From contig OZ316894.1 in assembly GCA_973895155.1 (NCBI GenBank), positions 14,089,680 to 14,153,679 of the forward strand: a DNA stretch of 64,000 nt, given 5' to 3'. Source of the stretch: Marsupella aquatica (lineage: Eukaryota; Plantae; Marchantiophyta). The notes beneath the pieces were generated by a model. The model made no database searches, had not been told where the DNA came from, and was given only the letters and a program-made list of their open reading frames with translations. The translations under genes and the position numbers were made by a program. This document shows positions 1 to 64,000 of this stretch, one piece after another (positions within the stretch are counted from its first letter, which is position 1; every line of letters begins with the position of its first letter).

Positions 1-320
1 TACATTCAATGACAAACTTATAGGGCAATTTGATTAATTGCATGCCTGATAATTTATACGCTTACAACTTAGAAGTCCTGTTTTAATTTAGCAGTGTGAT
101 GAAAGTGTTTATGAAAATGACCACTCAGCCTAAATACTTCCAAGAAGGCTTGTAAGGATAAGTTTGTATAGGCATGTACCCAGCCACTGACGCCAGAGCA
201 CAAGATAAGTGCTGCCTATATAAACTCGCCTACCCAACTCCTTTTCAAAATTGGAATCTCTGCAATCTCAAAAAATAGTACATCCACATCAGGTGCACTG
301 TGCATGTACAATGTTCAGCT

Positions 321-1001
321 TCACAGCCAAGATATGTGATCTCTCACAGGAGTGCGCGAGGTAGGATCAATGGCATGGCGATGACAATAAAATATCCATC
401 GATCAACACCATGTGCAGAGTGATCATAGATTTCTCTGTCACAAGCATAACCCTCTGCTTGATGATCTTTCAGGCAATGATAGTGCCACATAGTGGGACA
501 CCTAGCACAGTGGACTATGTCAGTCCAGTAGTCATCATCATGCTCACCACATGCCTTGCACCTATGAAGTGGGCAAGCTGTGGCATGAGCAGGCAAACAC
601 TCAAAACAGAAAAATCTCACACAAAAACGGTCTGGACATTTCCTAACATTTGCTGCAGCATCAACAGAGCCCTCATAGGACCCCAACTTCCCACACTGTG
701 CACACTTAGCCTGCTTCTCCAAACAATCAGTGCACATCCAGTCTCCCTGGTGTGTTGACGGGAGGCCCACCCCTGGACAGTTGTTTTCTGCAGCAAGGTC
801 AGACTCCGGGTTGAGGTGGAAATGCCTCATGCAAGGGCCCTCACAAATGACCAGGCCCCCACCATCGTCACAAATGGCACAACAATGAGCTGCCTTCTGG
901 AAAATCTGACTTGCAGAGAAGTTAGTAGCATCTGCCCCAAGTACACCTGTGTTTCTCACCTCTGTCACACGCTTTTTGGCTTGAATTTTAGGCCGTGCCA
1001 T
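321..1001 (-). CDS. Stand-alone EDM2-type multi-PHD zinc-finger protein (226 aa), transposon cargo, copy A
   Basis: Intact single-exon ORF with a GCAG acceptor 2 nt before the ATG. The pattern CAICDDGG-LVICEGPCMRHFH...CTDC...CAQCGKLGS...CPLHRCKAC...CARCPTMWHYHCL...IFYCHRHAIDPTSRTPVRDHI is collinear with the PHD region of plant EDM2 as I recall it (CAICDNGG..CEG.C.RSFH...CKNLGS...CPLHKCSVC...CRRCPKSYH...IYC..HEID....TPVRDH). Confidence 0.88.
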   Translation of the reverse strand: MARPKIQAKKRVTEVRNTGVLGADATNFSASQIFQKAAHCCAICDDGGGLVICEGPCMRHFHLNPESDLAAENNCPGVGLPSTHQGDWMCTDCLEKQAKCAQCGKLGSYEGSVDAAANVRKCPDRFCVRFFCFECLPAHATACPLHRCKACGEHDDDYWTDIVHCARCPTMWHYHCLKDHQAEGYACDREIYDHSAHGVDRWIFYCHRHAIDPTSRTPVRDHISWL

Positions 1002-1012
1002 GCCTGCGCATG

Positions 1013-1156
1013 AGATAGACTCTACAATTTAGCAGACTGCACAGAAAGTAATATATATTTAGCATTTAAGGTACAAAGGCATTTAGATAGACTCTACAAT
1101 TTAGCAGACTGCACAGAAAGTAAAATATATTTAGCATTTAAGGTACAAAGGCATTT
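1013..1156. repeat. 72-bp tandem direct duplication
   Basis: AGATAGACTCTACAATTTAGCAGACTGCAC...GGTACAAAGGCATTT occurs at 1013-1084 and 1085-1156 with about one mismatch. Confidence 0.9.
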
Positions 1157-1771
1157 GCTACTGCAATGAATTGGAATGGCCACACAAGGATGCAGAGCAC
1201 ACATACTTTTGGTATGTTGAGCCCACACACAAAACTGATCCCCTAATACAATTTCTCCACCAACACCTCAATTTTAATTGTGGCTATGATTCACCAAAGG
1301 AGATCTGCAACAACATTTCATGCATTTGAATCACATACAATAGTCGTGACATGTAAAACAGGCATTCTTCGAAGAGGATTGGTATGAAGCAGTGTCATAA
1401 GGGTTGAAATTTATACATCCTAAATAGGTTATGATAGTGGCTGAGACAAATAAGTGAGGCATAAATCATTTTGCATATTATCACATGGCCCATTAATTCA
1501 TTCAACGTTGCAATGTTCACCAGGTTAAAGCAGTCATGAAAGCAGTCTTTCAATAGAGACTTTTATGCGAGTTTGCTAGCCTCTTAAATTAGGATATTTT
1601 GCTTAGTGCAGGCATAATAGGATATAAGTTATATACTGTTGACCCTAAACCCTGGACCCAAAATTGCTCATACATCAAAATTTTAAGTAAATATCCTCTG
1701 TGTTGAAGTCAGAGTGTTAAGCTATAGGTCAATGGTATCTGGTCTGTGCATGCGGTGTGACAAGTGGTCCT

Positions 1772-2221
1772 CTAGAGCATGTGATCCAAACATGTGTAGA
1801 CACCAAAGTCACCGGTGGTGGGGTCTGGGAGGGCAGGACAAGTGACATCACCAGGCACACTGCAGGATGGCGAGTGGTTCCAAATGATACATTGTGCTCT
1901 ATGCAAAAATCGGCATCCAAGAGAACGGTCATCCAATTCTGGGCCAGAAGCCCTACAGGCAGGACAGTCATATTGGCAACTGTGTACACACCCTTGGCAC
2001 CTAATTTGTGGCGGGTCATGTACAAGAGACACAAATACCAAGGATGTCGGGAAGGGTACTGAAGCAAGTAGAGGCCGGCTGTAGTTGTTCCTGGAAACAA
2101 CAGGGTACTCAAAGTACCATGCAGACTGGGCTGGAAGGATCCCAAGTCTGACATACTCAAGGCGCAACATCTCTGCCTTGCGTGCAAGTCGCACATGTTC
2201 AGCGTTGCGGGTCCTCACCAT
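1772..2221 (-). CDS. Cys/His-rich 149-aa protein with a degenerate PHD-like C-terminus, transposon cargo, copy A
   Basis: Intact ORF MVRTRNAEHV...CQGCVHSCQYDCPAC...GCRFLHRAQC...YTCLDH. Same length and stop position as the paralog at 20653-21102. Confidence 0.7.
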   Translation of the reverse strand: MVRTRNAEHVRLARKAEMLRLEYVRLGILPAQSAWYFEYPVVSRNNYSRPLLASVPFPTSLVFVSLVHDPPQIRCQGCVHSCQYDCPACRASGPELDDRSLGCRFLHRAQCIIWNHSPSCSVPGDVTCPALPDPTTGDFGVYTCLDHML

Positions 2222-3216
2222 AAGTGTTGCTTTTGTTGTGATGTCCTCTGTTCACGTCCTTTGATGAGCAAGGTGAGCAGGAGGTCGACTTGCCTCGCCA
2301 ACAGCAACCACCTAAACTAATCAGTTCCCACTCAACTACAGGTCATAGTATACACATAGCATGAAACGTGCATAGTACATATTTGATTCTGAGTTTATGA
2401 GTTTCCTAAGACAAAGAGCTTGGTGATAAACCCATATTCTCGATGGACATGTATATCAATCGTATTAAAATCCTGTTTTTTCATCCAGAAAGACCGAAAG
2501 TCTCACCTTGCAGGTTGCAGCAGAGAGAAAATTCACTGGTTGTCGTGTTGTGCAAGTGAACCTCCACTGATGCCCCCGGTGTAGCCCCTCAGATGCAGGT
2601 GACACTTACCAACTCCCAAGTTGCCTGGTCTAACAGAAAATGCTTATATCTTCAGAACTTTATAGAGCAAGTACATGATCACATACTTCTGGATCTATTC
2701 ATATTTGGAACTCTTGCCAACTACAACTCCCATTATGCACAAGCTCACATCAACAGAGAAAAATACAGAATGCATACTTACTATGGCTCTAAGCACCTTC
2801 ACTACCTTGTTGAACCCAGTCCTGAAGTCTTTTCAGCGTGTTTGTTGTGCTGTCTCCTTTGGCACCCAACACCTTAGTCCTTGATGTAACAGAATGCGAT
2901 TTTACAAGTTAGATGCTTTGGAACCTTCTATGGTCTTAGCTGAATTGATGTCATCGTAAGTGGTGAAAGACAAGGAAGACGAAAGCTGGTTGAAGAGCTG
3001 TGGACAACACACTAGCATGAAGTGCTTCAACCAATCCACTGCCAAACGGAACTCTTACACAGTCACATTCTTTCAGTAAACAGAAACTCAATCAAACTTC
3101 ATAATCAAAGTACAGACTCTGAAGGACCAAAGGAGGATGTTGTGAGTTTCTCTGTTGTTTAATGTGTTACCCTTCTAGTTTCGAAGTTAGCAAATGCTGA
3201 ATAATGTGTCTACCAG

Positions 3217-3556
3217 ATCTTCGAAAAGAAGCCCACCACAATTAAGAACTTTGGTATCTGGGTGAGGTATCAGAGTTGTACAGGTTATCCCAACATGTAC
3301 AAGAAATATTGTGATACCACATTAAACAACCACACAGCAGATGTATGATGAGATGGCTTCTTGTCATAGAGTTCGGTTCCCTTGCATCCAGATCATCAAG
3401 ACTACGACAGTCCCTGTCTCTCTGTGCAAGCGAGAAAGTACCAAGCAGTTCCATGATTCAAAGATCAAGTTCCCCTTGACGTACCGCAAGATTCAACCTC
3501 CATCGCGAAAGCTAAAGACGACTTACAAGGCCACCAAGCCCAACACATTTGTTTGA
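3217..3556 (+). pseudogene. RPL18a: Captured terminal exon of 60S ribosomal protein L18a (eL20), frameshifted
   Basis: After a CAG acceptor at 3214-3216 it reads [33 protein letters not shown], then after a frameshift near 3330 [61 protein letters not shown]. This is the conserved eL20 C-terminal half. No upstream exons are present. Confidence 0.9.
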
Positions 3557-5394
3557 GTAGTGCGGGTGTAGGTTCCCAATTTTGAAACAATTTGGCTCAT
3601 TTTATGTCCCGAGGGACTCCAGGAGTTTATGTATTGAGTTTCTAGGTCAAGATGCTTAATATAAGGAAATTCAATTATCACCTCGTTCCCAACTTCTATT
3701 AATTGAATATACACAAGCTGGAAGCAAGAAGACAAGCCACAATCTAGCATCTTAGCCAAACACAATCGTCCCGACAAAGCAAAACTCAGCTGGACAGAAG
3801 TCACTCGGATCCACAAAAAATTGAAGATTCACCTCCAAGCCGGAGGCCGATCACTTCAGTACAGCAGCTTCTGGACGGAACAAACTCTGCTCAGCCCCAC
3901 AAAAACACAAATGTTAAGGCTCCAAGTCAGAGCTCACAAACAGAAACTCAGATAAATAACATTCAAAATCTGTCCAGGTTTGTGCAAAGTGTACATATTC
4001 ATTCTTCTGGAATGAACACGCAATGCATACATCGCCTAGACACAGTCATTATAAATCATTGGGCAATTGGGGACCACTAAGCAGGTGTGTTCCTATTTCG
4101 AGGCTACAAGAAAGGATAGAGTGACACCAAACTGAAGAGTACACCAAAAGAAAAACAGCAAGAACCAAAGTCAATCATGTGTGGATATTTTGCACATGGG
4201 AAGTTCCCCTGAAGAAGCACCAGTTGCTAACATTGTCACCCGAACCACACCCAGTTTATTACCTCAATGTCTTCAGCCTCAATATCCAATCCTCAGCCCC
4301 CTGGTGCTTCCGTGTTTGTTCTGAAAATTTCTGTGATGAAATAATTATTCAATACATTCAATAGCAAAGAGAACTCAATCACAAAAGAAAAATAGTTAGT
4401 GTGAATGCTAATTTCTCAACACTTAACTAAATTCAAACCACCAATTCAAGTAGTAAGTTTCAAAAACTTGCCTTTACATGAAGAGAAACCAATTGGCCAT
4501 GCATGTTACTAAAGCAATAAACAAATAATTAGGCTCAACCCCGGGCTCAACACACAGGCAAACTACTCGAAACATGCTGCTGAGAAGTAACATTTTTTGA
4601 ATGTCAGACTATGTGTAAGTGCCATGATCGTGCTCCTACGTTTCACAAGGAGGGCTGGCCCGAAAGGGAGAAGCAACAATGTGGAGTCTATACACGTAGC
4701 ACAAATCCCAGTTTAGAAGGGTGGATGAAGTTCAGACAAGAGTTCAGAACTTGCCATTTGAGATTGCCAATCTGAACTTCACATTCAGACAGGACTTCAT
4801 CCAGTTCAGGAGTTCAGATAGGAGTTCAGACAATCTGAAGAGGACTTTGGACTTGAATGAGGGACAGCGTGGCCATATAGTTATCCTTGTGGCCTTCAGC
4901 TGCGTGTCTCAGGCTGAATTTCACTTTCCAGTTTCGAGAGTTCTGAAGGTCTAGTTTTAGTAACTTCCTCCTGACTCGACTTGGGAGCATTCTCCCTATT
5001 TGCTAGCTTGTAGTTAGCTTTGACTCCTGTGAGCTTAGTTGACGACCCTCTTGAGATATTAACAATTAGAACAAACACAAGTTGTCAAGACAGATTCCAC
5101 CGGAGCAAAAAGTCCAAAATCAGGTGAAAGAAAACCTAAGGAAAGTCCATAAGAACGAAAGTAGGAAGGCAGGTGCACGGGCCACCGAGAAAAGTAAAGG
5201 ATGCATGTGATTAGTGGGGAGGGATCTTAGCAAAAATAGGGGAAAGCAAGGGAACTTGCTGCTAAAATCAGCTGAACGATTGCACGGTTCCTATAAATTT
5301 AGTGGACCTTAAGGCCGTCTGTTCAGCCCCCCACCCCATTGCCAGAGCACGGGGCACAAGGCATGTTCTGATACAGGGAGGAGCAAAACAGTCA

Positions 5395-6442
5395 TGTCAA
5401 GCAAGAAATGTGGAGAGACCAATCAGTAAGCAAAAATAGGGGAGAACATACATACATGATCAGCAGCAGCAGGAAACAAGAAAGATGATTTTGGGTGGCA
5501 TCTTAGGGTCGGGGACACCACTGCAACACCGGGACTTAGGATATGAGTTGTTCTTAATCTGCTAGTAGCATCCGGCAGGCCGGCGACCCATGGCAAAAGG
5601 GCAGAGCAACAATCCGCTAAAACTACCGAGTCTCACCTTTGCGCTACTGACTGTCACCTTTGTCCAAGGTAGCTAGTAATAGCAAGTTGAAGTCCCGCTC
5701 CAAGTTGTCGGCTTCCACTCCAAGCTCCCTAAAAGATTGTGGCCTCAGGTCCAAGTCGTTAGCTCGCACGCGCAACTCCCTAAACCTACACACAGCGGAA
5801 GCTTAGCTCACCAACAACTTGCAGAAACAATGACCTCCCCTCTGAAACTGATAAAAACACCTGAATACAAATAGTGAAGCACGAGGACAGAACAGGGAGA
5901 AGCGTTTTGCAGTTTGGGACGACAATGCTAGGAGTGTATACACTTCGGGCAACAGGGAGGTCCAATAATAGTTTGAATCTGACGGATGAAGCTCTAGGCG
6001 AATGAGCTCCAGGAGATTGGGTGCATGATTGAGTAGGCAATTGTAACAGCAGGCACCTGGCGATTGAAGGAAGCAGCATTCGGCAATGGACCTAGGCAGC
6101 TCGCGAATTTTGCTCAGCAGCGATGTCACCTAGACCCTAAACACGCAATGCATACATCACCTAGACAACTATACTTGCAGCCACGAGGTGAGTCCGCGAT
6201 AGGGGATTGAAGGAAGCAGCAAGTCAAGCAAGAAGCGTGGAGAGACCAATCAGTAAGCAAAAATAGGGGAGAATAGACATACATCAGCAGCAGCAGGAAA
6301 CAAGAAAGATGATACTCTGTTCCATCTTAGAGTCGGGGACACTACTGCAACACCGGGACTTAGGATATGACTTGTTTTTAAACTGGAGATAGCATCCAGC
6401 AGGCCGGCGACCCATGCCAAAAGGGCAGAGCAGCAATCCGCC
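5395..6442. repeat. Dispersed ~220-bp direct duplication inside element A (5395-5615 vs 6223-6442)
   Basis: Both copies read GTCAAGCAAGAA..GTGGAGAGACCAATCAGTAAGCAAAAATAGGGGAGAA...CTGCAACACCGGGACTTAGGATATGA...GGCAGAGCA.CAATCCGC. Confidence 0.85.
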
Positions 6443-8214
6443 ATGTAGCGATAGGCGAGAGCAGCGATTACGACGATGAAAGATGGTCAAAGCTGAAGCA
6501 AAACCCCTAAAGATGCAGCTTGGCCATACTCTCTTTCCTCACCTCATAGCGCTAGGCATTCAACCTCCCTCTTCAATGAACCTCACAACAGCTTGAAGGT
6601 CGATAGATTTTACCTCGTCTCCTGAGCAGAAACGTCTGCATTAGCTAAACAGAGCCCGGAACAGAGCTATCGCATTTAGCCTCCCGACTCCAAAATTGAA
6701 CGCAACACAACCTCCAACTCCCAATGGCAGCTCAGTAGGTTGATCAGCTCGGTCAATGCAGGTCAGTCGACCTCAATAGCCACACTAGAAGCTCACCGCA
6801 AGTCACTCAAAGGTCAGACTAGAAGCTCCGCCGCCTTCACACCGTAGCAAAAAACAATGAGACCAATATCGAGCAAGGCGACCCTGTTTGAATATTTGGC
6901 GACCATCAGGCTCCACCCCTCCTTTCTCGCTACCGTTCCCCCATGTGATGGTTAAGCTTCTGAGGACACAATCAATCGCACAAATGTAGCTTAAAGCAGG
7001 ACCTCACTAAGCAGACTATCGGTTAGGACCTTATAGACATAGAGATAGATAGGTCAATGCAACCTTACTTGGGCCGATGCAGCATGTCTCTTCACAATGT
7101 GAAGCAGCGCAGCATTCCTCCACCTAGCTCGCAGTGATCCTCCGCCTTGCTTGCAGTAACCAGCCTCCGCCTAGCTAGTTTGCACTGTCACGGCTGCAAC
7201 TTTTTGTGCAATGACTTGGCCCTCCTACCAACTACGAGCTCCCAAAAGTATGTCGAGCAGATGTACACTCAGGCACCACCTCGTAGAGCTCAACTCCAAG
7301 TCGGCAGCTCTCACTTGAAACTCAATAGCAGCTTAGCTCACCAGCAGGTTGAAAAGCGACAATGGACTCCCCTCAAAACTGATTGGCAGACCTCCACACT
7401 GACGCTCGTAGCAGGCCCAATCCTAAACACATTTGCACCCTAAAGTCCAGTCGCGCTCAAACACTTTCAAACGACCCTGCAGGAAGTTCGCGAAGAGTGC
7501 AGCTGGAATGAAGGTCGTCGACTCCCAATTTCCCTCGCAAAACCAACCTCTGCGGCACACTGACCCTGAACACTTAGGGCAAGTAGTACCCCCAAAATCT
7601 CTCGCAAAACCAACCTCCAAGGTACACTGACCCTGAGGGAAAGTAGTACCCCTCACATGTGGGCAGCCATCGAGTGACTTAGCAAACAGGTTGGTTTGGA
7701 CATAAAAGAACCAATGCAAATGACTTAGCAAAAAGTTCAATGTGGGGAGAGTGCACTTTGGTCAAGAACAAGGCCAAATATAGTCAGGTATGAATCCACA
7801 TTATAAGTGAAAGTACCCACCATTCTGATGAAAACCCCCATATTTATACCCATTATATTTGGACTTATTGAACCATGAGTGTGCAATATGTAGTTGCACC
7901 GGGAGTTGCATATTAGGGATTGGCATCCGAAATTGGCTAATGGGGTATGCATGCTGACGGAATTTTAAAAAATGATGTCCAATTCATATTGCACTATTGT
8001 GGAGTAACTAACATAACTTACCTATTTCTTACTTACTAGTGTTACAATAGCGACATTGGATAAAGTTGTAAGCATGACTTCCCACAACCTCACCAAAACT
8101 TAGTTGGTATGATGTAACTAACATGACACCCACAAACTTGGAGTCGCATATTTATGAAGGTCTCGCACAAGTCACATAGGGGAGGGTCTCAGAATGGGTG
8201 GTTTTCTTCTAGTG

Positions 8215-8712
8215 AGCCACAATCACGACAGGGCCTGGATGGAGATGGGATATGTGGGAGAATTAGTTGACATATGGGCTCTGGACTATGGGGCGGTGTC
8301 CAGTCCTGTGATTCTTATGAAAGGTTCATGGGTGCGGCAGGATTGGCTTGGTAACAGGGCTACCATGAAGAGAGACAACGACGGTTTCTTGCTGGCCAAT
8401 TTCAGAGGGAAATTGCCCGAATGGTCTGAGCCATTTGTGTTTCCTAGTCAGGTGGAGCAAGCTTTCTTCCTGGATGTGGAAGACTCCCCAGGTTGGCGTG
8501 TAGTGTGTCATAAATAGGCCAGGCAACGTCGGATGGAAGGATCAAACCTTGAGTTTCATTTACACTCTCATAGTGCCTTTGATCGTCGGCGTTCAGACCA
8601 AGTGCCTGTAGTTCATGATAGCGGGGACTTCATTCCTGTGACAAGGGTAGATGCATTTGCTGAAGGAGGCGAATTCAGAGATGCAGATGCCAACAGTGTG
8701 CCTGTGCCATGA
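8215..8712 (+). pseudogene. 3' end of the CACTA transposase (TnpD, DUF4216 region) of element C, truncated by insertion A and carrying an in-frame stop
   Basis: WMEMGYVGELVDIWALDYG..PVILMKGSWV...RATMKRDNDGFLLANFR..PEWSEPFVFPSQVEQAFF aligns with 13123-13638. TAG at 8515-8517 replaces the Gln of VVCHSQARNRR, and the frame continues ARQRRMEGS. Confidence 0.85.
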
Positions 8713-9773
8713 GTAATGTGAATTGTTTGCATGGACATTAGTGAGGGGAAGGATGTGTAATAAAGTAATTCTGAAGCAACACAGATGTATGGATGGATGC
8801 CTGGTGATTGTGGTTGCATTGTGTTATACAGGGTGATCATAGATGACATGTTTTTGTGGTCCAGTAGGATGGAACAGAGTGACACAGAGATGTGTGAGTA
8901 TGAAAGGAAAGCTATGGAACAACGAGCATACGTGAAAGCCAAAATCGCAGAACACTAGTAGAAACCGGGGGGTATTTAGACCCCATTAAACGACTATTCA
9001 GTACCGTATAGGACTTGGAAACGACTGGGAAGGACTCTAGTCCTTTATAGGACTGTGAGTCGTATGTTTTGTTACTATAATCAACTGAGTCCTTTATAGA
9101 ACTGGTTTATAAGTCGTTTAATAGACTGGATTTTCAGTCTATTTTAGTCTTTGTGTGGGTAGTTTTGGTGAGTCGTTTTCAGTCTTTTATGGGCTGCGAT
9201 GATGAGTCGTTGGGAACGACTAAAAAGGTTATGGAGGGTAGTCTTTAAATATACTTTGTGGGGTATGTATAAGTCTTTCATGTCAACTGGATATGAGTGA
9301 TGAAGACCCCACTATACTACTTGGAATGAACCCACTCTTGTGCACAAATAATATATTGCATTCATGTTTTATTGTGTACTTGGAATGAACTCACTCTATA
9401 AGTTCACCATTCATCATGTTAACATTAGAATACATAGTTTCAGAAAGCCATCTTCTATACCATGTACACTAATATGAATTCACAGATTCAAACAGACTAC
9501 AAAGAAGGTCACAAAGTATTCCTCTATACCATACACACTAATACTGAAATGATAAAATAGATTCAAGTATCATAGACAATCACCATAGAGCCATAGTTTG
9601 ACATCAATCACTTGTTTCATACATACAGAATTCAGAAATATCAATGTCACACACAACGTCTCCTTCATCCTCTTTACCAAATGGAAAAATTGGTACAGAT
9701 ATTTCTTGGATCTTTCCAAGGCAATGTCAAAATGTGACACAATTCACATGATGCTATCTACACTTGCATTCAG

Positions 9774-12700
9774 TCACTGCAGACTAACACACTCTGATGG
9801 CCAGAGCACAAGAGATCCTACTGCATCTGCAATTATTTCCTGAGGTGGATCATCGTCTCTATTCGGAAATGGTAAATTACAATCAGATACAATCACTGTA
9901 GTCAACAACACTACTACATGGTCATCCGGGACCACTTTGCCATGGAATTTTGCATGATCCGGTCGCAAAATGCCTGTACCCACACATACCTGCGAGTCAT
10001 CCTCCCATGATAGAAGATTATGGACTGGCTCTGCTGTGGCTATCACCTCCACCTTACCCTGGCTGTTTTTCTTGGCTTTCCTGGGTGGCTTATACATGAC
10101 ATTATTCATACCTTGGTTGCGAGTCATGACTTTGGCACGAGTGTTTTGTGCTGGTGATCCAGAATTGGCTACACTCTTCTTCAAAGAATCTGCATCCATA
10201 TTTGACACTTCTGATTGTGTAGCAGGATTTCCCTGCGACATCATCTCAGTATCTGCCAACATTGTACTTGTTTCAATTGAAGCATCTACAATCTTACTTG
10301 CATCCAATGTTGCTCCCAAGTTTTGACGTCGCTTCACCCTACTCCCACTTGGTTGAGAGTCTGTCAACTCTGCATCAACTACAATTCAGTGTCATGTCCA
10401 ACATAAGTCAATCACTCATCACATGTGCTAAATGTACATGTCACCAACCACAAAGTTGTCACTATCTCCTTACCATTATGAACAGCCTTCTTCCCCTTCT
10501 TTGCCATTGCCATATGCTCCATGTCTGCTTTTGTTGATCAATAAACACACCACAATATTCAGGTTGAATCTATTAACCACTGAATTGTTGCTCAACATTC
10601 ATATAGAGGAATTTAAAGCATCAGCTTACCTGATACCTCCTTGGCTATGGTCACTGAGGCACTGGGCACATCTTCTTCATTATTGCTCTTTGAATCACCT
10701 GATACGTCAATCATGATGTCACTTCAGATCCCAGTTCATCCAACCAGTTCTTACAGAAAAGATTACCTCCAACCGGCTTAAGCTTCACAAAACTCCATGC
10801 ACTTTTCAAATGTAATGTATTGGATCATAGCAGGTTACCTGTCTCAGCAACCTTCTTGCCCTTCTGCTTACTGATTACAGGGTCCTTCTTTGCCTCCACT
10901 CTTCCTGCATTCAAACCATTCACTCAATTCATGAAAACTTACTTCTGACATTTGAACATAGGACACAATGAACAATGGGCCGATGTCATTTCCATACCTG
11001 TGTCAGATTTGCCAATTCCCTTTTTTGTTAACAAGGGCACACTTTGTACAATGTTGCCCTCATTGTTTGGTTGGGAACCACCCAATTTTTCAATCACAAG
11101 CTTGAAATTAGATTCCACTGATGCAAGAAGGTTCGCTATAGATGCCTCCACAATATCCAAACGATCAGCCAATTTACTTTCCACTCGAGGGAGTCCACAC
11201 TCTAATGACTTCAACCGTTCACACATCTCTGTGAGAGTTGTAACAGTTCCCTGTCATAACACAGCTTACATATCTCAGATAACTGTCCCCAAGAACTGGT
11301 TGCTTACTTCCTACTACAGTTCTTTCTGATGCTCAAGGCCAAATAGTCACAGAACATACATAATTACAACATAATCACCTGTTTGGAAGTTACACTTGTC
11401 ACCTCACTCCTTTGTTTCATGAACTCCTCTCTCACTTCTTGTGCTGATGGTTCTTCACCTGTCAATTTCTTCTGCAGTCCACATCAACATACATATGAAT
11501 GAAACCAAGTGTTGATTGTCAATGAAAATGTAATAATGGTAGCAAGATGATAAGTTTGAGGCTTACTATCAGGCATGTCACTGCCTTACCAATTGTTCTT
11601 TCACTGGAGCATAACTTCCTCTCCCAGCCTGTGAAAGGTGTTTCACTTTGCCTCGAGCATTTGACATCAGTTCACTCTTGCTCTGTCCAGCCTCCGACAT
11701 GAACCCTTTGATTAACCGTGTCCATTGATCCAGTTCCAATGATGGGGGTGGTGGCATTCTCCTGTTAGAACCATTGTCTATCCACATCCTTTTCAACCTA
11801 TGCCTCTCTTGTTTCAAAATCCTCATTGCATAATTTGATATGCAATCTTCAACTGGGCCCTTATCATCATTACCAACATACTCCCACCGTTCAAGAATGT
11901 CCTTGCAGATAGCAGCCCAATCAGCTTTGTTCTGACTCCTAAACTCTGTAATGCTCAAATCTAACCAACGCAATACTTCTCCTCTTAGGTCAGAATGCCA
12001 ACGGTTCTTACCATCACATGTGGGAGTTATCCAACCTTCGGAATTCACTTCTACTTTACCAAATTTGTTACTGTCTCCTGCCTTGGTACTCCCTGAAGCG
12101 CTACTAGGTGTCCCTCCACGGCCTGGTGTCCCCCCACGGCCTGGGGTCCCTCCACGGCCTGATCTCCCCCCACGGCCTGGATTGCATTGTCCAAACCTCC
12201 CTGGAGTCCCTGCACATGTACAAGATCCATTTACAGTCACTTACATTAGGTAAGTATGAATCATAAATCCCGCTGCCAAATATACAGTGGACTTCAGAGC
12301 AATTCTGCAATGACCAAGTTACCTCTCCCTTGGCGCATAGATGGTTCTGGACCACCTGTCCTATTGCTTTGTCTTGATGAATTAGGGGCGTTTCTCCCGC
12401 CTATGAATGATTGCCTCCTATCTGAATGTGGATGGCCTTTGTTGTTTTCGTGATTGTCCCAATCAGAGTCTGCATACCAACAGGTACATGCCACACTCAT
12501 GGACCTGTAAGATAAACTCTTTGCCCTAGCTACACATCAGATAAGTGCATATTGAGCTAAATCTCTACTACCATCACAAAATCACTAGCACAAGGCACTT
12601 ACTTGTCCAATCATCCTCCTCACCTTTCCATTGCCCTCTGTACCCGTCTCTACCACGCTCTGGGTGTTCATATTCATCCCATCCATCTTCTGCTCCATCA

Positions 12701-12945
12701 TAGTCATCATCATAATTATCAGGCGTCCCTTGCCAATAACTCTGGCTCCTTCTAGGGTATGGATTATGTGATTTCTCTCTAGCTGCCCACCTACCTGGGA
12801 CTTGATGAGGGCCCTGTGCATCTTGCACAAGTGCATTTTTCTGTGAGCCCCCTGCATCTGGGTCTCCATCCATATCCAATCTTTCCTCTTCACCCCACTC
12901 TCCAAGCCCCATGTCTGTCTCCATGTCATCACCCTCTTCCCCCAT
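9774..12945 (-). CDS. Multi-exon TnpA-like (CACTA ORF2) gene of element B
   Basis: Exon-like ORFs at 12574-12945 (acidic/Gly-rich), 11578-12240 (RGG repeats, then KNRWHSDLRGEVLRWLDLS...ERHRLKR..QWTRL), 10939-11226 (coiled coil) and 9774-10367 (FHGKVVPDDHVVV...LPFPNRDDDPPQ..DAVGSLVLWP, the En/Spm ORF2 C-terminal domain). They are separated by GT-AG introns and collinear with 26058-29680. Exact exon structure and integrity were not resolved. Confidence 0.7.
12107..12180 (-). repeat. 18-bp coding tandem repeat (PGRGGT)n, RGG-type low-complexity motif
   Basis: About four copies of CCACGGCCTGG(T/G)GTCCC encode PGRGGRSGRGGTPGRGGTPGRGGTP in ORF 11578-12240. Confidence 0.8.
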
Positions 12946-13122
12946 AGCTTCTGCACAGCACCCACAACCAAACAGGGAGAATCAGCACACTAAATTCAAA
13001 GTATCAATCAATTTCATGCATATCCAACTATCCTAAATATCATTCCAGGCAGCAATTCCCGTTATGTGACTCTGTGCAGGTAGTCATCCTCAACCTCATA
13101 CTTGCCAATCGCCAGCTGTTGC

Positions 13123-16100
13123 CTATTGCAAATCATCAACCTCATCATATTCCATTTGCCCAGGTTCATCATATGTCTCTCTCAATGTTAAGGGGATGTA
13201 GTCAGTCCCTGCCCGAGTTGGAAGTACAGTCTCATGACTAGGATGCTCGAATGCAGCATGGTCATCCAAACTGAACTCTACTTTACTTCCATCCATCCGC
13301 CTGTTCCGTGCTTGGCTATGGCATACCACCCTCCAGCCATGTGACTCCTCCACATCTGCAAAGAAAGCCTGTTCAACTTGGCTAGGGAAAACAAAAGGCT
13401 CAGACCATTCTGGTACTCTGGACCTAAAATTGGCCAACAAGAACCCATCATGATCACGCTTCATGGTGGCCCTTGGTCTCTGCCACTCTGATTTCACCCA
13501 TGATCCCTTCATCAATATCACTGGGACACTTGTGTTACCATAATTCAACACCCAAATGTCGGTCAACTCCCCCACGTAACCCATCTTCATCCACCCCCTC
13601 TGTTCTTCAGAGGTTCTCTGCTCAAACACAGAAATCAAACCACAATCATATGATACACAATGGTCACCCTACTCATCCCTCACTCGATAATGATTTCCAT
13701 AAGCTCTCATCCGTTTGTAGGTCAGAATAGACAATCGTGGTGGCACAGATAGAAGATACAAATCCTTCTCCATATCTGGGTGATGTCTACTATGCTCTCG
13801 AATTGTCACCCGAATCCACTGCTCGAACTGTGGGAAGGGATCCTGCTGCCCAGAGTGTGCAGCTTTTTGCATATCATATTCCCTGCATTATGAGGTACAG
13901 GCATAGTTAGGTCTAAACAACACATGACAACCTAAGATCACCCTTGGAACAGACAAGAAGCATCACAACAAAGGCAAGTCAATTCAATCACTCACCTCCA
14001 CCATGGTTGCATAGGCTCTGTGTTTGCCAGCACATATGAATGAGCCTTGTCTCGAATCGCAACAGGCAGCTGAACAGCACGTCCCACACCTTCAACAACC
14101 TCGCCACTCACTCCATCATCTTCACCAGATTTCCAAACTCTTGTCATAGCTTCACCAGACCCAGCCATGTACTCTGTTAGGAATCCCAACGTCTCATCCT
14201 TAATGTACCCCAATGCCATGGAAGCCTCTGGCCTGTAGTATGTTCTCACATGACCTTTCAACAACTTCATGTATCGCTCCATAGGGTACATCCATCTGGT
14301 ACTGACTGGCCCAGCCCTAGCTCTTCTACCACATGGATTAGGAGATGAGTCATAACATCAAAGAAAGCAGGGGGGAAGTATATCTCCAAGTCACAGAGGA
14401 CATAAGCAGCATCCTGCTTCAACTGCTCCAATCCTTGGGGATCCCACACTTTCACACATATACGGCGAAATACATTGCACAGTCAAAGAATGACATTACG
14501 GACTGGTTTCTGCATGAGACCTCTGAGGCATAGGGGCAGAATGTGCTGCATCAACACATGGTAGTCATGTGTTTTCATACTACCAAGTTTATTCTTTGTA
14601 ATATGCTTCTTGAAGGCACCAGCATAGCCAGAGGGCACTTTCAGACAGCTCAATCTATACAAGAATGTCTTCCATTCATCCTGTGTGCACACATAGGGAG
14701 CTTGGAACTTGAGAAGTACATTGGGATTGCTTGCATGGGGCTTCAACCAAAGGTGAGGGCGAATCCCCTTCTGTTGCATATCAGCTCGAACTGCTCCTGT
14801 ATCTTTCTCACCCGACAAGAACTTCAGCAAGCTCTCACAAATATTTTTCTCAATGTGCATGACGTCCACATTGTGTTTGCTGGGCTCGAATTCCTGCACT
14901 CCACAAAGCAAAGAATTCAACAACAGAAACACTAATTAACCACATAGGAGGATTGTAACCAACATCAATCCACCATTGCTCCAATCTAAAATTGCAATCA
15001 TACAGGGGCTGGAGGCTAAGTACATTACCCTCCAGTACTCCAACTCCAAGTCCATCAAGGTCTGTCTTTTCACACCGTGTTTCACCACTGGATCCTCAGG
15101 TTCTCGATCAGTGGCACTTCTCTTGTCCCAATCAGCCTTCCTGGCTGCCCACCTCAGGACTTGCTCTCTGGTGACCCTCTGTGGTGGGCCACGAAGCTCT
15201 GTTTTGTTGTTGAAGTGTGCAATTTGAGACCGTGTGTGCCTGTAAGGATGATCAACAGGCAGATACCTTCTATGCCCCTGAAATTTCATACTGTGCAGGG
15301 CATGCGACCACTCACTTGTCACATTTTTCCCACATGGTGTGCACCCCACATAGCCCTTTGTCACTCGTCCAGATATGATGCCATGGCCTGGGTAATCTGC
15401 TATATCCAGCAAACAAATTGCATGCAGTCTAAAGGGGCTGGGTCGAAGAAGCCCCTTCAGAACATCATGGGTTAACACCCCTTCTATCCACAAAGTCTTC
15501 CACTCTTCCACTGCTGGAGCCAACATGATATCTATGAATTGCTCGGTCACAGAAGCTGGTCCAGGGATTAACAGCACCATCATGACAAAAAACCTCTTTG
15601 TAGTCATCCATGGGGGAAGGTTGTAATTTAGCAGCGTAACCGGCCAACATGAATAACGGTTGTTTTTGTCTCCAAATGGGTTTACTCCATCCAGTGATAG
15701 ACCAAATCTAAAGTTCCGCTTCTCTGCAGCAAACTGTGGCCACCTCTCATCAACAAATTTCCAATGGTTGGAATCTCCAATGTGACGCTGCAGGCCATCA
15801 CTGCTCTTGTTATCAGGAGTCCATGTCATCAGCTTGGAAATGGCAGGGCATCTAAACAGACGTTGTAGTCTAGGAATGAGAGGAAAATGACGAAGAACCT
15901 TGGCAGGGTGTGTACATTTCCCTACATTCTTGTACCTGTGCTTACCACAATGAGGGCATGTCAATTTATCTGCATGCTCTTTGCGAAAGAGAACACACCC
16001 ATCAGGGCATGCGTCAATAGACACATAGTTCAGCCCAAGGTTAGACATCAATTTCCTAGCCTCGTACATATTTTTTGGAATTGAATTACCATCTGGTAAC

Positions 16101-16819
16101 ACATTTCGGCGCAGGAAGGTCAACAACTTTGTCACAAATATATTGGGAACATTGTGATTGCCACAGATGTTCAACAACAACACGACAAAACCCAGCTTGG
16201 AGCAGTTCGACCCCTCGTAGATAGGAATGCAAGCTTCTTTGATGTGTTTTGGGCCCCCAAACACCCACTCCCTCTCTGCTGCACCTTCCCCAATGTCAAA
16301 GTCAGGTTCAGCTTGGCCGTCGCCAATGTGTGGCTGCGGTTCATTGTCCTCTTCTAATTCCACTGTGTCGTAAAAAGCATCAAGGTCTTCAAAAATCTCT
16401 TGAACCATTCTTGGGACATCCATCCCACCGTCCTCAGTGACTGCCTCTCCATCTCCATCTTGGTCATCCACGTTCTCATGTTGGACCCCAGGACCATCCT
16501 CTGCACAGTCTATGTCCTGCTCTACGTAGTCTCTACGCCTAGCTGTATTAGAATCCACAAAGTCAGCTCTCCACTCTTCATCAGAGGAGTCTTCTTCTGC
16601 TGGTACATTCCAAACCCTCCACCGAGGGTGCCTTTCATGCCGCAGCAGGTGAAGGTGCACAGTGTTCAAACTCAACGACTTGAATCCTTGGCACTGTGTG
16701 CATGGGCATCTCATCCTCCTACTCCTACCTTGGGCGGCCCGTGCTTGTTCACGCATCCACAATTTAGAATCATGATGCCTAATCCTAAATGGGTTGTGAA
16801 GAGGCAACCTTGGAGCCAT
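13123..16819 (-). pseudogene. CACTA transposase (TnpD: N-terminal Zn motif, Transposase_21 core, DUF4218, DUF4216), 3 exons, inactivated
   Basis: Exons ~16819-15029, 14893-13996 and 13882-13123 with GT-AG junctions. Motifs: RCPCTQC, IDACPDGCVLF..CPHC, LSLDGVNPF, YNLPPW, DYPGHG, HNVDVMHIEKNICESL, KTHDYH, FFDVMTHLLIH, WMYPMERYMK. Lesions: TGA at 14483-14485 (likely CGA), a frameshift near 14312, and TAG at 13669-13671. Confidence 0.93.
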
Positions 16820-17145
16820 CACTATACACACGCACTCAGCACCCTGTCATTTTATTATGCAAGTGAAAAATACACTTCCTGTTAAGGATTTCACCCCCGA
16901 CTGTACTTGCCAAAATACGTAACGTTCCAAAAAAACAAAAAAACAAAAAATATAGGTGCCTGAGTCATGTACCTATTCTCAAGTGAATGAGACAAAATTC
17001 CTAAATGTTTGAGGGTGTCAACTCCTCCGCTGTCCTCACATGTACTGCCTCTGCACGTACATCCATGACCATATCAGAGTCCAATCATGTATAGTCATAG
17101 ACACAGGTGCCAGGTGCGAGACTGGTGTGAGATGTCCTCATCTTA

Positions 17146-17715
17146 CTACCACATCAAATACGGATACCAATCCTGTTGTCGATGCCACTCAGCCCTGAGG
17201 TACTCAGGCATGTACATTAAGTCATCAAGGTCTAAACCCTGCTCATGCCATGGTGGTCTTCGATCCGTGCCTACAAGTAGTGGCAGCAGTGCCCTCCATG
17301 GTGCACATGTTGCTACCAAGTCCCTCCACTGGGTACTAATTAGTCTATATTTGTAGATATCTTGTGCGCCAGACACCACAAGAACCCTCGGCTAGACATG
17401 TGTAAGAACTATATCATCTGCCAAATCAGGCAACAAGGAACCACCTACAGCATCATGCTTGTCTAACTCATCTGCTGAAAAGTAAATGTCCTCTTCCGAC
17501 TGTGCATCCTCATTCACCACAGCATTCACAACACATCCAAGATCTGCAGGCATTATCTCGGATGGAGCTACACTCTGTCTGGTTACCAATCCACACAAGT
17601 AAGCCCAAGCAGTAGCCATGCACGATGCAACCCGTAGGAGGACCCTACATAGGGCCTGACGGTCTGGAAGAGGCAGCATACCCACCAAAGTCTTCAGCCA
17701 AACAGAGCCCAGCAA
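17146..17715 (-). pseudogene. F-box protein, transposon cargo, one premature stop (likely TGG>TAG)
   Basis: ORFs 17392-17715 and 17146-17379 are in the same frame. Reading through the TAG at 17392-17394 gives SLLPDLADDIVLTHV(W)PRVLVVSGAQDIYKYRLISTQWRDLV, which matches the F-box consensus LP.LPDD......RV.......RLVS..WR.LV. Confidence 0.72.
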
Positions 17716-17855
17716 GTAGATTCACAGTCACACCCCACGCAGCAGGAAACAACAATCACTTCAACTGCGACCAACCATGACAAGATGAGTTAGTTCAAGG
17801 ATCACATTTATTACAAAATTGTGATTTATACAAAAATATGAGGGACTCCTACTCC

Positions 17856-18704
17856 TCACTCTCTCCCACCTTTGCTAAGCATACATCTCCGCTGAATCTT
17901 GGAGGGCCAGGCCTCAAAAATATCAAAGTCCCAAGCATTCTGTCGCTTCCCTCTAGCTGCTGATTCCAGAAGCCAATCAGGGGAAAGCACCCAAAGATTG
18001 TTGTTCATGACAAAATCACGCACTGTTGTCTTAAAGAATTTTCTGCATATTTTCATGTATGACAGACCTACAACATGAGTGGAGGTTTCTGTTAGACTCT
18101 CCTCCACTATCCCACCTAGCTCAACAACTATAGACTTGTACAATCTGCACTTAGTCTCCCCAATTCCTTCTTCTGCAAATACCACACTGAACCCCTTCAT
18201 AATGGTATTTCTCTCCTTGCCATGCTCATTCAATATAGCATCTGCACGCATAGGATGGTGTCCTATGTTGACAACAGGTCCATATTGGACAGAAGCAAAG
18301 TTGGGTTTCTCTGCCGCTGCTTCATAGGCTTCCTTTTCAGCCAAAGCCTCTGCAGTGGCCTCCTCACTCTCCCACAACTCATATTGCTCAGTACTCTGTA
18401 CACACCTATGTTTAACAGAATCGGTCAGCCAAGAGACTTCAACTACTTTTAGACCTTGGTTGGTAATGGCAGAATCAATGAAGGACCATGACCAGTTGTT
18501 CATCACATCCAGCCATGTCCCCGCAACAACATGTGTAGTCTGTGGAGTGATGTCCTTGACTTCAGTCCCATGGAACTCTGAGAATCGTTTTTGTACGATT
18601 GGCCAACTCACTTGGGTGAACCCATAGTGGCCAGGAATCAAAATGGCTTTGATTCCAGCCAACAGAGGCGGGTGGTCAACCTTTGTACGTTTCCTAGAGG
18701 CCAT
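17856..18704 (-). CDS. Tandem-BRCT protein (~282 aa), transposon cargo
   Basis: Intact ORF starting MASRKRTK (basic, NLS-like). Two BRCT repeats: LLAGIKAIL...HGTEVKDITPQTTHVVA...VVEVSWLTDSVKHR..STEQYEL and IMKGFSVVF...LGGIVEESLTETSTHVVG...VLSPDWLLESAARGKRQNAWDFDI. Both carry the THVV and W-L-x-[DE]-S signatures. Confidence 0.88.
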   Translation of the reverse strand: MASRKRTKVDHPPLLAGIKAILIPGHYGFTQVSWPIVQKRFSEFHGTEVKDITPQTTHVVAGTWLDVMNNWSWSFIDSAITNQGLKVVEVSWLTDSVKHRCVQSTEQYELWESEEATAEALAEKEAYEAAAEKPNFASVQYGPVVNIGHHPMRADAILNEHGKERNTIMKGFSVVFAEEGIGETKCRLYKSIVVELGGIVEESLTETSTHVVGLSYMKICRKFFKTTVRDFVMNNNLWVLSPDWLLESAARGKRQNAWDFDIFEAWPSKIQRRCMLSKGGRE

Positions 18705-19302
18705 GTACACACGGGCCACCTAATCACTGCAGACCGGAAGATAATGCGTTCACCTGATAATCGGAGGGCCCTTAAAATGCTGCGTTTATAACTTGGTCCA
18801 GTCCAGTCGTCTGGTGAGTCTCTGCTCCGATTCCAAACGGGAGAAATATTGGGACAAACGTACTAGACACCTGCAAGCATGCACCTCATAGTTTGAATAT
18901 GTGCCTTGACAATATTGAAGGTGACAAGTGCAATTGTTTTGTGATGCCACATACAGATGTTGTAAATGGGCAGACATTCAATGAGAATAGAAAATGTTGG
19001 TACACTTTAAGGGAATTCTTGCAAATTAAATAGCCTTGTAACTTATATGCTCATAATGAGAAGTCCTGATTTAATTTAAGCAGTGTCATGTAAGTCGTGA
19101 TCAAAATGATTGCAGAGTTAAAAAAGTTCCTAGAAGGCTTAAGGGGAGTTTTTGAAGGCATGTACCCAGGAACAAGTAATGAACTTAGGGTACTTGTTGC
19201 CTAAGCATCCTCTCCTACAGAGGTCCTTCTTCTCAAAATTGGAATGTCTGCAATCTCCAAGGTATCCACATCAGGTGCACTATGCATGTACATTATTCAG
19301 GT

Positions 19303-19983
19303 TCAAAGCCAAGAAATGTGATCTCTCATGGGAGTGTGCAAAGTAGGATCTATGGCATGGCGATGACAATAGAAGATCCATCGATCAACACCATGTGCAG
19401 AGTGATGATAGATGTGTCTGTCACAAGCATAGCCTTCTGCTTGACGCTCCTTCAAACAATGAAAGTGCCACATGGTGGGACACCTAACACAGTGGACTAT
19501 GTCCACCCAGAAATCTTCATCGTGCTGACCACATGCCTTGCACTTATGAAGTGGGCAAGCTGTGGCAAGATCGGGCAAACATGAAAAACAAAAGAACCTC
19601 ACACAATATCTGTCAGGGCATTTCCTAACAAGTGGTGGAGCATCAACAGAGCCCTCATAAGACCCCAACTTCCCACACTGTGCACACTTAGCCTGCTTCT
19701 CCAAACAATCAGTGCACATCCAGCCTCCCTGGTGTGCTGACGGGAGGCCCACCCCTGGACAGTTGTTTTCTGCAGCAAGGTCAGACTCCGGGTTGAGGTG
19801 GAAATGCCTCATGCAAGGGCCCTCACATATGGCTAAGCCACCACCATCGTCACAAATGGCACAACAATGAGCTGCCTTCTGGAAAATCTGACTTGCGGAG
19901 AAGTTACTACCATCTGGCCCAACTACACCTGTGTTGCTCACCTCTGTCCCCCGCTTCTTGGCTCGGATTTTAGGGCGTGCCAT
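19303..19983 (-). CDS. Stand-alone EDM2-type multi-PHD zinc-finger protein (226 aa), transposon cargo, copy B
   Basis: Intact and the same length as 321-1001. I count about 31 substitutions in 226 aa with all Cys retained. It has the same EDM2-like motif order, ending IFYCHRHAIDPTLHTPMRDHI. Confidence 0.88.
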   Translation of the reverse strand: MARPKIRAKKRGTEVSNTGVVGPDGSNFSASQIFQKAAHCCAICDDGGGLAICEGPCMRHFHLNPESDLAAENNCPGVGLPSAHQGGWMCTDCLEKQAKCAQCGKLGSYEGSVDAPPLVRKCPDRYCVRFFCFSCLPDLATACPLHKCKACGQHDEDFWVDIVHCVRCPTMWHFHCLKERQAEGYACDRHIYHHSAHGVDRWIFYCHRHAIDPTLHTPMRDHISWL

Positions 19984-20652
19984 GCCTACGCCTGAGACAA
20001 ATAGTACAATTTAGTAGAGTGCACAGACAATACAATTTAGTGCAGTGTACAAAAAGTACAGTGTAGCATATAGACTAGAGTGGCAATTGCTACTGCAATG
20101 AAATGTTCACACACATGTGCAGAGTAGACATACTTTTTGGTTTGTTGAGCCCACACTAAAAACTGATCCCCTCGTACAATAGCTCCACCTACACCTCAAT
20201 TTTGTGGCTATGATTCACCAAAGGAGATCTGCAACAAGATTTAATGCATTTGAATCACATATAACAGTCGTGACATGTAAAACAGGCATTTTTTGAACAG
20301 GATTGGTATCAAGCAGTGTGATCAGGGTTGTAATTTATACATCCTAAATAGGCTATGATAGTGAATGAGACAAATAAGTTAGGCATAAATCACTTTTTCC
20401 AGGTTATCACATGGCCCATTAATTCCAGTCTTTGAAAGGAGACTTTTAAGTGAGCTTGCTAGCCTCTTAATTTAGGATATTGTACTTAGTGCAGCCATAA
20501 TAGGATAAGTTATGTACTGTTGACCGTAAACCCTGGACCCAAAATTGCTCATAATTCAAAATCTTAAGTAAATATCCTCTCTGTTCTAGTCAAAGTGTTA
20601 AGTTATAGGTCAATCGTCTCTGGTCTGTGCATGCGGTGTGACAAGTGGTCTT

Positions 20653-21102
20653 CTACAGCGTGTGATCCAAACATGTGTAGACACCAAAGTGACCGGTGGT
20701 GGGGTCTGGGAGGGCAGGACAAGTGACATCGCCAGGCGCACTGCAGGATGGCGAGTGGTTCCAGATGATACATTGTGCTCTGTGAAAAAACCGACATCCA
20801 AGAGAACGGTCATCCAACTCTAGGCCAGAAGCCCTACAGGCAGGACAGTCATACTGGCAACTGTGCACACACCCTTGGGCCCTAATTTGTGGTGGGTCAT
20901 GTACAAGAGACAAAAATACCAAGGATGTTGGGAAGGATGGAGAAGCAGGTACAGGGCGGCTGTAGTTATTCCTGGCAACAACTGGGTACTCAAAGTACCA
21001 TGCAGATTGGGCTGGAAGGATCCCAAGTCTGACATACTCAAGGCGCAACATCTCTGCCTTGTGTGCAAGCCGCACATGTTCAGCATTGCGGGTCCTCACC
21101 AT
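20653..21102 (-). CDS. Cys/His-rich 149-aa PHD-like protein, transposon cargo, copy B
   Basis: ATG at 21102 (MVRTRNAEHV); collinear with 1772-2221, same length and stop position. Confidence 0.7.
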   Translation of the reverse strand: MVRTRNAEHVRLAHKAEMLRLEYVRLGILPAQSAWYFEYPVVARNNYSRPVPASPSFPTSLVFLSLVHDPPQIRAQGCVHSCQYDCPACRASGLELDDRSLGCRFFHRAQCIIWNHSPSCSAPGDVTCPALPDPTTGHFGVYTCLDHTL

Positions 21103-21486
21103 AAGTGTTGCTTTTGTGGAGTGTCGTGTGTTCACGTCCTCTGATAAGCACCTTCGATCAGCAAGGTGAGCAGGAGCTGTACTTGCCTCACCAACAGCAA
21201 CCAACCTTAAATTATCAGTTCCCACTCACTGTGTCATTCCATTGGTTCCAGCTAGGGGTCACAATGTAAACATAGCATGAAACACTCCTAATCAACTTGC
21301 TTACAAACTACAATATCCAGAAAGAGTGAAAGTCTCACCCTCCAGTGAGCAGCAGAGAGGTAGTTCACTGGATGTGTTGATGTGCAGTTAAACCTCCACT
21401 ATTGCTTACTTCCGGTGTATGCTGCTCAGTCGGAGACATATTAGTAGCAGCAAATTGCAAATAATGGCCATAAGCAAACCGTGAGA

Positions 21487-21958
21487 GTACTCAAAGTACC
21501 ATGCAGATTGGGCTGGAAGAATCCCCAGTCTGACATACTCAAGGCGCAACATCTCTGCCTTGCGTGCAAGCCACACATGTTCAGCGTTGCGGGTCCTCAC
21601 CATAAATGTTGCTTTTGTTGTGATGTCCTCTGTTCACGTCCTTTGATGAGCAAGGCGAGCAGGAGGTCGACTTGCCTTGCCCACAACAACCAACCTGCAC
21701 TTATCAGCTCCCACTCACTAAATTGGTTCCAACTACAGGTCACAATATACACATAGCATGAAAGGTGCATAGCACATATTTGATGCTAAGTTCCTGAGAC
21801 AAAGAGCATGTATATAAAACCATGTTCTCCATGGACATGTACATAAATCATATTTGGATCCTGTTTTTTCATCCAGAAAGATCGAAAGTCTCACCTTGCA
21901 GGTTGCAGCAAAGAGAAAACTCACTGGTTGTCGTGTTGTGCAAGTGAACCTCCACTGA
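21487..21958 (-). pseudogene. Truncated duplicate of the 5' part and leader of the Cys-rich cargo gene
   Basis: Encodes MVRTRNAEHVWLARKAEMLRLEYVRLGILPAQSAWYFEY and then breaks off. The upstream sequence is nearly identical to 2107-2570. Confidence 0.8.
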
Positions 21959-24900
21959 GGTGGCAGAAAGCAGACAAAGCTTCAGGAAGATGGGAAAGAT
22001 GATCCTCGCCCATCATCCCCTATAAAATCTGCACATAGGACGGACGCCCGGGGACATTTATCATGAAAATTGAAGATCCATTCGACAACTCCATGACAGC
22101 CTATTCCGCATTGTGTCCGCCCCATGCAAGCGAGGGGTGTTCAGCCGAGCTTAGTCTAACCATGAATGATTGTTCTGGAAGCAGTTGCGACAATGTTTTG
22201 GTTTTTTTCTCCTATCCAACTCAATAGCTCACAAACATGGCATTGGACCCATTAACAAATTATACTTGCCATCATTCTCAACTGTATTACATGGCCCACA
22301 CTGCTAACGTCCCTGACTCTTAAGGGAAACTCATCTCCTGGGCCAGCAACATCTCAGATTCTACAAAAATGAGAAACTGTGAAGACTTCTTGAACTCCTA
22401 TCCTGTGACTGTAGCATGTATGATTTGCTGGGACTGCAGGCAGTTCTGGATCCTGTTGCGGTTTATATACAGCAGCAACCTGAGCTCCATGAATTTGTTT
22501 TTAATAGACATGCGTTTGACCACGGCTACAACTCCAAAACAATCACCAAATCAAATCATAACAAAACCCACTCGAAAGCTGAACACTAGAACACTGGAAC
22601 ACACTCAAACAGGTTCTGCAAGGATGGCTCTCTGTCGGATCGGCTAGAGAATCAGGCAGGCTTCCTATTACGGTCTGCTCAAAGCCTTACACTCTGGATT
22701 AGACTCTGAATCCAAACGCGAGTCTACGCTTTCCGTTGCTGGTCACAGCGACGGGCAATCAGGATGATGCCATGCCGAGTAGAAGAACAAGAAAGCATTC
22801 CATAAAAGGCACTGAGATGAACCGTATAGTAAAAGTGGTAGTACTTCTGGTAGCGCGACCGACTCGCTATGTGACAGTCCGGAAAAAAGCTGAAAGGCTG
22901 AACTTAGGCGATAGATTCCGTGCTCAATGTGACAGGTTTTTTGAAATGATCAAGCCAAGGTGCAAAGGAAAACTGATTGAAGGTGGCATGGGAAAGTTGT
23001 CAATGCAGGAGAAACTCTTGCCTTAGAGTAACCTTGTAACCAGGTAACAATGCAGGAGAAACTCTTGCCTTAGAGTGCTCGACGCTCCTTCAGCTGGATA
23101 GGGGCAGCTCCAAGTACACGGTCTGGTCCAATCACCGCCTGCTTTGTTACAAGAAGGTGGACTAAGCCACAGCTGACGTCAATCATGCTATAAAAAATGG
23201 ACAGATGAGCCGTGCACAGTAAAAAATGGACAGATGAGCCGTGTCACGGAAGCATATAGTCATTCCTCAATATTAAACGAGACTATGAGAGGGCATATAT
23301 AAGTTCACGACCAGGAAAGAGTCTCACCTTGCAGCACGGAGATTCTCAAAGCGCACCAAGATGAGTCCTTGTAGCAGGTGAATGTTGGGCGGTGTCATGT
23401 AAGGCGCAAATCAATAGCTCGCTACCTCCTATCTCCCCGTTTGTCTCCCGTGCACTTCTACCTCCCCGTCCGACTTCCCGTCTGTCTCCCACGTACTTAA
23501 ATTGAAGTTTTAACAAAAACTATCAACACCAAGTGCAGCAAATGCCAACATATTCACATTGCAGAGCATAAAAGTAGTCACAGTTCATGAATCAGTTCCC
23601 TATCGAATCATGGGCACTACGCCGAGCACTGCGCAAGAGACTGGGATAGACACTGCAAACATGGGGACTTTTGTTTGGCAAGAAATCTGGACATCAAACC
23701 TTCAGCAGCGGCAACGGGAAGCATTACATCAGACGAGTGGACATCAAATGAGCAGTCCAATTATAGGCAAACGGCGACTGACATAGAAGAGGGAAAAAAT
23801 GTGCATTGACATAGCGGACATGCGCGCATTGACATAGCGGAGGGGAGCAAAACTACATAAGCCAAGTGACCTTTTTAAGGCCCACAATTTCAAGGGGAGG
23901 GACAAAGAGAGCAAGCACTCCAATCTCTTCAATCCCTTTCGCAAGTAGCCGCCGAAATCTACTTCTTGGGGTCCAGCCCACGGATGTAGATCATGCAAGG
24001 TGGTCAATCACAGTAAGTGTAATCACTACGCCGAGCACTGCGCAAGAGATTGGGACAGAGACTGCAAACATGGGGACTCACAGGCAAGAAATCTGGACAT
24101 CAAACCTTCAGCAGCGATCGATGGGCCTTAATTCACAGGTCGCCCGGCTCGGTCCCTTGTTGCAGCTCGCCCAGCTCCACAACACCATAGACAAGGAGTT
24201 TGCAGGTCCAGTTTCCACCACGCAGCGTTAGCAAAACAAAAATGCTTGATCTTCGCCCTCCGCCCTCTGCCCTTTGCCCGAACCCCAAAATATCACAAGC
24301 GCAGCTCCAACGTCCAACCGGCAACCCTCCCCCGAGCTTTGTTAGACAAAAATCAGCACAGCACAACTGAGCTCGACGGAAATAAGCTCAGCACCCACCG
24401 CAGCTGAACAAAGCTCACACAAGAGCTCATACGGGAGCTCACTGTGGGAGTAAAAGAAAAATAGGAGGGCCGATGGCAGCCCGCAACTCCCACACCCTGC
24501 TCCTTCACAACTCTGGCGAGCTCCTTTGCAACTCCAATGCAAACTACTATCCACAATTGTAAATGCACATCGATCAGCCAAACCTAAACCCTCCCACTGA
24601 GCTCAGACTCCCGCGCAACACTCCCGCAGTAGCACTCCTGCAACAACACATTGCACAGCACTCCCGCAGCACATTGCACATCCTCCCGCAACACTTTGCA
24701 CAGCGCTCCCGCAGCTCCTGGAGACCTGATTGAAGCCTTGATTGCACACTCTTGAGGCAAAACAGCAGCGCAACCTTGCTAAACCCCTTGACCCTCTCGC
24801 CCTAAACGCTGAGTGGCAGACACTAACCGCAACATTCAACGTTGAGCCTCGATACTTTATGAGAAAAGTAAAACACGACTGAAAGGCGCGAGGGTGAAAA

Positions 24901-25199
24901 GGGTGCAAAGAGCCGTTTGGCGCCAACCTTACTATGACATGGCAGCCCCTAGAGTGATCTCAGCCATCCGGATGAAAAGAGATTGCCTTGAGTGATCTCG
25001 ACCATCAATATGCAGGTTTCATGTTAACCCCAGGCCCCCATTCCCTCTACTTCAAGTGTCTAAATTAATTACACTCCAAGCCTTGTCTAGCCCCTAAAAA
25101 ACTAGTGCTAAGTCATGACTACTCGGCCTTCTCAAAGTATAGCCCAGCTGAGTAAACTTCCAATATGCGACTTTTTGATGGTGGGGATCGATGGACTCC

Positions 25200-25700
25200 A
25201 TCCAATGGTCCCTAAACCCCCCATCCCCTTAACCCTAAACCCCCCACCCTTGACATCTCAACCCTCCACCCTTGACATATAAACCCCCCTAAACCCCCTT
25301 TAGTGAAAACTCAGCCACCCCCACACCTTGACATATAAACCCCCTAAATGTCTTGACAACTCGACTGTGGCCAGACTGTTTTTGCAATGCCACGGGCCGT
25401 TTTAGAGCGCCGCTTGCAAGCTCAGGATCAATGAAGCATGTTGCCTCCAGCTCTCCAAATCCTCCCAAGGCAGCAAACAAGTTAGGGTCCACGGTCCCTG
25501 TTCGTTTACCCTAAATCGCTGCGTCACTATTTCAATTGAGTGTTCTCTGACCCTAAACCCCCTTTACTGACCCCCACCCCCTTGAGACATAACCGGCCCA
25601 CCCTTGGCATATAAACCCCCCTAAACCCCTTTAGTGGTGAACCCCCACACCCTTCGCATGTAACTGGCCCACCCTTGAGCCCTAAGCCCCCCCAAACCCA
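25200..25700. repeat. Degenerate C-rich / telomere-like (CCCTAAA) subterminal repeat block of element B
   Basis: Repeated CCCTAAACCCC and CCTTGACATATAAACCCCCTAAA units, e.g. near 25210, 25233, 25270-25297, 25325-25348, 25551 and 25602-25630. Confidence 0.75.
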
Positions 25701-26057
25701 CTATGGAGTATATTCAAAATTAGGGAATTTCAACATTTACGCCGTTTGTCCGTGTTCAAGTTAGCGGGATGTTGGTAAAGAGGTTGTCAAATGAATTGTG
25801 CCCCCCCCCATATGCCCATTATCAAATTAAAGCCCACAACTAAACCCTACAACCCATCATGTGCTAGAGTGTTCATACATTCACAAAGAAGGGTACTTTT
25901 CATAGTCTTATCCAAAACCAAAAAGCACTCACAGTCTTTTGTAGTGTTCATGTGAACCGTGGCAATGGTTTCGAGTCATTTAAGGTTGCCAAAAAGGACT
26001 TAGTGGCCTTAGTCCTATAAGGTTTGGTCTAAATTGCCCCGGTTTCTACTAGTGGAA

Positions 26058-29000
26058 CTGGATCTGGAAAAGGATGTGGCTGAATTGTAAGGGAACGATT
26101 CTCAACTACACCCCTCCGCTGAGTTTGTGTGACATGAATAGTTCAATGTGGCACTGAAATTGTGACTGTATTCTCATATTGGAATGTCGCAGAGCCACAG
26201 CATTTTCAAAGAAACAAAAGGAGTACGCAAGAAGGGTGACCAGCATTATCTCTGGGCCTGTGCGTCGGAGTGACAGGTTGAGCAAGAAGGTCGTACCTAC
26301 AATGGCAGAATGTGGAGATGACATTGATGCTGCACAGGTGGGTGCAGACACTAGACAAGAAGATGCAGATGATGAGTATTTTCCAGAGGAAATGGATGAG
26401 GATGGGGGTTATGAAGATGAATACATTGCAGAGCAGCCCCAAAAGAAACAGGTAAGTAGTTTTCCCAACAAGGTTTTGAGTTAAAAACTCTTGTTTAGAG
26501 GTTTCATATGTTCAGTACTACACATATGTACCTTGCTTAGTTCCTGACATTGTAGTTGGTGATGTGATGCAGTGTCCTGCCAGTTCTATTTTGCCTTCGA
26601 AGCCTGTGCATGCACCATACCAGCAGGGGGGGCTGACCTCTGATCAAGGTTGGCGAGGTGGTAGTAGTGGTAGATCCCAGGCTGGTGCCCAATACTATGG
26701 CAGGGGGCAAGCTCTAGGTTATGCCCGTGGTAGAGGCAGAGCAGGTCCAAACCCACAATCTCGTGGGTATGGACGTCCACCTCAACCATGGGGATGTGAG
26801 TATATATCTATATGCCAGTTCTTTGTGAAGGCATGGCACTCCTGAATTTCAGACTGCATATCAATTTTTGACATTGTTTGGGATGTATTGGATTCAGACA
26901 ACATGAAATTCTGTCCACCTGCCATTGCATGCAGATTCTGCCCAACCTGATTGGGCAAATGCTAGTAATGATCAGTTCCAATGTCCACAAGGACAGACAT
27001 GGGTTGAACCAGGTTGGGAGGATGGTGGTGGGTCGTGGAATGAACAAGGTTGGGAAGGTGGTGAAGGTAATTGGCAGGGATATCAAAATTCAGTACCTAC
27101 AAACGCTGGAAGAGGGGCAGGTAATGTCTGATCTTGTCAGCAATGGAAGAACTCATTATATCTGGAGTCCATTCACGTGGGTGGGACTCTGCACATGTAT
27201 AATGATAGAAAATGTATGTGTGCAGGTTGGACAGTCGAACCATCGACTCAAGTATTCACTAATGCCCCTATGCAGATGCAGCACGGAAGGGGGACAGGTA
27301 TGTTGGTGAATGTTCAGTTGTTTTCCTACAGTTTGTACTTAGTTTTCAGTACATATGTTTGCACACACATACCTAGAAAGTGACATCATCCGGCCCCTGT
27401 ACTAGGCTGGACAGGTGGTCCAGGGTCGCAACAATTTCAGAGTGCAGTCCCTGCACAGGCATCTACAGGCAGAGCTACAGGTATGTATGTTTGAAGAATT
27501 TTTCTTGAAGTGAAGCATTGAATGTTGCCGTCATCCATTCTGCTATATGTAGTTCTCAAGCATGAATGGCATTGTATTTTCCCAGGTGGCTTCAGAACCC
27601 CAGGTAGGGTGAATGAAGGGGTGGCCAATACAACGCCCAGTACTACAGAGAGCAGTGCACGAGGGGAGGTGACAAAGAAAGGGAACGTAAAGTTGAATGA
27701 GAGACAATGGGTGGATGCTGAGTGTCCTCGCAAGAACCGATGGCATGCTGATTTGAAAGCTGAAGTATTGCGTTGGTTAGATGTGAGTGTTATTAATTTT
27801 AAAAAACAGCATCCAAAAGATTGGAAGACTGTATGTGAAAATGTTGTTGCCAAATGGAATTATGTGGGCAGTGATGATGGCGTGGACATAGGTTGCCTAG
27901 AGAGTACAGCAGGTAAAATCATCAAGCAAGAGAGGTGGAGAGTGCATAAGGCTTGGAAGGAAGGTGGGGAGAAGCCAGATATGCCTCCACCAGCCAGTTG
28001 TGATGATAAAGTGTGGGCAAGGTTAGTAGTTTATTTTGTAACAGATGCTTCAAAAAAGAAGAGTTCACAGATGACCGAGGCCAGGTTGAGTGTTCAGAAC
28101 CCTAATCTGACAGGAAGGACCGGCACTACACCGACAGCTAAACGTTTGGTAAGAATGAATGGCCTAGCTATGTAATTTATGCTACACTATGTACTGTTTT
28201 TTAGTGTAAACCCATACATGTAAACTTTGTTTTTTAGTGTACGTTCCCTGAATATTGATCGATAACTTGTGTTTGCCATGCATGTGCAGAAAGCCCAATT
28301 GGGGCAAAGCCCTTCAAAAGAAGAGTTGAGGGCTGAAATTGTGAACACCCGGGCTCAAGAGGGTGCATCTGAATCCTCCAAGCATGTAAGTTATATGAGT
28401 TCTGATTGGTAATTGAATGACCTGCGTTGAATTTCAGGTGTACACTGTATATAACATTGATTGTGCATATATTGCCCAACATTTCATATGGAGTGATTGA
28501 ACCTATACCCCTGTGTCATGTAGGGAGGTGGATCTTCACTTACAGAGATAAGTGGTCATTTGAAGGCTGTCGAAACATGTCTTCCAGAGATCAATGAACG
28601 TTTGAATTCATTGACTGACTTGTTCCATGTGAACTTCAAGACATTAATGGAAGCTGTTGTGTCGGTGAGAGATAAAATTGATTCCAATTCTGCAGGAGTT
28701 CCACCATCACCACTTGAGGTGGCAAAGTTGATGCACTCTTCTGGCATGCCAACGACATGTAGGCTTGAAGGTAAGGCCTTTACAACTGTGTGGGATATGA
28801 TTATTAAATGTATAGTTTGAATTGACATTGTTTGTCGAATGTGTTATTTTCAGTAACATATATTGTGGTTGATGTGTCCATAGAGAATAAGACAGGTGCT
28901 ACAGAGAAGAAGTATGAGAACCTGGCAAATACTCGCTGTAATTTAGAGGCAACAAAGTTGCAGTCTGTACAAGCAACTTGTTTGACAGAGGGCAGTCAAC

Positions 29001-29680
29001 CATGTTTGGATGAGGATGACATTGGCAAGGGAGTGGATGATATCAATGTTGGGGCAAATGAGGATATCAGCAAGCATGACAATGATACCATTGAGCCAGA
29101 TTCATGCTATGTAGATCTTGACTCCATTGCAGAGATAAATGATTTGCAGAATGTATCATTCTCAATGACAGGTGTGCCTCTTGTTGAGATAAATCCAACC
29201 AAAGAGTTAGTTGGTATGACACTCCTAGGTGATCAACCTGCTACTGTGACAGTCCTAACAGAGGAACCTACTGAGCCTAGCTTCACTACTGTGAAGAGAG
29301 GAAGCATGCGCACACGAAGCAAGCCTGCTAGTGGGAGCAGAGCCACGTCAAAGGTTTCATACAAACCTCCAAGAACGGTGCTGGCAGAAAGATCTAAGGT
29401 GGAAGTGGGGAAAGCACCTAATGCTGAGGGACAAAGTGGCTTGTTAGCTCTTGATGAGAGTGGAACACGAGTAGGATTTGGCAGAGTGCAGGTTGGTTCC
29501 ACAACGTTCCATGGCAAGAGGATTCCCCCAGGTTATTCAGTAGTGTTAGTCACATTACTAGTGAAACCTAAAGCTGTCCTTCCCATTCCAAACACAAATG
29601 ATGATCCTCCTCAAAAGACACTTGGAGATGCTGCAGGTTCTTTGGTATTATGGCCAAGCAAGTTCATAGAGGATCCATAA
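26058..29680 (+). pseudogene. TnpA-like (ORF2) gene of element C, first exon (8869-8952) disrupted by element B
   Basis: Exon-like ORFs at 26179-26484, 27522-28175 (KNRWHADLKAEVLRWLDVS...KQERWR..WARL), 28560-28820 and 28832-29680 (FHGKRIPPGYSVV..LPIPNTNDDPPQKTLGDAAGSLVLWP). They are homologous to 9774-12240. Confidence 0.78.
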
Positions 29681-31075
29681 CAATGTCATGTCATTATTTG
29701 TTTGTAGTGTGAGTCATGTTATGTAGATTTTAGATGTCAAGAAGCAGTACAAGAATCATGTCCTCTTGGAGATTCATAGTATCATGCATGTGCTTTCAGT
29801 TATCTCATCCTGCAGTCATCAATTATGAGTTCCTGTTTTGTCTGAATTACATTGATCACATTGTAAACTATTCCATTGGAATTCAAATGATCTTCATTTT
29901 TTAGCAAGATTGTGATTGTGTTTAATTCTTATGAATGTTTTATGTAGGATCTGCTTATATGATGCTTTGTTTCATGTGGATGTCATTCATGCTATGTTCA
30001 TTTCTTGTATTGAATGTGTTATATTTCTAAAGTTAGAACATCAGTGTTTCTATGTATTGTAATGTCGAGTGCTCTCTCTCCTTATGAACTGTCCCTCTGT
30101 GTTCATTAGTCATGGTTATAACTTGCATGTGAACCTTATTAGTTATAAACATGAGTATATAGAGTCCCAAATGGTTCTATTGTGTGACGCGGGCCAGGGT
30201 CTCCATTGGTCTCTCCTGTGACACTAAATGGTCACACACTAGTCGTTGTTGAATGCGGGTAAGTCATGCATGTGACTTACGATGTGACTCGCTGAAGTCA
30301 TATTGCAGTCACGTCGAAACAAGGCTAGACTCCACAATAAAGTCACAGATCAGTCACAAATGGGTATCAAGCAAGTTGCAAAGCCCAGTATCAATAGTGA
30401 CTACCATTTTTTGGTCTCAACTTTTGCAACTCCAAGGGTCACAGCGTGGGTCAAGTCACGTTGAGTCACAATGAAGTCACATGAGCCAAAATGAGTCACA
30501 TATTGCGGTCTCAGTTCACCTCGGATTCTTCTAGTGACGCACTCCCAAAGGACACAACCTGCTAAACTTTGAGACATGGTCATCTAAACACTATAATATA
30601 TATTCCTGCTATTTCTTTCTCAGTTATGTCATTTTGACGGGAAGCTTCCTTGGACGCTCAATTAAGGTGACATATTTCCTCACCATGAGATGGGCCTGTA
30701 GGTGTCATTGCACACCTTTTCCGCACCCTGCCCCTCACTCTCCCCACAGCTCGCACACTCCTTGAAATCCAGCTGCCAAGCTGACTGGTTGACTCTTTGC
30801 GGCATCTGACAGATTGGCTATCTCAAGTATGCTTGACAACATTTCCACTCAACATCACTTACTATTGAAATACTCTGAAAACCCACAAGCATTCAACTAC
30901 TTTTAGATGTTATTACACTGCCCTAGAATGAAAGGCGCCAAACCTTGAGACATGATCCTCTACAATGACTATCTTACGGTCACAGCGTATTATCATTCTT
31001 ATGGAAATAAGTTTTAGGGATTATGAATGTGATAGTCCAAAACTGCACAGGTGTTTACTATACTGCAGCCCTCTG

Positions 31076-31088
31076 CCCCCCCCCCAAA

Positions 31089-31119
<31 letters not shown>

Positions 31120-31127
31120 CAAAAAAA
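31076..31127. repeat. Poly-C followed by (AAAAC)n microsatellite
   Basis: Directly visible C-run, A-run and about six AAAAC units. Confidence 0.9.
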
Positions 31128-32196
31128 CTGATAGTTATTACAAACCTACCCCAAAAACTAAATTATTTAGTATACTGCCCCCCCAAACTTATCCAGATAC
31201 TTTTAACCCAAATCCCAAGTACTGACCAGGGCTGCGTTCCTATTGGCTGTCAAGTAACCAGAGTCAACAGCCTAAGGTGAAGCTAACTTGCAGCCACTGT
31301 CACACAATCCGTAGCCTTGTTCGGGCCTAAGGTGCAGCCATGCCCAACATCTATTGGGCCCCAAGTGCAACACAATCATCAGGGCCTAGCCCTTGAAATG
31401 ATAAATCAAGTTCTGAGGTTAGTTCAAGTGTCAATAGACTCAATTAGAGCATCTCCAAATGTCTAGGGGTGAGCTACTCAGAAACCCAAATTTAGTCCAG
31501 CCCCAGAAAGCAAAGCTCCCATCTTGGATTCAGTCATCAAAGGTGTCCACTTTCTAGCTGGCTAAAGCAGGCATGGCTGAGTGGTAGCTCATTTGAGTCC
31601 TCGTTTGAGTCACTTGGGATTCATAAGTCTTGGGTTCAAATGTTGTAACTGGCTCTATTGCCTCCCTTTTGTGGGATTTCATGGATTTCCCTTTTTAAAT
31701 TTCTTAATTAAACCACAACTCGGGGTATAAAAGCCCTCGAGTAGGCGAGGATTGTCCCGCTCCTGCCATTACTGCCTCTGTATCTGCCCGCAGGAAGTCC
31801 TTGAACTGTGCGCCTGCTGCCCATCCCCTCTGCCCTGTCTGGCTGCCCTGGCCCACAGGAGTCACCTTGCATAGTCGACGACCACAACAACTCCCCTATT
31901 GTAATCGCTAAACAGTGCACATCCCTTCATGAATTACGAAGGCACTGAAGACAATGTGCAGGAAATGACTCCATGTGGTCCCGTTGCTGGAAATTAATCC
32001 ATGAAGGTTGCACTGGTCAACTCCATCCTTGATCGCCTCCATTGAAAATCCGTCCTCGTGCATCACCAAATCCGTGAAGATTGCACTAAGTCACCTCATC
32101 CCCTCCATTGAAAGTCCATGCTCGAGGTCTCCTCTTGATGCAATCCATGTAAGTTGTTGGACAGGACGCACAAAAAATTGGAATTGTCACCTCCAT

Positions 32197-32830
32197 CATT
32201 AGTAGGAATACCCCCCAATTTTAACCATAAAAAATAACTGACTATGACTAAAACCGGTCATCTATGACTGAAAATCACTGACGTTGTTCTTGCAACTATT
32301 AGTTGTAAAAGTGGTGACTTCGATTGACTTAGTCATATTATTGACTAGTGCCATTAGTCATTTTAGTGACTAGAGGGTCAAGTATTTGGGACCATACATC
32401 TGAACATAAGTGTTTAGAATGACTTAGTTGGAGTCATACGGGGTTTTCCATGAGTGATTGGTAACACTAATTTGACTGCAAACCATAGTTTCCGTAGACA
32501 GTGATGCCATTCATTTTCCAGAGTCATTGATGCCAAACTAGTCACAAAAGCACCAATCCAACTAACTATCATGGTAAAAATATTCACAATATTCACAATC
32601 CATCAAAAAATATAGTATTACATAAGATCATGTACTCAAAATTGGAGCCATATATTGAAACAATTCATAACATTTGAGTCTCAAATAGTACTTGGCCAAT
32701 ACCTAACACTCTACAAATTTCTCTGGCCACATCACAAATGATTCCATAGCATCCACAAGATGGTTGTGTGGCGGATCATCTCCCTTGTTTGGAAAGGGTA
32801 GAAGATACTCCATCGCTATTGATACTCTTG
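32197..32830 (-). mobile_element. Decayed CACTA terminus F with a TnpA-like C-terminal remnant (other end not located)
   Basis: Degenerate TIR CATTAGTAGGAATACC at 32197, followed by dense TGACT/AGTCA subterminal motifs. On the minus strand ~32813-32704 reads MEYLLPFPNKGDDPPHNHLVDAMESFVMWPEKFVEC*, homologous to the ends of ORFs 9774-10367 and 28832-29680. Confidence 0.65.
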
Positions 32831-34385
32831 ATGTAAGTTTAGAGACAAGACGGAGAAGGTGAAGTATAAAGCAAGCAGCATTGTTGACTTTAGGGTCACT
32901 TGACTAGAGACATTCTTTGTTCTTCCTGGTTTTGTATTGCGGTTTATTGCGGTCTGCAGTTCTGTGCTTGCGTATTAGACCATGTTTGTCCAAATCAAAG
33001 GGGGATGGCTGGTGGATAATCAAACAATCCTCCTCCTAAAATAGTTGTCATGGCTGCTGAGGAGTAGCTAGAGGTGGCCCAGCAGTCTCAATTGTCACTT
33101 TAGGAGCTCAGTGTGGACCGATGATTGTGAAAGGAAACTCAATGCAACTTGTCAGTCTCTAGGAATGAGGTCTATCAAGCAAATTGCATTTTAATTTGTT
33201 TGTACATGGAATGACATTGGAGAAGCACCTCACTAGCTTGTCACCAGACGTCTCACTATACATAGCCGAGCCAAGCATTGGGGCAATTTTTTGGAATGTT
33301 TTTGGTGTTTTTATTGGAATGGCTCAAGCAATCAATGACAATTGGAATTGCAGTGTTGTTAGCGCTCAGTACCAATCTGTTGCTTGCTCCAACTATGTTC
33401 AGCATTGTTGTGGCCATTTTTCAATTTGTACCTATGCCATCGAATCCTCTAGCTAATTGAAACTTATGCATGCAAATTTATGATTGCTGCAATTCGGGAC
33501 AAGGACCAAGCTCCAGCAATGCACAAGACCTTCCTTGGCTCAATATGGTGGTAAGACCCCAATTCCCCTGGTCCAAACCAGGGACATCCGCAACCCCTTT
33601 GGATCCTTCACCAATCAAAGTCCTCATGGCTTGCCCTGCCGAGGCCCTCCCTCCTAGCCCCTCTTCTACATTCTCATTCTTTGTTTTTGTCCTTCTCGAT
33701 CATTCATTACTTGTCCATTCCCCTATGACATTCATGCCTTCATGGTCGAGCATACATTCTTGCAAAGCTGATTATTGGATTTTGTATCCCTGACTTGTTG
33801 TTTCATGTACTCAAGATGAACACATATACACCCCTCTTTGACTCTCCTCCAAATAATTGTGCTTTTTAATTCTGAAAACTACATCCCTACTTGCAATTTC
33901 ATGTACCAAGTAACACCTAATAATGTACACCCCTCCAAATAGTTGTGTCCTTCAATTTTATCCTATAAATAATTCCTCAATAAGTGTTGGCTTTTTTTGA
34001 AATGGAAAACACGTGTATAGCCCCTCTTGGAGGAATTTTAGCTCCAAGTCACATGGCTCCTTCAATTTGTTTTTCTTTATGACTAATAGATGAAAACACA
34101 TATAGACCCCTCTTGCAAGAATTTCAGCTCAAAGTAATTTAGCTCTTTCTGTATGTTTAACATATGAACTACCATATGTGACTCTTGGTTCTATATGCAG
34201 CAATGTGGATCCAAAGCAAGGTGTTTCTGTCAGAATGATTGACTTGAATCATAGGACATACCGTTTGAGCTGGCAGGAGCTGAATTAATGCTCCCTCCAA
34301 TGCCCCTCTCATTGAGCGCATGACCACCTTAGCAAAAATTCAGTCAGACTTCCCTGAGTGGTGCAATGTTATCCAATTCTCCCAT

Positions 34386-35987
34386 CACTAGTACATTTTG
34401 GGGCCTAGTCCGATTCTCACCTTCCGATGATGCCAAGGTTTCCGATTCTATTCTAATTGGATGTACGATCCAACCGTCCAAGCCAACGCGTATCGGACCT
34501 TGCCATTAAACTAGAATTGGACTATCACCATTCCAACCCAATCACAAACGGGCCGTCACTACAATGTAGGAAAAGTTGGATTGTTTGTCCAAGCTAGAAA
34601 CAATTGGACCGCTTGGTCCGATTCTTCTCCAATGCTAGATGAATTGGAACCCCTTTCCAAAGAAAAACGTAAGCACGTTTTCCGATCAAATTATAATTGG
34701 AAGTTGCCATTCAATACAAATTGGAAGTTTTCGATGCGCATGGAATTCGATATTCCAAGGTTTTCAGGATTGGACAATTGTTTCCAAGTGGTAGGCAATG
34801 GGATTCATATTTGCAATACAAATACAATGAGATCTTGGTCCAATTGTTGGTGCAATGGACTTTGTGGTCCAACTCTTTGGGAATTGGAAGTGTGTCTACG
34901 ATTCATTTAGAATTGGAACCTTTGGCAAGGCCAGGGTCATCCCTCACCTGCTCATGGAAAGTATTGACCGGTCCTGAATCATGTGTAGCATAGCCTTTGT
35001 AGTCTGTGTTCCTAGGATGAGAAATCTTATGCCAATGGCCATTCCTATCTTTACAATGCACTACCCTATAATGGTTACCAAAAGTTTTTGTTAAATTGTA
35101 AGTAAAAGCCTTTTGACTCGATGAAACAAAATTCTTGCGGTCAACAAAAACAGTTGTCTTCATTGTCATCTAGGTCAAAATTCTATATATATTCTATCCC
35201 TAAATGAACTTAACCATGCCCCAAAAGGAATTGTAGCAATTTGAGGAGGACATTGGTTTGTTTGGCGATCTAACATTGATAGGTAAATTGGTTCCCATAT
35301 GGTCAACATAGAGCTTTCATAATTGACCACGCAACCCAATGTCATGATACGCAAGAATTCATCAAGAATTGGCCCAAACTGTGGATCTAAATGAACTCAG
35401 AGGTGTATAAAAACCCCAGGCACTCTATAAGAAACATCAAATGTGCCTAAGGTTGCATGTACAACGCAAGAGCTAAGAACTAGGAAGTTAAGCACCTATT
35501 GAGAGGAATAGTGTTTGGGATGGGTGACCTGACTTCTTTAGTAGCCCACAATCTTGCTCAGACTTGAAGCCTCACACAAAAGAATACACCAGTTAGCTAG
35601 TGATATGCAACCCGTGGAGGAGTAGGATCAGGCCGGGGCAGCGCTAGGGCCGCCGATTGGGGTAATCGCACTTCAATTTTTGATTTGATTCTAATTGGGA
35701 CCCCAAGTACAATAGCACAATAGTTTCCGATTGCGAAGTACTTGGAAATGGTCATGCCATTCTCACATAATTGGACAATTGTTTGCCATTTCTTTTGAAT
35801 TGAATGCGTCTTTCCGATACTAGTTTAATTGGACAAGTCCAATCTCGGTCCGATAACGCTAACCCGATTGTTTGGGGATTGGATGATACGATGCGACTTC
35901 AATCAGAACATCGGTAAAAACTGCAACAATCCGCCGAAGGGGTCCGATTTGAGGAGAATTGGATTAAGGGTGAATTCTGTACTAGTG
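34386..35987 (-). mobile_element. Non-autonomous CACTA element D (1.6 kb)
   Basis: TIR CACTAGTACA at both ends, plus a matching TCC(G/A)ATTCTC further in, with TSD CAT (34383-34385, 35988-35990). CCGAT/AATTGG subterminal motifs are present. The internal transposase remnant 34903-35169 (FTYNLTKTFGNHYRV...THDSG) resembles LTYKRMRAYGNHYRV...SYDCG of element B. Confidence 0.88.
35476..35530 (+). ncRNA. 5S rRNA-derived fragment (internal Pol III promoter core, box A to box C); not a complete 5S gene
   Basis: AGAACT-AGGA-AGTTAAGC-N24-GGATGGGTGACCT versus plant 5S AGAACT-CCGC-AGTTAAGC-N23-GGATGGGTGACCT. The 5' and 3' parts of 5S rRNA are absent. Confidence 0.7.
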
Positions 35988-36228
35988 CATATTGCCTTGG
36001 ATTTTACAGCTCCCTTGGAGGACCTTTGGATATGTGTCGCATTTAGTTATTGCGAGAGATTGATGTATCAGAAGAGATTCCAAGTACCTATACACTTGGC
36101 CTTAGTTTGTGGATCAACTAGTAGACACACCCTACCCCAACCCTTGAAAGATGACATACTTGCCACTTGGCTAGGGGAGGGTGAAGAGGAATAATGAAAC
36201 TAGGCCACCAAAGATTCCACTGTTATTT

Positions 36229-39200
36229 CACTAGTAGAAACTAGGGTGTTAAATAACTAGGTTTTACGACTGCCCATGACTCCTTGTGATTAAAGTTTGG
36301 GGGATATCAAGCCAGTCGTAATTTTGACATAGCGTCTTATTTAAAGTGACTGAAATCAAGTGGTAAGCTTTGTGACTAAGGCTTTAAGTCACATTTTGTG
36401 ACTAATAATGACCAGATCCATACTTGGGCATTTCCGGATGAGAACGTGATACAATCTTAGAAATGACTACAACGTAGTCATTTTCATGACTCAAGACGAG
36501 GTATGAATTAGTCACAAACAGTCAGTGAGGAAGGGTAGCCTTTTGCATATATGACTGGTGCTATGGTTCAATATTCACCACACTCAAATCTAGCCACCGC
36601 AATATTTCACCTTTCAAGTCAGCCAACCAACGATTCTTCCCTGCAGATGCATTGTTCACCCAACGGTTGCTCCTGATCTCCACTACTCCTTTCTTGATTT
36701 TGTCAGGTCCTGCATTGCTTTCTGTGGTACTGCTTGGTGTGATAGGTTTAGGATTTGCTTGAACTTTTGTACTACCCTTTAGTGGACTTCTAATGCCCCC
36801 TGCATCATCCCACATCCATGTCACATCATATAGTAGTAACATCAATACCTTTATATATGTCAAATAGTGGATACCAATTGCAATCTAACTTGCAACTTGA
36901 CCATCTTCACAGAATGCCCATCTCCCAACCAAATATTGTTTATTGTTTCATAAGTGCAACTTACCACATGCTTTGCCGACACTCTATGGATAAGAGGTAG
37001 GCTCAAGTACCTGTACATCTTCCCCACCAGCCAACCAATCAAGCTCTGCCCATTGCTCAGAAGCATAGGCTACACTAGTCCCTTGTCCTGCCTCTACTTC
37101 AGGTTCATAGTAAAACTCCTTGTCAGTTACTCCCCAATCAGGATGGGCAGAATCTACAATCACATAATTAAGCAACATAGTTTTAGGACTTTAACATCAC
37201 ACTGGCATACCCATTATTGTCAAAGTAAATTACGTAAATGCCACAATTGAAGGGCAATCCCTACTCACATCTCCAATTGTGTCTTGTTGCTCCATACTGC
37301 TCAGTGTGTGGTGGTGGTCTACCTTGGCCTTGTGTAATGTATGGTGGTGGTGGACCTGTAACATACAAAGCAGTGTGCCCAACAGGTGGTGGTGGTCCGT
37401 ACCCATCCACTTGTGGGGATGATCATTCTCCCCTGAGAGGGTGCATTGTGTGTTGGTGGTGCTCCATACACCACAGTGTACCCCTTGCTGCGTGGGGTTG
37501 CTCCAACCTGACCTGGTCCTGTGCTATGTGTGTTGTTGGTCTACCTGCAAAGGAGGGTGGGATGTGCCCACCATGTGGTGTGGCTCCATACACAACAGTG
37601 TCACCACCTACACCAATAGTTGTTGTTCCATACCCAATGTTGTGTTGGGTTTTACTTGGAGGTGGAGGTGGGATGTGCCCAACACACCCCACTGGTTTGG
37701 ACCCATGTGCAATGTGATGCACTGTGTTTTTTCCCTCTAGATGTTGTTGTACTGTGCCCACGGCCCACAAGGAGAATGATAATAGAAAGCTGGCCACGTT
37801 GCCACCACAATTTGCCAAACCAGGAGAATTTCTAGCAGTGTTATACTCTTTGAATGGGGGATGAAATGACCCTACATCGGCGGTCAGAGTGATCTCCAAG
37901 CACAAGGAGAGGAATTACCCTAGTACACAGCGTGTTATAAGGTTCTTTGAATCACCCACGTCATGCATGCCAAGCAGTCCAGCAGTAGCAAGAAATAAGA
38001 AATGCGAGCAACAACTAAGCTTAAAGCTTGCCCGCAATGCACTTTTAGACCCCCTAGCTTTGAAACTATGCCAACAAACAAACATGAACACCCATGATGC
38101 AAAGTAGATTAGCTGCATGCAGGCACTCAAGGAGACAGTACTATCAGCTTTTGGATCACCACAAAGTCTCACAAGGAGTGCCAAGAAGAACTAGGTAGAA
38201 CACAATGTAAAATGCAGCAAGGGAAAGGCCAAGTCAACAACATCCTTTTTGAGAAAGCGTTGCATTTGCACCTCAGTTGCTGCAACTTCCTTACGCTTGC
38301 AGCCCCAATCGCAATGTACAGCAGTCTAGATTCCCGGTCTTTTCGCAATGGTCATAGCTCCATATTAGACCCCTACTATCAATGTTGCTTTGACTAGAAG
38401 GTCAATGCACGTTATCCGCACTTGCAGCCACACTCTAGCTGCGCTCAACTTTTGCCTTGCAGGCGCACTCTAGCTGCACTTAGGCTATGCCGGGGGCTGT
38501 GCATTGTATCGAGCTCAGTTAGGCAACTCCAATTTGAAGAGGACTCCATTGATTGCCGACTCCACTCACAGACAGCGAACACAGTGCAATTCTGTCCAGG
38601 AAATGTGAAACCAAACAATAGTAGCGCTCCAAAACCACTATGTTTTGCTGGACTGGAGAAGCTCCCAAACCTGAATAACAGAGTGCGCGTTGTGGTGATG
38701 GCGCAACCAACTCATACTGCGCGAGAAGACCCTAAAGCCAAGCTGCCCAACAAGAAACAAACGGCCTTGCCAACAAACATAGCACCGCACCTTAGATGCA
38801 GTGGTGGACCTTGCCACCCTGCGCCCTCACAAATCCCAGCACCCCCGCCTAAGTGCCCTTGGTGCCCAAACATCTCCACGGAATACCTCGAGCAAGCAAT
38901 CTAATGCCCATTGCACCGTCTGTGGCCCCTCCCATACAAAGCCGCACTTGCTCTCTAACACGACCGCTACTCAACGGTCATCACTGTTTGCACAAGTAAC
39001 CAAGCGCCTTGGTAAGTAACCCAATAGGATCTAGATCTCTCCCCAAGTCTAGCATCCTAACTCAAGCTCAATAGACATTGGTAAGTAGGTCAGCAATAGG
39101 TCCTCCCGATGCCATAAGCTAGAACCAGAACCGACACCCACTATTTGTCTAGAACAACTTCTTCCTTGGGTGCATCCCAGGTTTCCCCTTGTACCTATCC

Positions 39201-40877
39201 ATCACCAACTCACTGCCCTGCCCCCAGCACATGCTCATGGCCCAAATAACATACCTTGTCCTAAAGCTTGTCCCAACACGCCGGGACCAAATTGGCCCCG
39301 ACTCTAGCAACCAACTCCCGGTTCTCGCTCCACTGATGGTCTAGGGACCAAGTGCCCTTGGAACTCAACCTCCATGCCTACTTGGCCTTGCCTCCCCAAC
39401 GCAAGCTGTTTTGGCAAGATTTGGCAAGCGGGCGAGATAGCCCCTCAAACCCCGCAAACCCATGGTGCCCCTAGACCCAGCTGATCTCAGGAGGATGTAG
39501 TCCTCCTTGAGACCTTCCAACGCACCCAATAAGTCCTCCAATAGACTTTCTATTGGGAAGTTATCACCGTTTGTGTTTGGCATTTTCTCTTAGCGTTGCG
39601 ACCGTCGCGGCCCACGACTTTGGCTCGCCCTTAGTCCTCAGGGAGACACCACTCCCCTCATATATGCTTCTGGAAACCTGCCACCCCCGCACTAACTTTG
39701 GTCCCCAAATTTTGGCCCCCCACCTGGACCCCAACCCGCATGTCTGGGCCCGCCACCAACTGGCAATGCCCATAACTTTCTAGTTAGGTGTCTGTAAGCA
39801 TAGTGCCTTAGCCCGTTGTGATCGGGCCAACCCAGTGGTCATGCCTAGGCCCTCAGATTAGGTCCCGGGGCCCCCAATCGGCCAAAACCAGATCGGGTCG
39901 TAACTTGTGCCCCAAGTATCCGTTGCCCATGGAGTAAACTCCATTTGCCTTGGGCCCAAGAGGAGCTCTCACTCAAGCCCTCAGAACTCAAAGTACGTCT
40001 GGGGCTCCGGACGGCCGACCTTGAGCGTAGCCCTATCCCCTTGACCCGACCAGCCCTCAACTAGTCTAAGTCCTTAGTGTGTGTCACCAGCTCAGCGCCT
40101 TGCCTTTGCCAGTGCCACGCTCCATTGCCCACAAGTCTCCCCATGCTAAGTCCTCCTCGGATGGCCGTTCTGGGCCTGGACCATAGAGGAGCTTGACGTC
40201 AGAGTCAGCGACGCCAAAGCTAAGTGTTAAGGTAGTCGAGTTCCCCGACTGACGTGCATACTTCCCACCGACAATACACAATAAAATGAGGGAAAGTGGC
40301 ACTCACGGCATGTAGTGTGCAGGATTGTATTCCGTTGGCGGGATTAGGGTTGAAGTGTCTTTCTACTCCAAACAGAAAAACACCAAAGGATCTTGTGCGA
40401 TTAAAAGCGGTATGTCAAGGCCCGTTGAGATGCCCTGACCGATGCCAACCGTTGTTGATGTTGCAACGGGAAATGGTTGTGATAAAAGGGTAACCCCATG
40501 GCTCCAAATGTGTATGGGGTACCCTAAATTCCCTTTACCCAGGCATATGGCACTTCACATTATTTGGTCGTAGTGTATATGAACACAATGAAAATTAATA
40601 ATGAAGTCAAATTTCTGACTAAATTGGACCTAGGTTACTACTGGCCATTTTCTTAGGTAGACTAACTATGACCACGTAGTTATATACTTGTATAACTGAT
40701 TCAATACATCATGCTTTTTAAGCTGTTCAAGGGTCTTAAATTGTCCTACTCAAGACTACTGATGACTAGTATGTCTTATGGTGTCTCAAAAATAAGGCTG
40801 GTGTTAAAAGTTGGCACTTTTGTGGTCACCCCTGTCACAAGTGGTCTGGTCACGAAACGGGCCGGTTTCTACTAGTG
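36229..40877 (-). mobile_element. Internally deleted CACTA element E (4.6 kb)
   Basis: 13-bp TIR CACTAGTAGAAAC at both ends with TSD TTT (36226-36228, 40878-40880) and TGACT/AGTCA subterminal motifs. The TnpA-like remnant 36561-36863 (GKNRWLADLKGEILRWLDLS) is homologous to 11578-12240. Confidence 0.9.
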
Positions 40878-40959
40878 TTTGTAACACTATATTTTGTTAC
40901 GTCAATGTTCTATTTGTTACTTAAAAATTTCATGGCCACTTGTTTCTTTGCTATCTTGT

Positions 40960-41050
40960 AGACTTCATGGCTCTTGGTTCATGGTTCACAATTCATGGCT
41001 CATGGTAGACTTCATGGCTCATGGTAGACTTCATGGCTCATGGTTCACAA
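40960..41050. repeat. 19-bp minisatellite (TAGACTTCATGGCTCATGG-like)
   Basis: About 4-5 degenerate tandem units are visible. Confidence 0.8.
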
Positions 41051-42019
41051 TTCTCACTCTAATTTTCTTTGTAGATATGGAAGGTAGAAATAGGCAAGTC
41101 TGATCCCTAGACATGCTTCCCAAGGGCACATACATTGTGTCGTGGATGAACAACATTGGATATCGACTTTTTTCCATGGCTGACATTGAATCAAATTTTC
41201 CTGGGTTTTGAAATGTTGTGCGGGATTGCCACTACCTCAATCCTCAGCCCCATAATATGTGTTGAGGAATACTTACGCATGGATGCATATAGTTGGTGTG
41301 CAAACGAACCACACCAGAAGAGAGCTTAATGTTCCTAGTTATGTGGTTCGGGCTTGTGACTTGGGTGCAAGAGGAAGGCTCCCAGATATATTAGAAGAGG
41401 CTATATGGAATACTTGGCAATCAGAGGAAGAAGCTTTTTGGGATTCACTCCTAGATATTTATAAGTAGACTTTATGTAGTGCACAAATAATATTCCTCAC
41501 CTTAATATGGAAAATAATATGTAGTTTTTCATTTTTGTGTACTCATTCATATGTACATCTTTTGCTTTGTAGAATCACCAATAATCTGACAAGGAGCATC
41601 GCCATCTTGACGGTGACTGATCATGACCTTGGCACACATTGGTTGACCTGGAGCAATGGTACTACTCAATTGTTAGAGATAACAAGCTTGCTAGAGGTTG
41701 AGTGTGATTAGCCTTTGCTATTCACAACAATAATTGCAGATTGTCAAGAGCTGTTGAATCCAGCAGTGCCACTCAAGGATCTTCAGATGTGTGTTGCTTA
41801 TAGCTTCACTGAAACAGTCAACAAAAATAAATAAATTCAGGTTTACATCCACTTGGCTTGGATTTGTGGGTTTGCTGAGAGAACCCGACTATCTCCACCA
41901 CTGGAGGAAGCCATCAAGGAGGCTTGGCATGACAAGGAGGAAGTCTTTGTAGGGTTCCGTGAAAACCAAAAGCATATACTAGGGATCAGGCCACACATGC
42001 ATGTCTAGTGGCATGGAGC

Positions 42020-42815
42020 CATTCTATATCAGAGGAATAAGTGCATGACAGGATATGTGCCCGTTGCAGGAGTTGTGTTGAGACCATTGAACACCTGTTC
42101 TTCACCTGCAAGACGGTGACAAAGAGATGGAGAGAAGTGCACAACATTCTGCAGGGAGCTTCTGCACTAAAGTTCTCTAATCAGAATTTGTTCCACACGA
42201 TTGTCTTTGCGGTTCGAATTCACAAACAGAAACCAGGACCACTGATCATTGTGATGGAGATGAGCAACAGCATATGGAAGGAAAGGAACGCTACTACCTA
42301 TTCCCAATTCCAGGGGAGACTCCCGGGATGGGTGGTCCTAAGACAAGCAGAAACACACCTGAGGACGCTAGCTGTACGAGGGGTGCACCACACCCAGGAA
42401 ACTGAGGAAAGCGTTGGAACAAATTCAGAATGATTGTGCTGAAACCCTGGGAACAGACTGAGAGCCTTGTTGCCCTGAATTTGTCTATTGATGAGTTTTT
42501 ACCCAGCTACACTGGGGTGAAAGAGGGGGGGGGGAATATGCAGGTTAGGTGGGACAAGGAGAGGTTACAGGGAATTAATACTAGACTAGATAAGTTGCAC
42601 AAGAGTTTCTCTAGTGTGGAGCATGAACCTTTAGTTGAGTACAAGGATAGCACTTTCAAGGGGGGTCAAATGATGGGGGGGATTCAGGGAGAGATGGTGT
42701 TGGCGACCACCTGGTGGTTGCACCGGGTTTTCTGACCTGATTGCCCGGGGTGGTTCTGTCTCCTGGGGGTTTGTGCGGGTCCCGGCCCTGTTCTGGTTTT
42801 TGGTGGGAAAAAAAA
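42020..42815 (+). mobile_element. 5'-truncated LINE fragment (zf-RVT/CCHC end of ORF2 plus 3' tail)
   Basis: CARCRSCVETIEHLFFTC...W...IWKERN is the L1 ORF2 C-terminal zinc motif. It is followed by a GT-rich 3' region ending in an A-run at ~42807-42815. Confidence 0.75.
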
Positions 42816-43019
42816 CTGATATCAACGGAGTGATAACTGATGATGTTGTGTAACCTGTCTCTAGGTCACCAACCTGACATTGAACATCTACTTTTCAATT
42901 TCAATGGAATTATATTTCTTTTTGAAGACCCATTTGCTAGTCACTGGTTATTGATCTGCTAGGATCTTAACAAAAAATCTCAAGTCTTGTTATCCATTAG
43001 TAATTACATCTCCCTTTGA

Positions 43020-43195
43020 GTTGCAACACCTCATTCAACCTTGCCCAGTAGTGTTATCCATTAGTAATTAAATCTCCCTTTGCACCTCATTCAAGCTTGC
43101 CCAATCTTACATCTCTATTTGCATTGTAGCACCTCATTCAAGCTTGCCCAATCTTACATCTCTATTTGCATTGTAGCACCTCATTCAAGCTTGTA
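43020..43195. repeat. ~55-bp tandem repeat
   Basis: GCACCTCATTCAAGCTTGCCCAATCTTACATCTCTATTTGCATTGTA is repeated about 2.5 times, with a degenerate copy before it. Confidence 0.8.
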
Positions 43196-43722
43196 GATAA
43201 TGCATTATTTTCATTAAGAGGAGAAATACTATTGTACTCTCAATTAAATGAACCCACTAATGTCATTCCTGGTCATCTCACTTAAATGAACCCACCAATA
43301 TGTCATTCCTGGTCAAACGTCCTCATAGTCACCAATTCACATTGAGTTTTCCATGCTGGTCTAATCGGAGGGTGGAACTAGGGATATTCCATGATATATT
43401 GTGGGATTGTGTTCTGTTTACACACCTTGAGCTCAACATTTTTAGCCTTTTCCCACTTTAGTCGATTGGCATGGAATTACTAGGTAAGGGATATTCCATG
43501 ATTTATTGTGGGATAGTATTCCGTTTACACACCTTGAGCTTGACTTTGAGACTTTTCCCACAATGGACATGAGAATAGGTACATGTGACTTTGTGGCCAG
43601 ATGGATAGTTACAAGAAATAAAGCAGATAATTAGTGGATCAATGGGTATCAATGTCATGAGCCTCGAGTTAGGAGCATTATGTGCAAGGATATCATATAA
43701 AACCGAAAAAAGAAAAAAGTAT

Positions 43723-46700
43723 GGGGGGGGCTGATCGAGAACTGAAATTGGCGCAAAAGCGGCGTTGGCTTTTTGCTCCCCTTACGAGGTTATTGAAGGT
43801 TTTCGCTAAGGAATGATAAGGGTCGTGTGGAGGAGGTAGATGAGTTGAAAGGGGAAGTCGATAGGCAGGTTTCTGTTCTATACCGAAGTTATGAGCTGCG
43901 ATATGGTTGGGAGGAAAGGGAGATCCTGATTGAGGGGTTTGCGCAGTTGCTTAAGTTAGGTTATAGTGCAAATATGATGTAGGAGACAAGATTGCCGCTG
44001 ATGGATCCGCATGGATGGAGCACATTATGTAGTTTGGAGTAGTGCTGCTTGCGGGAAAATCCGGTTGGCCTCACTTGGATGACAGCATCGCGCGGAGGTG
44101 ATTGAACGAAGGCTTAGGGTTAAGAAAACAGAGAGGTGACAACAACATACGGAAGCACGGGGGGTAGTGTGGGAGGTGATCACATTTGTGTCTCTTTCTC
44201 TCTTATGTGCGAAGACAGTGGAGATCGGGCACTACTAGGAGCAATTCAGTAAAAATGTTGGTACTATCTTGGTGGCTTGCGCTGTGGGGTACCTCACTAG
44301 GATCCTTGAGGAGTACATAGTGCTCCTCCCTGATCGTGGTGATGCATTACATAAGGGCTGGGACAGAGCAACAAAATTGGTTCGTGAGGGGTTCTTTGCG
44401 TAAGCAAGGCGTGTATCTGGGATTACGCTGCTACTGAGTGACACAACTCGGAGTAAGTAAGTTGTGGGTCTGGGAGTGCGCTGCTACTGGGTGCCGCAAC
44501 GGTTGGTGCCTGGGATCTGAGCAAGTAAGTCCTCCATATTACATGTGTGGTTCGGGAAGAATCGAACAACCGATACTCAGGTAAGGATCGGGACTGATCA
44601 AGTGTGAATTCCGTTAGGATTAGGAGTAATCGTGTTGAGAAATGGACTACTATGGACCTAGAGAAGGTGGGCAGCGTTATACGAATGATCGTGGCAGAAT
44701 TGCTGGTGCACGGGGCTCGCGTTTTGGTTCTACGGGGGCGGATTGGCAGGGAGGTCGTGCTGGTGGTAGGGGCGGCCACTCGTCGATGAGGGGTGGAGGG
44801 AGTGTTGATGCCAATAGACAACAGTATTCTCCCCAGGATGCACGCACTGGATACACTGCGGATGGCAATGGTATTGCTGAACCTCGACCTGAAACCTTTC
44901 ACTTGGCTCAGCGGCAATGGGAAGCGGAGCAAAATTCACAGCAGCAATGGGCTGCGCAGCAAACTGCTCTGAATTCAAGACCAACAGATTTTGGAGCTGG
45001 CCGGAGCTTGAGCGAAAATTCTGGGAGGCAGATCGGCACAACGGGTGGAGTTGCTGAAGAGAGGCAACGACAGGGTGCGTCTGGTACTGGGAAGGTAAAC
45101 GTAGATGCGGAGATGCTTGAGGAGGAAGAACCTGAGGAAACATCAGAGGAGTGCATTCGGATCCTTAAAGAAATTGAGGGAAGTGGACCGGGAGGTGTTG
45201 CTGCTGCCACTGAGGAGGCTGGGGAGATAGCGGAACATACGGGTGGGTCTGCCAAGTGCTTGACTCCACTGGTTGCTTCTTCTCCTGTGGGGACTCGGAT
45301 CCTGGGTAACCCGGAACTGGGGGTCACTCCCCCGGCTGAAAGAATTGGCAGGGTGGCCTCACCTGGGGCTCGTCCTCGTATCTAGGTGTGGGGGATCGCT
45401 AGATCCTCGGGCTTACCTCTGTTGGATAGCCTGAATGGATAGCCCGTGGAAAATCGCCTCTTGGAATGTGTGCGGGCTGTGTGAGCCCAATAGGAAACAT
45501 GTGATCAAAAACTGGGCCGTGGCATTAAGGCCCCCTCTGGATATATTTGCATTACAAGAAGTGAAGTCAGAACAGTTCAGATTGGACATTGCCCTACGTA
45601 CTATTCTACCACTGTATCAACACTTCTCTGCAGCCCCGGATGGGGGACGTGGGGGGTCAGCCCTGCTCATACAACCCCTGCTTAAAGTGATTAGATCTGG
45701 TGCACTTGAGCTTGGGAGAGCGGTATGGGTGATTATAGAGCATACTAGTGGTATGATTGGAGTGGTAAGTGTGTATGCCCCCAACTCTGCAAGACAACGG
45801 GCTCTATTATGGCATGAACTCAAGGTAGAACTGCCACAAGCGAACTGGATTTTGTGCGGTGATTTCAACATGACTGAATCTAGGATGGATTCATCGAGCG
45901 GATCCTCCTTACTGAAGGGACGGGAGGCAGAATTTTGGCGTTTTTTACAAGTGCGATTGGATCTTATTGATGTCTATAACCTGGGCTGCACAGTGATAGG
46001 ATCAAGATACACGTGGAGACGTGTCCGGCATGCAAACCTCACTCAGTCTAGACTGGACAGGTTTTACCTTAGTGGTCTTGGAGGTTGGATTGCTGGCACA
46101 GTGGAGCTAACTCATGATGGGGGCTCGTCACTGTCGGACCATGATCCCATTGTGGCTGTTTTGCGCTTTCAGATTGAGGAGAGGGATTCGGAAAGAGGTA
46201 AATCCCACTTTTTTAAAGCTAACCCTTACGTACTCCGGGATCCGAAGAATATTGAGCAATTGGAGGCTGCCTGGCGGGCGGGGGGGTGGGCGAGGTGAAC
46301 CCTCACTTGCGTTTCTCTCGTGCATGTTAGAGACTACGAAAAAAATATATGGAGTTGCAATCCGCACCGAGACAGTCTGAGGAGGAGTTGAAATTTCCGA
46401 GAGATAAAGTGAGAATACTTAAGACTACTATTGTAGATGAATGCTCACTGGATGAACTGACAGAGTTTCTGCAATGGGAGGACATGCTTCACGTAGCTGA
46501 AGTTGAGACGGCGCACCAGGCCAGACGGTTAGCTAGAATTCGGTGGCTGGGAGAAGGGGAGGAATCAACTAAATTTTACTTTGCCACAGTCAAGGCTAAA
46601 AGAGAGAGAGAAGCTATGAGGATGCTAGTAAAGGAGGATGGATCGGTACTTACAGATTTCAAGGACATCATTGGGGAAGTAGAGCAGCAATGTGAGGCGC

Positions 46701-49675
46701 TTTACTCTCCTGGGCAACCATCTGAGGAGGAGCTACTAGAAAGCAGGTGCAATAGGGATAAGCTATTGCGGAGTACTAAATCGGCATTCACGGCGGCGGA
46801 GATACACAGGATGGAGGCACTTCCTACGATCTCCGAGGTGAAAGAGGTGTTGTGGCTTCTCCCGGAGGACAAGGCCCCTGGGACGGATGGGCTCACGGCT
46901 GAGGTTTACAGAGCCTGTTGGGAGTTCATGAAGGATGATATGGTGGCAATGATACAGGATTTCTGGCTCACAGGCGAGTTGGCTGCTGAGATCAAGGATG
47001 GCCTGATAAAGCTGATACCAAAAAAACCTGATAAAAGATACTTGAAGGATTGGCGCCCTCTGACGATGCTTAACACTAGCTACAAAATCCTGGCCAAAGT
47101 GATCGCTCTACGAATTAAGCACCTGCTATGTAACCTGATCAGTCCTCAGCAGACCGGGTTTATCCCGGGTAGACGTATCTTAGAGAATATTTCGCTTGCT
47201 AGGCTTACAAGTGACTGGGTTCAAAATTGCAGGAAGGGAGCATTATTCCTAAAACTTGACTTTGAGAAAGCATTCGACAGGGTTAACCACGAGTATCTCT
47301 GGGAGTCTATGTTGCTGCTGGGATTTAGTGGTAGGATTGTGAACATAGTTAAAGCCTTGTTCTCTAATGCCAGCTCTCGAGTACTAGTCAATGGCTTTCT
47401 TAGCAAATATTTTTTGATGTGTCGGGGGGTGAGGCAGGGATGTCCTCTCTCCCCTCTTCTATTTGTGATTTCTACCCAACCTCTCATGGATTTCTTGGAT
47501 GCTGAGCTTGCGGCTGGTCGACTTGCTGGTATCCAGGTTTCAGATGTGCTTACAGTGTGCTACAGATTGTTTGCTGATGATGTGGGGATGTTCATCCCTG
47601 CAACAGAGGAAGCGTTTAGGGATGCTACTACGGCTCTGTCATGTTATGAAAGTGCATCTGGTGCTAGGCTGAACTTATGAAAATCTGTTATCATCCCACT
47701 TGCTTTGGACCTAATTCCAGACTGGCTCAAGGCTACAGGCTGCAAGATTAGTGAGCAAGGTGAAGTGCAGAAGTATCTGGGTGCTCCATATTGGACTCTC
47801 AGTGGGTAATTTACATCGCTTCTGCCTGGATAAGGTTGCGGCACGCTTGTCCTCTTGGTCAAATAAATTGCTGTCCTTCACAGGTCGGACGTTGCTGGTG
47901 AAACATGTGCTCATGGCAATACCGATATATCACGTAATGTATATGAAGGCCTCGGAAGGGCTGGCAAAGAAACTGATTGCGTTGTGCAGGGATTTTCTAT
48001 GGGGTTATAATCTTGAGGGCGGGAAGAAGATTCCGCTGGTGGCATGGGACAAGATGGCTCGCCCTAAGGTGGATGGCGGACTGGGGTTTCGTGACTTTAG
48101 AAGTCACTCTGATGCGCTACTTACTCAGTGGTTTATGAAGGCCTTGGATTATCCCAACACGGAATGGGCTGGCATGCTTGCTGCTAATCTGAGTCTTATT
48201 GGATGGCTGAATTTCAGGGTGATTAGGCGAAATCACTACACATTTGCAGATAAGCTGCTTTTATGTACTCCAAGATCTTGCTACGGGTGACATACACTTG
48301 GGGAATCTGGAAGGCCTGGGAGGCTTTGAGAGCAAATCTTTCCTTTGTCCCAGGGACTGCGGGCTTTCCTGGGAGATGGAGTATACAGGACGCATTACGC
48401 TGTACACAGGGCTTTAATACTTGGCCTTCGGCACACACAGAGTTCACTGTGGAAATCTGTGGGAGGCTTGGGATACGGGTGATTGCCGACTACTGGAATG
48501 CTGAGGCGCACCAATGGAAGGACTTTTCTGGCAGATGGTGTTTGCTTCGAGGGTGGGCGCTGGCTCACAGGGACAGATGCCATCAGTTTCTACTTGTGAT
48601 TGGCAGGGGACGCTGCTGCAATGGTGGGCTGGTGCCGGGTGCTCCTTGTTGGCGTTGGCTTGAGATGGGGGTTCCACTGAAGAGGTTCACAATTCCTAAC
48701 AAACACGCATACCAACTTCTAAGACCTAAGGGCTTGGACTACCAAAGATGGAACAGAATTTGGCTCACCAACTGGACGGAGGAGGTATGGGGTAAGAGAT
48801 GGCATGCTCTGTGGGGTTCGGACCTGTCCACTAGAGGAAAAACCTTTCTATGGCGAATCATTGCCGGTGGCCTGTTTACGGGAGCAAGGGCCCTTACTAT
48901 TGGTGCAAGTGATGGTATCTGTCGGCTATGCCCTAGGAGGCTTGAAAGTATTCCTCATCTGTTCGTCCAATGTGTGCATGCTGCTGAGTGCTGGAGACTA
49001 TGCTGTGACTGCTGCCTGGGAGTTATGTTTGCACCTGGGCAGGATCTTCTAGACAAGGTGGTGGCCTCATTTGGTCGCAGTCCATTGAGGGTGGCTCGTC
49101 TATTCCTACTGTTTCAAATTGTGTGGATGATTTGGCTGGGACGTAACACACAGATGTTCAAGGAACTTGGGCGCAGATCCTTTGATGTAAGATTGGTTCT
49201 TTCTGAGACGGTTTCACACCTGCATGGGGCCTCTCTACGCTTCCCGTCAGGCAGTAAACACATTCGGCTTCTTAGGGCTAAAGAATTAATTGAAATGGAA
49301 CGGAGGCGCTGGTTGGTGCGTAGAGATGGACATGTGACTTCGGGCTGATGATGCTTAGAGTAGGTTAGGCTCTATGATTGGTGCTATGGCTCTGGTGGGC
49401 TTGGGTTGGGCTCACCTGTGCGGCTCTGTTTTTTGCTTTTGGGGCTTACCCTTGTGTTATGGCTACAGGCCTTTAGGTTGCTCATGGATCTGGCTCTCGC
49501 TGTCGTTGACTGGCTGGCTGGGGTTGGGCTCTTTACCGGGGCCGTATATGATGTCTGGGCGTGCCCTGTTTTAGGGGTGCCCTGCTGGCCTCCTGCGGGA
49601 GTTGTCCTTTTGTGCTGTTTGCTTCCCCCGCCGTGGGGTTTTCACAGGTTATTTCTATAAAAGTTAGAAAAAATT
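43723..49675 (+). mobile_element. Near full-length plant L1-clade LINE retrotransposon, decayed
   Basis: Broken ORF1 region (C-terminal part 44642-45385), then ORF2 with endonuclease, RT and zf-RVT domains, and a GT-rich 3' UTR ending in an A-rich tract near 49660-49675. Boundaries are approximate; no clear TSD. Confidence 0.88.
45435..49348 (+). pseudogene. LINE ORF2 (APE endonuclease - reverse transcriptase - zf-RVT) with frameshifts and a stop
   Basis: Endonuclease: SWNVCGL, LQEVK, VYAPN, GDFN, SRLDRFY, SDHDPI. RT: KAPGTDG, WRPLTMLN, QTGFIPGR, KLDFEKAFDRV, GVRQGCPLSPLLF, LFADD. C-terminus: CRLC..ESIPHLFVQC. Breaks occur near 46290, 47678 (TGA), ~47790 and ~48285. Confidence 0.93.
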
Positions 49676-50697
49676 TCCAAGGAAAACCAAATTAAGTATT
49701 ATAAACAGATGGACTCACATACTGGTGTCCTCCCAATTCACGACGCTGCTCAATAAAATGATGAAAGACCTGTAATTTCAACAAAGTAGGTTTTTCATTA
49801 ATAGGTCTAGCAATAAAAAGATTGGGATAGGTTATTTTTAACCTCTTATAGAAAGGGGCAGGGTAGGTTTTAACCATCCTTTATCCCAAAGAATTCATTA
49901 TTTTCTATCCCAAAGAATTCATTTTTTAATGAGTTTGAATCTCTCATAGCTTTTGCACTAATGAAAGAAATTATCCCTTCCAAAATCAATAAAAGATTTT
50001 GAAGAAGCGGATGTTTTGGATCATAAAATTTTTTATTGATATATTTTCAAATTTATGGAAAGAAATTCCAAAGCGTTGTTGTTTTAATCGTCTGTTTGTT
50101 TGAAGACGTCAGCATGTCAGATTCGGAGTACAAAGGGAGGGAAGGTCTAATTTAATGCCTACGAATTTTCACTGTGTAGCGGTGTGCTCTCGTTTTGTGG
50201 CCAACAAATAATGTCTTAGGAGACCATTCACTGGACTCCAATTATAGAGCACCCATTCGAGATTAATCCTGCTGTTCAACAAATTACTGCATGATCTATT
50301 TATGATACATCGACCACAGTACTCCACATGTAAACTCCACATGTAAACAACTGGAGATGTCTCAATTTGTTACGAGCCTCAACTGAGTGGAAAACTTTCA
50401 ACCACAACCTCATGACTGAAATACACATCCTTGGGATTGTTACACTAGATTCACAACCAGCCCACCGCCTCGGGTAAGAAAGCTCTGCTCTTAACGCTGT
50501 ACTGTAACCAGCGGCTAGTCTGACACCTAATCTAAGAGACAGTTATAGCCATGAATGCGGATAACAAGGCAAGCACATACTTTCTCGTCTGAAATTCCCA
50601 AGCCCATCTTGGATAACCCATTGGGATTCCTTATCAGGTATTTGCTGTACGGTGCTAGCCCAACAGAACAGGGAAAAGTCGGCAATTCTGAGAACGC

Positions 50698-53600
50698 TCA
50701 TTTGGCAACATCCACAACTTCGACATCAAAAACAAGCCAAGAGTTCCCAGGAATAGGGCCACCACCCTTAGCTCCATACCTGCAGGCAGCACATCGCCAA
50801 GCAAGATTATAATCCTATGCAACGTGATACCTAAAGAAAGGCCTCAGGGGAGTGAGCAGATATTCCACAGATGGTCAGGTGCGCCAAGGCTACACACACC
50901 ACAAGAGAGAGAAGGACGAAAATCGGGAAGAAAACAACTTATCAATCGTAGCAAAAGACTACCGCACAACGTGGTCAACACACAAAAAGAGCCCGACTGA
51001 GTTCTGAAAAATAGGTGGGCCGTGCAAACGGTAGCTTGACACTCTTCAAGAAAAATTGCACACCACAAAAAGATGGTTTGAGTTGTTAATAGACGTGTCG
51101 TATCTGTGATTCCTTCACAAGTTACACCAAGCCCGGGTGCATAGGAAAGAGCATGGGACCAGCAACACATAAAAATTCCAAACCAGGCTAATCAATGTAG
51201 GAGATTTAGACGTCCACAGCCTCCGTACTATCGAAAGGCTCTTTTAATTCGTGCTCTCACCGGTCAGATGACTCAACAAACTTTCCATACTTAAAGCGCG
51301 ATGGTTTCCAAAGGAACTCAACCCTAAAACAAGACGGATACCGACCAATCTGTGTCGTCTCTGGAAACCCAACCCCCGAAACATAAATTCTAAGCTCTTC
51401 AAATTATTCTCGTAGTGTAATCTAATTCTTGCTAACACTAGGGGACAGTCGGATCACTATATCCTTTAAGGTCAAATGCAGCGAACTTGGGACAGTCGTC
51501 ACGGGTTTTCGATGTTCGTGTCCAACATCCAAACCTCATTATTGGGGTCTTTGGCCCAGAGCTCAGTCAAATCTGTAGAGCCAGACAACTCAGCGGGAGG
51601 CAGACTTGTGGATGTGGTGCAGTTAGATAACGGCCTTGAGGAAACCATGAATCGGGGTACTGCAACAAATTTTCCCACTCTGGTACAGGGTGTTCAATCG
51701 AATTTACTAGTAGCTAAGAAGGCAAATTTCCAGGATTGGTATCCCATTGTAGAATAGGTGGAGATCTTCTCAGTACCATCGATGCTGAGAAGATCAAGCT
51801 GCAAATTGAAAAGGGAGTCCTACCCCAGGCCCACATTTGAGAGATCAATCAACCCCCCACTTCGATTCCAATTAAAAGCTATTCCTCATGCCTAAACTTT
51901 CCCAAAACTCTTCCCGAAGAGTATGTCATGATGTCCTCCTACAAATAGCTCCCAAGTATAACTGTCTTCAATAGCCTCTGTTTCTCGCTTCCGAGTTAAT
52001 ATATATAAGAAAATGGCATTGAAGTGAATAGAAATCCTTCTAACACCAACTTCTCTCTTGCCAAATAGTCTGATCTTATAACAATAAAGAAGGCGATGAA
52101 TTCTTCTGCCGGAGACCTAGATAGCGACACGACGCATCGGAGACACAGGTAGATGGAGGTCGAGAAAACGGTAAGTAAATTTGGTCGAGTTACCCACGGA
52201 AAAGTGTGAACCATAGCAAAAAGGAAACATCCATGAAGGAACCGCAACTACGAGTTGAAGTTGTCTTTATACAAGTCGACTTACCCCATGGCTGGTGGAA
52301 TAGTAAGTCTCCGCTTATCGCCAATCCTCATACCTGCACTCACCAATAAAGAAGAGCTCAGCGCACATTATATTTGAAATCACTAACTATTAAAGAAATT
52401 AATTTCAATACATTGAGAGAAATCCACGACTTCTTTGAGGAAGCTCCTTCACAAGGCGAATCATAGACATCCAGCTGGTAGAAAGCTTACCTGCAACACC
52501 AACGTCCCATCCTTTCACCACCTCGCCAACTCCTAGTCGGAAGACAAATGGTTTTTTTCCGACAGAGGAGTCAAAAATTTTCCCATTAGACCTGAGTCTC
52601 CCAGTGTAATGAATAGTAACCTGCCAATAACCAAGTGGATTAATAGCCTATCATTAATCAATCTAAATGGGATTTTAGTGCAGAACAATACAACAGTCAT
52701 CCAGTCACAGAAGAGCGTAAGAATCCAACGACGATATCAAACAATTGTGTGGTCAAATGAGGACGCACGAACATAATTCGTAAGACAGATAGCATGGTAA
52801 GAAAAGTATACAAACAGTCACCATCAGTTGAATGTCGGGAAAGCTTTACCCTCTTTCCAGGCTTGGTTTGCCTGGCATCAGGCCTTCCCATAGCTATCTC
52901 CTCAATCTCCAGACCATTTGGAAATTTTCTGGTGGAAGTACCAGGTTTCTTGACCTTCTTTCCAGTGGCATCAGTTCCAGGCGTCACTGAACTCCCATTT
53001 GCCGTTGATGTCCTTGTCGAAGATTTTACTTCAGAGCCGTTCCAATTGGCCGATGTCTTTAGTGTTTTCGCGACCTCTTCAGTTTTTGTCGGTCTCATCT
53101 CTATTTCTTTGATTTGAGTTGGGACCTTCTCGTTTTTTTTTTTCTTCTTCTGTTTCTGTTTCTTTGGTTCATCGGACGTAGTTGACGGGTTAAATACCCC
53201 TGCGGACCTGGAGCGGAAAATCCAAGTCAGGTGAGGAACAGTACAGGACCAGCACTTCTAGTCGTCCCAATTACTTGAAATCAACTTCATATATAAATTA
53301 TGTGGTATTCCAGCTTCTCTACAAAAGCAAAACGTGGTACCAGCCAGTGCACCACATCTCTGATACAACAAAACGCTTGGAGCAACTTAGACTAAAAGGC
53401 CAGTAAGTAAAATTACAAGAGATTCATACCTAAAGACGAGGTTCAAATGGGTTTCAATTGCGTGGACAAAGGTCATAAACGATATTGTGGAGTGGGACGA
53501 AATATCACTATGTACACGTTAGGTTGATGGAAATTCCTACTGTCATAAGACCTCAATCTGGCTTATTGCTAAAGCAACAGAAGTTCACTCTCATCTCAGG

Positions 53601-55559
53601 ATAAAGAGGGGAGTACAAGGGAAAGAGCATCAAGATCAGTCCCGCATAGTAAACAAATTCTTGCGTGGATTCATCAATCCTCAGGCTTACTTGATTCTCT
53701 CGATGGTCACCTAGACTCTAAGTTGCCACTGGACTTGCTTCAAGCGTTTATTCTGTTTCCATTAAAACAAATGCTTGATTTTCGGTCCCTAAATTAGTTC
53801 GGGCCCACAAATTGCATTGAGGTCGGCGCATCTAACCGAAAAAGGATAGTTTTTCTGTAGACAACTGACTCAAAAGCCTCTGCGAGGACATTCAGCTTTA
53901 GTTTTAGTCAGTAAATTTGCATTTGTACTATGCGCAAGTTCCGTTAAACTTTGGACTTAGAGTGCGCATTTTGAGAGGAAAGAAGCAAATTCATAAGATT
54001 GTAGCAGACACCATGTGAAGGTTGCTTCCACTATCTCAGCTAGACAAGAAAGATTGGGAGAAATACCTTCCCGTAACTCACTTTAAACACAATTTATTAA
54101 AAGGAAACTGAGAACAATTACCCATTTACTGCTTCAGTTTTCTCCGAAGGTCGAGGAAATCCATCCTCATCTTCGCTCCCTTCACCCACTGTCACGTTGT
54201 CCACCTCTTTGAAAGAATCCTTTTTTCGCTCCTTTGATGAGACTGCCCTCTTTCTCTTTTTGGGGGCTTTCTGGTCCCCTTGATCAGAATCAGGTATTTG
54301 TTTGTTTTGGACTGGTATCTTGTTCGCTGTAGCATCGTCCTCAAGTTCGGTGATAGTAACTGTACCAAGACAACATTCAAAGAAAACCTTTCCAATAAAA
54401 TCTTACCGCAAAAACTTCAATCAGCCCAACTGATAATGCTTTCAAAGGAAAACAACACAATGATAAAATGACAAAATTAAATGTCCTTTACCAGAGGAAG
54501 GAGGAGCATCTAGAGCATGTATGTCATCCTCGTCATAATCCTCATCTTCCAAGTCTTCCTCGCTGTATTGTGTAAACGACAAGGAGCAAATACAGTAATA
54601 ACAGTTCAGCGAGTGAAATAATTCAGTCCAGCTCGTGCAGAAATACAGCTGCCTGTAGCACACGAATATGAGACCAAAGCCCACTAGCACGGCAAGGAAT
54701 GGAAGTGGGAAGATACATACGAGTCGAATTCTGAGCCCTCAAATTCGTAGTCATTGTCCTCGTCTTCATCATCGTCCAAGGGCAGGTAGTATCCAACGAG
54801 ATGAACACTAGTAGAACCCGCAACTGAGAACACCACATCCCGATCAAACAGCAGATCGAGGGAGCAGGAATCTGATACACCCGGAGTGAGGGAGCACAAC
54901 AGAAGTTCCGGTCCATCTCCCACCTTGCATTTCACGACCGTCCTCTCTTTTCCTTTAGCGTCCAGCCCCAGGGTCGCCTGTAATATAAGATAAGAGTAAG
55001 TAAATAATCCTCCTTCGAGTAGTGCGACAAATCGCACGATCGGCTGACAGAAAGAATGAAGCCATGAATCTGCCGCAGGTATGCCTTTCGAAACGAAACG
55101 AACCTGAGATAGATGAAGCCTGCAACCTTCGTACTCACTATCTTCATCCCCGCTAGGACTGAAGTGTTCACCAGGCTTAACCTCCACACCTGCTTGACAG
55201 CCCATCGAGTCAATCCCCATGAAACAGTGGTAAATTCTTATACAAATAAATCGCCTTGGAAATGCCACTACACTTCTTCCTGGCAAGTTTCAGTCCATCG
55301 AAACGAAGCTGGACTTACGAAATGCAGTGACCATCTTAAAACCCTTGCTCTGGATCCTTGATTGGAGGCATTCATTGGCTTATATTCCATCTAATCATTC
55401 GCAAACAATTCATATCGGACCCATGTGTGGTCTGCAGATCTCAAACCACTCGGAATCGAATACAGAACATAGACCGAAAATACATTAATCGAATTCCACG
55501 ATAAGGAAAATCCATTTGTTTAATGAGGACGGGTAGTATAACGTACCCCAGAACACCAT
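50698..55559 (-). CDS. FKBP53: Nucleoplasmin-domain FKBP peptidyl-prolyl isomerase / histone chaperone (FKBP53/FKBP43-like), ~9 exons
   Basis: Exon 1 is ATG GTG TTC TGG G|GT (55559-55547, MVFWG). Next come VEVKPG...RLHLSQ|ATLG...[29 protein letters not shown] (NPL domain), an acidic tract and Lys-rich NLS exons. The FKBP domain follows: [17 protein letters not shown]|[42 protein letters not shown]|[16 protein letters not shown]|[26 protein letters not shown], with the stop at 50698-50700. Introns are GT-AG. Confidence 0.93.
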
Positions 55560-55849
55560 AGTGAATAGCTATCGGCCGAAACCGAATTTTACTGGGTGGT
55601 TGTAACCCACCAAATTGAAGCAAACTTTCTCCGAGACCACCAATGAATCCACTAGCACCGAGCTGGATTCATAAACCTATCGACCCATGAAACCCAACAA
55701 ATTCGGACATCGCGCTAAACTTCGGCAGACAGATGCGAAGGACTTCGGCCCCAGGGATACAAATCAACAAAAACAATACAGCAGAGTTTACAGAGGGTGT
55801 GAGACTGAGATCCCTTCAAGTGTAGTTCTCTCACGCTGTAGAGCAGAAA

Positions 55850-55936
55850 CGGGGTTTAGGGTCAAGAACAGCAACCCCACCTTCACGCTGAAATCCACTA
55901 AAAGTTTAGAAACAATATGCAGTCCTAAAACCCTAG
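55850..55936. promoter_or_regulatory. Telo-box-like motifs upstream of the FKBP gene
   Basis: GGGGTTTAGGGT at ~55851-55862 and AAACCCTAG at ~55928-55936. Telo-boxes are common near transcription starts of plant nucleolar and translation genes. Confidence 0.4.
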
Positions 55937-56090
55937 AAGCTTCCATATCCTAAGGGCAACTGGCACTCAGCTAACTACTCTATGCGAGTCCTCGTGGTTA
56001 CCTTAGTGCCATCCAGGTTACAGGGACTGCGCCAAACATTAACCATTAATGATGCTAGTTGAACAGGCCCTCTATTAAAGTTACACTATA

Positions 56091-56125
56091 CTAGCCCTAG
56101 CCCGATGCCCGTGTGTCACTCGGAA
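56091..56125 (-). mobile_element. Probable Helitron 3' terminus
   Basis: The minus strand reads CCGAGTG-A-CACACGG (near-perfect hairpin) GCATCGGGCTAGGGCTAG|T, i.e. a GC-rich hairpin followed by CTAG and T. Confidence 0.45.
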
Positions 56126-56127
56126 GA

Positions 56128-56760
56128 TTCAAGGTGATGGCAAGATAACGAGACAGGGACAAGATGTCAAGGAGAGATAAATATGTCGAGGTGAGGGAAA
56201 GACATCGAGAGACAAGGACAAGATGTCAAGGCAATTGCAAGATCTTGAGGAGAGACAAAGATGTCGAGGCAAGGGCAAGATATCAAGGTGAGGGAAAGAT
56301 GTTGAGGCGGGAGCAAAGTGTCAAGAGAGGCAAAGATGTCGAGGAGACAGTAAAATGTCGAGGAGACAGTAAAATGTCGAGGAGATGCTAAGATGTTGAG
56401 GATTTGCAAAGATGTTGAGGAGAGACAAAGATGTCGAGGTGAGGGAAAGATGTTGAGGCAAGGGCAAGATGTCAAGGTGCGGGAAGGATGTTGAGGCAAG
56501 GGCAAGATATCAAGGTGAGGAAAAGATGTTGAGAGAGGGCAAGATCTTGAGGTAAGGAAAGATGTCAAGGGCAGGGAAAGATGTCAACCTGGATGTCGAG
56601 GAGAGGCAAAGATGTCAAGGAGAGGGCAAGATGTCGAGGAGAGGCAAGATGTCAAGGTGAGGGAAAGATGTCAACACATGGGCAATATGTTGAGGCGAGG
56701 ACAAGATGTCGAGTTGAGGGAAAATTGTTGAGGTAAGCCAAAGACGTCAAAGCGAGACAA
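56128..56760. repeat. Purine-rich minisatellite (~18-bp unit, G(C/A)AAGATGT(C/T)(G/A)AGG...)
   Basis: More than 30 degenerate tandem units containing AAGATGTC/AAGATGTT. Confidence 0.9.
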
Positions 56761-56851
56761 AAGACAAATAATTAGGGAGAAAGGCAATATTCAAAATATA
56801 AATTAAAGGAAACAAAAGTGAAAAGAGAGACACTAAGGCAAAGCAAAGATT

Positions 56852-57210
56852 CTTGAAAGACTGGTGCCCATTGACTATGTTTAATACTATCTATAAGCTG
56901 ATTGCGAAGATTTGGCTTTACGATCAAAACTGATCTTTCCAAAACTGATTATCCCCCAGCAAACGGGTTCATCCTGGGACGGAACATTCTAGAGAACATC
57001 TCCTTGGCTTGGCTTACTTGTAATTGGGTTAGGAATCGCAAACATGAATCACTCTTTCTGAAGCTGGACTTGAGAAGGCGTTTGATCGGGTGAATCATAT
57101 CTATATATGGAAAACTATGCATTTGCTTTGGATATGTAGTCAGTTTACTAAACTAGTTCAAGCATTATTATGTAAAGCTACTTCACGGGTGATGTTAATG
57201 GGATGCTTTT
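56852..57210 (+). pseudogene. LINE RT fragment related to the element at 43.7-49.7 kb
   Basis: LKDWCPLTMFNTIYKLIAK...GFILGRNILENISLAWLTCNWV..LFLKLD.EKAFDRVNH closely parallels 47040-47400. Confidence 0.85.
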
Positions 57211-57249
57211 GAGGGACATTGGTCTGCGGCCGTATCTTGAGGATAAGCA

Positions 57250-60200
57250 AAGAGGTGGGGAAAAGAGTCTTGAGAACACATGGGGTGTATGGCTGCTTGA
57301 GATGAGAACTTGTTTGTGGAAAAAAACTTCATCACTTTCTACCTTATATGCATCAACATACTTTTGACTTTCCTCAAAATCCCTTTGGTTTGGTATAAAC
57401 TCCTTAACAAAACATCAAGTAAACCTTAAACCCATCACATTAGTAACTTCACACAAGCTTTAAGCAATTAGAAACTACTTTCAAAACTGCCTTCAACATT
57501 CTATTTTTGAAAATGACTTCAAGTATCCTCAAGTTACTCATTCCATCACATAGCCTTCACAATTGTTCCATTCATCCATCATTCATAGCCAAAACAATTC
57601 TCCTATGTCCACTCCTCTATATGCATAGCAAAAGGCACATGAAAAGTATCATGGCCTTCTCTAAGTGAAAAATGGGTCACAAGCAAGACCCTCCTAGAAA
57701 AACTTGAATCAATCAAGCTCAATGACCAAGTAAGACATTATCAAGCCTCCAAACTGCCACCATAGCCACTCAAGGCTTCAAAATAGCTATGTCTCCCTTC
57801 CTACCATCCTTGCTCCTACCATCCTCATTCAAAATTCCAAGCCATGGTGTTTTGCACTTGAGTAAGCCTTCTCAATGAGCCCTCTCTCATGCAACACACT
57901 CAAGGTTTACAAAATCAAGTTACTCATCACCACTAAGGCTTTGAATCAGCCCTACTACTTCAGTCCCTTCAAAACTTGGAGCCAAAAGCCTACATTCGAA
58001 TATACCTTCTTGTGGACAATCTCTTTTGCATGCTCCTTAATCTTCCTACTCATGGTCTACCTCCTTCCTAAGGCTTTGAATCAGCCTCTCCTACATTTGA
58101 AACTTCACTCAAAATCGCTAGAAAAACTGTCACAAGTGAAATCTATCAACATTCAAAGTGTCATCTCTCTTTTCTCCTTCTAAAAATGGTTTCTATATCT
58201 CTTACCCTCAAGAACGTAAGGCCACGGCCAAGGAGGAGGGCTTCTCCCTTACACATGCCTCATCCTCAAGCTCCCCTCTAGAGGTTCACACCTACAACTT
58301 GAAATGGGACTAAACACTCCAACAACAAAATGACAACACTTTAGCAACATCTAACGCTAGGAACCTGCGGTCACTCAAACTTTATCCTGTACCCACAAGG
58401 GAAGGCCCAGGACACACACAAGCCCCTTCACTTATGGTTTTAGTCCTATTCAAATCTCAGCCCTAGATCTCACACCATTTAGATCCAAAGGCCAGAAATG
58501 AGCAAAAAACCCTCATTTAAGTAACTTTCTCACCAAATGAGCTTTGAACTTTTTGAAAAAAGCCACGACCTCCTCCAAGCCTTAGCTCCCTTCACCATCT
58601 TCAATCCAAACTATCCTTCATCTCAAACCAAGATCCACCTTTGAAGTAGATACATTGAATCCTATCCGTTAAAACACAAAACCTTGAATCTCGCCCATGT
58701 TTCATAAAACTGATGTATTTGGACCAAACCACCATACACGCCTCAAACTTGGATACCTCTTCCATAGATTCAATGAACTTGACCACCATGCTGCCAAACC
58801 GTAAATATATTGCTTGTTGAGCAAGAAAACTCCATTCCGCTGATTTGCCAATAACAAACTTAACTGTTGGTAAAAATGAAACACATACCCCACCATACAA
58901 GGGAAAGAAGGCTTGACCTCATCCCTACCTTGACTCTCATTTCCCTACTTTCTCCTTAACCTTGGTCAATTTAACTCAAGTCAACTTAACTTAACCCAAG
59001 TGAGTTACAAAAATGATATCCATTTCCTTCACAAAACATGAAGATTCTCTCTTTAGGATGGAAACCTCATGACATCCACCCTTACCAAACCTGAGCAGCC
59101 TCTGGTCTGCTCCATACCGCAAATGTCAATCATCATCATCACTGTCACCTTAATTTACCGTTAGATGAATCACTTTCATCACTTTCAAAATCATTCTCAT
59201 CATCCAGCACAACACTAGTGTCTTCCTCCAAAATGGTATCATCAACAAATTGATCTCTCCTCTTGAACAACTTGTGTTTCTTCCCTGCATAGAGATGGGA
59301 ATGGGGTACACTACGAAGCTCACGAACTTTGTATGTAGCATTGTCCCTCACTTCCATCACAACAAATGGTCCACTCCACCTCAAATCAAAGTTTTTAAGA
59401 GTAGAGTGTTGATTTATCAAGCTCTCATCTGAAATGAGAACCCAATCTCTTTCTTGAATTTGAATAGGTCTAAGTCTCCTCTTCCTATCAAATTGCCCTT
59501 TACTCTCTTATCTTGCCTTCTTCACTTTCCCCAAGGCCTCATCAATATAATCTTACTTGGTGTCAAACTGAAATGTTCCATCCTTCTTGTTAGCTCTCTT
59601 GAAACCTCATCTTTCCACTCAACGGATCTCCAATTGTGTACAGCCTCCTCTATGGGCATCAAAGGTAGATGACCTGAGACTGACTCAGTTGGTGCAAAAC
59701 CAGTAATTGAACTACGTGTAATCCTATCTACCATAAGTGCAAGTGGTAAAAACTTACTTAGGCCAAAGTAAAGTCCAACCTTTACAAGACTTAACTAAAG
59801 CACTCATAGTAGGTGGGTGACCTCTCTCACTCTTCCCATTTCCCTCAGAGGGATTATAGGAAGTGGTCAGCTTAAGCTAAATGTGGTACTTAGCAAAGAA
59901 TTGATGAGCCTTATCTGAGTTTAACTCACCCCTTTCTACTCTCATCTGATAAAAACAACCCTGTCTGGATACTATATCCTCTAACACAAACCTACAAAAT
60001 GGCGTGCTCTTGTTAGAAGCACGAGGTCTACCCTCAACATAAGATGACAAATCCTCTCTGGCAAGCACCAAATACCTAGCTCCTCTAACCCCTCTCGGCA
60101 TATGAACAATATCTAGCACCCATTGGAAATGCAAACATGGTGGATGAGTGGGATTAAAACCATTTGTATGCTTGACCTTTGAGTAAAATTGACACACTCT

Positions 60201-63200
60201 CAACATAAGTCCTAACATCTACTAGGATTCAAGGCCATCAATAGAATTGTTGAATCCGTTCATAGGTAGCTCAAATCCCTTCGTAGCCAGAAGCCTCAAA
60301 GTCATGGCACTTTTGCAAAACCTTCTGCATGTCTCATCATCATCGACTACCTTCAAGGGTACAAGTCCTTGCTTCTTTGGTCTCTTCCACAAGTATCCAT
60401 CTCTAAGAAAAAACCATAGGCCTTCTTCCTAATCCTCTCAAACTCCTCTTAGTTCCACTCATTTTTTGTTTTTAAAGTGCTAAGGTACTCTCCTAGCACT
60501 GCAAAATGAGTGGAATACAATTCCGCCTTGAACTCCACATGCTCAAACTCACTCTTAATTTTCTCCTTCCTCTTATGACTAGCAACGGACACACACCTAT
60601 CTACACTTACACATAACTCACACCCCTCAAACTTGGCTCTCAAAAGCATGTCTACTACTAGATTGTTCTTACCCAAAATATGCTCTAATTTAGGATTGAA
60701 TATGCAAATGAAAGCAATCCATCTGAGCATGGCAATATCAGGGGCATCACAATTAGCAATCATACCAAGCAAAGGAAGGCGATCAGTCTGCAATACTACA
60801 TGTGCTCCTATCAAATAATCCTTCTCTTGTTTGAGGACACATTATGCTCCCCATAACTCTCTTTTGACCTATGGATACCTACAATGCCTCTCATTGAATA
60901 TCTTGGCACCAAACCTAGTAGCAAATATTTGGCCATCTCCATCTTCTTGGCCAAGTCCCCAACCTGCTGCCAAAGGACTAAAGTCAACAGTAAGAACAAT
61001 TGGCCTCCCACAAACGTAGTATGGTGGCATGCCTTGAAAACTAGTGGACTCATCACCGACTCCTTGAGCTTTGCCATAGCTCTCTCACACCCATCGCTCC
61101 ATCAAAACTTTACTTTCTTTCTAAGTAGCCCATACAATGGATCCGCTATGTACAGTGGGCAAAGTGAGGGATCCACACACAGTAAAACACACATACTCCT
61201 AAAAATCTCCTCGCCTCACTCACACTCTCACATGCTTTCATCTCTTGGATGGCTTTTGCCTGGTTAGGCAATCGCCCATAAGGTCCACACTGCTGCCCAA
61301 CCACTATGATCTCATGGAGTCCAAAGACTACTTTTCTCTTGACAAGTTGATCTCAACCTCAATCAAACGCTTAAGAATTTTAGTAACATCCTGAAGATGC
61401 TCCCAAACAAATTGTTGAAGCCCATCACTCCTTACACTCTCAACCTTTTCTTCCTCCTTGCATACTTTGATGGGGATATCATCAAGAAATGGCCTAGTCT
61501 TCTTATCCCGCTTCTTAGGAATGAATGCTTGGAGTATTTTGTTCATTGCATTCTGCATATGGGTAACAAAGTTAGTAGCACCTTGTGGTAAGGTGCACAT
61601 CATTCTTCAAAACTCCAAGAGGAATCCTCATGGTGGTGATGTCACTACTTCCTTTAGCTAACTAAAATTGGTCATAACCAGACTACAAATCTCCAATCGA
61701 GTAGATAGCTCTACTTGCAAATTCCTCAACAAATTTATCAACAATAGGTCTGGTTCCCATATTCCTAATGGTCACCTTGTTAGGTGGTTGCATATCATGA
61801 ATAAATCTCATCTTACCATTTTTCTTCCTAACAGTAAACCAACAATTTGAATATGGAACATCTGACCTCTCAAGGATCCTTGATTGAATCTTCTCTTTCA
61901 ACAATTCAATAACCTTTGGAAGCAGAGCTCTAGGTACAGGTAAAGGCTTAAGATCCAAAGGAATGTGAGAGACAGTAAATAATCATTGGAGCCACATCTC
62001 TAGGATTAACACATCCTATCTCATTGATCCAACACAAATGAAAAGCCTTTCCATGCACCCTTACCATTTCATGAAAAGCTAAAATCTCTACATCAATCAT
62101 TAGTCCATCATCTCCTATTCTCAATGTACTTAATGAGTCCTTTGTGAAAACGTGTTCAATACCTTCAGTTGGTCTCAAAGAAGGTTCTTCACTTGCCTTC
62201 TCAATCATCTCTCTTGCCTTGGGCGACAAAGGTATGGCAACAGGGAAAACCTTTTGCTCCACAATTTTGTACTTAGTGTGGACGGCCACATCAGGCCTTA
62301 ACAAATGTGTTAGCTCCAAATAGAACTCTCAACCAACCTCTATCTCACTTTCACCCGAGGTTAACAATATCACCCATAATCTGCACAAAAGAAGGGTTAT
62401 TGGCCTTCTCATAAAAAATGCCAAAAACTTGCTCATCATTTGGTAACTCACCTAAGTAGTGCATTCACTTCTCCCACTTACCCATCTTTTGGTTTTCCAC
62501 TGTTGAGCATCCTTCCCTACTTAAAAACAAAATCCAACTACACTTAGGAAACCCACAAAAGGAATTAGCAAACAACTAATCAGTATTTATATCACAAGAC
62601 GGAGAAATGAAACCGGTACCTTGCTCTCCCAACACATCAAACAAGGCACATAATTGAAATTCATTTTAGACTCCATCTCTCTCAACTCTCTCCTATGTCT
62701 CTTGTGGTTAGGGGAACAAGTAGGAAACTGCACAACCCTAAGGCCATCTCTACTTCAAATCTTAGCAAAGTTTCCATCATCCAAAACCTTGGTCTCCATC
62801 CTCATCTTAGTGATGCAATAATGAAGGTTAATATGCACAAAAACATTCATGGGCTTGAGAATGTTGCCCATCATAGTTGTTACTCTAGGACAAGCACCCC
62901 ACAAGGCATTCTGATCTCTGTTAATGCCATTCACACCCCACTCAATGTCTTGATCAGCTAAGACTTTTCCTTCATCATAAACCCTCATAGACATCAAGTT
63001 AACCTTAGACCCTGAGTCAATCAAAGCTCTCAAGGTCCCCTCAACACCTCAATCTCTACCTTAGTACAAGCCCTTGCCCAAAAGGATTCCATGAAGGACT
63101 TCTCTCCCCACCCTATGGACTCGTTGACAATACTGAGGGTAGCATCATACACCCTAGTCCAATTGTAAGCACTATCACTCATAGGTTCAAACTTCCTACT

Positions 63201-64000
63201 AATTGTAGAAAGCTCCTCATACTCATCTTCTACTTGATAACTATTTTTTTTACATTTTCTGGCGGAAACCAACCATGCATTTTCTGAACTTGAGAGGGGA
63301 GGCTCAACACTAGAAAAATAATCCTGAGTGCTTTTGACTTTGGCCTGACCTTCAACTTGCAACTCATCCTTCTCACACTCCCTCACCCGTTTAAGCCTAT
63401 CTTTCTCTACACAAGGTAGGTTAGGAGCAAGCTCACAAGGTTCCAAGTCACTAGCTCAAGTCCTTCTTTTTGCTAGTATTGGCACTGGCATTGTCTCCTC
63501 ATAATTTTCAAGAAATTTCATCCAATTACCATCCCCATCACTTTCACTTTCAGCTGATCCCTCCATGCTCTTGACTCTCAAACCCCTACTGTTGACTCCC
63601 AACTCATGGACTCAAGTAGGAAAAGTCCCTACCTCCCACACACTAGCATGGTAGGGAGACTTGTCACTAGTCTCTTGGTCTTGATCCTTAACCTCACTTG
63701 TCAAGGAAACAGACCCTTCCTTGTACACTCTCTTCTTCCTAGCCTTAGCTAGGATAGCCTCTTGAATCTCTTTCCTCATCACTCCAAAGAGCTCCTCATT
63801 AGTGAACCCTTGTGCCTCCTATTTCCAAAATTTTTGGGCAATGATATCAGGTTCAATTTCTCTCTCAACTTCTCTCCCTAGAACCCAACCTGGACTCTTT
63901 AAGGTTGCCTTAGCATCCTCAGCCTTCAATTGGGGAGGGGGCAAACCCTCCTTCTCAATTGGCAAATGCACATGCTCTGAAAACTGAACTTTCTTCTTGC
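57250..64000 (-). mobile_element. Decayed Ty3/Gypsy LTR retrotransposon (continues beyond window)
   Basis: The minus-strand order is protease (RALIDSGSKVNLMS, 62755-63033), RT (WFTVRKKNGKMRFIHD; LPQGATN; PFLDDIPIK, 61328-61958), RNase H (60449-61077), then integrase (LDIVHMP..YLVLAREDLSSYVEGR, 59877-60218; RWSGPFVV, 59145-59420). PR-RT-RH-INT is the Gypsy order. There are many stops and frameshifts, and the left boundary/LTR is uncertain. Confidence 0.88.

Follow-up and report, generated by a model that had tools for sequence, protein, structure and literature searches.

The window, a stretch of 64,000 nucleotides from Marsupella aquatica, contains a CACTA-type cut-and-paste transposon of ~17 kb, element B (8953-26054), that carries four additional open reading frames (ORFs) upstream of its transposase gene TnpD. 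Comparison with a second element, A, supports the maintenance of two of them under purifying selection: an ORF for a stand-alone PHD module derived from EDM2 and a Cys/His-rich ORF. Our preferred reading, at a probability of about 0.45, is that both genes are retained by this CACTA lineage and that the PHD protein likely serves the element as a reader of histone tails on silenced copies.

Element B shows the hallmarks of CACTA/En-Spm transposons, namely CACTA terminal inverted repeats (TIRs), a 3-bp target site duplication (TSD), subterminal repeats and the TnpD domain set. The perfect TIRs noted in the preliminary description were recovered: the 5' TIR (26037-26054; 26037-26057 including its TSD) and the 3' TIR (8953-8970) are identical at 18 of 18 bases, start with CACTA and are bordered by the duplicated triplet GAA, which is located at 8950-8952 on the 3' side. 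Nine occurrences of the TIR motif were counted in the window, where 0.8 would be expected; a TIR-like motif at 54806, which belongs to the reading frame of a host gene, was ruled out as an element end, and no Rfam family was found in the window. Short subterminal repeats with enriched 6-mers and a tandem array (9088-9139) occupy the 3' end (8971-9350), while the 5' subterminal repeats are located at 25212-25703, in a variable 5' region (22100-26036, minus strand) that contains repeats and no long ORFs. Self-comparison shows that this region is absent from element A, and its summed depth in other copies is low.

The TnpD gene (13123-16819, minus strand) encodes the Pfam domains Transposase_21 (E 1e-59), DUF4218, DUF4216 and Transpos_assoc. 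It contains the three lesions previously attributed to it, two stops (14483-14485 and 13669-13671) and one frameshift (near 14311-14326), in addition to two GT-AG introns (15028-14894 and 13995-13883) that are not lesions. A TnpA-like gene with several exons (9774-12981, minus strand) gives a weak match to Pfam Transposase_24 (E 0.014 in element B and 0.002 in element C, both below the cut-off), and its exons share 39-41% identity with the corresponding exons of element C. The latter is an older CACTA element, into which both A and B are inserted, 738 bases apart. The piece between them (8215-8952, plus strand) contains the end of its TnpD, with 62% identity to the last TnpD exon of element B, and element C resumes at 26058-30536 with TnpA-like exons and a TIR at 30525-30536. 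Element A is delimited by its 5' terminal repeat (8200-8214, minus strand), and its opposite end is located outside the window.

The four cargo ORFs are located on the minus strand, in the same orientation as TnpD and in the order Cys/His, PHD, BRCT and F-box-like. As described before, three of them (Cys/His, PHD and BRCT) are open in element B, and the F-box-like ORF contains one in-frame stop. Their coding parts are intronless, as had been noted, although upstream sites resembling splice donors and acceptors suggest that the leaders are spliced. Two of the ORFs recur intact in element A, as had been claimed: the PHD ORF (321-1001, minus strand, 226 aa) and the Cys/His ORF (1772-2221, minus strand, 149 aa) follow the same order as in element B and share 86% and 91% amino-acid identity with their counterparts. 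Element A also contains a broken fragment of ribosomal protein L18a (3205-3556, plus strand; two frames with stops; Pfam Ribosomal_L18A, E 1e-5), which is an ordinary decaying capture, in contrast to the cargo ORFs.

Between elements B and A, dN/dS is 0.27 for the PHD ORF (95% bootstrap 0.16-0.44; Fisher p 2e-7) and 0.25 for the Cys/His ORF (95% bootstrap 0.10-0.59; Fisher p 2e-4), as estimated for this one element pair with a simple method that may yield values that are too low. Shifted-frame controls yielded values of 0.69-1.78. The dN values of the two ORFs, 0.07 and 0.05, compare with a non-coding divergence of 0.14 and 0.28, and all 21 of the 21 indels between A and B fall within 1065 non-coding bases, with none in 1131 coding bases. 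At the level of sequence comparison, these data support the conclusion that both genes are maintained under purifying selection, and with a dN/dS of ~0.25 and all indels outside the ORFs, they are not decaying Pack-type captures. A simple recent capture of a near-identical host locus, also considered in the preliminary description, is unlikely, because the closest named host proteins are ~30% identical. Maintenance, as proposed for the whole cassette, is thus supported for PHD and Cys/His; it is also plausible for the two-BRCT ORF, which has intact relatives of 294 aa at 61% identity and probably represents a third gene kept by the element.

Variant contigs of two organisms (5,869 and 14,030) cover 30 of 30 bins of the element, and those from all four runs include both the BRCT and the F-box-like ORF. 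Among the contigs listed, none joins the cargo to the transposase in another copy. CpG is strongly depleted in cargo and transposase alike (0.25-0.36), and the family has therefore not escaped methylation. CHG content does not differ from that of a LINE in the window and was ruled out as a sign of anti-silencing.

The PHD ORF of element B (19303-19983, minus strand, 226 aa, intact) aligns over the whole PHD module with residues 225-432 of Arabidopsis EDM2 (29% identity, E 4e-25) and conserves the zinc ligands; profile matches and this alignment justify its earlier designation as EDM2-type. It consists of the PHD module alone, without the further N- and C-terminal domains of EDM2, and is, by its sequence, a derivative of EDM2 and not a member. 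Its second finger is shortened and carries a Cys in place of a His, and the acidic residues that precede PHD1 in EDM2 are replaced by a basic tail. These altered residues and the shortened finger may change or abolish histone binding. The conserved N-terminus of the product reads Ala-Arg-x-Lys after the Met, spaced as in the tail of histone H3. Whole relatives of 217-245 aa with 38-81% identity were found among the PHD candidates (5 of 115), and 8 of 8 compact stand-alone PHD sequences form one deep clade (support 100/100), apart from 15 host-type sequences. In a quick tree, the compact PHDs group with EDM2-like paralogs of liverworts (support 98), but on a long branch, and their grouping with EDM2 proper is not rejected (AU test p 0.10). 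A metagenome scan returned nine loci, all of them host-EDM2-type matches of 25-46% on contigs of 1-4.6 kb.

The Cys/His ORF (20653-21102, minus strand, 149 aa, intact) had been termed PHD-like, a label that was not sustained: it has no Pfam match, its profile reaches 0.1% probability against the PHD alignment, the Cys4-His-Cys3 profile of a PHD finger is not matched, and the comparison with solved structures gave no match. The Atlas search provided no usable match, a scan of viral sequences based on its alignment gave 54 pattern matches, none of them a relative, and the AlphaFold model (pLDDT 40) is too poor for a fold search. Its product is thus a conserved, selected protein without a known family. 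The 5' portion of the gene and its leader recur in a truncated tandem duplicate (21484-21958, minus strand), with which the gene shares 39 codons.

The BRCT ORF (17856-18704, minus strand, 282 aa, intact) contains two BRCT domains, as expected, with Pfam BRCT matching in two stretches (E 2e-13) that are separated by a linker of ~58 residues. Its best solved relative is the BRCT domain of DNA ligase 4, a weak match (E 0.004). Comparison with BRCA1-type tandems gave weak matches only (E 0.04-0.3), the structural model (pLDDT 33) is too poor, and the Atlas returned only generic BRCT clusters, under 0.9. The F-box-like ORF (17146-17679, minus strand, 177 codons) had been called an F-box gene, but neither its two pieces (E<=0.1) nor the read-through (E<=0.05) match a Pfam family. 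Its start resembles, by eye, the plant F-box start motif, and its product may be an F-box adaptor. The stop at 17392-17394 is private to element B, since all listed depth shows a sense codon at this position in four of four runs. Given the BRCT linker and two domain labels out of four that either failed or are unconfirmed, the functionally coherent chromatin, repair and ubiquitin module that had been proposed is still hypothetical.

The host factor EDM2 enables polymerase to transcribe across heterochromatin. According to two studies, it binds to H3K9me2 at transposons and promotes the formation of full-length transcripts in heterochromatic regions (PMC7529245, PMC10241880), and its effects on different transposons run in opposite directions (PMC3632883). 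In our preferred reading, the cargo genes would have been taken from host genes long ago and retained since copies having them transpose more often, while single copies such as B would decay after insertion. The PHD protein, as the element's own histone-tail reader, would shield the chromatin of silenced copies from host readers; alternatively, it would help the long element transcript to get made. As it has no effector domain, its mode of action would have to be that of a competitor or an adaptor. The BRCT pair would act on the repair of the excision break, a weak lead derived from its ligase 4-like match.

Among the alternatives, piecemeal pickup at the variable 5' end survives best and is still unlikely. 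Here, the ORFs would have no joint function; PHD and Cys/His would each be useful to the element, and BRCT and the F-box-like ORF would be passengers or have small unrelated roles. The 5' region indeed behaves as a capture zone, being wholly different in A and B, with a broken host fragment in A, and some copies skip 43 bases (17470-17514) within the F-box-like ORF. However, the intact BRCT ORF with its full-length relatives, the private nature of the F-box-like stop and the contig coverage of both ORFs in the four runs speak against mere passengers.

Alternatively, the PHD protein could tether the TnpA/TnpD complex to heterochromatin, such that new copies land in repeats with the least harm to the host. 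The nesting of A and B within the same older element is in line with such targeting, as is the insertion preference set by reader domains in transposons, as described in 10.1101/2021.11.30.470311. Yet these are two insertions at one locus, nesting is also expected from survival in gene-poor DNA, and the known targeting readers of that source are fused to integrase or transposase, whereas the PHD here is a separate ORF; this proposal ranks behind piecemeal pickup and has a low probability. More doubtful still is a virus-like stand-alone kit that would enable amplification despite silencing, in which the N-terminus of the EDM2-derived reader would serve as a histone mimic, the ligase-4-like BRCT pair would steer excision-break repair, an SCF adaptor would remove a host factor and the Cys/His product would be a new zinc-binding protein.

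Selection on behalf of the host, acting on functional paralogs until a recent capture or on copies that now serve the host, is very improbable. Short PHD-only EDM2-like genes are also named as host genes in grasses and Marchantia, and the donor paralog is not fixed by the AU test; however, the A/B divergence spans shared spacers and a shared position in two different CACTA elements, and the simplest account is therefore that it built up within the transposon. Equally remote is neutral capture of host fragments by a Pack-CACTA-type process, which CACTA elements do undergo (PMC13317346), with the ORFs intact merely through recency: the synonymous divergence of 0.18-0.27, the low dN/dS, the lack of coding indels, the probabilities of staying stop-free by chance at the non-coding substitution rate (0.06 for PHD and 0.24 for Cys/His) and the distance from named host proteins largely refute it for these two ORFs, as judged from the A-B alignment.

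The combination was previously thought to be undescribed for CACTA elements, and the literature searched indeed yielded no earlier report of such accessory genes. In a survey of 962 structures encoded by Spm elements, 'various accessory proteins' are mentioned, but the terms PHD, BRCT and F-box are absent from its main text (10.64898/2026.08.24.746577). Element B resembles CACTA/En-Spm elements in the hallmarks given above and has a candidate TnpA-like gene, and it differs from them by the four extra ORFs upstream of TnpD. With Pack-CACTA and Pack-MULE elements it shares host-derived sequence between TIRs, as exemplified by the L18a fragment in A, but it retains its transposase genes, its cargo ORFs are whole and far from named host genes, and PHD and Cys/His are selected, unlike Pack-type captures.

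To our knowledge, few plant DNA transposons have retained genes of host origin from which they themselves benefit (VANC/KIU, TnpA). VANDAL elements keep VANC anti-silencing genes, and KIU forms carry a captured host Ulp1 domain (PMC13317346, PMC10398659). The analogy to VANC drawn in the preliminary description holds in its logic, namely that a plant DNA transposon retains an accessory gene, but not beyond: element B is a CACTA element, from another superfamily than the Mu-like VANDAL elements, the targets of VANC are DNA motifs in tandem repeats while the PHD product is a predicted histone reader, and element B already has a candidate TnpA-like gene for the DNA-motif role. Recruitment of a histone reader (chromodomain, PHD) by a mobile element is also known from transposon-reader fusions, although in the examples of 10.1101/2021.11.30.470311 the reader is fused to transposon domains, while here it is a separate ORF amid further cargo. 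If, as is likely, the PHD and Cys/His genes serve to cope with host silencing, they would represent a new kind of transposon accessory kit. The idea that anti-silencing cargo accounts for the amplification of transposons can be put to a concrete test here.

With EDM2 and EDM2-like proteins (AAE complex), the PHD ORF shares the whole PHD module and the zinc ligands, and it differs by the missing N-terminal RFD-like, methyltransferase-like and proline-rich domains, the shortened second finger, the basic tail and its location in a transposon. This small, effector-free protein allows the EDM2 PHD module to be studied alone, and a high-copy CACTA family in which the EDM2 reader module is retained would, if true, represent a host anti-silencing part turned to transposon use.

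Element B occupies positions 8953-26054 and is bounded by terminal repeats matching at 18 of 18 bases, as perfect as the preliminary description had claimed, with a GAA duplication flanking both ends. All its genes lie on the minus strand. A 5' part of approximately 4 kb that is devoid of long ORFs is followed by a shortened duplicate of the Cys/His gene start, and then by four cargo ORFs in the 5' to 3' order Cys/His (149 aa), PHD (226 aa), BRCT (282 aa) and F-box-like (177 codons with one stop), while the 3' part contains TnpD and then a multi-exon TnpA-like gene. The cargo therefore lies upstream of and co-oriented with the transposase, as described before. Three cargo ORFs are likewise intact, the stop in the F-box-like ORF being the only one reported, and the three transposase lesions are two stops and one frameshift in TnpD, which also has two GT-AG introns.

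Element A, a second CACTA element, is truncated by the start of the window; it extends to 8214 and matches positions 19033-21228 of element B at 83%. Both A and B interrupt the older element C (plus strand; 8215-8952 and 26058-30536), which ends at 30536. Their insertions are 738 bases apart, possibly reflecting a preference for their own kind. A further CACTA element of 4.65 kb (36229-40877), with related TIRs, a TTT target duplication and a TnpA-like remnant (36570-36740), is likely non-autonomous. Judging by the nearest named PHD relatives, the host is likely a non-seed land plant, perhaps a liverwort. TnpA-like exons at 11578-12240 and 27522-28172 would then belong to a plant that probably does not flower, and a 2026 preprint calls such proteins "apparently restricted" to flowering plants (10.64898/2026.08.24.746577).

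The neighbouring sequence contains a mostly intact LINE (44639-49348) with endonuclease, reverse transcriptase and zf-RVT ORFs across several frames, and an additional zf-RVT remnant at 42041-42430. A host gene with a nucleoplasmin-like domain (Pfam NPL; 52700-55289, minus strand) is presumably FKBP53-like. A purine-rich 19-bp tandem array of approximately 30 copies (56150-56764) adjoins probable LTR-retrotransposon remnants, recognized by eye, at 59100-63500.

In Pfam, the 226-aa ORF has sub-threshold matches to three NSD-type PHD models, and a profile search retrieved 565 proteins at E<=0.001. Among the 150 matches listed, the named long proteins that were looked up are EDM2 or EDM2-like, from liverworts, lycophytes, ferns and flowering plants. 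This finding, together with 29% identity to residues 225-432 of Arabidopsis EDM2, bears out the EDM2-PHD label. The zinc ligands are retained; the second finger is shortened, and other residues take the place of the acidic ones that precede PHD1. Of 115 candidates, five proved to be whole relatives of this ORF (38-81% identity), and either of two compact-type signatures occurs in 20 of 156 collected proteins, two of which were set aside as host-type. The eight compact rows, short stand-alone EDM2-type PHD proteins, group as a single clade (100/100) in a 23-row tree, with internal branches of about one change per site; we infer that these relatives likewise sit in transposons. Short PHD-only EDM2-like genes of grasses and Marchantia (P0029, P0046, P0052, P0055, P0058) are separate from this clade.

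A possible pointer to mechanism is that residues 2-5 are 88% identical across four distant compact rows, compared with 14% for residues 6-30, and have the Ala-Arg-x-Lys spacing of the H3 tail. Since the same start is present in 3 of 133 other matches, all short grass-type EDM2-like proteins, these residues may amount to no more than a nuclear-import signal. A strong splice-donor-like motif follows codon 14 of the PHD ORF in both A (961) and B (19943), so that splicing could join the basic N-terminal tail to ORFs further downstream.

The 282-aa ORF contains two Pfam BRCT domains approximately 58 residues apart, in agreement with its earlier label; its closest solved relative is, weakly, the ligase 4 BRCT (E 0.004), and a single cluster contains two intact relatives of 294 aa, with a representative that is 61% identical to it. 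The other two labels were not confirmed. The Cys/His ORF, called PHD-like, is not a PHD and matched no family in Pfam, profile or solved-structure comparisons; one of 18 candidates is an outside relative (53% identical). The supposed F-box ORF matched no Pfam family, and its residues ~82-121 resemble, to our eye, the start of plant F-box domains.

The expected dN/dS below 1 was obtained between A and B for the PHD and Cys/His ORFs: 0.27 (bootstrap 0.16-0.44; dS 0.27, dN 0.07) and 0.25 (0.10-0.59; dS 0.18, dN 0.05), by a simple method that can understate the ratio and on this one pair of elements. Shifted-frame controls gave 0.69-1.78, both dN values are below the non-coding divergence (0.14 and 0.28), and all 21 indels of the shared block fall in its non-coding half. 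A captured L18a ribosomal protein fragment in element A (3205-3556, opposite strand) is broken. Element B is a genuine CACTA element that carries no fewer than two, and probably three, maintained accessory genes, among them an EDM2-derived reader.

The cargo stretch is partly present in 11 of 13 listed runs (nine studies, two organisms), which were picked by cargo content, and more than half of it in four. In four runs compared with the whole element (5,869, 14,030, 707 and 196 contigs), 30, 30, 30 and 28 of 30 bins are covered, and none of the contigs listed joins cargo to TnpD. In the two richest runs, summed depth, which is not copy number, is similar across the bins of the TnpA-like gene, TnpD and the cargo, whereas the 5' region has 12- to 32-fold less; within cargo-chosen runs, this hints at a large family whose core is constant and whose 5' end varies. 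The F-box-like stop position is a sense codon in all listed depth of all four runs; the skipping of 43 bases in some copies counts against maintenance of this ORF. Seven of the 40 differences listed (of 1,023) fall in cargo, and six of these change the protein, as expected under decay of one inserted copy.

EDM2 binds H3K9me2 at transposons, and together with ASI1/IBM2 and AIPP1 it prevents premature polyadenylation within heterochromatin, according to PMC7529245, PMC10241880 and PMC9292364; its effect on transposons goes in both directions (PMC3632883). Because the transposon copy comprises the reader part only, its PHD protein would be a competitor or adaptor. The favoured reading, at a probability of roughly 0.45, is that this reader acts on the element's own silenced copies. 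That the cargo ORFs are an unrelated accretion is rather unlikely, and insertion targeting by the PHD protein is somewhat less likely still, although A and B both lie inside an older CACTA element. The four-part chromatin/repair/ubiquitin module is hypothetical.

No paper on EDM2-type PHD or BRCT cargo in CACTA elements came up in the literature searches, and such ORFs may be listed in Repbase or in the supplements of two preprints (10.64898/2026.08.24.746577, 10.1101/2021.11.30.470311); PHD, BRCT and F-box do not appear in the accessible text of PMC13547354. Precedents for transposon accessory genes are VANC and its Ulp1-carrying forms (PMC13317346, PMC10398659), TnpA (10.64898/2026.08.24.746577) and reader-transposon fusions (10.1101/2021.11.30.470311).

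Follow-up and report, generated by a model that had tools for sequence, protein, structure and literature searches.

Why does a liverwort transposon carry an ORF for a histone-reader module of the EDM2 family, and what could the encoded protein do for the element? The question is raised by an ORF in a 64,000-nucleotide stretch of the Marsupella aquatica genome, which is referred to below as the window. Read from the minus strand at 19303..19983 (ATG at 19983, stop codon ending at 19303; the plus strand is interrupted by stops there), the ORF encodes, in a single coding stretch, a protein of 226 aa comprising 2.5 PHD fingers and an EDM2-specific C-terminal extension. The protein begins with MARPKIRAKKR and ends with YCHRHAIDPTLHTPMRDHISWL, and the YC..H.I.....TP.RDH motif, diagnostic of the EDM2 family, occupies residues 205-222 (19318..19371, minus strand). 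The first-pass annotation had described a basic N-terminal peptide joined to an EDM2-like PHD block with the YC..H motif, and this description was confirmed by translation, Pfam, BLASTP and AlphaFold2 (AF2).

Pfam yielded NSD-type PHD models only, each below its cut-off (PF23011, E 3.4e-4; PF23004, E 3.8e-5). Among named proteins of the EDM2 family, BLASTP found 32% identity with Marchantia Mp1g03210 (residues 13-225, E 6e-30) and the same identity with a Mangifera EDM2-like protein (residues 41-225, E 2e-28). The AF2 model has a mean pLDDT of 85.8; residues 26-226 are confidently folded, while residues 1-25 are disordered (pLDDT <50). Alignments and the model show the zinc ligands intact across the 2.5 atypical fingers, with one ligand of finger 2 being C and not H. 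PDB searches found no solved structure of a plant EDM2.

Assignment to a family was approached with a profile built from seven close relatives, which retrieved 565 proteins at E ≤0.001 among 1.84 billion representatives; the best 150 were analysed, and identities were looked up for 20 of these and for 10 short ones. Among the best 150 of the 565, the top matches are short proteins, followed by unnamed proteins of Marchantia, Riccia and Calypogeia and by others from Neltuma, Mangifera, Selaginella and Miscanthus that bear the name EDM2 or EDM2-like. By sequence, the best solved relative is NSD2 (E 7e-11, profile positions 18-177), and the block resembles the PHD1-3 cassette of NSD1-3 in this respect. 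However, matches to NSD2 and NSD3 end by position 177, and a profile of the C-terminal extension (E<0.01) recognized 125/130 EDM2-type rows, a count that is partly circular as these rows were picked for coverage of the whole block, versus 0/6 NSD-like rows. The module was therefore placed in the EDM2 family, and the earlier proposal that it is EDM2-type, and not a member of an unrelated PHD family, holds. The nearest named proteins of the EDM2/ELP1 group (Mp1g03210, Mp4g03050 and Riccia and Calypogeia paralogues) share with it the 2.5 atypical fingers and the YC..H.I...TP.RDH extension.

About 20 unannotated short relatives, with identities to the PHD ORF down to 38%, retain the start, the stop and the zinc ligands; they have a common start region and end in DHISW[LI] where complete. 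About half of those recovered have truncations or frameshifts, which decayed repeats would be expected to show. Transposon context is established for the main copy of the window alone. Trees were built from 71, 42 and 29 rows, leaving out 27 proteins that do not span the block. In the 42-row tree the short clade (11 rows) has a support of 100/100 and is sister to short liverwort paralogues with 95/79 (89/80 in the 29-row tree); the two groups also have in common the motif [IVW]-[WY]-x-H, which precedes the last zinc ligands. The quick 71-row tree did not fix the placement of the clade, whose stem is long (about 2 changes per site). Phylogeny with EDM2 and NSD rows had been suggested as a check of the first-pass annotation; it gives a sister relationship to short liverwort EDM2 paralogues, but the AU test retains a grouping with NSD-like rows (p 0.585), as it does groupings with seed-plant EDM2 (p 0.139) and long liverwort EDM2 (p 0.275). 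The trees thus favour a liverwort EDM2 paralogue as the putative donor, with three alternatives kept by the AU test.

Searches for further relatives with genomic context gave no case among 42 candidate stretches of viral contigs. Of 221 candidate stretches in metagenome contigs, nine matched, none of them a member of the short clade; they encode host-type EDM2 or other PHD sequences (25-46% identity), and no transposase was noticed among the three longest ORFs of each. One weak match among 20 from prokaryote genomes (E 2e-4) was taken as chance. A search of 3355 candidates for longer fused forms returned two unrelated long PHD proteins (weak evidence).

The PHD ORF is located within a CACTA/En-Spm element of 17.1 kb (8953..26054, minus strand). 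Its terminal inverted repeats, 18 bp long, identical and beginning with CACTA, were found at 8953..8970 (3′ end) and 26037..26054 (5′ end); subterminal repeats are present, and a GAA target duplication flanks the element at 8950-8952 and 26055-26057. The corresponding empty site was recovered as contigs joining 8949 to 26055 in 4/4 sequencing runs; a further run, X5, which contains 0.31 of the element's words, was left out of the run comparison. Five ORFs, preceded by acceptor-like sites, follow one another on the minus strand: ORF-X, the PHD ORF, an ORF with two BRCT domains, TnpD and a TnpA-like gene. The spliced TnpD gene (13123..16846, minus strand) encodes a transposase with Transposase_21 (E 1.3e-59), DUF4218 and DUF4216 domains. 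That a DNA transposon encodes the PHD ORF, as first proposed, is borne out by the CACTA ends, the target duplication, the transposase and the empty site.

In this copy TnpD is broken by two in-frame stops (14483-14485 and 13669-13671) and by a frameshift near 14313. At the frameshift, four additional bases are present in the dominant contigs of runs X2 and X4, so other copies of the element differ there. The candidate TnpA-like exons (9774..12981, minus strand) were recognized by a weak Transposase_24 match (E 0.014; 16 bits vs a Pfam cut-off of 28.7). Weak Transposase_24 matches are present in this liverwort at 11578-12240 (minus strand) and 27522-28175 (plus strand); TnpA-like proteins are described in a 2026 preprint as apparently limited to flowering plants (bioRxiv 10.64898/2026.08.24.746577). 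The two-BRCT ORF (17856..18719, minus strand; 287 codons from stop to stop, first ATG at 18704) matches PF00533 in two stretches (E 2.4e-13) and shows weak matches to the BRCT domains of BRCA1 (E 0.16-0.7). Its contig depth is as high as that of the transposase (a 421-base contig of depth 1768 in X2). Between this ORF and TnpD there is a 109-codon open frame (17392-17721, minus strand) without a Pfam match. ORF-X (20653..21102, minus strand) encodes a Cys/His-rich protein of 149 aa starting with MVRTR, and a partial duplicate of 39 codons lies at 21487-21603. One relative of ORF-X was found (53% identity); Pfam and Atlas searches gave no match, and its AF2 model (pLDDT 40) was unusable.

The CACTA ends, the 3-bp duplication, the subterminal repeats, TnpD and, less clearly, the candidate TnpA-like gene are features common to this element and to CACTA/En-Spm transposons such as maize Spm (TnpA/TnpD) and Arabidopsis Spm1 and Spm3, from which it is distinguished by three extra ORFs (PHD, BRCT and ORF-X) upstream of TnpD. 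A 2026 preprint surveying 962 Spm proteins refers to "various accessory proteins", its main text naming neither PHD nor BRCT (bioRxiv 10.64898/2026.08.24.746577). Full-text searches, in a literature collection without most subscription papers and Repbase, found no CACTA element described with a BRCT gene, an EDM2-type PHD or a histone mimic.

Sequencing depth was used to gauge the abundance of the element, with a single-copy host gene containing a nucleoplasmin-like domain (52697-55289, minus strand) as the baseline. Run X2 is identical to the window along 5,950 bases of single-copy sequence, at a depth of 18.2, and covers the element body with seven contigs of 421-1,644 bases, with 2-7 differences, at depths of 1,766-2,073. 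This suggests roughly 100 near-identical copies of the element, a figure estimated from single contigs because summed depth does not equal copy number. In run X4 a 229-base contig within the PHD ORF, with 0 differences, reaches a depth of 2,884 vs a single-copy depth of about 48-60. The stretch 22163-25067 has about 1/10 of the depth of the element body. The element has recently multiplied.

The window contains the PHD ORF a second time, again intact (321..1001, minus strand; 86% aa identity), with ORF-X upstream at 1772-2221; the terminal ends of its element were looked for within the 64 kb and not found. Between the two copies dN/dS is 0.268 (dS 0.268, dN 0.072; Fisher p 2e-7), the differences are distributed over codon positions as 15/19/36 (p 0.005), and none of the 23 cysteines differs. 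The non-coding stretch 5′ of the ORF has diverged by 0.10 and the 3′ flank by 0.23; as dN is close to the former value, the constraint on the PHD ORF is moderate. The PHD ORF is under purifying selection, and so is ORF-X, whose own frame gives a dN/dS of 0.26; the value is 0.27 for the antisense frame in register with it and 0.89-1.43 for the other four.

These data bear on the view that the ORF is passive Pack-CACTA cargo, i.e. a captured gene fragment without function. CACTA elements do capture host DNA (PMC8616336), and the decay of about half of the short relatives would agree with such an origin. Against it stand the third-position excess and the low dN/dS, the retention of start, stop and zinc ligands at identities as low as 38%, and a remodelling of finger 2 that is clean and common to a clade with a long stem; passive cargo is thereby largely refuted and very improbable. 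The element has transposase genes, and its cargo is selected and shares 32% identity with the named host proteins examined, whereas a Pack-CACTA would lack transposase and carry a fragment close to a host gene. We are highly confident that the ORF is a real, selected, EDM2-derived gene belonging to this CACTA family.

Whether the protein is complete as read from the ORF depends on the signals around its start. A candidate splice-acceptor AG (19986..19987, minus strand) lies 2 nt 5′ of the ATG in both window copies, where its use would be possible, and in both copies in-frame stops are found 10 codons 5′ of the ATG. The first-pass annotation had the ORF encode the peptide and the PHD block and nothing else; this agrees with the Pfam result, but the acceptor-like site may serve an upstream coding exon. 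A candidate leader exon of 60 nt (AG...GT, without ATG) is located at 21895..21954 (minus strand), with a counterpart at 2507-2566 upstream of the second copy, and one of its frames would join the PHD ORF in frame. A start feeding that frame was searched for upstream in the window and none was found; the one open ATG found upstream, at 23398, would by eye end in a stop or join out of frame. In both copies the N-terminal peptide is directly followed by a donor-like AG|GTGAG (19942, minus strand). The BRCT ORF and TnpD are preceded by acceptor-like sites in phase with it, so that the peptide could be spliced onto them; as one such site per 9 kb is expected by chance, this is a lead only.

The stand-alone form is not unique to the transposon, since annotations of Marchantia and of the grasses Miscanthus and Eleusine include EDM2-type proteins of 280-386 aa that have the PHD block only. 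The novelty is therefore not the stand-alone form; it is a selected EDM2-type PHD as part of a multi-copy transposon. The grass-type short EDM2-like proteins (L001, L003-L007; P0030, P0036, P0038, P0056) consist of the PHD block and a C-terminal GxCGWLxD, some of them beginning with MARxK, and apparently represent an independent origin of a reader-only EDM2.

By analogy with EDM2, the reading we prefer, with a probability of roughly 0.38, is that this CACTA-borne, EDM2-derived protein acts as an anti-silencing adaptor on H3K9-methylated chromatin. EDM2 was pulled down by H3K9me1/2/3 peptides and not by unmodified H3 (PMC6208443), and it anchors the AAE complex via H3K9me2 (PMC9910501); loss of EDM2 can strengthen as well as weaken the silencing of transposons (PMC3632883). 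Accessory proteins that plant DNA transposons encode separately (VANC21, TnpA) are reported to counter silencing (PMC8616336; bioRxiv 10.64898/2026.08.24.746577), and an anti-silencing role is favoured because the described separate accessory genes act in this way. In the proposed scheme the PHD ORF would be expressed, probably by splicing from the shared leader; the PHD block would dock on H3 tails within H3K9-methylated chromatin; TnpA would presumably cooperate by supplying sequence specificity; and the N-terminal peptide, which resembles histone H3 (see below), would divert H3K4/H3K9 writers or readers there. Docking of the protein on silenced chromatin is likely, if the parallel with EDM2 extends to the transposon copy. 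The CG observed/expected ratio is 0.25-0.28 in both copies of the PHD ORF, so the element family has been methylated despite the PHD gene.

Like the VANC21 gene of VANDAL21 and like TnpA, the PHD ORF is an accessory gene that a plant DNA transposon carries as a separate unit and that has a proposed role against silencing. VANC and TnpA are described as binding their cognate DNA sequence, whereas the PHD ORF encodes a predicted chromatin reader of host origin, without a known DNA-binding domain. Histone-reader folds are carried by other mobile elements: Academ transposases carry PHD fingers and chromovirus integrases carry chromodomains, the readers being fused to the recombinase. Rehavkus transposases, too, carry fused PHD fingers (PMC6446971). 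Unlike all of these, the PHD ORF is separate and belongs to a different PHD family. What is known of how plant DNA transposons remain active under H3K9me heterochromatin, or aim at it, comes from just a few accessory proteins that bind DNA (VANC, TnpA). The reader described here is small, folds well and derives from the host, and selection maintains it in a CACTA family that is actively spreading; the question could thus be tested on a single protein of 25 kDa, and the ORF provides a natural minimal EDM2 PHD module.

The fingers themselves bear on docking. In the short clade, C replaces H in finger 2 and the spacer is reduced to 7 residues in 15/15 matching rows (16 examined), whereas EDM2-type rows have H in 119/121 and a median spacer of 27; finger 2 of the PHD ORF is about 20 residues shorter than that of EDM2. 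The acidic run before finger 1 is also lost (median net acidity of 0 in 10 short-clade rows vs 5 in 123 EDM2 rows), so H3 binding may have changed or gone. There is a precedent in the VEL PHD fingers, which have lost H3 binding and bind polyanions instead (PMC9640981), and the lost acidic run together with this precedent constitutes the main doubt about H3 binding. It is conceivable, though unlikely, that the role is not histone-related, the fingers binding DNA, RNA or an element protein (ORF-X, BRCT or TnpA) and the basic tail being just a nuclear-localisation signal. The reshaped fingers and the VEL example would fit such a role, as would Foldseek, in which the best matches of the AF2 model were PZP domains and the PHD-C5HCH tandems of NSD proteins, all scoring low by query TM-score (0.20-0.29). 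On the other side, alignments show that finger 1 keeps the D-D/E-G-G-x-L-x-x-C-D/E strand common to the H3-binding AIRE PHD1, and the EDM2 extension is conserved to its last residues throughout the short clade.

In EDM2 the 2.5 PHD repeats are accompanied by acidic regions and, C-terminal to the PHD block, by a methyltransferase-like ELP domain (PMC7529245); the protein promotes full-length transcripts across intronic heterochromatin (PMC9910501, PMC7529245). The PHD ORF differs from it in lacking the RFD (found in five of the long matches scanned), the acidic region and the ELP methyltransferase-like domain, with no EDM2 sequence left 3′ of the PHD block, as well as in its single coding stretch and its place in a multi-copy transposon. 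The first-pass annotation had also considered help with RNA processing. In such a role the protein would recruit or mimic ASI1-AIPP1-EDM2 so that the long multi-ORF transcript of the element is completed while heterochromatic. Five same-strand ORFs with acceptor-like sites, a conserved candidate leader exon and the known activity of EDM2 speak for it. The absence of the RFD and of all other EDM2 parts outside the PHD block, together with the loss of about 20 residues of finger 2, weakens this option, which we consider quite improbable. For the anti-silencing adaptor, the history was probably one in which a non-seed-plant EDM2 paralogue was captured, its RFD and catalytic-like parts were deleted and finger 2 was shortened.

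Insertion sites are of interest for a different role, that of a targeting adaptor, in which the reader bridges TnpA/TnpD to H3K9-methylated nucleosomes and directs insertions into heterochromatin, while the BRCT protein handles the break. The main copy sits in another CACTA, an outer remnant (8158..30536, plus strand) with DUF4216 at 8158-8517, TnpA-like exons at 27522-29680 and a terminal repeat at 30536, and the empty site in this remnant is itself high-copy (joint depth of 1826 in X2 vs a single-copy depth of 18.2). The adjacency of the BRCT and PHD ORFs would also suit such targeting, for which chromodomain-guided chromoviruses offer a precedent. However, this is a single insertion site, and a shorter element with related ends, without a PHD ORF, inserted where the depth is that of single-copy sequence (16.3 at 36139 in X2; its empty site has a depth of 103 in X3, where single-copy depth is about 70-130). 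Moreover, the PHD protein and the transposase are encoded separately, the former has no extra docking domain, and targeting appears rather doubtful. The shorter element (36229..40877) shares the first 13 bp of its ends, has a TTT duplication and contains a TnpA remnant. Run X3 shows its empty site, and a repeat of very high copy number lies in its middle part (38756-40747). A LINE retrotransposon was noted at 44639-49348 on the plus strand; its endonuclease and reverse transcriptase are spread over several frames, and its depth is about 5-10x that of single-copy sequence.

The diverting step of the anti-silencing scheme concerns the N-terminal peptide M-ARPKIRAKK (19954..19983, minus strand), which is disordered in the AF2 model, the tail not being docked on the fingers in this single-chain prediction. 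The peptide is basic, as first described, but it also fits the tail of histone H3 in the pattern A1-R2-x-K4-x-x-A7-x-K9. The H3 reference tail was taken from locus L012, with R2 as the alignment anchor. Among the starts of the short clade, A1 is matched in 12/20, K4 in 17/20, A7 in 10/20 and K9 in 12/20, with variable residues between them. In 16 non-redundant rows, positions 3-10 gave 34 matches to H3 vs 15.4 after shuffling, and 0.7% of column orders scored as well in a joint column permutation (p 0.007), a value that is post hoc and comes from related rows. In 6/20 rows extra residues precede the motif, leaving no free A1. A nuclear-localisation signal could have a similar appearance.

The N-terminal AR motif is a likeness to the EDM2 family as well, in seven non-seed-plant or algal members examined. 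A MAR start is found in 14/136 other profile matches, and the seven such EDM2-type proteins from liverworts, lycophytes and algae all read AR[TV]xxxA, without K4. The proteins in question are P0016, P0017, P0018, P0020, P0022, P0027 and P0088 (liverwort, Selaginella, Mesotaenium), and most seed-plant EDM2 matches lack such a start; the PHD ORF thus draws attention to this motif of non-seed-plant EDM2 proteins. Since it occurs in seven host-type proteins, the H3-like peptide may descend from a host N-terminus, onto which K4 and K9 may have been added in the transposon lineage.

The H3-like N-terminus may act as a decoy against silencing. A more elaborate proposal, which we put forward as rather unlikely, is that a CACTA lineage outside the flowering plants combines an EDM2 reader homing to heterochromatin with a mimic of the H3 tail, which would sequester H3K9 methyltransferases or attract the H3K4 machinery, along with a BRCT protein. 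If true, the H3-mimic reading would be a case of histone mimicry by a transposon, for which the literature searches returned no earlier example. H3 genes were also encountered in 38 contigs of the viral collection (L011-L048), where they encode the canonical first ten residues and tails that often diverge past residue 20.
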